DNA of 58,224 nucleotides, counting the filler, from Sphacelaria rigidula (Eukaryota), in the NCBI GenBank assembly GCA_964200075.2. It is 2 parts of 2 records of this genome, joined end to end, with 100 filler letters (N's around TTAATTAATTAA, not from the genome) between each part and the next. Parts side by side here need not be neighbours in the genome. Positions count along the whole stretch, not along the records: positions 1 to 29,111 come from CAXNAA020000089.1; 1 more part is not named here. One strand, given 5' to 3'. Positions 1-58,224 of this stretch are shown here, one piece after another. Made by a program: the position numbers and the translations under genes. A model generated the notes under the pieces. That model was not told the origin of the DNA and ran no database searches. It saw only the letters and a program-made list of their open reading frames with translations. Every line of letters begins with the position of its first letter. Position 1 is the stretch's first letter.

Positions 1-576
1 GAGAACAATAGTAGCGGTGACGGGAACATTGCCCTATTTTTTCAACATGGTTTTCAGCGCACAGAGGCACGTCCTGTCCAAAAGGAGAGGCAGAGAGAAA
101 TCGATGTTCGTGATGGCAACAGGTAAGAAGAGACACAGAATTTCTCCGCACGTCGATGCTCTGGCATATGAAACATTTGGCACATGCTGGTAAGATCAAG
201 GATGCCAGTCTCTCGAGAGTTATACTTGTTCACATACAAGCCTACGCATTTCGTAGTTTCCGCATGTTTTCACGCCAGCAGCAGCAATCACCATCTCCTA
301 CAGTCAGTTTCTGCAAACCGCACAAAGATGATTCCACGTTTTGCGCGAACAATAATATACGAGCTTTATTACATTCAGCACACAGCAGTGTATTAAAAAC
401 TGCGTTACCCTGACTCTTCATCAGACACTACGCACATCAGTCACACCTGCATGCTCATATTTCGCTCAGCAGCTTCTCTGCAGAAGCCACCATGTATCAT
501 GCGTGCCAACCAGTGCAGCACAGCACACAGGTCCAGGAACCCCACCACCACCACCTACAATCGTCTACAAAACGAT

Positions 577-1743
577 TTAGGTATACAAGTCGCAATGTGC
601 TTCCTCATTCTCAACAAGCAATTCCACTAATACTTGCCCCTTGACATCACCCAACCCGGCGCTCACCGCAACATCGAGCACCTCAGGTAATGCCTGCCTT
701 GTAATTCTCCTGCGCTCCTCCTGAGAAATAGCAGCTCTCCGGCTACAATCTCGTCCACGCCGTAGAGTAGCATTTCCACTCCAACAGTTGCTCCTTGCAT
801 CATAGATGCAGCTACAGCTCTCACAGCTGTTACGAAAACCAGTGTGCAATGTCCACTGCGCGGCAGGTACCAAACCCACCCAGGCGTTGGCACCGCGTCT
901 TCCTCTCTGCATTATAACCTTTAAGGTACGAGCGACGTCACGCACCATTCGCTCACATTCACGATGTGACAGCCGCGAGTTGACCACCACGAATCTGCGA
1001 TCCATCAGCGCCTTCTTGAGCACTCTCACCACACGATTCTCATATTGTGATACCGTATCGCTGATCCATCCCTCCTGCGGCCCCAGCGCTTTGCACCATG
1101 TCAACAGATGCTTCACCGTCGTCGCCGCCGTACAAGACTCCGCGGCCGTAAACCGCACAAAGTCGCTAAGGCCATCCATCCTTACCAATATGTACTTGAA
1201 CGGATCTCCTTCGTCCAAGCCATTATCTCCCAGCGGACCACCCTCGCCAACACTGAGAAAATTGAAATGAAGCACCTTCCCTGGGCGAGCACCATGCACC
1301 ACCTCCTTGTGGTGACGGGAAACTTCCTCCCCCGCCTTGTGTGCACTCATCCAGCGAGAACAGGACTTCTTGGGCGTTGCAATCGCTGCTCTCGCCCACT
1401 CTACCTGCAAACTGCAGTACACGAGCCCGAGCGCCACCAATGTTGCGATGCAGCGTGCCAACCACGCCATCCTGACCGGAACGTGCGCCCTCGGCCGACC
1501 CCTTCCCTCCACAGCAGCAGGTTCGAATTTCACCTTCAAGAGCTCGACGCGATCAGGCGGATAACCATGCAGCACTCGCCTGAAAATGCTCGCTCTGTTC
1601 CGTACAGGCTCACGAATCTGGCTCACGTCGCTATCCGATATGCCGTTACCCGCGGCGGCTTGTACTGCCTCCTCCGGCGCAATATCAAGCTCAGCAAGCT
1701 CTTGTTCCGGGGATATGTTCATCGCCGGACTTCTCGACAACAA
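577..1743 (-). pseudogene. Pol remnant of element A: RT N-terminal stub fused in frame to integrase core
   Basis: ORF 577-1743. VLHGYPP...WARAAIATPKK (start of RT) runs straight into VLHFNFL...YILVRMDGLSDFV...WISDTVSQY...CERMVR (rve DDE core, degenerate). Confidence 0.8.
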
Positions 1744-1791
1744 CCGCTCGACTGAGGAATAAACGGGCTCCGCTCGACCTCCTGGTTGCTG

Positions 1792-2210
1792 TTAAGCGTC
1801 AACCGCGGTACTGACACGCCGACAGTGCGTAAAATCAGGCGTGTTTATACCTCGCACCGACGTGTTTCTTGCACGTGCACAGGCACCTAAGCTACTGTAC
1901 ACGTCAATGCCCAGCGCCTCCAGCGTAGGGCTCCTCATGATGATCACATCATCTGTACCCGGCATGACCGCATATGGACATGGGTCCAGCACAACCGGTC
2001 CCCAGCTGGTGTGTAAAGCGGTTCGGACAGGGCAAGTGTTTTGCTTCACGCGCTCAACATTGCCGTTAGCCAGTGTCACCAGCTGTTCATCAACCATCGG
2101 TGTGACCACTCGAACATCTGGAACCATAGCTTGTAATTTCGCCGCTACACCCACTGACATGGTCGTGATTCCAGATCCCGAGTCTAAAATGGCCTTGACC
2201 GGACAAACAC
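1792..2210 (-). pseudogene. Retropepsin aspartic protease of element A
   Basis: After removing the MITE and one TSD copy, the minus strand reads EKGVCPVKAILDSGSGITTMSVG, continuing to VTLANG...DVIIMRSPTLEALGIDV. These are the DSG motif and the C-terminal protease motif. Confidence 0.88.
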
Positions 2211-2458
2211 GACACTTTCTACGATAGCCCCCCCCAAAGCCAGCCCAAAAGTGTCACGAAACAAATGGCCAAACAGCGCCTGATGTTTGGGCCCAGGCTA
2301 CATGAAGCGCCTCATATTGGCGACATTGGCTAGAACGAATCCAAGCGTAGGAATTTCCAGCTGCTCATCGTGCTCGGCTTTTCCCACTTCGATTTACGTG
2401 AAGATGTAGCCTCCGAAAACCATGCACTTTTGGGGGGGGGACTATCGTAGATAGTGTC
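2211..2458. mobile_element. MITE, GACAC family copy 1 (248 bp), 4-bp TSD ACAC
   Basis: TIRs gacactttctacgatagcccccccc / gggggggggactatcgtagatagtgtc. ACAC occurs at 2207-2210 and 2459-2462. Orientation is reversed relative to copies 2 and 3. Confidence 0.95.
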
Positions 2459-3736
2459 ACACCCTTTTCCCCTGCACTCGGGACAGACAAGTCGGCAAGA
2501 CACCGCCTTTCCTTGTTATCTACTTGCAGACCCTCAGATTGAAAACCTGACACCTCACCTGCTTTGAACGATCTCCATGCTGGCACCGCCTCAGATTTCG
2601 AACCCGGGAACGAGTGCGATGACATGGTCTGCTGCACGCCACCAGTAAAAGCGACCGGTTCTGGTGGCAACGTCGCCCCCTCGCTGGGAGCATTTTGTCC
2701 ATCGGCTGAAAAAACAGCCCTTGTAGGGGCAGGACTCGTCCCCCCTCCGCGAGGTACCTGCCCAGGGCCCTGCGACAGCTGCTGTTGTTGTTGCTGCGTG
2801 TCGCCGGCCTTCGACTGCCCACCTCTAGTATGTTGTGGAGCAGCAGCTTGGCTTTGCTGCTTACAATCCTTCAGGAAGTGGCCCTTGTCTCCACATGAGA
2901 AACAACCTGCATAGCTTGGGCCCGGTTTTCGAGATTTCCTCGAACTGGCCTCACTGCCAGCGGTCGCCGTTTTTCCACCATTTGGTTCGCGCTTGGATCC
3001 GGAGGTCCCGCTGCCGCCCTTTTGTTTCAGCTGCGGCTGCTGACGGCGCTGCTTATCCGCCGCTTCCACCGTCTTCCATGCCTCCGCTGCTTCCCGAGCC
3101 GTGTTATACACAAGCCCAGGGTCCTCCTTCCACCTCCCCTTCATGTTCAACATGTTAAGGACTTTGGTTTTAAGTTCGGATGGGGTTAGTTCATTCAACA
3201 TTTCCCGCGTTATAATTTGAGCGGGTCTTGGTTTGAAATCTGAATCATCGCGGAACGCACGCTCAGCGCTAGCATTCTCCGCAAAAAATTCCTCCAGGGC
3301 ACCCCACTGCCCTCCTACTCTTCCCATTGCAGTCTGCTCGTTGCGGACTGCCAACGCTTTCCGCACACCAGCGACAGTAACTGAAGGATCAATCTCTTCT
3401 TCCTACCAACATTTTGCATATCGGCCTAGTGCTCCTTGAGTCATCTTCGTCAAGCACGGATCCGTCAAAAATCGTCCGTGACAAACACGCACGAATGTGC
3501 TTCGGCACCAGTTCAGTAACAGTAAATAAGACGGCCTGCATGCTACGTCATTTGTTGTTCATTTCGACCGCCTCTTCATACTCGACGTATTTCTGATAAA
3601 AACGTCGGGACGCATTTTCGCTAAAATGCCGTCCGTACTGTGGGGCTTTCAGCGATCCTGCAGGCATAAGCTCAGTAAACTTAAACTGTACCTCTTCGCC
3701 TGCATCGCCATCACCCACTTTTTTGCGCGTTGCCAT
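2459..3736 (-). pseudogene. gag: gag of Gypsy element A (frameshifted), with a CCHC zinc knuckle
   Basis: ORFs 3548-3748 and 2365-3366; the second contains CX2CX4HX4C. Its last ~30 codons come from the MITE. Confidence 0.85.
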
Positions 3737-5420
3737 AGCTGCACGCAACAGTTCCAGTCAACCTAGCCGTCTCTTTGTTGTCAGCGAGCTCCCTCACTTT
3801 ACAGAGTGCACACTCGTGTGTACAAAGTCTGATAAAATTTCTCCGCAGCTGTCCACAGCTAAAAAACCTCTTCCAGAAACCAGCGGGTTCCTCTTAATAA
3901 ACGTTTATTATAGAGCCCTCCTGGACTCAGAACAAGGTCACAAGATTGCCCCAGGGGCTTCTTTCCTCACTATGGACTGGAGACTTCAAGACAGTTGTTA
4001 TTCATAAACACACAGCCTTCATTATCGGAAGTAACCACATGAGTGAAGCATGTGATGTTCAAATCCACATAGTCTGCCGATCAGACCCGCAAGTCCGTCA
4101 AACAATAGAAAACGCCTACACCAGATTGTTCCACTTGTAGATCATCATGAACCTGCACGTACGTGTACTGGAGGTGGACTACTCTACATCCCGGCTTTAT
4201 TTTCTCACCTTATAATGTTTGATCATGATTTTTGTTTTGGGGGGGGGCGCCCTCTCGATTTGTTTGCCTCATTTTTTCGCATCAGAACTTCCTCCTGAGG
4301 CCCTCATCCTTTTTTCTCTGTCCGATGATTTCTAGTCTGGATTCCATTTGTTACTTTTTCCCTATTCCGTTTTGGTTTCTCTTGATTTCGTAGGACCTGA
4401 TCCTTTTTCTCGTGTCAGTCCTTTTTACTTCTATATTCTTTACTGTCTTAATGTTTAATGAGTTGTTTTTTTCGTATTATGGACGTGGTATGTCCTTTGT
4501 AGTTTTACTTCATGTTTCAATTTCCTTTTTCCCTTCTCTGTTTGTTGTGGGCCTGGTTCGTTCCTCCAGCACCATTTTTCGGTTTCTTTTTTCCTTTCCA
4601 CCTTTTCGCGAAGTTGATCTTGCCCCGCTCTTTGTTTTTTTTCCCGGTCTTGCATTCCATGGAGATATTGATTTCTTGGTTTTGTCAAACCCGATCCCAC
4701 ACTTTGTTTCACGTACCCGTTTCGTTCATCACGTTTCTTCGTCCTCGGAGAACGTTGATCCGATTTTAGGGTGCCCCTCCCCTTTCGAGTAGAGCAATTC
4801 ATATAGTAGAGTAAGCATTGTACAAAAAGGGTGGGCACCGAGTACCTGCTTGGACGCTGTACCATGACGGAACTGTTGATCTAAGATATAGGAGTCCCCC
4901 GGTGTCCAGTAGGTCACTTGCTGCTGGTCGGTGAGAGAAAAGCCTACGCACTCCCATCAACCAGTAAGCACTTTCTTGGTTACTGTTTAGTAGGTCAGCT
5001 CTTTTTGCGAGTCCTACACTACCCGGGATTGGTGTAAATCAATCAGGGGTGTCTAAGCGCCGTTTTACTATCGGAAAATAGTCACCGGCTATTCCCCGTG
5101 GTTTCTGTTCCCAGTGTAAATGCCCAGTGTAACTGGAATCCCGGGACGAAATAGCACATGCGAAAGCACTCGCTATGATCCGAAAGGGCGTGAGAGATTT
5201 TTTCCCCAAGCGACGAGGCTTTTTCCTGAAAACCAGGTTTTGCCTATCATTCCGATTTCATGACGAGTTTTTCCCGCGGTTAGTCTTAGCCCCAAAATTC
5301 TGTGGGTTTCTCGCCGTTAACGCGATCTTAGGCCGATGACATACAGAGTAGAGGGAACTCCCCCGGAGTGCATTAAGCTGTGACTTTCCTTACCTTCCAT
5401 TATCAGCGTGCACAAAGCAA

Positions 5421-5810
5421 GGGAGGGGGATGTTACGGCGGATATCGACTGTATATGTAGTAGGCGTTTCGAAGTACGCGTGGCAAGTGCAGTACGTCTC
5501 ATTCCATTCGCATGTTGGTGTTGTATTCCAATTGGGCGTCCTTCACTGGAGCCCCTCGCCCCTCACAACTTTTGCACCACCTAGCAACTTATAGCTACCT
5601 AGCCAACCCTAATGACAAAGCTATCGGCCACCACTTGGAGACATCTCGCTTGCAAGCAAGTCAAGAGCATCTCTCTGCACACAAAAGTGAGTCCCTGCTT
5701 GGCCTTATGATGCAGTGCTGATCGGACTCAATGGTCTGTTACGCACGAGCCCGAGGGTCACTCTGCTCAACTGCAATCGTTCACTGTAGCCAGCCGCTGA
5801 CCTCGTGTCA
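5421..5810 (+). mobile_element. Possible PPT plus 3' LTR remnant of another LTR element
   Basis: Purine tract gggaggggga (5421-5430) is followed immediately by TGTTACG; candidate end CGTGTCA at 5810. No partner LTR in the window. Confidence 0.35.
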
Positions 5811-6080
5811 CGCCTGGCCTAGTATGTTCTTCGAGAGTGACACCAGTAGTACCTCGTGATCAGACCACAACATGTATGTACACACAGCCATGCTACATAG
5901 CTTTAGCTTGTGGTTATAGTTCACCACCTTCGTGAACCTCACATATTTAAACATAAAGGTTTTGAAAACCCGTAGTTCTGTGTTCACCATTCAAACACCA
6001 GAATGAAGGATTTTTTCACACGCGAAAATTATGATCGCGGTTTTTTCTGCACGTTGATGACGATATGACCATCACAACAA

Positions 6081-6330
6081 GACACTTTCTACGATAGTCC
6101 CCCCCCCCAAAAAGTGCATAGTTTTGGGAGGCGAAATCTTCACGTAAATCGAAACGGGAAAAGCCGCGCACAACGAGCGGCTGGGAATTCTCACGCTTGG
6201 GCTCGTTCTCGCCAATGTTGCCAATATCAGGCGCTTAATGCAGCCTGAACCCAAACATTAGGCGCTGTATTGCCATTTTTTTCGTGGCATTTTTGGGCTG
6301 GTTTTGGGGGGGGCTATCGTAGAAAGTGTC
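6081..6330. mobile_element. MITE, GACAC family copy 2 (250 bp), 4-bp TSD ACAA
   Basis: TIRs gacactttctacgatagtcccccc / gggggggctatcgtagaaagtgtc. ACAA occurs at 6077-6080 and 6331-6334. The body aligns with copies 1 and 3. Confidence 0.95.
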
Positions 6331-9265
6331 ACAATAAGCATGGTTTGATGCTATACTGAACAGTACGATACCGTGCAGGACAGTACCATATCGTGCTTAT
6401 ATACATGCGGTGCAATATACGGCAGAGTTAGCGCGGCATATGCGCCACGTATGGCTAAACAAAGTGGATGCCCGTAACTTTGGGTACATGGGGGTGTTAC
6501 ACACCGTCAGCTACTGAGTGTACATCACGATGCCCGTACTTGCAGCATGCTCACCGCTGCAGTCAGTAGGACGTGAAAGGGAAGCGGACGAAGTGCAGTA
6601 CAGACAGCGCAGGACTGTATGTATGTTTTCTGCTTACAGTGCGACGTGAACAGGACTTGAACAGTGTGCGCAGCTTTATTGTCTGCCTGCACTGTCCATG
6701 GGTGTGTATGCAGTAAACCGCCGGTTGTTGCCCGCACCATATCCCGCTGCTCAAGTTAAAACTTCCACCAACAAGACATACATCATACCCAACTACTGCA
6801 GTGTGTATCTATATCACTGTGCCCAACCCGTGCTCATTGTTGCAGGGTTATTGTGGTGGTATTATAGCTGGGAAGAAGTGTCGTCGGGTTTGCAATTCAA
6901 TCTGTGAACGGTGGGTGATACATACATTATATCTGGCGTGATGGTCCCAAACGTTCGCTAGAAGCAGTTAGGACACAAGTGCACAAGTGTAAATGCACGT
7001 GCTGGAGGATACTGCACGGCCATGCCCTCCGGAATCGCAACAAACGCCTCAGAGGCCATGGTCGGTCCCTCCTCCACAGGAATGATGCTCATATTTCCCT
7101 CTGCTGTTCATATTTTCCTCTAAGGGACGTTCACGAAAACCACGTGCCCCAGAGCACCATAGTTTTGGTACTCTGGAGGGATTCAGACCTCGGAAGTCAC
7201 GGGAGCATCAAATGCTCTCCAGAGGATTCGTTTCATGACCGGAACCGAGTATGAAATACCCTCTAGAGGGTATTTTGATCCTCGCGAGGATCACTTTACC
7301 TTCGAGAGGATGAAAATTGCGACAGAGGATTTTAAGGGGGTAGCCGAATGGCCGCGTGTGTCGTGGTCACCACACCTCGAAGTGATAGTGCGGATATATG
7401 CCAGGTTTGTCTGTCGTTTTATAGCACGTACATCTGGAATCAAAAATAGCCTGTAATCCGCGACCACAAAATACAAACTACACCATGGCTTGCAATTCAA
7501 CTGCATGCGTACTTGTGATTGCGGACGTGAATCATTTTGCACTCTTATCCTCGCGTGCTGCCAGCCTTGGCTTGGTTGCATCTTCCTCTCCTCACGAAGA
7601 GTCTGCTGTGCATATTGCAGATGAATCATTTTCGAATCGTTCACCCCTTTGAATGGGATTTAAATGTCACCCGAGAGTGCCCCGAAAAAACAATTCAAGG
7701 CTCTATGCCCCTTTTCTTAATCCTGGAGTTTTCAGGGGGGGGCGTGGGGTTACTAAATCCTATACATTAATAAATATATATATATATAGTACAAAAAATC
7801 TATAAAGTTCTTCATATAAATATTTAATTCGTGTCGATGAAGCCTTTATTCTTCGCATACCTTCGGAGCTAAGTAAGGCCCAGTTATACTTATGGGTTTT
7901 GCAATACATTGCACATCACGCTTCCACGACAAGAACAAGACCAGACGAATTCCACAATGCTCTGAACACTAGGCATGTGCCCCTCCCAACCCCGATAAAA
8001 CAGCCGTTAATGAACCACATGCGTTCGTGGATCTTTACACTGTGACCCGTGCACACGATCACGTATTATCTCGCATGACACGCGTGCCCCCCCTTCCCAT
8101 CCTACCCCTTTTACCCCGTGGGTTGATCCTCCATACACACATCCTCCGTTTTGTTTACTGTCCTGACGCCCCTTCGTACGCGAACCCTTTTTTATCGCGC
8201 GCGGCACTTTCTTCACACCAGGCTACGTTGCAGTCAAGTATTCGGAGCTTTCACAGTCTGTCTGTACACGATTATCCCGAATCTAGACCAGCCCGGGCTG
8301 ATGCCTCGGCGGTTTTTTTCGGCACACACGTGCACACTACCGGTCTGTACACACTGCCTGTTCAATCACAGGTAGCACATGATACCCCTGTGCCGTGCCT
8401 CTCTCCCCCTGCAGTAATAATACACCCCGTATCGTGGTATCGAGTATAGGCAGAGGATTCACAGGTGCTATCCCAAGCTGTACGTTCAGAATCTGCAGAG
8501 CTTTTTCAAAATGCGTTGCAGCCCCTGCCCAACCTCTTGCCACAACGTGAACACATAACCCCCTCATTGTTCCACAACACTAGGCCTCGTTCACTCATCA
8601 ACCTTTTGATTTCCACAATGCCTGTGTCGCGCATGTACGCAGGTAACCAAATCATGTCTGGCATCGACAGATCACCGGCTTCTCCAGCTCTCGGTGCCGT
8701 GTAAGACGGCTTGAACATCTCGGTAAGCGGTGATTCAGTCAGTAGCGTAGACATTGCTAGTGATCAATTGGTCGAAAACAATGATGAGCTTGTGGATGCT
8801 CACACCCCTTCCAACACGGCAGTACTTGGTATGCACGGGATATTGATCCTCCGCTGCACGCCGCCGCCGCTGCTTCACGCACAGATGATCACGGTGTGGG
8901 TATGGACACCACCAGTAGAGGTGACCATACTTCATGTAGTATTCTCCCGTCCGTTCCAACCCCCATAGAGTCTGCTGTAGTAGGAGCCTCAGCCCCTATC
9001 GCACCAAAGATTTCCCGGACGACGGGATAATCACCGTCCTTACGCCCTCCCAAGAAAGTACGGGACAAAGCGAAAGCACAGTTCCAACATAGCCGCCCAT
9101 CAGCTATCCAAGCTCACATATGGGAAAAGTTCTCTCACATCGAGCAAGCTGCGTAGTGGGATGATGTCCTTGCCCAGACGACCCAAGTACAAACAGAACG
9201 GGAAAACCGTGATGCCTTCGAGGGTGCACAAAACCTCACACGCGTTCGTAAGGAAGTAAGTAGAC

Positions 9266-12101
9266 GTGAAACGGAGAGCGTTCGCTGACGATCAAAACAA
9301 GGAGGCTCGCCTCCTTCGTCAATCAGCCAAGAGTCTCCGTGAAGCGGCACTCCAGTATCAGCAAGCCATACAGCAGCACAATTCCACGGCAGAACAATCC
9401 ACCGTGCGAATTTCGGTTTCTCAATCATCGTTGAAGGAACAGTTGCGCCAACCACGGCTACTCACCCACGATTCCGTGGGGTCAGCTGATGAAACTGAAC
9501 CTTCATCGACTACCCCGGCACTGCCCACAACCGCTCCCCCCACAGTGTCTAACATAACCATGGGTCTCCCCTCGATGCCGTTGCAGACAACTGCAACGGG
9601 ATATACGACCTTGTCTCGGGTTCCACCCACGTACAGCAGCAACCAGCCCCCCCCCCTACGACATCCCCTCCCCAAACATGGTCCCCGTCATATGCTACGG
9701 CGGCTACCACATCGACAGCTGTAACTCACGCAGCCCCTAAAATCGTCCCTAAGGATCCTCACTCACACACACTGGATCTTTCTGGTGTGGAGACCTTGTC
9801 GGGTGTCCCACTATACGATTTCGTTCATGACCCCCCCCAACCTTTTGTCGTATGCATGTCACAACCGGAGACCTACCGTCCCTGTGATTGGCGAAGCTAG
9901 AGACTTGCTCACATGGTTCCCCCACCAGCGGAGAACCGCCACACTCGCAGGCGTAGTGCAAGCAGTTCAGTCTCAACCTCTATCGGACATGAGTCGCGAA
10001 ATATGTGACGATTACGTGCAACCCCTCATCGAGCTGTTCAATGAAATTGAGCAAACACGCGCTACGTTTTACGAACACGGCAAATTCATGACAGCACAAC
10101 AGCTGCAAAACACAGGTGGTATGAACCGCCTTTACGGTGATCGAGCCCAGACGAGTAGTACGGAGATTAAGTTGTCGGAGGGTGTGGATGGATGGCACAC
10201 CCAAGGGAAGAAGAAGAACAGGATGAAGGAAAGTACCGTGACCACGGGGACAAGACACCCGCGATCGCACCGCCCTCCAACGTCTGTTCATAAATCCACT
10301 ACACCCCTCCAGTCTGACAGTGACTCGATCAGTACGGGATGTTCAGATGAAAATGCACGTATCCCCACCTCCCGTTCTGCGCCGCCTACGCTCGCCGATT
10401 TTCTCCCTCTCTCGTCTAATGTCGCCAAACAGCGACACGCGGCAATCAAGATCAAGAGGGAACCCGAAACCACTCAAAACACCTCGAAACACGTTCAACT
10501 TGCTTCCTCTACCCCCTCTCTTCCACCTAACAGCCCTTCTCCGCCCCCCCAGCCCCGTAATCTATCAAGCGTGCGCTGTGCATACCTAAATTTGGATCTC
10601 AAGTTTGTGGGCAAGGTCAAGCCTTCCCTTCCGTTTCCAGTGGGATCAGATGTAGGTCTGTCGTGTAGTCAACTACGGCAACCCTTGACAACCGTAATGA
10701 GTGATATTCTGTCAATCTGTGACAATCAATTCGTCGACCTGCAGTCTAGTACGTGGGTCGACGGATGGCTCCGTCCACTACACCGAGCACCCGAAGGTGC
10801 CCTCGACTTTAGTACTCCACAAGCTGCGCAGTTGTATACGATGTTTGACACTCTCGTCGACCAAGTCGCTCGTAACCTCACGCTCGGTACATGCGGATAT
10901 GAGGCTTTCACGTCGCTACTCAGATTGATCAGTTCATCACTTGATACAAGCCATGAAGGTGAATCAACTGAAAGCCTTCTCACGCTCAGGGTACCGGTGG
11001 ATACGCCATTCGACCAGTATCTCAAGGAATTCTGTCCGTTGATATCTGTCATGGTTGACGGGGTTTGTGAGCTCGCCCCTACAGAAGAGATGGTGATGAG
11101 TATTTTCCGTTCCAATATGGAACGACGGTATTCTAGCCTGATGCCGACTGTATTTATGGGTGAAAAAGCAACCGCTTCAGTTCCATACCCTGACCTCGAT
11201 AGTATGTGGAGGCAGTTTGATGGATTGCGGTCAAACCGGACTCCGGCGATAGACGTGACGGATGCGAAGCAAAATGGCACCCCTGCAAGCGGCGGCACTG
11301 CCCAGGCTTCCGTCACTCCGCCGTCCTTTTCGGTAGCTGCACCTACTGTGTCACGATCGGAGCCGATACACCCCAAAGCGAGTCAACCGGCGTGGTTTCC
11401 TGGGTCCATGTCCACTACTGGTGAGGTCATGTTCACAGCCCCTGTACAACACCCTGACGCGTTTGCCAGTCAATTCCTCAGTTGGCCCTTTGCGGCCGAA
11501 ATTTGACCTGAGATTTTCCAAGTTAGCACTTCCATGAACAACTCGGATCCCCCCCTCTAGGCTCGGGATGTAGACCCTGACCTCAGGTCTGGATTGATTC
11601 GCAACTGCAAACACCGCTGTCTAAACTGTGGCATTTCGTTCGACGAACAGACGGGATACTCTGCGGACGGTCGCGTTCCGATGCACTCAACGCGCAACTG
11701 TGATGAACCTTTCACGAACGCATTTGGTGTACTTAACCCGATGTTCCTTAACCCACAATATTCACACTATTGACGGACTTGGCAAGCGCGTATGCATTCT
11801 TACCGTCGCCCTCAATCTGGTGACGGCCGCATTTCACACCAACCTCCAAGGCGCGGGAATCGCCACTATGGTAACGAACCCCGCGCACCCAACAACCAGT
11901 ATCAACAACTCTACTATCAGACTCAGCAAGCGAACGCTGGCCGCTCGAGCCTGCCCCCCCCCTCCTCCTGGCGCTTTTCACCCGCAAATGCAGACTCCGT
12001 CACAAGATGCTCGCCAACCGTTCACAGCGGGAAATGCTGCACCGGCTGAACCCCGCCAGGAAGAGAACCGTTCTTCCACTGATGCTAAACGTACCACCTG
12101 A
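9266..12101 (+). pseudogene. gag: gag-like polyprotein of element B (fragmented)
   Basis: The segment SSTWVDGWLRPLHRA aligns with DSDWVEGWQTPLHKA in element C gag. A CLNCG knuckle remnant lies downstream, followed by a basic N/Q/R-rich tail. Confidence 0.7.
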
Positions 12102-13699
12102 CGGTGTTTTGGAAATGTAGAAGTCCCCGCGTTTCCGAATAGCAAACAGTGGGGTAACCCCGAGTGTGCGACTGCTGAAGTCATAAAGCTGTCGCCCTCT
12201 ACATGTTCTACTTACAGTTCGCGTTCATTCCCCATTGTCTGCCACAGGCCCACATTGGGGAACCATACATTGATGGCAACACGCCGCGGAAGTGCCCCCC
12301 CCTTTTCTTTCGCTCGGCCAGTAGACACACATCACAAAACTGAATCGATGTCGTATGGCACAGGTTCAGGTTTGTGGTACGGGTACACTGGGCTCGATCA
12401 GACTGTTATTATGGGTTCCAAGGCAGCAGAGTCCCGTGCATCGTTACATGACCCCCAATTGCGCAACGACTAACCCCAGTGTGTTAATTCTAGAGCGGAT
12501 CTCCTAGTTTTACCTCCGAGTGGTATTAATCATAGCCAGTTGGATCCTTTCTCCCCGCGGGATTGGCAGTCATGTAGTGTAACACCTCCCGCCTCCGAAG
12601 CAGGAACATCTTTTGTCGCGGTAGCTGTTACCCCGCAGCCGTTCATTGCGGGACAATAAAATCAAGGTCACACACCAGCCCCCAAACGTGCTTAGGTGCC
12701 AAGCTAATGCCTGTTACACCCACGAACGAAATAACGTCGGTGCCCGGCCCCCTTTTATTTGGTGAGCGTACGTTTTCGAGCACAGAGCGCAACGGTGTCG
12801 AACCCTGGCTTTCCGTCGCTCAGCGGGTTGGGAAGGAACCCCAAGTAACAGCGCCGGTGGAGCGCCACGAGCGTGACCAAAGGCGGACTGTCCTTGACTA
12901 ACTCCCAATAGCCCCCGGAGCAGCCGAACCGTTGGTACGCTATACGCGTTATCCTCGGCAGGCTCCTCCGGATGACCCTGTAGATATCCCTGAAGATACA
13001 GTTGCACCCGTCCACAAAAATCGTGAACGGGTGTCGGTTTCATCAGATGAAAACGATTCTGTCGATCAGGCCGGTGTTTCTCAGATTTCGAAGAGATCAA
13101 CACTGCTCCCTGTCGACCCCTCACACACCATGTTAGAAGCCCCCTCTAAAATAGCGTTGTCATCTGTTGCGTCAGATACCTCGCTGCCACTTGGGCCTTC
13201 GCCTCCTTGTCATGAAAACCCCCCGTCTAGTTCTTCATCACAACGAAAACGTGGTGTAGTGACCGACGAGCCGTCCACGCTTGATCGCTCGTCCCCTATT
13301 TTACCAACGTCGTCCCCCACTAAGACGAGTAGCGAATTGACTACTGTAGCCAACTCGCCTCCACCCTTTGACGAAACGTCCCCTTGGTTGCCCACACTTC
13401 ATGCTGCACCTTCGCCAGCTTCGCAAACAGATGCTTCGCTACTTGTTGCGGCCGACCGAGATATCTCAAGCCAACGCCACCAGTTGTCGCGGCCAGCCAC
13501 GACAACTGTCCTTCCCAGGCATCGTCCATCCCTTACAGTGTACGAAATTCAACACTCGACAGATCCTCCACCAACTGCGACCGACACTCTGTGCCCCGAC
13601 CCACCTGCGGACAGAAATCTTGCTCCAAAGGATCACAAACGTTTGTATTTCAGCACAGTCGCTCACAATCACAAGCACGGTTTGTCCACAGATGTATTG

Positions 13700-14755
13700 C
13701 CAGAATTTGGACCGGATCTAGTCAGCGGTACTGCAATCATGGATGATGCCTCCTTCACAACGAAAATAGGTGTACATAGTGGAATGCACGCAACATGCCC
13801 TTTATGAGCTGTTGCTTTGCCCGATTCAGGCTCGCCCCAAACGTTCATCACCGCCAGCAGCTGGCAACAAATGATCCACGCGGGGGCTACGGACGCACAT
13901 TGCGTTTCTACGGTTTCCCTTCGTGTTTTCGGCGGGTTTGGTGCTTCCACTTCACTTACGGTTGATCGTTCAGTAAGACTTAGTGTGCAATTTTTCGATG
14001 ACACGGGTCCGACTGCGCGATTATCCGTATGGGCTCTCATAGTGCCCGATGGTACCATGTCGGTTGATGTTTTACTGGGGCGTGATAGTTGGCTTCGGTT
14101 TTCCACTCATACATACACGTCAGACACACCTGTTTCGCACCATCCCAAGACTGACAGGTTGAAATTGGGATATCACGACACTGCTTCGGGGGCGCATGCC
14201 TATGTCGATGATCCAACACACACAGGTGGTGCTTTCCGACTGTACTACGTTGGCGAAAATGTAACCTCCTTATCCCTTGAACCCCAATCCATACATGTGA
14301 ACCTTGTGAGACGGAACGGATCCCCTGCCCTCACTGGGCAATACTTGGCCGAACTCATCAACCCCAATCAACCGGCTGATGATGTAAGTACCTTCGGTCA
14401 GACCGAAGTATTCGTCCACGAAGGTGGACAATCCATTCATCTCTCACGTTCTCTGCATGTTTCGATTTACTCCCAGGTCATCTGTTAGGTTTTGCTCAGG
14501 CGCCCCTCCTACGGACAGGCTTGTCAAACGTGTGTCTGGCAACCGAACGGAAAGTGCCACCAGACACCTCGATCAACGCGGACTCTCCGCCGTTCGACAA
14601 ACCTCGCCCGATGGCAGTGGACGATGCGTCTAACGCACCTGACCCAAACCCCCCAACTGTATTGCTAGATAGATTATCGCCAGAGCAACGTGTTAGTTTC
14701 CCGCGTTTATGGAACAATATCCCCCAACATTTGCGACATATTGCTTTCGATCTAT
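13700..14755 (+). pseudogene. Aspartic protease plus conserved PR-RT spacer of element B
   Basis: VALPDSGSPQTFI (DSG motif) ...GGFG...VRLSVQFFD...DVLLGRDSWLRF. In-frame stop at 13805-13807. Confidence 0.88.
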
Positions 14756-14998
14756 GACTAATGCCGAGATAGCCCCACCACAAACAGTGCACCGGCACCA
14801 TCCAACGAACCGGCTGCGATCCCACTATTGGGCTCGTTTGCAGCTATTTCGCCCAGAGGCGTGTAGCAGTCCGAAATCAGCTATAACGCTCAAATCAGTC
14901 GCGTCGTGCGGCACGAAACCAGCTTTAACGGCAGTTATGATCATCGCCTCCGTGCACGTTTTTGGCCAGTTTTGGGGGGGGCTATCTCGGCAGCGGTC
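14756..14998. mobile_element. MITE of a related GAC...GTC subfamily (243 bp), no TSD
   Basis: Imperfect TIRs gactaatgccgagatagccccacc / gggggggctatctcggcagcggtc, with the same GAC-N-gatagcccc layout as the GACAC family. The flanks CTAT and ACCT differ. Confidence 0.8.
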
Positions 14999-16401
14999 AC
15001 CTTGTGCCACATTGGGTCAACGCGCATCGCACGCCAGTCTCGCCTTGCTGTGTTTTTGTGTCTTTTTGTGACATATACACCTGCACGTTGCACTGCGGTA
15101 CGTTCCGCCTGCAAAACGCAACATCCCCTGGGGATTCAGTACAGCACGGTCACACGCCCAGCCATCCCTGGCTCGCGTATTTGGTCTTGTTGCCCCCTCT
15201 TATCTGACAGGACAAGTCTTCTACTACAGGGTTGTTACAGGACATCAGTGCACAGGGTGCACTGTTGCTCACAATCAACCGCTGTTCCTGACCTGAGCTC
15301 TTTGCCAAGTCAGCCATCTGCTGCTTTCATATTTCAGTATCGAGTGTACACATCTTTTGTTCTCGGGTCGCTGAGTAACACAACCCGTGCTCCCAAAGAG
15401 GTGACCAGGGACATCTGTACACGCGATTTGTAACCGTTCTGGCACCTTCGCTGTATCGCGATCGACGTCATTCGTACCTACTTTGTTGTTGTTGTCTTCT
15501 TCTGGTGTACTTCGCACAGCTGTAGAGCAGTGCTGTACATCACCGTGGTAAGTAACAATACACATCACAATGAACTATGAGGTTTTTTCTCATCGACCCC
15601 CTCTCGGCCAAATACTAGTTAATTGTTCCGAGAAAGATTCGTCGCGATAATACTCGTTTGTAACCTTTCAGACCTACGTCACGTGCTCACTTGGAGCAGA
15701 CGGCACTCGAAACCAGTGCCCCTTGCCTGTGCACTATTTTTTTTCGGCACCCGCCCTCAGCGTTGCCCCTGCTGCGCACAACTTCAACTTTGTTTTATAT
15801 ACGTATGTTGTCCCAACTCCGTTGTGTAACAAGCTTTCGCCCTGCATTACGCAGTCCGATCTTGCGGCCTACATCCCAAGCTGTGTAGAAGCTTTTGTGC
15901 TGCCCTACGCCGCACGATCTTTCGGTGCTCATCTAAAATTTTCACTGAACACTGCCAGTCGTTTCTCAGCTTGTCTCGGGATGATACAGGTATAGTTTGT
16001 CCTTGACGTCACAACCGGAACACGTGTGAGTTGTGCTACTTTCACGTACCAACGCTGCTACAGACAATTGGATTTTCGCCTTTCCGTTGCCGTACGTCTG
16101 TTCTGTGCGCAATCCCGAGCTTCCGTTGATAGCTCTTACCGCCACAACTTAAATAGTTGTATTGATCAGACCTCCGACATTGTTGTTACATATGCAGCGA
16201 TTAGCTTGGAAAATAATTCTCGAGTTCATCAGGTTCCCAAGGTTCCTCCAGGCGCTATTAGGCTTCATTATCCCGTATTTCCGGATACAAGCTTCGTCCG
16301 TTGCACTTAGCATTTCCTTGTGTCAAGCTCCGTTGATTGGAGCCCGACGACCAGACACACTGCTCCTGCCGTTTCAAGCACACAAGTTGCGTACGACTAT
16401 C

Positions 16402-19400
16402 ATGTCGCACAGAAATAACGCTGGCTCTTCCCCTCAATTGGGAAACCAATCGCTTCGTCGGACACGAAGTCAAACCACTGGTGCTTCGAAATATTTTGAT
16501 AAGAGTGTCACGTCACCTTTAACTCTTCGACGCACGTATGCGAGCGCTGCTCGATCTTCGGGATCTGAAGACCAACCTTCGAGCGATGCTCGTTCTTCGA
16601 GGCTTGAAGGAAAGACTATGACGCCGCGACTTGTTCTGTCACGTACCGATTCGCACTCAGAGAACCGGCTTGTGCCACCGGCTGAGTCATTGGCTCCTGA
16701 CGAACATGTCAGTAAACCCATAACGGTGGATTCCGTAGCACCTTCCTCGCTGCGGCCTGTTCTTCCGAACCCCGATGTGGACTCCGAAGCCAGGATAGTG
16801 CCCCCAGCTGAGTCGTTGCCTCCGGACACACGTGTTCAGCTTGGCCCTGTAACGGTTGCTTCAACCGTGGCACCCCGTCGCATGACGGTTGACAACTCTC
16901 GAGACGATTCTGTCCCGACGAAGCATATCGCTTTTGGAGCAAGAGACTTTGTCACGCCGACTTCTTCCGTTACGGACCTCCATCGCACGACTCTCGACTG
17001 TCCCGTGCCCCCAATGCGCAGTCCAATGTCGGACCAGCAGTCGCGGCCATGCATTCTGCCCTGCAGACTCTGCATCGCACTTCATCGGCGTCGGCGCACT
17101 CGCCAGCCTCAGCTCTCATCGAGGCATTTACGGCTTTTTGCCAGGCCACGCTCCAAGACCAATCGGCGTCTGCTCACGTGCAATTCAACGATGATTCTGC
17201 ACCTGCCACGCCCAAATCCGTACGTTCGGCGCCCCGATCGGCGACATCGCGTCCTTCGTTCGTCACTCACGAAATATTCAACGAACATGAGTCTAACCCC
17301 TCCTCGACGTCAAACCAGAGTCTTGCTCGCGCTCCTGACCGGCGCCGCACACCGACAGTTGGTCACGACCACGTTACCCGTGCTGGCAGTTCCAGGGACA
17401 ACTCCCAGCGAAGCTTGAATACGTCGCGCATTTACACACGCCCGAAGAATGTCGCTCATGGTCACACATATGACGGTAGTTCACAACACAGTTCCAATTC
17501 ATCGCGCGCTTCGAAGCGCCCGATGAATGCCAACCGTGACCGTACTCACGAAGATGATTCGCGGCACAGATCAAGTTAATCGCGCGTTCACTCGCGCTCG
17601 AAGAACACCGATCATGCAACCGCGCGCACCCCTCCTGCTCCACATCTGTCATGCCGCCGTCATTTACGCAACGATAACACTGTACATGTTGACGGTGTCC
17701 AAACTATATTTTCGGATACGTCACCGGCTCTGGAATCCTCAATTGAGGGATCCGGCCGCACTTCATCACAAAACCGACGACCCCGTAATGACCGCGACCC
17801 ACCGTCTCGCTCTGACGCTGCGGTTATTCGTTTTCTTCAACAACGATTGATAGACCTCGAGCGACAACTATCAATAATGGAGAACTCAAGATCCACTGCC
17901 GCTGCCGCCAAGACTACGGCGGAGACCACCGGCGATACTGCAGCTACTGCTGCCGCCACAACCGCCGCTGCCGCCGCCGCTACCTTGGCCACTGCGCCTT
18001 TTGCCGCCCCCTCGACAGCCCCAACACCCGCTGCCGCCCCGTCTGCAGTCGATACTGACGCAGATAGTGCTCCAACCACTGGCCCGGTCGCGGATGCCCC
18101 CGTGCGCTCGCCCCCGTCTGTGGAGGATCTCCCTCCGCTCGGCGACGAGCAGTGCCCTACCGGCCTTCTATTGAGGCTGTTCAGGGACCGCCCTCCTGCG
18201 GAACAACTGGAACTCATTGATGATTATGCCTCGCATGCGCCGGCGCTGGCACAGGGCGTCCTCGAGAACCAAAGGGAGGCCGACGCCGCTGCGGCACGCG
18301 TTCTAGCCGAAGGACACGCTGCCAAGCTTCAAGACCTCCAGCGCCAGGCTACACGTGCTCAGACGAACAATTCCGCGGCTCAACGCACTCTACAGGAAGG
18401 CCACACTGATGCGTTGGCAGCTCGAAAGCGCGTCAAGGATCTCGAGGATCATGTCCGCAGAACTGCCCATGACGCGGCCACGTCGGTGGCCCGCCTCTCA
18501 AACCATCCGGCATCTCCGCCGCCCATCGATAACACGTCCGGTGGTCGCTCTTCCCGCCAGCCAACGACCGATACGTCTACTTACGTGATTCCACGTAAGA
18601 CCGACTACACGTCGTATGCTGCGGCCGCTGCCGTCCCCACGACGGCCCCGACACGCCCGCCTCGTGCACCTAGGTCGGCGGCCGATGCCCGCCTGACGCC
18701 AGGTCTGCAACTGGCGCCTCACGAACGAGTGTTACTTTCTCGTTCCGCGGCCGTTCATACCGGTCCGTTCCACAGAAGCAACCACCTCCACTGCTCCCGC
18801 GAGGCCTGGAACTTGATTTCGCAACGCATGCTCTACGCTATTGGTGTTTACGTGGAGCAGGGCGGCTTCCTCCCCGACGAAGGCGTATCGGCACTCACCT
18901 TGGGCCAACTGGTCCTCCAAATGGCTATCGGCGATCACCCGGATCACCAGCGTTACGTCCGCGTTGTCACCGATCATTTTGCGGCGCTACGTGCCGCTTA
19001 CAAACCTGATCCCGGCGCCACCATCACCAACAATGACCAAGATGAAGATGGGTGGACTCCTGCAAGTGCCAAGTGCAGGGGACATAAGAAGAACCACCGG
19101 AGGGATGATGACAACGATGAAGGAGGCTGACGTCGCCGCCACGGCGGTGGAGGATCCTCTTCGGGCGACACTGGATCGACCCGCCCGGCTCGCAATACCC
19201 GCGCAACAAAACCGGGGGTAATTCTTCCGGAACTTCCGCGACAGGCTGGAACCTGTCTGGTACAGACCTGCCTCCCTCCGGTCCGGCGACACCAAGGCAA
19301 GTGATCCCTAATTTGGCTGATATTTCAACCCGCATTTTAGGTTTATCCGATACGGACACACTTGACCGTCCATTGTCTTCTACTGCAGCCCGCGCTTTAG

Positions 19401-21101
19401 CAACCGCTGCGACTGACAAAGAACGTTCCGAACCTAGTAAAATGGCAGCTTCCGATAGAGCCGATTCTGCCCGAGTAGCTGCAATACAGGGACAGTATAT
19501 CCAGATGGATGTGAAAAGCTTTGGCACATTAAAACCATGCCTGCTGCGGATAACGAAGATTCCGCCCAGTTTACTTCTGCCCTCATCACGTCCATTCGCC
19601 GGACTGTTTGTAACATCCTTCACTTGGCGGATGCAACTGGCACACAACTTTTCGAAGATTCCGATTGGGTAGAGGGCTGGCAGACTCCCTTGCATAAAGC
19701 ATTGCCTCGATCCATCAACCGCCGCTCTCCCGACATCGCTGCTTCTTTAGCACAGATCCTCGATGGATTCCACGCCGAAATGGATCCGGATCGTGCCAAG
19801 GGGAAGACAGGCCGACACTTCCTACGATATCCCCCCCCCCCAGAAGTGCATGGTTTTGGGAGGCAAAATCTTCACGTAAATCGAAATGAGAACAGCCGAA
19901 CACAACGAGCAGCCGGAAATTCCCACGCTTGGGTTCGTTCCAGCCAATGTCGTCAATATGAGGCGCTTCATGCAGCCTGAACCCAAACATCGGGCGCCGT
20001 ATGGTCATTTGTTTCGTGACACTTTTGGGCTGGTTTTGCGGGGGGGCTATTGTGGAAAGTGTCGGCCCGGTATTACTCTCTGATTTGGAGAGGCGTTTGG
20101 TAGGTTATTTTGATAAACGTGACCAGGCCAGCGCCATCCAGAGACTGTTTATTTTGCTGTTGCATCGGATGTCCCCCTCGCGGACTATCTCTGTGAATTT
20201 AAGCTTTTGGTTTCTGATACTACGGGTGTCGGGCGCCAAAACGGACCGAGCGATGCAATGTGTCAGACTTACGTTCGCAATAGCGTTGCTCAACAGTATC
20301 CGGCTCTAATGCCGTCGTTGTTTTCGGGTGTCTTGGCGCATCGCGAGATGCCTTAAGCCTTTATTGATGTGTGGTCTGCTTTTGTACACCGAGAGGGTAA
20401 TCTAACGCCCGCCATACGTGGCAACCCTTTTACGTCTGTGCGTTTACAACCTACGGTTGTGTCCTCCGCTCATGCCCAAGGGGCTCGCGGCAGAAATTCG
20501 AGCTCATCTCGCGCCTGATGGACCCCCGATTCGGTCACCGGTTCAGTTATTCATGTTCAGAGTACCAGAGATGCATTCAGCGCGGGTTTTGATGGTTGGC
20601 CGTTTTCCCAGGAAACGTGGGATGATGTTTACTTGACTTCAACAACGGCATTCATTACCGACGACCCCCATTTGTGGAACCCACTTATTTCGTCTTCCGC
20701 TAGACGCAATGCCTCCAGCAGTCATGCCAACAGTTGCATCAACTGCAGTGTTCAAGGCCACAGTATGCACGACTACGACAGTCCATGCATTAATGCCTTT
20801 TGATCTCATGAACCCTGAATTGTAGGACAATGAACCCGCGTGGCGACGATGGCAAAAACGCATGCGCGACTATCGCCCACCTAATCGAAATTACCGCAAC
20901 AATTCGAATCAACGTGGCAACAAAAGCTCTAATCGCGATCGCCGACAAAACAAAAAACATGCAAGCCCTCGCCAGAACGATCAACATTTTCGCGACAACA
21001 AACGTTCCGCTGATAGACACCAGCGGACGGGACCGACACAAAGCTCGAATCCCAACACCAGAAACCCTGGTACCTTCACTACGGATCGCCTAGATCCATG
21101 A
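16402..21101 (+). pseudogene. gag: Large gag-like region of element C (fragmented)
   Basis: ORFs 16162-17418, 17847-19130 (Ala-rich and coiled-coil), and 19537-20309 (joined after MITE removal). Knuckle remnant CINCSVQGHSMHDY at 20735-20776, then an N/R-rich tail. Confidence 0.72.
19814..20063. mobile_element. MITE, GACAC family copy 3 (250 bp), 4-bp TSD GGCC
   Basis: TIRs gacacttcctacgatatcccccc / ggggggctattgtggaaagtgtc. GGCC occurs at 19810-19813 and 20064-20067. Removal restores the frame KGKTGPVLLSDLERRL. Confidence 0.95.
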
Positions 21102-21158
21102 CGTGCCGATGCCGGCGTTCTTCGGTCTTCCACGCCGCCGGCAACACGAGCGAAGACT

Positions 21159-21381
21159 TTCTCAATACAGCCCGCAGAGTACGTGACTAAGATTGCTCAT
21201 CCGACCCCCCCGGCATTATCCAGGAGCGGAAGTGACGGCCGTTCATATCGGCCCCCGTCTCCAACTTCCACACAATTTTCAACACAGCCCGCAGAGCCCG
21301 CGACTAAAATTGTTCGCCCGGCTCCCCCGGCACTATGCCGGAGCGCAACTGACGGCCGTTCATATCGACCCCCGTCTTCAC
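21159..21381 (+). repeat. Two tandem copies of a 117-bp (39-codon) unit in the gag-pol linker
   Basis: cagcccgcagag occurs at 21168 and 21285. Peptides TKIAHPTPPALSRSGSDGRSYRPPS and TKIVRPAPPALCRSATDGRSYRPPS. Confidence 0.9.
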
Positions 21382-22239
21382 CCCCCCATACATCGCGTAT
21401 CAGTTGTGTCACCCCGCGACTCAGACCTACACCCGGCTTTGAACTTAGTCCTTCGGTGCCGAGTATAATTTTGAGGTGTGGGAAGACCAACCGCCAGTCT
21501 CTGAGGCAAAGGCTTCCCTCAGCGACCGCACGCACAGGTAGTAGCAAGCCTTCTTCAGCTGACCCGAGTGTTGTTGATTTGTACATGACCACATCGGATC
21601 ATGTAATTTCCAGTCAGTTGGATCGAGCTCCTTCCCCGCGATTTTCAACACGCACGGACCTACCTTCGGCCGGTTCTGATAACAACAGCTCCAACATATC
21701 TTCGGCTATGACCCAACAGCCAAGCTTACCTACGGAAAGCAGCCCACAGGTTTCGCTCCGTTATGCCCCGATGTTGATCCCCATCCATGCAACTGGACGC
21801 AGTTGTGGTTTCATCCCAAAACGTTTTGGAAGTTCCCCGACCTTGGTCAAGGCGAAAGAGAAAGCCCCGTAAGCATGCCCTCACGGACGCGCGCGCATCA
21901 TCACGTACATCTCTTTCGAGCGGAAATTATCGACCTCAATCTCTCCAAAATGCGATGACTTTGAGTTAGACGACTCTATCAAGTATTCCGGAAGAAACAA
22001 ACTCACATAATTCTGACGGCACTACTTCCTCAATCGACGACTCCGGCCCCGCACAATCTGGATCCCCCTTGGACGGTGATCCCTGTCAACCAAAGACGAT
22101 CATTTACGAAATCGCGAATAGTCACTCTGACCGTGTCGCACCTGGAAATTATATACCGTCCATCCCCTTCTCTGGTGAGAAATCTGACCCACCGGCGGCG
22201 CCGTGCGTCTTTGCTGTCAGTCCCGCTGATCCTGACCAA

Positions 22240-22659
22240 CTTACCTTGCCGGAACACGGTCCGGATCTTGTCGTTGGTAAAGTTTCTGTAGATCCGGCCA
22301 CTTTCACTACACGCGTTGCGATCCATTCCGGTCCAAACGCTATCACGCCTACGAAATGCGTATCCTTGCTGTACAGCGGCAGCCCGGAAACATATATTCG
22401 TGAATCAACATGGAAACACATGAAACAGACTGGCGCTGCTACTGCAGCTGGCGAAACAACCACCCAACCTCGAGTTTGGGGCGGTTTCGGTGATTCTGCC
22501 GCACCACTGACGACACGTAAATCCGTACGTCTTAGTGTGCAATTCTTTGACAACACCACTCGATCTGCCAGCCTGGCAGTCTGGGCATACATTTTCCCCG
22601 ACAGCACAATGCATCACGTCATATTATTGGACAGAGATAGCTATATGCGGTTTAATTAA
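22240..22659 (+). pseudogene. Aspartic protease of element C (catalytic Asp mutated to Tyr)
   Basis: CVSLLYSGSPETYI...GGFG...VRLSVQFFD...ILLDRDSYMRF, colinear with the element B protease. Confidence 0.88.
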
Positions 22660-23257
22660 CTACCTACAGCACGCTTCCACCACTAGCGCCACATTCCACG
22701 TCTCGTGGAGAATTCAACCTCGAGCACTTTGGTGCTCTCCACGCCGCCCCGGCCTACAAGAGGAAGACTCAAGCAACTGGAGCTGCTCACCACCTACGGT
22801 ACAAGGGTAGCGTTGGTATTACACTCTCCGACGACCCCCAACTTCTAGAAGTTGCACTAGTTCGCCGAAATGGCAAGCCAGCACTTACGGGTCATTATCT
22901 TACCGGAATGTTACCCCGTATTGGTGCACCAGCCGACACAGAATATTTTGTGTCGGCGGGACAACAACTCCTCCCTCTTGCGGGTCATGCTAACTTGGAA
23001 CCCCGCGATGTCTTAGGAATCGCCGCTGCTCCCCTGATGCACACCCCACTCGAGACGTGCGTAACAGAGTCTGCCGCGCCAAACGCTACATCTCCGGCGG
23101 AGTCAGTCCATTGTGTCGATGAAATCTATTTCGACCTCGCCTCTTCGACTCCACCCCAGGTCCACACCGTGGATCCTGCCCAGTCAAATTCCAATCCTCC
23201 TGCTGAAGTGCTTCAACACTTATCACCAGATTCTCGGAATATTTCCTCGCACATGTG

Positions 23258-23515
23258 CACACGTCGGACAGATCATGATCTGCCTGAAACAACCAATCAA
23301 AGAAGACTCTTGGATCTGTTGGCCTAAAAACACAGAATATGTGACCCCGAGCTCAGGAAAGCCGAAGCGCAACCCTTGCGCTACTCGGCGTGCTCGGCGT
23401 CCGGCGCTGTAAGGAGAAAACATGGAAAAGGGGGGCCGAATGATCCGGATCATGATCCGGATCAGCATACTGACAAGAAGTAATATCAGACGGATCACGA
23501 TCTGTCCGACGTGTG
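23258..23515. mobile_element. hAT-like MITE (258 bp) with 8-bp TSD CACATGTG
   Basis: TIRs cacacgtcggacagatcatgatc / gatcacgatctgtccgacgtgtg. CACATGTG occurs at 23250-23257 and 23516-23523. CA...TG ends with an 8-bp TSD are typical of hAT. Confidence 0.9.
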
Positions 23516-23523
23516 CACATGTG

Positions 23524-25032
23524 GAACCAACCCGCCGCCATACATGCGCGACATCAATTTTGACCTTCATGGGCCCGGCTGGGAACCAGCAGTCATCCGA
23601 GAACGCAGTGATGTCCTGCTACAATACCAAGACCGATTTCCCCGATCCAAGACGGATCTTGGGCATTGCAAAACGCTGCCCTTTGAGGTTACCCTCCAAC
23701 CCGGCGTCTCGCCGATTTCTTCTCGGCCATACAGAACAAATCCAATCCTTACCAAGAAAGTTGACGCCATCTTGGATGCGTATTTGGGAGCGGGATTAAT
23801 ACAACATTCCTCATCTCCTTCGGCCTTGCCCCTTGTGGCCGTCCCCAACAAGGATGGAAACATACGCGTAACCGTGAATTACCAACGTTTGAACCGCGTC
23901 ACGGTGGTCGGTAAACTTCCAATTCCCCGCATTGACGAAGTCTTCGACTCCTCAGGCGAAGGAAAAATATTCAGCACCTTCGACCTCGCTTCTGGATTTT
24001 TACAGAATGTTATACACCCTGACACAGTCCCATTGACGGCTTTTTGTACCTCGTCCGGACTCTATGAGTGGCTTCGAATGCCACAAGGCACCGCCCCGGG
24101 ATGCTTTCAACGCTTAATGCAGCGCGTCATCGAGGGCCTCGAGCAGATCATGTACCTGGATAACGCTCTCGCTTTAGATGCCTCACCTATTGAACATATC
24201 CGCACTCCACGAGAATTTCTCTCTCGCCTACGCACGCACGATTTGAAACTGTCTCCATCCAAAGCTCGCCTTGGTGTGACTGACTTGGATTTCATGGGGC
24301 ATTCCATTTCGCCAGCAGGCCTGCATCCGGGTACAAAAAAAGTCAAGGCGATGACTGACTTGCCGATGCCAAGTAGCATTTCTCAACTTCGCCCATTTGT
24401 TGGGCGGACTATCCTACTACCGCAATTTTTTGCCGAATATATCTAAACAGGTCCACCCCCTTACTGAGTTACTCAAGAAAGGAGTCGTGTTTTCCTTCAC
24501 AACCGATATGGAGAATATCACCCGCGAACTACTCAAGACGCTTACCGGAAAGCCGGTACTCTGCTTTCCTGATTGGGAGGCAGTACGAGATGGCTTCCGC
24601 CTTTTCCAACTCCACACTGACGCCAGCACAAACGGATTTGGAGGATTTTTTAATCAACCTCAGGTTGATGGCTCCGTCCGACCCATCCTCTATATCAGTC
24701 GCGCTACCCTGCCCAACGAGGCCAATCGGAGCCCGCTAGAACTGGAAGGCGGAGTAATCACTTGGGCCATTAAGTGCCTTCGACAATATCTGTTTCACAT
24801 GCCCTTTGAGATCTATATGGATCACGGAGTACTCGAACAACTCGCCAAGGTTGGCGAACACAACCCGCGTGTACAACGATGGTTGGAGTTTCTAACAGCA
24901 TATCAGTATACCATTAAGCACCGTCTAGTCAAAACCAACGGGAACGCTGATCTTCCTTCCCGCCTACCCCTGCCGCCTACGGCCGCAGATTCCAGCCCGG
25001 CTTGCCGGTTAAAGGAACCCGATAAGCCTTGA
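23524..25032 (+). pseudogene. pol: Reverse transcriptase and RNase H of element C
   Basis: RPYRTNP...RVTVNYQRLN...PIPRIDE...FSTFDLASGF...YEWLRMPQG...YLDN (YxDD mutated); frameshift near 24397; RNase H motifs LHTDAS...LELE...IYMDH...NADLPSR. Confidence 0.95.
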
Positions 25033-25599
25033 ATTTACGCTATTAGACGTTTTTCAACACCCATTCACGCCCTCGACCTCCAGTGCCCGGAAACCGGTAT
25101 GCATATGGGAGGACCTCGCCCTCTAACATATGACGCCGTCTTGGTTGGGTCAAAGCCGACTACCTCCGATTTTGTCGATTTCCACACTTTCGGTAATCGC
25201 GCGAAGCTCTTCGCGGAGACACCTCCAGTCACCCACCTAATCTCCGACAACACACGCTCCCGGTCTGCCGCCCGCACCAGTCTAAGTGCCCCGCCGCCAC
25301 CGATAACACCTGCAAATTCCACGAGCCACGCAGCACATGTTCCACGGTCCAACAGACAACGCTTCGCGAAAACTCCTGCAACGTGCACCACGCGCCACGG
25401 ACAATCTCCACCGCGCACTGATACAGCCCCGCCGCCCGCACCGGCGCCGCAAACACCTACTGCTCCCGAGCACGGAACTGACGACTTAGCTCCTGCTCCC
25501 GGGACAGATATTGACGTCGGCATTTCTGCCCCGTCGCCTATTCCCCCGCCGCCTGCCCTACCATATTTGGCCGGCTCGCCAGTGGAAGGTCATCTACGC

Positions 25600-27180
25600 G
25601 AGTTTCTCGCCAGCTACTCTCGCCGCGATTGGGCTCGCGAACAGGACGCAGAACCGCTATGTCGCGCAGCCATCCGGTACTTGCAACTCGACTGTCCAGT
25701 CCTTTTTCCATCCACACGTCTGGCCTCGATTGACACACTGCCACCACCAGTTATTTCTGACGTATACGAGCTCGCGCGCAAGGCACCCTTACTACTACGG
25801 ATGAAGATCTGCATCTACTCCGTGCGTCGGCCCACGCCTTTGACAGGCGCAATTTTCACCTCAACCACGGGACGCCACGCACGACTACTCGATGACGAAG
25901 CAAGGCGCATATATGTCCCATTCTTGATGCGCCCCTGGGTCATGAAATGCTGCCACACAGACAGACTTGTCATGTCACCTTGGCGTCACCCGTACCCTAG
26001 CGCTCTTGGAACGCTTCTACTGGCGGGTTGGCATGGAAATTTCCACCCGCTTCTGGATTCGGCGATGCTTCAAATGCCAAGCCCGAAACCCTTAACGGCA
26101 GACAGTACGCTGGCCCGTCATCTCTATGGGGCTCCCCAACCAGCCAGGCCACCTTGTGTCCTTTGACTACTTCGGCCCTCTACCGACCACAAGTCGCGGC
26201 AACACCTACATCTTACGTTTCACTGACCGCTTCAGCCGCCACGCGCCCATGTACGCGATAACCGCCGCAGATTTTACTGCCGCCGGAACGGCCGACATAT
26301 TGGTCCCCGATTACATTGAGCACTGCGGTTACCCAAAGCGACTCCTTTTAGACAATGGTCGGAAATTTTGTTCAGATGTCTCTGACGGACTTTACTAGCT
26401 CCTGGGCATCCGCAAAATTGCCACGAGCGCCTACCACCCGAACGGTAACGGTGGTACCGAAAGAGTCAATCACACCATGGCCCAGATGCTCTCTATGATT
26501 GTCAATGACCGGCAAAATGAGTGGGACCTACATCTCTCGCGCATCATTTTGTCCTACAACAACTCGGTTGACGCCGCCACAGGCCTTTCTCCGAACGAAC
26601 TCCATCTTGGACGTTACTCTCGGCTGCTCATCACCGTGTTTGAGCACCACACGTTCGACGGCCACCAAGGATTGGATCAGGATCATATATCCTACCACGA
26701 GCTAGCGCATGCACGACAACGCAAAGCGTTTACCCTCGTGCGCGAACAACACGCTATCAACGCCTCGCGCCTAGAAAGATCTAACACCGCTCTCTACAGC
26801 CTCATGCATAAACGCCCCAACTGGAAGGTTGCTGATTAGGTTTGGATCTACAACAGTTTGTCGACCATCCGCCAAGGCACGAGCAAGGCAGCCAACGAAA
26901 CAATTTTGAAAACAAAGTTGTCCCTCAATGGGACAGGACCACTCAAGATCCTGACAGTCAGACCATCGTCATCATCACCGGATGATAAACCCGTCGGTGA
27001 CGAACTGCTCTATCTCGACTTGCCTCGCGACTTCCAGGGCAAGGACACCAAACCTCGCGTCTCTGTGCACAGATGCAAACCATGCACGAACCCGCATGAT
27101 ACAAGTGATATGCCCAAGTACCTGCCTGCCGGACTCAGTATGTTCTCAACAGCTACTCGACCAAGTCCCCGCCCAACCAC
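25600..27180 (+). pseudogene. Integrase of element C (HHCC zinc finger and DDE core)
   Basis: CHT..CHLGVTRTLALLERFYW...CFKCQ across frames; SFDYFGPLP...FTDRFSR...LLDNGRKF...YHPNGNGGTERVNHTM; GPL motif downstream. Confidence 0.93.
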
Positions 27181-27216
27181 GTTACAACCGACGAGGTGAC
27201 GGAACAGCCTCTTCGA

Positions 27217-27372
27217 TTGACCGTATCCGCCATCTCCGGCCACCAGATAACCCGTGGTCGAGGTGGCAAAATCGCTTTTATGTATAAGACACACTAGCAC
27301 GGTCTTCGGAGAGCGTCTTAGGAACGCAAATCCGACCTTTAATTGCACCGCCGTGCAATCCTCCTGTACTGA
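27217..27372 (+). pseudogene. Chromodomain-like module after the integrase (Trp codons converted to stops)
   Basis: The frame starting at 27181 reads LTVSAISGHQITRGRGGKIAFMYKTH*HGLRRAS*ERKSDL*LHRRAILLY*. This matches the chromodomain pattern Y.V.W.G....WE...L if the stops were W. Confidence 0.7.
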
Positions 27373-27420
27373 GCGCAATCCCAACATCAGCATCTTGCTC
27401 ACAACAAGAAATATCGCAAC

Positions 27421-27819
27421 ATGCATCGTGGCGCAGCAGCCCGCGAACTTCACCGTGATCAGGGACTACGCTTCGTCGCCGATGGTTACGAACTTGTACC
27501 CACCAAGACTTGTAATACGAAGTTCTTCGCAAACCAGCGAATACTGCCCAAGGGCAGCTACCTTTGGTTCAAAGGCAACGACAACCTCTGGTGGTTGGGC
27601 CAGACCCACTCCACTAACCTGGTTTCGGCCGACACATACATCATGCGTTTCATCGATGACCCTGGATCCATACAGCTCAAGCTCCGGCCAGTACTATACA
27701 CCACCAGCCCATCTGCACCACGCGGACCCTGGTGCCTCCAGCACCTCAAGTCCACAGGACTTCGCCGCGGTCTCCAGCGCAACATTGACCACACCTACGA
27801 CGTCCACGCCCCGCTTTAA
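27421..27819 (+). pseudogene. C-terminal Pol extension with a Tudor/PWWP-like motif
   Basis: Same frame as the chromodomain: LPKGSYLWFKGNDNLWWLGQTHSTNLVSADTYIMRFIDDPG. Confidence 0.5.
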
Positions 27820-28068
27820 ACCACGCTCCTTCGTCGCAACTGTTACCCCCCCCCCCCCCATTTTTCTGTTGCGTTGTTTGCCCTCCCTTCTCCACCAGGA
27901 CCCTCTCCTACAACATCACAACAGCGCGACCTGCATCGGACGACGATCGAAGAATTACTGAAGACGACCACGATCTACGACTGCTGGAGTTATAGTATCC
28001 CCTTGCGGCTGGCGCTCGATCTCGTTGGATCACCGATTTTCAGATTTCTGATCTTGCAATTTTTTTGC

Positions 28069-28195
28069 ACCTTTGGACTCCCCCAGATTGAAGCTCTGCT
28101 CCCTGTTGTACCTTTGGATTCCCCCAGGTTGAAGCTCCTCTTCCTGCTGTACCTGTGGATTCCCCCAGGTTGAGGCTCTGCTCCCTGTTGTACCT
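28069..28195 (+). repeat. Tandem repeat, about 3.1 x 41 bp, in the 3' non-coding region of element C
   Basis: Units resembling acctttggattcccccaggttgaagctctgctccctgttgt start at 28069, 28110 and 28151. Confidence 0.92.
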
Positions 28196-29111
28196 CCCTG
28201 TTTTTCCCCCTTAGTTTTGCTAGGACGCCGAAGCAACTTGTGCTTCTTCGTTGATCGCTAGCACGCGCAAGCAGTTTGTGCTTCCGCGTTTCGGAGCAGT
28301 TTTTGTTTTTGCTCCTCGAAGCAGTCTATGCTTCCCTTCTTTTGAGGTGTGGGAGTGGGTACGGGAATGTTGGTGCGGGAGTGTTTCCTTTTGTATGCTT
28401 CATTAGCCACTCATGACTTTACGAGTAAAGAAAACCTTACTTTTCGCTGCTTTGAGGATAAACCCGCGCAGCTGTAATAAAGGGTCGTCTGGGTGGATTA
28501 GTGTCATGAAGATGCATATTAGCCTGTTGCCATGCCGCTTCAGACCCATCGTCGAGTCTGGCTATCGATATTTCGGATATTCCGGTATCCAAGACTGCAG
28601 GTCTGTTCAGAGTTGGTCGGGTACGAATATGAGCTCGTATATGGTAGAGATGATGACGGCTGGATCTGCACAAAAGGCAGATCTAGCGGTTACCGTGTCA
28701 CTACTCTCTTCTACCCTCTTCCGGCAAAGCAGTGTAACATCGGTGAGACTGATTGACTGAGCGTGAGATTGGATTGATTGATTGGATAATAAAAGGTAGA
28801 GGCCAGAGAATGAACAAGAAGATACAACCTGCGAGTGAGATCATTCTGAGGCATTTGCCATTTGCCGAACTCGTCTTGTGTGAGTCGGTTTCTGTTGTTC
28901 TATCTGGCTGTTCAGCCTACGGACTGGACCGTTGCCTCGTTTTTTGAGCCTGTGCTTGCCATAACAGCACCGTAACCTCATTTCAAAAAACAACTAATTG
29001 TGCGAGTTGAGATTTCACTCCGAGATGAGGTTCAAGCCCGAAACAGTGCTTTCCCCCCACTTTCAGCGATGGTGCCCAATGACGTTTCGTCGGCCTAATG
29101 CCCCTCGATCG

Positions 29112-29211
29112 NNNNNNNNNNNNNNNNNNNNNNNNNNNNNNNNNNNNNNNNNNNNTTAATTAATTAANNNNNNNNNNNNNNNNNNNNNNNNNNNNNNNNN
29201 NNNNNNNNNNN
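29112..29211. other. Assembly gap / scaffold spacer: 44 N + TTAATTAATTAA + 44 N
   Basis: Exactly 100 bp and symmetric; the central 12-mer gives stop codons in all six frames, so it is an artificial linker. Confidence 0.97.
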
Positions 29212-29761
29212 TGCTGTCTGGGCCGCTTTTGAATGCACAGCATGTGCGGACCGTGCTTGCAAAAACAGGATATTTGCCATTATCCAACGCTTTTCACCGT
29301 TTTTCGCGGAGGCGTTTAAAAGACTATTAAAAAAAAGATTTTTTCCCCCGGCGTAACACTGTTCTGTTCGATACTCGTCATTACACATGTAACATGATTC
29401 ATGTGTGATTCAATTTAATTCAATGATGCGGTTGGAAATTCTTTCGCTCCCACAAAACACATATTCCCTTGATTGGGAATATTTCGCGTTGTTCTTGGCT
29501 TTCGAATTTGTGCATTAATAAAAGCCCTGTGCACAGGGCAGGTGTGTGTGGGGGGGGCATTTTTCCAAAAATGTCAGTCACCCCGAATGCCAAGTGGCAG
29601 AACCGTAGATCCCTGCCCGCCAACAAAACACGTTGCCAGTTTCTTCTGAGTGCACAGATTCTTGTAAAGTATCCCCATACCTCCAATACACATATTCACC
29701 TCGCCTGTGTTTGCCAAAGCTTATCTTCTCTCACACCATATATAAATGTATCCCAATCGTT

Positions 29762-31047
29762 TCACAGACCATTCCAATAGGTCCCTTCTCCCGGTTTCTT
29801 CCGCCTCCCGATCGACTCCTTTTCTATGGCGTTAGACACCCTCTTCGCACTCTCATTATTTTTCTCACGTAAGTCTTATAGACATCCGACTTCCACCTTC
29901 CTTCTTTCTGCGATATGTCAGACGATATTCCTCCAGTTGAAAGTTGAGTAGCCCCGCAATATGTAGGGAGTGCAATGCGTATTCATACGGGTTTGCTCCC
30001 GCCGCCGCTACCAACGTCCGTAATGCTTTGGTGGCCTGACCCTGGGTGCACCAGACGGGTACCCCATCGCCATGTAAATACGTCATTAGCGGTGAATCTA
30101 CGGGCAAAGTCGGGAAACGAGGCAACAATTCCACCACCACATCTACCGCTCCTAGCATCAGAGAATTCCTATGGTCCGTATTCTGACTGGTGGAACGTTT
30201 TGTACGTGTAACGATCGCCCCCCGTCTCATGTGGTCACCTTTGGATGCACGAAAGCGTACCTCAACGCGATCAGCCAAAAACCAGAACGGCCATTCCAGT
30301 TGCCGCTCCTCATGAAATAATGCTACGTCCTTCCTACGCAAGCAATATTCAGGATGTACGCGATGTTTGTTCTCAGCAAACATTTCGGATGCGCGGGTTA
30401 GAAGGAAATATGACATTCCAACACCCAAAAATAATACCCAGCCCCCAGGTCCCCATTGCGACAACAGCTTTTCAGCTGTGCATAACATCGCCCAGATATA
30501 GGGCGCCTTACTGTTGGTTGGTTCCCGACCTCGGTGTGACTGCGCTCGCCCCTTTTAGCGTTTTTTGCACCAAGGCGTGCCCAACAGGTAAATCCAGGTT
30601 GAACAATATCTGGTGGAAATACTTAACAGATGCTAAATGATTTCCAATTGTTGCTGCTTGTAACCCGTACACTAAGCAGGCGTAAGACGCATAAGATAGA
30701 ATAACATTCACATAACCCATTGTATTTTTCCCTTGAAGCAAAAAATCTGGGGTATTCATGTCGCGTCGGAAGCGAACGAGTGACCCAAGATATCCTTCGT
30801 AAGTCTGCTCAGACGTTCGCGCAATGGATCCTTTTGCAAACTTGAATCCAAAATGTTGGAACAAAGCTGGATCCCCGGGTCTTTTATCACTAGAGTTTTG
30901 CATCCCCAATGATCCTGGCACAAGCGGCTCGCGTTCGCCAATAGTACGGTCTGCTTGCGCCAACGCGTCTCGAGCTAGCTCCCTCAAGCCTCCTCGACGT
31001 ATCTCCGTAACGCGCCGCCCCGTATCCGACACCGTAGGCCCCACCAA
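29762..31047 (-). pseudogene. Tyrosine recombinase (frameshifted)
   Basis: N-terminal SIARTSEQTY...TIGNHLASVKYFH; catalytic part YFLLTRASE...FRASKGD...YALHSLHI, then after a frameshift GATQL...EGRWKSDVYKTYVR...PGEGTYW, stop at 29762. This is the R/K/HxxR/W/Y layout with HxxR mutated to HxxH. Confidence 0.92.
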
Positions 31048-31068
31048 TCCTCGGCGGAGCCAGTACCC

Positions 31069-32652
31069 CTATCCAGATGTCAGCGGTGCATTCTCACCGG
31101 TCGCTGCCGTTGGTCCTCCTCCACGGGCGATACCCCGACCTCCGGGGGCCGTACGTGCCGCGGAAGTTTGGCTCGTGGTGCCCGCACCCTTACCCGCCTG
31201 TGCATCACGATCCTGAGTACCGCCCCCTTGTCCACCTTCACCGGCTCCGGCCCTCGCAGGTGCCAAACGACGGACTCCCTCTGTCTCCACCCCGGCTCGG
31301 TTACACCCCAAACCTTCGACGTGGCGGTATTTTCACTGCTCCTCGGTGAGCGCGCATTTCCCGTCCAACCACTTGAAACAAGTGAGGTCCCGCTTTGCGG
31401 CGGGTGTTGTCGCCGCCCGTTTTCTTAGGTCAGTCCCACCGCCAGTCGGGGCACTCCGTTTTTTGCGGTCTTGCTCAAAATCCTCCTGTACCGGCATATA
31501 TCCCGAATCGAGATATTGTTGCAAAGTCGGGGAGGTTGGGACTGACATCATCGGTATGCTTGCTGCTGATGGCGGCGGCGAGTCGTGTCGAGCCAGGAAA
31601 ATATCGGACTCGTTGGTCATGGCCTCCGTTCATCCCCGCTGGTCCGTGTTGATCATTTTCTCGAATATTGCAGATTTGTCTTCGACCAGCACAGCGCGGG
31701 TCATCGCATACATGCGAAATGTCTGCAATACCTTGTCAAACGCTGCTTCTAGCCGGGATATGCGCTGGTTGCATGAAGCCGACTCTCCGTCAGCCTGAGA
31801 GTGGCTAGCCTCAAGGCCGGCACGTAACAGTTTTGCTATTCCGTGCTTCACCAGCGCCAGGCGGTCGACGATCGAGATTGACGTCGACGAGTAATATCGG
31901 CTACGCCCACCGAAATCCATCCCGTTGAACCCACCCATTTCCGACGGGACCGTGAAGACGTTGGTAGTAACGAGAAGGATGTCGCCCATAGGGCCCTGCA
32001 GTTCGCTCTTCGTCATTGCGTGTGGCATTCTCCCGCGCAACACCCAGATCACACGCGTTTGTGTTTTCTTCCAAGCGTCCACTCGTGTCTTGTGCTGGGC
32101 TTTTTTATGGAGGGGTAATTCTTCCGTCCTTTCACCATCGAAACCTGGGTGTGGAAGACCAGCAGCAGAGTACGGAGATGATGATGATGATGCCAGTAGC
32201 CCCGTCGCGAATGCGGGCTGGTGGCGTCTACTCCCGGCGAAGGGTCCCGCGGCTTCGGCGAAGGCAGCTGGCATGGTGAAGGGGCTGTATGCTGGATGCC
32301 GTTCTGGCGATGGGAACTGTTGCACGAAGAGGTTGTGCTGTTGCCAGGCAGCCGACGACTATTGCGGCGGCGCAGCGGTGTGACGGTTGAGGGGGGCGTC
32401 CTTCAATCCGGCCCGCTGTTCAAGGGCCTGTGCGAAAGATGGTCGGTTTTCGTTGCGCATATTTGACATCGCTTGATCGTTCTCGCCCCGCATGGTGTTC
32501 ACTTCGCGGCTAAGCTCCTCTATCTGTCGCCTGGAGACTGTATCCACAGCCGGTGCGACTTCCTCTTGTTCTCGGTCGTACTATTCCTGGTCCGCGATGT
32601 CATCAAGGGCACCGGCGCCGCCGGTGCTCAGGGCGTCAGCCTGTTTTTCCAT
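31069..32652 (-). pseudogene. gag: gag-like ORF with a CCCH zinc finger (one frame, four internal stops)
   Basis: ORFs 32359-32547, 31630-32325, 31333-31620 and 31069-31311 share one frame with an ATG at 32652. Finger CFKWLDGKCALTEEQ*KYRH at 31321-31380. Confidence 0.75.
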
Positions 32653-32680
32653 CAGTAAGCAGACTGCTCCCAGTACAAAT

Positions 32681-32799
32681 TATAGTATAAACTTCGACAA
32701 ACGATGCGATCCCTCTGCGACTGCTCACGGTCACGTTCCAGAATCAAAGTACAGTATAAAGTTCGACAAACGATGCGACCTTTCTCCGGCTGCTCACAG
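32681..32799. repeat. Direct repeat, 2 x ~50 bp with a 69-bp period, upstream of the YR-element gag
   Basis: tatagtataaacttcgacaaacgatgcga...tgctcac at 32681 and tacagtataaagttcgacaaacgatgcga...tgctcac at 32750. Confidence 0.85.
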
Positions 32800-33005
32800 C
32801 GCAAAGTATGTGTTTCGGGTGTACCACCTTCAACACTCGTACTGCCTGCAATCGAACAGTAAGATGGCTGGATGTTTAGGCCAACGTTCTGCACGCCTGC
32901 TACTACGTCCGCCCACCACTATCTCAGCGTGTTAAATGACAATCGCTTCGATGTTCGGTATCAGCCATACAGACGTCTCGAGCCCTGATCCATTCTAGGT
33001 AAATA

Positions 33006-33309
33006 TGGGCGCACCAGTCGGGGTCACACAGGAGAAAAGTCGACACACGAGTTTTCGAGTTTTCCCGTTTTCATTCGATTTTAGTTGTCCACCTTCCTTC
33101 TGCGGTGCTTGCCTTTATTTTTTATCGCGAGAGGGATTCAGTAGTCCCGTTCTCTCGTCGACCGTTGAGTCGATTTTTGTGTACCCACGACGCAGTCGCT
33201 CTCCACTATTGGGTATTGTGAGAGGAACAATCCTAGATCGCTCCGAGATTCGAATTCACGACCCAATCATGAGAAGGTTTCGAGGTTACCAACTGAGCCC
33301 CGGGGGCGC
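33006..33309 (-). mobile_element. tRNA-derived SINE
   Basis: The minus-strand head has an A-box-like ggctcagttgg (33289-33299) and a B-box-like attcgaatc (33247-33255). The body is shared with 44883-45088. Confidence 0.82.
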
Positions 33310-35024
33310 CCAGCATGAAAAAATGAGTAAAATATGTATTGCATAATAAATAACGTTAACGACGGAACGAAAGAAAAAGAGAATATGTCAGGATTCGAAC
33401 TTATGACCTCCATAACTGGAGTCTCCCGTATCACTTGATGGATTAAACAAGCGCGGCCGTGTCACACGAAACGTGCGATGCGGCGCCCAGTTTGAGGTAT
33501 TTTTGGCCGAAACCTCATCAGGATGTCCTCGACCCGAGTGCCCACGACAACATCGTTCGGTGTGTGCAGCCGTTATTATATTTCTTTCACCAAGTTGTAG
33601 CATTTCTCCTGTTTTTGCTGAAACTTCAACTCGCTCTAACGTTTTTTTTCCTTTCTCCCACACCTCCAATAGTGTTGCTGATGATGAAAATGTCGTGTCA
33701 AATTTTTCAGGGCCTAGTAACTCTCCGAGCTACCAATCGCATCGCCATTCTTCATTCAAAAATCACTGGAAGCTGGCCTAGCTCGTGAAGTTTTCGAGCG
33801 ATCGTCTGTCGCGGCTTACCATCAGCATGGAAATGACGTGGTAGTGATGAAAACCTACGTAATGATATACCCTGATGATACGAATTGAAAAAAGCGAGCT
33901 CAACAACAGCCATGGTCGACGCTCGTTGTTCGACCGAAAATCCCATCTATCTTTTGATTCCTTATGCTTCCGGCCATGGTGCGGTCTTTCAGCAGTAGTA
34001 GATGAGCTGCTGTTGACTATCAACAGGAAGGGATATGCCTCTGAGTCGTTTCCATCCAGAGTACGTATGCATCCTTTAGACGGGAAGGGCCCATTACTCT
34101 TTCTTTTCTGAAGTCGACAAAAGATTCGATCATCGTTGATCGTCCGTCCGCGCACGCACGTACGGGATAATGCAAGAAGATCGACGATGACGATGGCACG
34201 CCGGCAGCATTACTTTTGGTCCGCCGAAGTGCAAATATCAACCACAGTACGTTCGTTACTACTGCTCCTGTGGCTCCATTTTTGTGTGCCGTATGTTGCT
34301 GCCCGGCGCTCAACTCATTCCTCACGTCGGTTACGCGTAGGGTCGTCAATTTTTTTACACTGGTCGAGCACAAGCGTAATTGAGAACCAATCGCTCTTGG
34401 TGTGGTAAGCCTAGAAGTCTATGGTACCAAGCCGACCAGTCAGATATTGAGATATTTGTTTCCTTTATCGAAGTTCGCCGAACAAACGAAACCGGGTCCA
34501 CGACAACAGTTGACCATCGATCGATGATTATCACCCATAAAGCGTGAGTGCTAGTGTGCGACCTTCATTCTCCCATCACTAACATTGATGACGGACCCCT
34601 CAAAACCATACAGTACTCTGAGGTCCTACTTTTGTCCTCTCAATTTTCTCAAAATCATACACTTATCGGTCGCTGTCGGCAATGATCGGACGTTCACGTG
34701 GCTCATCCTTCCAACGGCGCTCCTTGGGGCTTGGGCGGGTGTGAGACAATATCCCTACAAAGTGCAACAGGCAAGCGGTCATGGAAGGTCGGGCGCACGG
34801 GGCGGGCGTCGCGCCCTCACAGACAGAGCTAATGCCTTTTTGGGAGTACAGTAGCTTAGTTACGCAGTGGAAGCCCGAGATCTCCTTAGTGACAAAAGGG
34901 AGCTGTAGGCGCTCAGCCGCAAACACTCTGCTGCTGCTGCACACTACCGCAGGTCGTCAGAGGGGTAATATGAGTCGCATACCAATTTTCGAAATATTTA
35001 ATATTCCACGTTTCTCGGGTGGGG

Positions 35025-35130
35025 TTGACCCTTTGACGGCGAGGGCATGTCATCTGTTAAATCGACATCAATTTCACTTGAAGAAAACATGCATAATCCC
35101 GATAGATTACCCTCGCGGCGAAGAGGTTCA
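35025..35130. mobile_element. Short piggyBac-like MITE (degenerate TTAA-CCCT termini)
   Basis: ttgaccctttgacggcgag...ctcgcggcgaagaggttca; the body aatcgacatcaatttcacttgaa is shared with 43394-43502. Confidence 0.7.
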
Positions 35131-36814
35131 CGCTTTGACCACCAGGGCGGATCATCCTTGGGCTTTTTGCGCTTATTTTACAAGTGAAAAATATGCCAAT
35201 TCGACACATGACTCGGAGGGTTTTTGTCGGCAACGAGAGGTCTTGATACAGCGCATACAAAGTATCATGTGTATGTTGTGCGCAGATCGGAGAACGTCGC
35301 GACGAAGTCCTGGTAGGTTCAAGATAGGTTTAATGTTTTTTTACATGTTTGCGGTCACGTCTCAAGTGCGTGTAGAAGAATGTTGGAACATACACCCCCC
35401 AGTATCCCCCACGCACCCTGTCTGTGCAGGCTGCCCAGCTTGTCTCAATTTTTATCGGGTTGTTCTCTGTACACGACAGCAATGCAGCCATGCACGGGTG
35501 GCCAGGGCCATCCCTCCGTCACACGATGTGCCTGAAAAGCCGGTACAATCAGCCCCTTCGTCGTTTGAATAACTGGTAGTGGTGGTGCCTGTTGTCGCCG
35601 TTGGCATTCCTTCATACACACAGGTGCAGATATCAAATCGAGACAAATAAGGTACATTGTAAGCAGGTGACATCAATCTCGGACAGTGTTGGTATTCCGT
35701 ATTCGCAGTACACAGTACAGTGTCATCAGTTCGGTCGTGTGTTCACACGTTGACTTCCTTTCAGTGATTCACGCACTGTACTCTTATGTATCTTCCGTAA
35801 AACACCCGAAATTCATACTCTTCCCAGCTCTTCCCATAGATAGACCGGAATCCTCGACTCCCCTGCGCCCCAAGGAGTCGAGTGCCCTGGAGCATTTTAC
35901 TCTTGCCTGCAGAACACAGTACAGTGCGGTGAACGGCTACAGTCCAACAAAAAATACATTTCGACACCAAAAATACACCCATCTGACCTATTCCATATTT
36001 GCCACAGCCTTACACTCCTTGTGGTGTCGCACACGGTGTTGAATCCTCATGTCTCAGCACATCCATTGTGTTCACGATACGGCAGTGGCTCAGGTATCAC
36101 AGTATCATATACACTAAAGGAGTGTATAAATTTGCTGTAATGATGGTCACGTACAAACAAAAGCAGGAGAGACCGAAGCAAATGGCTACTCCGTCGCCTC
36201 GACCGAGCAGCACTATTGAATGCGCTCAGCATCATCTCACAGCAAGCGAGAAGACTCGAAGTTTCACAGAGAATTTGAAAATATCATATAAATGGGGCCC
36301 CAGAATGCCAGAGTTGCATGTATTTTCTTCAATTAAAAATTTCAGATGATGTGACCCCCCGACTTTTTCGGGTCTTTTGAAAGTTTTCGGATCTTTTGAA
36401 ACGCTGTTGTGATGCACATAAACAGGAAATTTACTCCCATCTGCTCACACCGCCTCTATCACTCCATCTTCTCAACCCCCTACCCTCTCAATCTGCGAAG
36501 GCAACGGCTGCACGGTGTGCATTACACGTCATAAGGCGGTTAGGAAGCAAGGCGGTCTGGAGACGTGGAGTATTACAGGTTGAGATAGGGTAGAGCTCGC
36601 TGTCGGCTGAAACAAGCACAAGTGCGTGTGCTGAACAAATCACAGGGTGAGACCGTTGGCGACAGTTGAGTAGGAGGGAAAGAAGATCCGTAGATTTTGT
36701 TCTGCGGTACCCTCCCCTTTTTTTTTGCCAAAACTACGATTTATTTGGGGGTTCCAAGGGGAGAATTTTCAAGGGACTGTAGTTCAGGAATCTCGGGCAT
36801 TGTTTGTATAGGAT

Positions 36815-37544
36815 ATGGCGACCCTCACCTTGCCCCAGCAATGGGCCGCTTCCCCGTCCCCCAAACCCCATTGGGCGGAACCGCGTACCACCACTCCACT
36901 GAAACCAAGACGGAAAGAGATATCCCGGGGCTCGTCGATGAGCGATCTGCGGGAACTCGAACCAGATTTGGGCACTCCGGCACACACGTCGCCTTCAGGC
37001 TTGGAGTTCGAAGACAACCCCGTCAAGAGGCCTCCACGTAGGTCGTCGTCGACTGTCGGGCCCGGCCGCGGCCCTCACCCGCAATCCCCGAATAGCCACA
37101 CTCCTAGTAGCAGGCCACAATCTGCGCGCATCTCGAGACAGCAGTTGGAGAAGGGGTCCAGGCGTAGTTCTTCTACCCATCGCACAGGCCGCGGGGATTC
37201 GGATAAAAGCACTAAATACAGACGCTCGCAGTCGCTGGGGCGCACCTCCAGCACCTCCAGCGTCGGTACTGCTTCCATCAGCGGTGGTGCCCCTCTGCAG
37301 GTCTCTCGTTCCTCTGGGGGTACTGGTAACAGTATGCAAAACGAGGGACGTGCCGCCAAGCTTAATCTCTACCATGTCAGGCGGCCGGAGCCGCGCGCCA
37401 GGTGGGTATTCAATTCATCGCACGGCAGCAAGAAGTCACCGGCAGACTTCGCGTCACATCAGGCGCCCACCCGTGTGACTTCAACGGTGGATGAGTCAAG
37501 ACCTAGTCTTGGAGGTCTGGTGTGGATTAATGCCACGCTTGGAG
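36815..37544 (+). CDS. Host gene exon 1 (low-complexity, S/R/P-rich)
   Basis: ATG just after an AG acceptor-like site (36810-36811); open frame; phase-1 donor G|gtgagg. Confidence 0.62.
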
Positions 37545-40500
37545 GTGAGGGCAGGTTGCTCGTAAGGAGCTATAATCGCATTCGCTACCACGCTCCTTTG
37601 AACTCGCCCAGTTTATTATTGGACAGTAATTCATGTCTACCTCTTCTATGGGACAGAATTATGTTTATGTTGCTTTCTTGACGGCTGGTTTTCATCACGT
37701 CCTGGCGACTTCCTCGCAACGCACTCACTGACGTTTATGGGTGCTTGCCCGGTTTGTATCCTGCTGTACTGGGACGGCGATTGACTGACATCTATATCCT
37801 GCTGTACATGGACGGCGATTGACATCTGTTTGAATTGTAACAGGCCTTTCTTCCTCTTCCGAGCATTGAAAACACAATGTCCGCATCTATGTTACCTCAT
37901 CTTGTTTTTTGTATTCGGACACAACCGTCACTTCGTGGACCTGCTGTTCGTACTCGAAGGTCACTGCTGTTTAGAGAAAGGCACAAAGACGAAGACTGTG
38001 ACTGAGGTTCCGATTCCAACGCTGGACGGGTGGCTCAATGGTCAGACGGGTATATGGTGGGTGGGTGCTCTCAAGGAAGGTCATAGGACGATGTGGGATG
38101 GGCACGTTGTGATGAGCTGGGCAATGGTATTCATTCCCGCATACCCTGAGGTGAGAAATTCCCTGTTTGTGAAGCCGGCAGGAATTGAGTTGTATCGCTG
38201 TGATGTATGCCACCGTGATACCCCGTAGTGGGGTTATTATTTTACACCAAGCGCCTCACGCCGAGTATAATCCAATTACCCGACTCCTTTGGGCAGGCGC
38301 ACAGTTCGGTCGGTTGGCTATCGAGTTGGTTCACAGTAGGCTCCGCTGTTCCATCTGTTGTTGCCCTTTTCGACCCAATTTTCAGCATTGAACCTGGACC
38401 TTCAGTATCCAAGTAAAAATGATGCCGATTTGGCACACATGTACCCCTTGGCGGTCAGAGGGTAAATCTTGGAGCTTGTGACTACACGAGATATCTTGGG
38501 AGTGCAGTTCTTAGGTGTTTCTATACTGGCTGAACGCATTCGTTGCATGCATTGTGGAATGGATTACGTCCATATCTACACGGACCCGCGCGTCTCGAGA
38601 TCCTCCACTTTCATTCTCATCGGGGATGCACGTATGCGTGATGAGTCTTCCTTTGCGCCGGTCAAACGAAAACCATGTTCGATGTGTATGTATACCACGC
38701 TCCCCCAATCCACTCCACCTTTGTTATGTGCGCGGAAGGCGTATTTACCTGGAAAAACCGGAGGTGGTTGATTGCTTGATGGGTGGCAGGACCTCGTATA
38801 CACTAAAGAAAGGGCTCAGCACAGCTCAGGCTAGAAAATTTAAATTCATCCCGTCCGCTTTCGGGTAATCGTCGTGCCTAGAAGAATGGACACATTGAAT
38901 ATTTCGAAGTGGGACACCTGTACATGTTCCATTTTGTGACGGGGTTTATCCATCGAAGCAAGCGCAAACCGAGTCTAGTCCCCCGAAGTTCTCCTGTTCT
39001 CATGCATTTGAGGCAGCACGAGCCCACACATGTTGAGTACTGTACCACACACCTCTTTATGACACCAAACGCCAGAGCAGCCTTTATGAGAGCAGACTGA
39101 GTTCTCATGATGTACGAATACCTCTCATCCCAAAGACAGCTTTTCCAAAATGTCGTTCGTTTAGAACGTGAATGTTGCCTACTTTTTTCTCGGCTTGATC
39201 AACTGCAGCGGAACATGACCCTTGCTCACCGGCTGCTTCCCAATATCTCACCTCGGATCACAAGGTACGACTGTAGTAGTTCGTAAAACTTTTCAAAAGG
39301 GTTCGGTCAACCAAACGAGGATATTTGAAGAGCGATGCTTCATTCTGTGTACGCGGTGCTCGAAATGTGCCCTGTTGACGGGCAACAGAACAGAGTACAC
39401 AACCGATCATGGACGACAGTGATCGTTATGTTCGAATTCTCCTCGGAGTTGCTCAATTGGACATCCAACGTTTGTCCACGGGATACTGACTCGTGCGTGT
39501 ATGCACTGTTGTCCAAAGCATTCCGGTGTGAACATGTCCGGTAAGCAGCCGAGCACGGAGCTGGCAATCGAATTTATGTCGTCAAAGTTCTGCCGTTCGT
39601 TCGGTCACGTAAACACCTGTGTGCATGTGCATGTGCATTTGATTTCTGTACACGTCAGAGCCACGACGGACGCCAATTCTGCAAGGGTAGGTGGAGAAGG
39701 GCAACTCAATTGAGGGGGATTTTGAAAGTTGTGCTTGAATCATTGAAACTGAAGGTGGGGTATTAGGGATGGCTGTCCAGTTATTTCCAGTTATTTCTTG
39801 GGTACGCCTCCTAGACTCCACCCTAACCTGAGGACCTCAAGTACGTCTTACAAAATACCATGCAATTGGGTGTACTCTACTCGACCTGCCGGTAATTCTG
39901 TTGTCTGCATATAGCATTCAGGAAGCCATTTCCGCTGTCTGCATATAGGCGCGTAACGGGGAAGAGATAGATTGATCCCTTGAGACCACGCACTCATCCC
40001 GAGGAAGAGGAGGGGTCTAAAGGTTGAGGAAAAAAAAGTGTGTATGTCAAGTCGGAATTTCTCAGTGCCTTGTGAAGGTTTTCACATCTCCTGATATGAG
40101 CTCCTCTTTGTTAGGTGGAAATATGATTATCCGAAACCGGTTCGTGTATAGTCCAGGCATTTCGGTAAGCTTGAGCTCCCCAGGTACAGACCAGGGTGAG
40201 GTATCGTTTGATCGGCACATGGGACGGTCATTGCTGATGTTGGAATGCTTCGCGCAGGGACCTTCATTTCGGTTGCACAGTGTAGATCCCTTCTTCATCA
40301 ACGATCGTGATCGAATCTGCGGATGTGTTCCCGTCACCTCTATTCACGGACAAAACTGTATCGACGGAGACGAATGTTTTACTGCTGCGGCGCATTGTGG
40401 ATGGTGGTGCGCTGTACCCTACTGTAAGTGGTGCGTCAGGGTTGGGTTTCTGGGTCTCATATAGAGCTGTACTCGACTGTCCGTCAGCGCTGTACCGCAG

Positions 40501-43500
40501 ACAACCCTGTACCGTGTGTCGAGTAGTTCTGGCGACGCTCTACCGCAGACAACCCTGTACCATGTGTCGGGTAGTTCAAGACAATATTTCGGCTGTGGGA
40601 TATCGGTCTCCAGTATTCGGTCCCATGCCCCCCGTCCGATCCACGACATCCCACAGCTTCGAACTGAAGTACGTTCTTTCAAATTTGGAACAGTTGATCA
40701 AGGGGTACTGACAAGCACCGTAAATCTTGAACGGTGTCATATTCACTGTACCCAGCACCCCACGAAGTGCAGTACGTGTACACATGAGGTTAGGAAAATG
40801 GGATGCCGTGACCTGTCTGGAAGGACCGAAATTTTGAACTTGGCTACCGCAGCTCGGGGGTCCCTCGGCGCATTTCACGCGGGGTGTAATATTCGTGCTT
40901 GTGATCCACCGATCAACTCATCCATAGCTGTCGTGTTTATGACTGATTTATACCGAAAGTTTTCCTTGGTACACGTGCAGGAATGTCCACGCGTGTCTCA
41001 GTGCCGTAGACAATACTCATGAGTTGGACCAGCCTCTGTATGGCATGTTGCTGTCAAACAACACCCCGTGGCTGCGTCGAGGCATCCGATCCCACTTGCT
41101 GTTGTTGGTTTCGTATACTGTATCTAGTATTCGATTTTTTCACAGCCCCCCCCAGGATTACATGGGGTTGTGTTCACCTGCTTTGTGATCATCGATGGCT
41201 GATGCCTTTTGTGCTGGGGTCTCGTCGGAGGCCCTCATGTATTTTTCGACAGGGAGATTTCCCACATTTTTTTTCACAGTAAACCCTTCTCACGTGATCG
41301 ACCCCCCCATCAACATTAAAAAAGCAGTGTTCATCGTTTTACACGCAGGCACGATTCCAAATTCTGGGTCGCGCGGGAGAGACGTAGCACTCTGCCGTCC
41401 TGTCGTGGTGTACGGTCCGCACTGACTTTACTACCGTGATACATTGCGTGAGCAATACATGGTGGGCTGCGCGACGCAAGATGATCACGAAGGGAACACT
41501 TCTTGCTTCACTAACTGAGTGTCGAAGTGACGATCGTGCCTTTTCACTCCGCGGTACTCGGTAGTGGTTGACTGAAAGGACAGCGCGGACAACAGCAACC
41601 GTGCTGTACTGTATGTGACTGCAGAAGTACAACAACACTAGCACTATTCATGGCCTTGTGTGTACCTTCAGTACGGTCCTGTACCTACAAGGCTTGGGTG
41701 CGTAGGCAGTCTGTACTGCGTAGCGATGTCCCTTTGCAATAAGCTGCATGCACAGACCCAAACTGAGCTGCGATTCGCTGCACTGTTGTAGTGCTCGACT
41801 GTGAGGGCAGCACAGACAACAGAGCGGTGTTGTATTATTAAATGTAATACAGTGGTATCACTACCAATCTTAGTCTTGAGTGTGCTGTCAATCGGGTCCT
41901 GTCTATGCAAGGCTTGGATGCGTGGGCAGTCTATAAGTCATCGCGACAGCTGTTCGCAACACGCTGCATGCACAGACCTGAACTGAGCTACAATACTGCA
42001 CAGACTACCTCTAGACTGTCCTGTCTGTACAGCACTCGTCATCGACCCTGCCCGCTGCTTACACCGGGTAAAGGGCCGATACGGTACTAGCGAGTGAAGG
42101 ACACTGATGCAACACGCTGAATGCCCGCGAGCACCAGCGACAGCAGTAGTGATGGCAGCAAGACCAGCACAGGTGCGACAGGTGCTGTCGTGGCCGTAAG
42201 GTGTGTTTGATGACATTTTTCGATAGCACAAGGTTATCGTAAAATCACGTTTTTTTTACTATGATTTTCTGACGACCTTGGATTGTCGAAAAATCTCACC
42301 GGAAAATTTTCCATCGAAAAATGCGTTTTCTGATCACATAATAAGCCTTGAAAGAGTTTTGGTCATTCATCAGTAAACGCGTTTCTCGATGGTGATCTTT
42401 CTATACACGAGAAGTAGCCTTGCGAAGACATGCCATGAGCGCACTGGGACCACAGTTGACTCGACTTCTTGGTTGTGCGACATTAGCTGTCGAGTTGGAT
42501 TGCTGCCACCCTCATGCTCTACGCAGTTCTCCATCCATTCGCAATCAAAGCGTTTACCCTTGAGCGAACTCTTATGGGAGCGTTTGAAGTAACAATTTCA
42601 GAAGAGTTTTTTTTTCTTTGTCATCATGGTGGACGGGCACAAAATCCACAACTACGGCAAAGAAGAAAAGATTCAGTCGTTCAAAATAATTGCAAAATAA
42701 AATTCCAAAAAAAAAAAAGTCGGTTAAAATAAGTGCAAAATATAATTCCAAACGCTCCCATGAGAGTTGGCCTTAATTTGGGAACTAGACCCCCAAGGAG
42801 TGCTGATTTTTGTTTTGGTGAATCGGCATGATTTTCAGTCATTTTTGAGTCAAAATGATGCCGATTCACAAATATTCACAAAACAAGAATCAGTACTTGC
42901 GTTCCCAAAGGGTTAAGCCTTAGACCGCGAGATTAGTCTTTCTCGATCATGTATACTTTTTTTCACTTAGGGGTACCTAGCTCATCTGAATTATTCATAC
43001 TTCTTGAATTTGATGCCGATTCAACAGATGACCTACTCTCCCTGTCAAAGGGCCAACATAAGAGGCGTGCTGATTTACTGTCGTTGTCGTTGTTGTTGTC
43101 GTCGTTGTCTCCACATTGAAAACCGTTCCAAAATCTGCGCGGTACACTCGTACCGGGCATCTGATGCGGCTTCTGTGGTCACAGGCTCGGTACCTATGAA
43201 AATGTATGGGGGAATCAAACAAATCCAAATAACAAAAAATACCTTGATGAAGACTCACAAAACGCGATACAATCAAAACAGGGATGAAAGCTGAAAAAGA
43301 GAGTACATACGACTGACCTCACAATGGTATCAGGATTATCAGCATTAAACGTCACCCGGTCACTTTTGCTGAAAGACATTCGTCGCTCAAGCCTTGAACC
43401 CCCTTGGACAGCGAGAGTAGGTCACCTGTTGAATCGGCACCAATTTCACTTGAAAAAAGTACACATCATCCAGGAAGACTAACCTCGCGGTCTAAGGGTT

Positions 43501-46500
43501 AACCGCGATGGAAGGTCACATAGTGAATCGACATCAATTTTCACTTGGAGAAAGTTTGCGTGGTCTGGATCGGCTACCCGCATTGGCAATGCGCAATGCG
43601 GGTAGTCGATCCAGATCACGCCTTCTTCTCCAAGTGAAAATTGATGCCGATTCACCAGATAGCCTCCTCTCGCCGTGAAAATATCAAATTACAGGGTGAA
43701 CGAGGAGAAGAAAAATATACACTGTGAGACGTGATCGAGTTTGAAGTTTCTCCGTTTGCCCACAATGACGAGGTTCATGTCATGAACGCGGACGTGTACA
43801 CTCCCGACCGTTGGGGCCACGTTTTATCATGGTCTGAGGGAAGTCTCTGAAACTGTGTTGTGTGTTGTCGTCCCTTCTATTCTGGACGCCGGTCCATACC
43901 TTTCGGTGTATGTGGGCGCATCAGCCGTAGGCTTACGTTGCGTATGCGTGTTTTTTCCTTGAAAGTAAGCTCCAGTTTTTATCATTTGTTCCTTGTGTTG
44001 AAAGCCCCACCAAGTTTTTTTAGCGCGAGTAAAGCACGCTTGATGCGCCTCATTCCCGTCCTTGTTGGGGCGTTGTGGCGGTATCCCGTCACGAGGCGCG
44101 CCTTCTAGCGTGAGGACAAGACGAACAAGTTAGGCATTTCAAGTTTTGTTCATAATTTATAACGAAAAATCAAGCTTTTCCTCCATTACCGAGTTTGGAG
44201 GCCAAAACCCGCACACCTATACCCTTATCCACATACGGAAACAACAAACGCCACTACACCTACGATACTTGATACCCCGCCCACTTCAGACATAATAACT
44301 GCACACTGCAAGTCATCGCCAGAGGGATGAGCAGAATTCATGACGGTAGCTCTCGTTGTCTTTCCACGGTCAACCTGGTTTTAGGGCGTGGTGAAATGAC
44401 CACATGGTGACATGTACACTCCTTCCCGGCTTTCCCGGTCGACCCTGTGTTGATGTAATTATCACGTTTTAGTAGGAAATCGAGACCCGAAAAACCCACT
44501 GGAAAACTAGGGAACGGTGTACTGAGTGCAAGTCATATCATAACCAAGCTCCCGACCGCCCTGCGCTTGGAAACCTGCGAAGGCTTATCTGGGCCATGAA
44601 TAGGGTCCCCGCACGGTCTTGACAGTTGCATCATACTCAGCAAAAACCCCAGCGCTGGTCATCCGGGTCTGGTCGATAAATTTCGCCTCGCCGTGATTGA
44701 GCAGGTCGCTCGAAGACTTGTTTTTTTAATATTTTACTCACGCAGGGTCAATCCTGTGTTGGTGAGGGGTCGGTTCCAAAAGGGTTGAGCCAATTATAAG
44801 CCTTGCGCCAAACAGGCCTATTTAAGCTCAAAAGAAGAAATTAAGCTAAACCATATGCGTGCATACGGAACTAAAGCCTAATCAGCCGGGATCACACAGG
44901 AGGGAGGTCAACACACGAGCTTTTTCCCTTTTTTGTTGTTGAGTACCCCACCTCTCTTCTGCGGTGCTTGCCTTCTTTTTATCGCTAGAGGGGTTCAGCG
45001 GTCCCTTTCCCTCGTCGACCGTTAGGTCGAATTTTGTGTACCCACTACATGGTCGCTCTCCACTGCGTATACTGTAAAGGCAAATAATGTTTTCAGCGAT
45101 GTTTTCCAGAGGATACCGTTCACACAGCCCTGCCTTGTTCGTGAAAATTCCTTCGAGGTTTGCATATCCCGAGCATTTAGCCTTCGTGCAGGGAGTGTTG
45201 CTGGTCATCATTCATCTGAAAGCAGGATCCAGGTCCATCCCTCACACGTACATCCGCACACTGTATACGAATTCATGTCTTCCTCAGAGACAGCACCAAC
45301 GCCATCGATTGTCGTGCAGCGTTCAAAGCTTGCTCAATGGGCATCCTAGCGTCTTGCTAACATACCATGGCCTGGGGTCCTTGGGGCGGCCTCTCAAAGC
45401 AGCTACAGGCGGTGACCGCTATGTACGCGCCCAATCAGTCGAAAATAGTGTGAAAGAATGAAGATAATGTATCCACGTCGTCTTTTTTTTTCAGGTATCG
45501 AATATCCACAAGACTCGTGATCTCACGATGCCAGTAAAAAAGGGGTTTTAACCCCGCGAATCTCGTGTTTTTCGTTCGAAGCGTGAGAGATCGAGGAGGC
45601 GAAATAAATAAGGTGAAGGCTGCTCGGTTGCGGGATTGTTGATGCTTGGACTGAAGTATGCGATTCGTCAGCACGACCGAGGACCCGTACCGGAGACAAG
45701 GTGTGGGAGGCTTTCACAATCGTTGTGACACGGGACAGTGTCGACTCGAGCCCTCTCCTTTCTCTACCTCCCCTAAAAGGACCACCTCGTCAGCCTGTTG
45801 CCCCAAACTCGTTGCGACCCACCGAGAGGGGTGGTGGACTTTTATTCTTGTACTCGGGAGGGTGATACGCGTGACGCTCTGTTCGGACGGTCGTCGACTT
45901 GGCCTTGACTCTCTGTTCGCCACCGCAACGTTCGCAGCCCAGCTGCCATGCTTGTTTTTGTTTGAATCGCTGAACATGCCGCGCTCCGTCCCCCCTCCCC
46001 TTCAGCTCCGTCTCGAGAGGGATGCGTGGTTGGTCGTTGAATGAACGGGGCAGGCAGCGATTGAGTATATTTCCCCCCACCCCCCCCCTACTCCGTGCTC
46101 TCCTCCCGTGCTTCTCCACTGCTCCGCTACTCTGTTGCGTTTGTGGATCCTCAAATGATTTGAAATGAAGCCGAAACACTCACCCGCTCAGTATCCACAT
46201 CGCCGCTTCGCCTCACCCCACCTTTGAACGAGACAGCTGGCTGCAAAGAACAACATGGAAGTGTGGAAGGACAAGTGCATCAAGGGCAGCCGACGGGTCG
46301 CGCGCACGGGAGAGCTGGCACGGAAGATCGCAGACATCGTGGCGGATGATGAAGATGCAGAGCCGGAGTGTGTCGTTCACACCCACCTTTGTATTTTGCT
46401 CGCTGAGGGCGACGATCTAGATCTCAAGCGAAAACGAATGCAAGGTACCGCAACCCCACGTGCAGGGGCCAGCGGAGGATTCACGCCGGGGAGCTCGGTG

Positions 46501-49500
46501 GACGCGGGTGGGCTGCAGTCGATGTCGTCTAGAAGTGGGAGTATTGATATGACGGGGGTTGGCGTGCCGCCCAGGCCCAGAGACTCTTACGAGGGGGGTG
46601 GAGTTCCCACATCAGACGAAGCTGGGGGGATGACTCTTGAGGTATGTGATGCAATCACAGCGGAACTGGAATCTAAAAACTGTTGTGCTCACCTTCCCGT
46701 GTGAACTCCGCTGATGCATGCGCCCACTTATACACCGAAAAGTGCAGCCTGACGTCAAGGATGCCATTAGACGGTGTTACACACAACACTGCTAGACATG
46801 TTTGGCGAGAAAAACCGCTTTGTGTCATCTCACGACCAGGTGCAGACTGACGTCGAGAATGCATGTGACTGTATTACACACAACACTGCTAGGCATGTTT
46901 GACGAAAAAACGCTTCATGTCATCTCATGACCTTGGCGTTCAAAAGGATTTCCGGGGTTACACTCAACACACGGCGGTGATGATCGCTATTCTTGTACCT
47001 ACGATCGCGCATGACCTTTTACAGTGGCAGTAGCCGGTTCCCTCCAGCACAGTGTACCTGTAGCGTTGCTTTTCCTATCCTCGCGGTCACGGCTACACCT
47101 TTGAAGTCACCCACTTCGGGAAATGAAGTCCTGTAATCCGACTCATGGGATCCTCTCCGTCGCAATTATTCCTCACGTCGAAGCCAGGGCAAGGTTTACG
47201 TCATCTCCGCCTTGATCGCCTCGACCGATAAAAGCGATGATGTAACACAACACGGGCGTGTCAGCACAATTCATTAAAGTGTAGTTTGCAAAACATCGAC
47301 GCCATATCTTCCTTTGTTGACTCTTTCATGTGTTGTAATGGATGTCGATGGTATGCACCTCGCGCTCTGACAACGAGTTCGAGAGTTCGAGCTAACGTGA
47401 TGAAAACAAGAATAATCATGTGATGAGTCGGAATTTCGTCCCTGCCCCCCCCCCCCCCATGTATGTCCAGGAGGCGCTAGAGCGGGTGGAAAAGTACAGG
47501 GATAGGATTCGTGCCCTCAAGGACGACCGCCAGGCGAAGAAGGCTACGGTGAGATTCGCGGGTATACTCTAGCCTCTGCTGCACGCACAACCCCGGTCAC
47601 AATGGACGCCATTTCTCCGAGAAATCCGCCTCTTTTTCATGTCTGACGCGCAAAAAACACTTCGATGTCGGCTGCAAGCAACACGCGAGTGCGTTCCTTC
47701 CACGAACAAAATGATTTATGCACTCCGAAGTCGTACTTCACTCAGTATCTGTTTGCTGTGAGCCCTCGAGAAATGATTGCAAAATTATCGGTCACATCAG
47801 CAACTGCTTTATTTAAGTGGTGAGCTTTCATAAGGAATTTAAAAGATGAAGTTGAGGAATTGTGGCCCTGCAATTCAAACCGCATACAGGAGATGATCCT
47901 GGGCAAGCATCCATGACAAGCGTCCTTTCTCCTTTGTTGAGCGGTTATGTTACTGCCGTATCGAGGTGCAGGGAGACTGTCCCCATGCTGCAGAGGGGGT
48001 ACCATCAATACATGACCTCGAATAAGAAATTTACGAACAAGGGCATACCACAGCTCGGAAGCATTCACGCAATCACGAGAAATCAGTGATTTGGGTGTGT
48101 GTTTGAGGGAGAAGGGTGGACGTTTTACGCTTATCCTGGATGATGACGGTCGTCTGTGTTCGACACCACCCGGTCGACGGACGATGATTTTTTTTTGTAT
48201 GCGACCTTCAGAGCGGCCTAGAACACCGCCCTGTCACATATCGAATGACGAAATCTCTCTTCTTCGTGTCCGAATAATCCAATACAGTGACGAGAGTTGA
48301 GACTCTACTGTTGTTTTGCCCCCATTCTTGCGTTTCTTGCTACTTTCCTGGTTTTGCACACAGCTTGCCCGTCTGGAGGATGACTTGCGCCGCAAAGAAG
48401 ACGTGTTCGCCAGGGAAAACGATCGGCTGCGACAGGAACGTAACGATCTCAGGGCGAGGGCGAAGGTGTTGAGGATGGATGTCGAAGACCTTAGACGCGA
48501 GGCGTGAGTGGCTGACTGCCCATTTCTTGACGCGTTAATGAATCTTGAGGCGGGGAAGTAGCCAGTTGGACTCCCTGCATGCTCTATTTCTCAAGAGTCC
48601 CTCGTGTGTGCGTGTGTGCGTCTGTCCCGGTATTTCATACACAAATCACGTGTAATAGTACTGGGATGCGCAGGCGCTATGCTGTCAAGACGTTTGAAGG
48701 GAAAAACGTGGCATCTTCGGAAGATGCATTCCTGTCCGTTGAATCCCTTCTCCGTGTGGTACGCCATGTCTGTCGGTCTGTGGATGTAGCTGGAAATATC
48801 CTCATCGTTACCTTACATCTCTTCCTTTTGGTCACCACGATTGAAGAGTTTGTTTGATGGCCCCCGCCCGCCCTATCCGCACCCTACCGCCACCTTTCTC
48901 CACACACACACACTTGGAACTAGGAACTCCGGAATATCCGTTGAACATGTGGATCAACTCCGATTCGATGTTGACCGGCTTCGCCGCGAGCGCGACGACG
49001 CGAGGGCAGAAGCCATGCGCTGGCTCGAACAAGAAAAGGCCAAGCTCGAAGCCAACGCGCAAGCGACCGCGCTGGCCGAAGTACACAAACAGCGCAGCGC
49101 TGCTGCTGCCGCGGGTAGCGTTCAAGAAATGGGGGCGGTAGGAGATTTGGGAATGGTGGTCGACGCGAACGGTAAACGTGACAACTCTGCCAAGGCCGCG
49201 GCGGCTATCGCGAAGTTGAGGGCTAAGGTGGAGCGGCTGAGGAAGGAGAGGGATGAGGCCGAGGATCAAGCTGCGAAGTGGTTGAACGAGCAGCAGGCCA
49301 ACCTGAGGCAACAGCTGGCCGCGGATATGAGCATGAACGGGGTAATGAACGACCAGGACCGGGCTGATTCGGTAAGTAGAGACGAAGTTTTGGGAGGAGT
49401 GGGAGGGGTGGGATTTTTTGTAGAGATGTGTGACACGCACACATCGACTTTTGGGAGGATGTATCTCTTGCCGTTTCCCGTATAGCAACGTCTCTGACCG

Positions 49501-51107
49501 GAGATTAGGACTTGCTTGTGGCATATGTCTGTTGTGAGGGTGAAGTGCACAACCTGTGATACCTGTTTACAGGTATGCTACAACAGTGACGTGCCGTAAC
49601 GCCAACCTCCTAAGCATTTACCCTCTGTGAACTCATGTTTCCGACCAATCTCGCGTCGTAACTTCCGCAGCCCCTGAGCTCGTTCCCCACCCTTATGGCT
49701 GATCGACTGTCGTTCAATTTTTTGAAACATCGAAGGATGTCGGAGGACCCATTATGGCCAGCTTGCAGGCAGAAAGCGCGAGGCTTCGCAAGGAGTTGGA
49801 GGCAGCGAGAAACGAAGCGAAAATGTTGAGAGAGCGTGCGCCCTCCGACGGTGTCTTCAGCAAAAAAGATCTCGGAGAGTTGGGGGGAAACGGGATTACC
49901 TCCCTTTCCCTGCCGCAGTCGGTAAGTAATTCTGTGTGTCCGCCCATCTTCTGTAAAATTCGGACGGGGAGAAGCTCATGTTTCACCACTTGGTTGTTTG
50001 CTGTTTTATCGTGCACCTTGTCGTCAATCGGCTTCTGGCAGATATTGGATTATCGTGCCTTTCCCACGTGGTTGTTGCTATGTATTGTAGTAGGGTGATA
50101 CATATATTGGAAATCCACTGTTGAAGACCCCCGCAACAAGGTGCTGTATATATTGGACAAGTATAACAGGTTCACTGCTTTGCGTTTGTGAGCATTTTGC
50201 TCAAGTGCACCGTCAGCTTCCTTCGTACAACCCACTTATAGATGAGTTGAAACATCGGCTGTTCTTTTACGCCGGGATTCATGGGTCTTCCACCTCCTGA
50301 CACTTGATTTTTACCTTGCATCATGTCTCCACACTCTCGTCGCCCCCCTCTCGCCCTCGCACTGCACTGTTGATCTCTTGTTTCGTTCCTCGCGATGTAA
50401 CGAACGCATGGCCAGAACGGAACGAACGTTAATCCCGAGGATGCGAAGAAGGCCTTGAGTCACCTCCTGGGCAAGGCTCTCAACCTGTTGAGTCCTCAGG
50501 CGGCGGCAGAGGCGGCGGCTGAGGTTGCTGCCACGGCTGCTGCCAACGCTGAAGCTGCTTCGAACGGCAGGGGGAAGACGCGTCTACAGGTAGAGTAGGT
50601 GAAAACTCATTTCCCCGCTGCCCCCATCCCCTTTCTTCATTAAACAGGCGTAGGGGTCGTTCTTTTGTCGTTGCTCTCGAGCCCTGCACGTGTTCATATA
50701 GGTCGCTCCTTCAGACCTCGTGCGTGTAGTTTTTGTTCCTGTTGAAAAAATAAGATTCCTACATACGGTTCCGAGTCGAATTTTCCCGATTATTCATCTT
50801 AATATCGTCTTCCGTGAGCAAAGATTATACTTTTTTTTGTCGAATTTGACGCACCGAGTCCTTCTTGTCGTCCGTATATTGCCTTCCTCTTCCCCGGAGA
50901 ATCTAACCCCGTTATTTTGGTGATCTCCCATGATCTTCCCGTTGTTTTTCACAGGGAGCGAGCAATGAGGAGGATATGACGACTGTGCAGACTTGGGCCC
51001 ACATGGCACGAGGCGAGGGAGATTCTGACTCTGGCTCGAGTACTATCCACAACAGTCCGCCTGTCAAGACAACAGCAGCAGCGCTAACGCCGCGCATGAT
51101 TGTGTAA
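36815..51107 (+). CDS. Multi-exon host gene, about 834 aa: Ser/Arg-rich N-terminus, small Trp-rich domain, long coiled-coil; function unknown
   Basis: Exons 36815-37544, 37960-38150, 46237-46641, 47471-47548, 48364-48503, 48924-49371, 49736-49921, 50416-50589 and 50955-51107. All introns are GT-AG with consistent phases; total 2505 nt ending in TAA. The last seven exons are better supported than the link to the first two. Confidence 0.75.
37755..37828. repeat. Tandem duplication, about 2 x 38 bp, in intron 1
   Basis: tatcctgctgtac..ggacggcgattgac occurs twice. Confidence 0.8.
37960..38150 (+). CDS. Host gene exon 2 (Trp-rich)
   Basis: Phase-1 acceptor (alternative at 37975); LDGWLNGQTGIWWVGAL...FIPAYPE; donor GAG|gtgaga. 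Confidence 0.62.
40488..40577. repeat. Direct repeat, 2 x 42 bp with a 48-bp period
   Basis: cgctgtaccgcagacaaccctgtaccgtgtgtcgagtagttc and a near-identical copy at 40536. Confidence 0.85.
42553..42916. mobile_element. piggyBac-like MITE(s) with internal inverted repeats
   Basis: Starts tttaccctt and ends aagggttaa. Internal IR aactcttatgggagcgtttgaa (42567) / ttccaaacgctcccatgagagtt (to 42768), and a small palindrome gtgaatcggcat...atgccgattcac (42818-42869). Confidence 0.6.
42913..43502. mobile_element. TTAA-flanked composite: two inverted ~110-bp piggyBac-like MITE copies around a ~340-bp spacer
   Basis: ttaagccttagaccgcgagattagtctt (42913) is the reverse complement of aagactaacctcgcggtctaagggttaa (ends 43502). 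Arms 42913-43056 and 43394-43502. Confidence 0.75.
43523..43655. repeat. Near-perfect 133-bp hairpin (62-63 bp arms, 8-nt loop)
   Basis: gtgaatcgacatcaattttcacttggagaa...ctacccgcattg | gcaatgcg | caatgcgggtag...ttctccaagtgaaaattgatgccgattcac. Confidence 0.93.
44883..45088 (-). mobile_element. Second copy of the tRNA-SINE, lacking the tRNA head
   Basis: cagccgggatcacacaggag...ttctgcggtgcttgcctt...ctcgtcgaccgtt...gtcgctctccact aligns with 33015-33230. Confidence 0.85.
46237..46641 (+). CDS. Host gene exon 3
   Basis: cag|CTG...GAG|gtatgt; 135 open codons. Confidence 0.8.
46743..46970. repeat. Tandem repeat, about 2.3 x 98 bp, in intron 3
   Basis: gcagcctgacgtc...ttacacacaacactgctag.catgtttg...tgtcatctca.gacc is repeated, with a partial third copy. 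Confidence 0.8.
47471..47548 (+). CDS. Host gene exon 4 (EALERVEKYRDRIRALKDDRQAKKAT)
   Basis: cag| acceptor after a pyrimidine tract; |gtgaga donor; phase 0/0. Confidence 0.82.
48364..48503 (+). CDS. Host gene exon 5 (coiled coil)
   Basis: LARLEDDLRRKEDVFARENDRLRQERNDLR; phase-2 donor GC|gtgagt. Confidence 0.85.
48924..49371 (+). CDS. Host gene exon 6 (coiled coil with internal duplication)
   Basis: tag|G completes the GCG codon; VDRLRRERDDA...WLEQEKAKL and VERLRKERDEA...WLNEQQANL; donor |gtaagt. Confidence 0.87.
49736..49921 (+). CDS. Host gene exon 7
   Basis: aag|GAT...TCG|gtaagt; 62 codons including MASLQAESARLRKELEAARNEAKML. Confidence 0.82.
50416..50589 (+). CDS. Host gene exon 8 (Ala-rich)
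   Basis: cag|AAC...CAG|gtagag; 58 open codons. Confidence 0.78.
50955..51107 (+). CDS. Host gene terminal exon 9
   Basis: tttttcacag|GGA...GTG TAA; reads GASNEEDMTTVQTWAHMARGEG...PRMIV*. Confidence 0.72.
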   Translation, partial: GASNEEDMTTVQTWAHMARGEGDSDSGSSTIHNSPPVKTTAAALTPRMIV

Positions 51108-54024
51108 TAGTGAACGCACGGGTCGCTTTTTGCGTCGCCCTGAGCTGTTTTTCTATGCCTCGATTGCTGTTGCTGCTGCCAATTTCTCGTGCTTGTTCGA
51201 CGGGGGAGGAGTAATGAGGAAACGCATTCCATCCATGTTCTTGATTTTTCCCTGTCGGTGCTTTTCTCCGGGGAAACACGGGATTGAGACGGAAAAATCC
51301 GCGATGGATCTGCTCGATCGCCGCATAATATATGCACTACCTATGAAAAAGGACACGCATGGGGTTTATGTGGGAGTGTCGTGTAGTGTCGTGTACGCTG
51401 TGAAGGTCCCATTTTTTTGTCGGGGTGTAGGGGAAAAAGAGGGAACTGAGATTCCTCTCGTCCCACGCTGAACGGTTTTGTCGAAATATTCACCAACGTT
51501 TTTTACACAGGCTGTACAGTAAAGTGTGTCCTCGTGTTTGTGTTCTGTCTACTTTTCCATCTTGCACGGAGTCTGAGAGGTGTCAAATCGAACCTCGCTC
51601 GTTGTTGTTGTTCATGACATGAGGTTTTGAAAATGCATGATTTTTCGAATTGTGTAGGACCGGGGTCGGCCTATCCCGTTTGGCTGCAATGCTACCCCAT
51701 CGATGATGTATGTTGGTGTCTTCGAATGGACCGGCCAACACCCAAACGGACGGCAAGTCGAGTGATGACAGTTGGAGGTTGTGATCATTTTTTCATTTGG
51801 AGGGGTTGGTATGGGGGCGAGAATAAGAAAAAAATGAGGTGAACAACGGAAGAACATGAGCAGCTGGGTATGTTTTCTGGGAGCTGACGTGGAGTGTCAC
51901 GGTCGCCCTTGTTCTTCTTAGCTCTCAAGTGTGGTGTCACTGGCGGCATTTCATGTCGTGTCGGGGCCCGATCAAAAACTATGCGTAACCCATCGTCAGC
52001 CTTGGATGCCGAAGGGAGCGATTGGCGGGGAGGAGGAAAATGGGCAGAGGAGGAGATGGAGCGCAGACGACGTCGAACGTTGCGTCGTCGTTCCAGTGTT
52101 TCCTTGAGATGTGTGAAACGTGCCGTTGGGCGGTTTTGATGGCGGAAGGATTCGAGGCCTGCGTGTTGTGTATGGGTGTCGTGGAAGACATTTCGAACAA
52201 CGAAAACTCTTACCGTGTACGCGCCCCAAGCCAAGGGCATTGTCGTCCTCCCGCCGCCCTCTCTGTTAATGCTCATGGTGCACGTACGCACTTGTGATAC
52301 TGGGAGGTGATTTTCGCACTGGAGTTTGTTTACAGGAATGGAGAGGTGGGGTCCGCGGGGGTCGGTAGTGGCGGCGATGATAGGTTTGGACTGCCCACCT
52401 AACGGAGGTTTTTAATTCTCGGGAGGGGGTCATCTGGATATTTGCCGTGTGAACGGGAATGCGGTGAAACGTGCTTGTCGAGGGCGTTGTCGTCAGAACG
52501 GGCGTTAGAGCAAACCCCCTCTTGGTGAGCATGTTTGCCCTTCTGGGTGTATTGCCGGTGATATTTGTTTTTCAAGGCAAAATACGTAAAGTGCCATCTG
52601 AAACTGCTGGTGTGTGGGCTCATCGGTGGAGGTACTTTCGTTCGATCTGTTTCTGTTCATATTATTTTCGGGTGCATCGATCTGTTGATTTGTTTTTTTT
52701 GTCGGGCTCGCGACTGTCACTGTTGCAGGCCGTGGCTGAGAGTTGCGAAATAAAAAGTGGCGTGAAGTTGCGTTCAATACAGCCACTCCATTTAGGTGAT
52801 GACGTAGCATATGCGACGTGGAGGTGTAAGTGTGTTCTCCCCACACACCGCATGTTTTACGGGACGCAGATTGGCCGATGTCCCAAAATTATTTTTCGTT
52901 TTATTTCGTTGGGAAAATACATGGAAAAAAGAAGAAAAAATCTCGATTTATCAAACATGATTTATTATGTGCAGCATGCTGTCTATTTTCTTTGTCCTTG
53001 TTTTGGGTTTTGTTATTTGGGGAGGGCAGAGGGGAGTTCCCTGATGAAAACGTTGCAGATATTGTTTCTTTTCTTTCATGAATAAGGAAGCCGTACCGAA
53101 TTTACAGCCTTTGGAAATGGGCGGTGGGAAAAGAGGATCTGATGTACGTGAAAGGGCACGTCCGTATGCATCGCTTTGGGGTGGTGTGGTTTCATTGTAT
53201 GTATTACTCATGTTCTCGTTTGCATCCGTCAGTTTCCTCGGTGGTTCTTCTTGCCCACATTTTTTGCGTTCATATTTATGTGTGTGTGTTTTTGCGCGCG
53301 CGCGCGTGTGTGGTGTGTGTTTGCGGCATGTATCATTGTTGTGTCATAAATCTCTGTGCCGTAGTGTTATGATCACATACTGATCAAGGGGTGAGTGACA
53401 GTTTGAGTGCATCGTAATGATGGAGATACACATCGCTCCGAGAAGTAAAATACGTTTGGTCAACGCCCCTCCCCCTTCCCCCTCTGTTACCGGCACCAAC
53501 CAACCGTCGAGTAGTACTACGTTGCGTTGCTGGTGCGGGAGAGGGAAAGGAAAATTCGCACATTTTTTTCGTCGACTCGAATCAAACTGGATCTGGTATA
53601 AAAAATCAGTTCCGTTGGTTTTGATTCCGGTCTCCACCACGGTGGTGTGTGAGAGAGGTGTGGCTTTCGTGCGTTATTTTCCGTGTCCATTTCTTCTCTC
53701 ACCTGACGGTAAAACTCCAAGTTTTTGGGCGTTTGAAATTGGCGTCATGACCGCGGGCGTAGTAGCGTAGTACATAATGCATCCAGTACAGTACATTCGT
53801 AGCACCTTCGAGTCCATGTCTTTGTGTCAAATGTGATTACGAATGCTCCCGGAAATTCGTCACTGCTTTGCGAGCGGGGTGGAACTGTGAGTTTGTGACT
53901 GAATGTGTACGTGTCCTGAGTGTAGAGTGTCCATGTCTTGTCTATGTTTGTGCGTGCCTAGGGAAGCGTATCGTTTCGATCATTGCTGTTGGACGATCGA
54001 TCTACTGATTACATTCTGGTGATC

Positions 54025-54183
54025 GGCGGCGGGGGCGGGGGGGGGGGGGGGGGGGGGGGGGGAAGGAAGAAGAGGGGAAAAGGGGTGGGGTTGGTTTTTT
54101 TTTTTTTTTGACGGGGGNNNNNNNNNNGTTTTGGGGGGACGGCTGTTGGGTGGGGCTGGTGGGGGGGGGGGGGGGGTGGGGGT

Positions 54184-54236
<53 letters not shown>
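54025..54236. other. Poly-G low-complexity tract around a 10-N gap (probable sequencing or assembly artefact)
   Basis: Long G runs flank N at 54118-54127. Confidence 0.8.
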
Positions 54237-56261
54237 GGAGAGATGAATCATACGGGCAAAACGGATGGTCTCAGTTTTTTTCATGTCTTCACGGCCGGAA
54301 TATGACTTTGTCTCGTACGACAAGAGCTATAGTTGTCATACCCGAGTGTTGGTGGACACGATGTGCGGATATAGAAATGATCCCACATTGAGAACATGTC
54401 AGCGAAGGAAGTTTTGGAAATATACGTCCTTCTCTTGTCCGTGTTGTCATATTGTTTTGAAATCGGAATAAGTCCTTCTGTTGTTGAATGTTTTCGTGGA
54501 AGTCACCTGGGTGGGAGCAACGACCGTGGCGGCAGCCGTACCGGACACACGCCTACGAGTTTTGCTCCAGTTTCCTCCCACCACCGCTGTACGAGTACAC
54601 ACGCATCGTGCCTACTACAGTTCAACAACATCTACTTTTTTTTCTTGTGTAGATTTTTGTGTGGTTTTGGTATTTCGTGTACTGCTGCTGACTATAACAT
54701 TATTTGTATTGTACGGATTGGCCATAGATGTGGGGCAAGGGTGAAAGGTGCTCGCGTGTATTGCACACCAACCTTCCTCTTGTCTAGCAGCGAGGAGTAG
54801 GATGGGTCAAGGGGGGTAGGCGTTTTTTGAGTGAGATGCGGCTTGTCGTTTTGGGGGTTACTGGGAGTGAAGACACCCCAGGCCGACTGCCGTGATGTGT
54901 ACTTTGCTTCGTACCTGTTGATACGTGTTCCGTGGTCAGCAGTTTGTTCAAATGAGGTCCAGGCCTTGGAGAATGCTTCCAATAATGATGGGGGATTTGG
55001 AAACGTGACTGAATTTTCAGGGATGACGCGGACTCCCCCCTTTCCCCCCAAAAAGAAGAGGACCCCCATTGATGATTGCCCCGTGTCAAAAAGGATGCGT
55101 GGTCAGTGATCACTAGACTACGGCAAGCAAGAAATTAATACGCCCTCTGAACCATCCCCCAACAACTACCAGGAAGAAAGTGGCCACGCGGCACGTCACA
55201 CGGATGGCATCGGCGAAGACGACCGCGAGTGTCGGAGTTCCCGACGGCTCTGTGCTTGGCCTTGGGGGATTGGCGTGTAGATTTCGCCGCCTCAACCAAC
55301 CACTTCTCTGAAGGGCCAACCTCTTACGGACGCCTGCTTGATGTCGCGTGATCACGTGGCTGCTTCTTGATTGAGCAGCTTCGACGAACTTGGTGCGCAC
55401 ATAGCGGTGGGCGAAAAAGACGATTCATTCCCGTCAACAGTCGACAGCCAACAGCCGAAAGTACAAATGGATTTAATAGGGCTGTGAAATGGATCAGTTT
55501 GTACTCGTGATGAAACTGGAAGTGGTGACGCGGACCCCAGTTCATTCTGTTCATTGCAAGTTTGCTGTCACCGGCTATGTCGATACAAATTGTAGTACCG
55601 TGAGTTTGTAACAGATGCTTACATTGTTACAAACAAAATGATGGAAGAATTAGGACCTGCACCTGACGGCAGTACAAGCACAAACAAAACTCGTGGCACG
55701 AGCTCGTCTAGCCCACGAGCGGATTTTGAGTTTGCAGGCCCATTTGCAACTCATACTACTGGGCTCGAACTATTTTTCAGAAGGGTTTTCTCGATAGGCT
55801 CGGGGTACGCAAGTAGGTTGGGCCATGGCACTTGTGCCAGAAGCTTTTATACGGTAGCTCAAACATGAGCAGTTCAATAGAAAAACGACCGTCGTCAGGG
55901 TGCGGCGTTTTTTTAACAGGACGACGTGCCTCTGAGCGCTACGGAACACGTGACAAAGCACGCTGAAAACATACTTCTTTGGACTACGAGCTGGGCCGGA
56001 CATCAGTGCTTTTTAAACGAAGAGTGGAGACGCTTTTGGCAGCTTTTGGCAATTCGAAGCGTTAGGCGCTGAAATTTTGACACGACATTTTTATCATCAA
56101 TCTGCGCAAACCTGTGAGGGGGGAGAGGGAAAAACGAAAAACAGCCGATTCTCGAAAATAACAATGTTTTCGTGAGATTGAGAATCTACGATACGATTGA
56201 GAGCAGGCTTTTCATGGCTTTCAGCAGCCGGAAGTGTCTGCATCATTGATGAACAAAACGC

Positions 56262-57720
56262 TTACCTCGCACCTTGGTGCAAAATCCTGCCGGCAAACCT
56301 CACAATGTTTCCGTGATATCGAGCGTTGAAAGTACGATCGAGAGTGAGGTCTTATTCATAACATGTCTCGCTGCGCCGGTTCCGATGATGAGACAAAAAG
56401 TTTACATGTGTAGCATGTTGGAACATTCCTGCCACCCGTTGCCTGAATGGAATAGCAGAGTAATGTTGGACAATGTTGCGCGCTGGCCCACAGGCGTGCA
56501 TTTGTGGGAAAATGCACCGTTCAAGAGGTCTCCAAAGTAGTGTGAGTCGTGCGGTTCGAGTAAAATATACGATTTAGCCAGGTTGTGCCCGAATTCATTC
56601 GCAAATGCAGTTGATTCCACCATTCGTGTGGACTTGGGACTCGTGGATATCTTGAAATCACGTTTCTGTTCAACAATTTCGCCGCAATTTCCGTCGTTGT
56701 TTTTGAAAGCGCAAGTCATCGCGCGTGATATGACTGGTGATATCCCGCCTTTTCGTGCCGAGAAAAGTCGCAATACGTGGTGGGACCCTGGATTCTGTTC
56801 CATGATCTCACGCTCGATGGCAGCGGATCATAACAAATTCTCTTGCACGAAGTCAATGGAGCGCCTCCCGTCTATGAGCTGCAGCAGATCTATTTTGCCA
56901 GGGACTCTCGCCAACCGCATCGGATTTCCGAAAATGCACTCGAAACACGTGCCGAGGGACCCATCAAGAACGGCTCATGACCCATCAACACGGGAAAACA
57001 AATACTACCGCATCAGCAAATTGGCTGCAAAACACCGGGAGCACTTGGAACTGGCTAACCATAATCAAAACGTCATGCTGTGCTGACAGCAATCAACGGT
57101 ACAACGAACACCGGACGCTGGGTCTCGGTAGGCTCCACGACCACCGCTCCTGCTCCACCTCTACCCCATCCGTGCTCTCCTCCTTGAGGGACAGTACGTG
57201 GCCTACACAAATCGCCGACTCTGCACAGTTTGATTGTCACGCCGAGCGTCGACACTTGGAAGGGATGCGTCTTGCACGTCTTTTGGATGATCCTGCGGAA
57301 ATGATTGATCGGGGGCAGCGGCGAAGGGTACGGGTGATCGCAAGAGTTAATGGGGCAGGTTACAGTCGATAAATCGGGCGCTTCAGTACAGCTGGGCGAA
57401 TTTCAACAACTTCAAATTAGAAACTGGCGCAAACAGGACGTCCTCTTGTCCCGTGTGGGGATGATGCTTCCAAACGTATCCATTTACTTGGCACCACGCG
57501 AGGACGATACCGACACATTCAACACTAGGCGGGTACTCACGATCGAAAAGACTTGGACTCATCATGCCGAGCAGCTGGGCACTCTCGACTCCGGCGACAT
57601 TAGACACGACATCCTCCAAGGCCTTGTCGAGCTCGATCGTGTCTCCGTCGGGGAGGTTCGTCTGGTTCGTGGAAAAGGTGCCAGCGACAGCGGGGGGAAA
57701 GAGACGGTGCGCATCAGGTA
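56262..57720 (-). pseudogene. Degenerate coding-like region of unknown identity (possibly spliced)
   Basis: Protein-like minus-strand segments 57383-57720 and 56402-56950 with scattered stops; donor-like gtgagt and gtaagc, acceptor-like tttccgcag. No recognisable motif. Confidence 0.3.
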
Positions 57721-58007
57721 GGGGTGCGAGTCAAGAGTAGTGACGCATATGCATGGGTAGTGCACTCTCTGGGATATCCGTCATCATTTGTGATACACAC
57801 CTATATATTTTCTAGTATAAACAGGAGTGCCCCCCCAAAAATACGAAGCCCTATGCTGATTTTTTCAATCCTCGGTGTTTTCGGGGGGGAGGGGGGGGGG
57901 TTAGACTCACTTTTATGGCAAGCACGAATCTTGATTTTTTCAAAATCGGGGGGACAAAAAATCGGGGGACGCACTTTATGGACACGGATTTGGACCTAGT
58001 CAGGGCT

Positions 58008-58105
58008 AAAAAATTCGGGGGGTCACGATCTCGGAACGGTTTCCCCCGATTTTTCGGAAAAATCGGGGAAAATCGTTCCGAGATCGTGACTCCCCCGATT
58101 TTTTT
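58008..58105. repeat. Near-perfect ~98-bp palindrome (MITE-like)
   Basis: aaaaaattcggggggtcacgatctcggaacggtttcccccgatttttc versus the reverse complement of gaaaaatcggggaaaatcgttccgagatcgtgactcccccgattttttt. Confidence 0.92.
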
Positions 58106-58224
58106 GAGGTGACGTACGTGCATTGACGTACACTCCCAGTGTACGAGGCGTTTGATATTTTTGCAACGGCAGCACAAGACAGTCTCGTGACAGCACAGGG
58201 CGTGCGTTCTGCCGCCCCAGCTGC

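Follow-up and report, generated by a model that had tools for sequence, protein, structure and literature searches.

A brown-algal Ty3/Gypsy lineage whose integrase ends in a chromodomain and a predicted Tudor-like barrel

Results

A degenerate Ty3/Gypsy element in Sphacelaria rigidula

The window, by which we mean the whole 58,224-nucleotide stretch of S. rigidula DNA that was analysed (two parts of assembly GCA_964200075.2 joined by 100 filler letters), contains a Ty3/Gypsy LTR retrotransposon of ~14 kb (Table 1). Its pol follows the Ty3/Gypsy order of protease, reverse transcriptase (RT), RNase H and integrase, with the protease assigned by likeness to relatives, and its 3' LTR shows the TG...CA terminal direct repeat when compared with the 5' LTR of another copy (L031). 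A second LTR was sought within the window and none was found, leaving this copy without a 5' LTR of its own. A proline-rich spacer separates RNase H from the integrase zinc finger, and both Integrase_H2C2 and rve are matched in a natural copy (P0002). The ORF1/gag-like region has no significant Pfam match, NADAR is not matched upstream of the protease region, and no Rfam family was found in 14000-29111. Three tandem 41-bp units lie in the 3' untranslated region (28065-28195), and their number varies among copies.

Table 1. Features of the retrotransposon, in window coordinates
Feature	Position	Strand	Basis
Ty3/Gypsy LTR retrotransposon, degenerate, 5' LTR missing	14998..28985	+	Colinear 77-90% DNA matches of other copies, 14998 to ~28980
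Foreign inserts in the element, ~250 bp each	19814-20063, 23258-23513		
ORF1/gag-like region, end approximate	17580..20900	+	ORFs; position ahead of pol; role inferred
Protease region of pol	22198..23264	+	tblastn to intact relatives P0205, P0211, P0200; likeness to relatives, no Pfam match
Reverse transcriptase and RNase H, frameshifted	23535..25030	+	RVT_1 E 1e-15, RT_RNaseH E 2e-23
Integrase zinc finger and catalytic core, stops and frameshift	25879..26840	+	rve E 9e-7
GPY/F-like module, then frameshift	26840..27145	+	W-x-G-P-F motif of other copies, by eye; no Pfam match
Chromodomain fold, four stops in window copy	27208..27378	+	Chp1 structure match; Pfam Chromo in alignment rows
Conserved basic helical linker	27379..27486	+	Model helix 76-93 (27406-27459); charge over 31 tails
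Tudor-like SH3 barrel of five strands, preceded by a short strand and a helix	27487..27747 (core 27559-27681)	+	Model; PHF19 Tudor profile and Foldseek
Natural pol stop codon	27817..27819	+	Same position in 26/29 scored loci
3' LTR, ~484 bp, TG...CA	28502..28985	+	Aligns with 5' LTR of copy L031; 3'-end homology among copies stops here

The window holds other mobile-element sequences. Directly upstream on the plus strand (9725-14754) lies another member of the clade, truncated to a gag-like ORF and a protease region, which ends at a 250-bp repeat (14749-14998). Three copies of a 250-bp repeat lie at 2211-2461, 6081-6332 and 19814-20063; this repeat is also inserted in further copies of the element. 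On the minus strand, 577-3402 is another degenerate LTR element with a zinc knuckle, and frames at 30508-32358 resemble, by eye, gag and tyrosine recombinase of a DIRS/Ngaro-type element. The clustering of such elements in the window is not evidence that integration is targeted.

The original prediction described one reading frame past the integrase core that encodes a chromodomain, a helical linker and a second, Tudor/PWWP-like domain. The frame is there: frame +1 from position 27181 matches the quoted motifs exactly and closes at the TAA of 27817-27819. In the window copy, four in-frame stops (27295, 27319, 27340 and 27370) interrupt it, all within the chromodomain part, and a frameshift at ~27118-27145 separates it from the integrase-core frame. 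Because of these lesions the window copy is unable to make the tail, and it is dead.

The tail frame itself is not a chance reading, since its last 148 codons are matched at 71-100% identity in all 150 genome places scored (of 968 candidates), 26 of the 29 loci that were scored (from 30 fetched) share its stop position, and the frame has 529 relatives at E<=0.001 in a representative library. The element family thus has at least 150 copies in the genome, and its nearest named relatives are in Ectocarpus sp. CCAP 1310/34 and Pylaiella littoralis. Two library proteins (P0029 and P0256) have tail pieces joined to host-like gene models (a WSC/TIMP protein and a kinase), which are either mis-joined models or exonised fragments.

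Predicted folds of the tail

Single-sequence searches of the tail returned no Pfam family for the window frame and no PDB hit, and a natural copy matched Pfam Chromo at E 0.12. We describe the tail from an AlphaFold2 model of a natural open copy (L025, P0003) that is colinear with the window frame, using an alignment of 108 rows (P0003, nine proteins, and 98 of 150 listed relatives). The model has a pLDDT of 90.9 and a pTM of 0.81, and it predicts the chromodomain, linker helix and second domain of the original reading, in that order and at the positions in Table 1. Model residues 10-66 form three strands and a C-terminal helix, as in a chromodomain, and superpose on the Chp1 chromodomain with Z 6.8 and rmsd 1.7 over 53 residues; the first 12 rows of the structure search are all chromodomain or chromoshadow domains (Z 6.2-6.8). 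Pfam Chromo is matched in 12 of the 108 rows, with a best E of 2e-4. The linker helix is basic, with a median net charge of +6 over 31 tails.

For the second domain (residues 103-189), the model shows a strand and a helix followed by the five strands of an SH3-like barrel, as in Tudor domains, and the barrel folded alone has a pLDDT of 85.7. The alignment profile matches the PHF19 Tudor domain at E 0.005-0.008, and Foldseek places the PHF19 and PHF1 Tudor domains first (E 0.015-0.03, rmsd 2.0 over 45 columns). The SH3-like fold expected for 27541-27700 is thus predicted, with Tudor domains as its top matches at weak E-values. No fold match of the barrel reaches E<=0.001, and in a wide structural search (VIA) Tudor, spindlin and PWWP barrels tie with TraI, KOW and other SH3-like barrels at Z 5-6.7; for these reasons Tudor ancestry is likely rather than proven. 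ESM Atlas matches for the barrel are leads under 0.9.

The PWWP half of the Tudor/PWWP proposal did not survive. The helical bundle that follows a PWWP barrel is absent from the model, which has at most one 5-residue helix of low confidence there; Pol ends 12-41 residues past strand 5 in the 30 tails, out of 31, that could be scored, and none of the 108 rows matches a PWWP family. An origin of the barrel by duplication of the element's own GPY/F module is not supported either, as no profile similarity between the two was seen (0.8%, where the positive control itself reached only 9%).

The tandem is retained across the lineage and is under constraint

To find Pols without reference to the tail, we used just the integrase core and GPY/F region as query and obtained 88 long Pols, 36 of them close to the window's element and 52 more distant. 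Of the 24 close Pols that extend to the chromodomain, 22 also match the barrel profile, one partly; the chromodomain and barrel profiles were built from the family itself, so these counts measure membership and not fold. The two Pols without a barrel look broken from their sequences: P0215 stops inside the last helix of the chromodomain, and P0225 departs from the family pattern in the linker. No close relative, then, ends cleanly right after the chromodomain. The remaining 12 close Pols match neither module, and the two of their ends that were inspected stop in or near the GPY/F region. A sister group with ~50% RT identity has an open Pol of 2,075 aa with the same tail. In the S. rigidula genome, an apparent subgroup with a chromodomain only was rejected when its members proved to be frameshifted or contig-cut copies. 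In the 52 more distant Pols the barrel is absent (0/52, best E 0.32), and hence it is not generally needed. One of these 52, P0256, is a fragment of the window's lineage in a host gene model and ends just past the chromodomain.

We next consider selection on the tail. We compared five open copies of the window's subfamily with two of a second subfamily, which gives 10 non-independent pairs; of 13 candidate loci, 2 did not pass the frame filter. Between the subfamilies, dN/dS is 0.11 for the chromodomain, 0.15 for GPY/F, ~0.19 for the barrel and 0.26 for the linker. These ratios indicate that the barrel, like the chromodomain, is under purifying selection. The barrel value within the subfamily (0.17) was set aside because the copies had been picked by barrel similarity. 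The same data bear on the idea that the barrel is a passenger evolving neutrally, a piece of host sequence picked up by the element and of no use to it. In favour of this idea, identity between groups A and B is lower in the barrel (24%) than in the integrase core (44%), which means faster divergence of the barrel. Against it stand the low dN/dS and fixed stop position, and the retention of the tail in open Pols of 1,600-2,400 aa and in both sub-lineages. To judge from the sequence comparisons, selection has already largely refuted this idea, and we consider it very improbable.

The barrel is also found at the end of three homologous proteins of 612-832 aa (P0080, P0199 and P0107; ~29% identity over the aligned length) that have no integrase or chromodomain, joined where the barrel unit begins. 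The barrel module seems, on this comparison, to move alone, and because it also ends non-integrase proteins it can evidently function apart from an integrase. One query with the N-terminal part of P0107 found no match in the S. rigidula genome. A profile search for long Tudor-bearing proteins, restricted to 1,450-4,140 residues, returned one protein.

Neither domain has a canonical methyl-lysine cage

The original prediction proposed tandem Royal-family readers of chromatin. We scored cage positions in sequence register over 31 natural tails, 27 from the main group and four from the sister group. In the chromodomain, the middle position is W in 31/31, the first is aromatic in 0/31 and the third in 3/31, so that the family has one of the three aromatics of the group I (HP1-type) cage (Y24, W45, Y48). 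The same W-only pattern is seen in group II chromodomains, which are without Y24 and usually without Y48 (available text of PMC3350952).

The barrel was compared with its best profile and Foldseek match, the PHF19/PHF1 Tudor, whose cage in PHF19 is given as W50, Y56, F74 and Y80 in the accessible part of PMC7105160. The position of W50 is aromatic in 0/31 tails, as is that of Y80, which was extrapolated beyond the HMMER alignment. At Y56 the main group has W (27/27) and the sister group Q (4/4); at F74 the main group has F in 23/27 and the sister group has M or L (0/4 with F). The family barrel, in sequence register, therefore has two of the four cage aromatics in the main group and none in the sister group. 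It further differs from PHF19/PHF1 in an extra N-terminal strand and helix and in a long loop before strand 5.

These residues bear on the reading in which the tail is two canonical readers of methylated histone lysines, perhaps H3K79me2 or H4K20me3, that steer integration. The nearest solved structures are methyl-lysine readers, the main-group barrel keeps aromatics at Y56 and F74 together with D at D76 (26/27), further conserved aromatics nearby could complete a variant pocket, and both marks are tied to repeats in Ectocarpus (available text of PMC12477816). However, the first and third chromodomain positions, W50 and the extrapolated Y80 of the barrel, and the whole sister-group pocket speak against it. 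With most cage aromatics missing, canonical methyl-lysine reading is not supported, and we regard it as improbable.

What both groups do retain is W137, D159, W184 and a basic residue at 156 (P0003 numbering). These are not cage positions, which favours a structural or nucleic-acid role without targeting, in which the barrel would bind element cDNA or RNA or aid intasome or particle assembly. Integrase C-terminal domains are DNA-binding SH3-like barrels. When the barrel alone is searched with VIA, the TraI relaxase barrel comes out on top (Z 6.7, rmsd 3.9 over 80), level with Tudor domains. On the other side, sequence profile and Foldseek both place the PHF19/PHF1 Tudor first, the barrel shows no profile similarity to the GPY/F module given the modest positive control noted above, and none of the more distant Pols carries it. 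A structural role is, in our judgement, a secondary possibility, and a somewhat doubtful one.

A NADAR-less branch of a described brown-algal clade

In the available portions of PMC12477816, four Gypsy lineages are described in Ectocarpus, three with putative chromodomains and one with a Tudor domain. Lineage IV (Gypsy-12_Ec32 type) carries NADAR and a putative C-terminal chromodomain (PMC12477816). We placed the window's element in an RT tree of 49 rows, with five short or poor rows dropped, built by a quick method without bootstrap. One 29-row clade (SH-aLRT 100) unites the window's element with both groups and with the NADAR Pols. NADAR is carried by 10 of the 36 close Pols, and all five of these that reach the chromodomain also have the barrel. 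The NADAR Pols include CAB1104650.1 from Ectocarpus sp. CCAP 1310/34, and lineage IV is similar in length to the window's family (12-14.5 kb for long gag-and-pol families). The link to lineage IV rests on NADAR and on the named Ectocarpus proteins, and Gypsy-12_Ec32 itself was compared by description. Since NADAR is not matched in the window or in the fetched copies of its family, we assign the family to a NADAR-less branch of the lineage IV clade and not to lineage IV proper. In the text available, the tail of lineage IV is described with a chromodomain only (PMC12477816).

NADAR occurs at only two places in the S. rigidula genome, both on the 56-kb contig C4 (L051, L052, L081; G000:C4), among long open frames unlike the window's retrotransposon. 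This region is perhaps an inserted large DNA virus.

A Tudor-bearing Gypsy element has already been published: Gypsy-10_Ec32, called the first transposable element with a Tudor domain (accessible text of PMC12477816). Like the window's family, it is a brown-algal Gypsy element with a Tudor-type barrel at the integrase C-terminus (PMC12477816). A separate Gypsy lineage in S. rigidula ends in a PTM/DIR17 Tudor of canonical type (PF21743 in 19/19 rows; 99 matches of 150 scored), and it is probably of the Gypsy-10 kind. We take cd20401 to be a PTM-like Tudor. The RT of this lineage is 25-32% identical to that of the window's lineage and forms its own clade in the tree, its tail is not alignable with the window's tail (0.2%), and PF21743 is matched by none of the 108 rows of the window's tail alignment. 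On these grounds we dropped the identification of the window's family with the published Tudor lineage, which appears, from the available text of PMC12477816, to be another one.

Between GPY/F and Tudor, the PTM/DIR17-Tudor lineage (L084-L102, L133-L145; for example L135:468-971:-) carries a conserved segment with an apparent pattern of three strands and a helix, as in a chromodomain. In a profile comparison it scores 0.9% at E 0.06 (positive control 9%, E 0.004); it has no PDB hit, and its ESM Atlas matches are leads under 0.9. A further Gypsy lineage (L106-L132) has only a chromodomain, with all three cage aromatics, and its Pol ends ~25 residues later; it is possibly ECR-like.

The original comparison with chromoviruses is a loose one. 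A chromodomain follows the integrase in chromoviruses (group I MAGGY type and plant group II), Chronos and ECR-1, as in the window's family; however, the Ectocarpus chromodomain lineages are reported, in the text available, not to be chromoviruses (PMC12477816). Unlike these elements, the window's family has a second barrel after the chromodomain, and ECR-1, unlike the window's family, keeps all three cage aromatics (available text of PMC11541908).

We did not find a chromodomain and Tudor tandem on an integrase in print, in a search of mostly open-access literature. It is not found in the available portions of PMC11541908, 10.1101/2021.11.30.470311, PMC12786077, PMC5348765, PMC3013669 or 10.1101/2022.12.06.519325, and the word "Tudor" does not occur in those of 10.64898/2025.12.07.692804. 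A Tudor domain on a Gypsy integrase is published (PMC12477816), for what appears to be another lineage and without a tandem. The tandem is a lineage-wide and apparently unreported domain architecture inside a described clade.

Discussion

Known targeting domains occupy the C-terminal end of integrases. In this lineage, Pol ends with a GPY/F-like module, a chromodomain fold, a basic helix and a Tudor-like barrel. We propose that this tail may be a two-part tether of the integrase to chromatin that works through non-canonical surfaces and would bias insertion, a proposal that we consider about evenly poised between right and wrong. After reverse transcription, the tail would hold the integration complex on host chromatin, either by contacts of the basic helix and barrel with DNA or a nucleosome, or by contact of the cage-less chromodomain with a chromatin protein. 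By analogy with the cage-less plant group II chromodomains, such contact could bias the choice of insertion sites.

Several published observations are consistent with a tether, each taken from the portions of text available. Plant group II chromodomains without a cage still localise to heterochromatin (PMC12786077), and Tudor domains can bind nucleosomes mainly via DNA (PMC13285377). Ectocarpus is reported to be without H3K9me and H3K27me3 (PMC12477816), which fits the loss of the HP1-type cage. Other observations count against a tether. Even where the chromodomain is intact, it does not predict targeting to centromeres in brown algae, according to the accessible part of 10.64898/2025.12.07.692804. 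The fold matches are weak, the barrel is not consistently basic (net charge -5 to +6), and it is also found on proteins that have no integrase.

A bolder extension takes in the PTM/DIR17-Tudor lineage. Two unrelated brown-algal Gypsy lineages would each have built a chromodomain-plus-Tudor tandem, and their tails would read nucleosome-core marks (H3K79me2, H4K20me3) through non-canonical pockets, steering insertion in hosts without H3K9 or H3K27 methylation. We offer this as a long shot.

Our analysis adds to what is published on the domains of a major brown-algal Gypsy clade, and it suggests that an integrase captured a Tudor-like domain a second time, independently. In algae without the usual silencing marks, chromodomains alone do not explain the choice of insertion sites (available text of 10.64898/2025.12.07.692804). 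The tail of this lineage, small, predicted to be well folded and with altered pockets in both domains, could be expressed alone and would give a direct handle on that choice, and chromatin maps are available for Ectocarpus, which has related elements.
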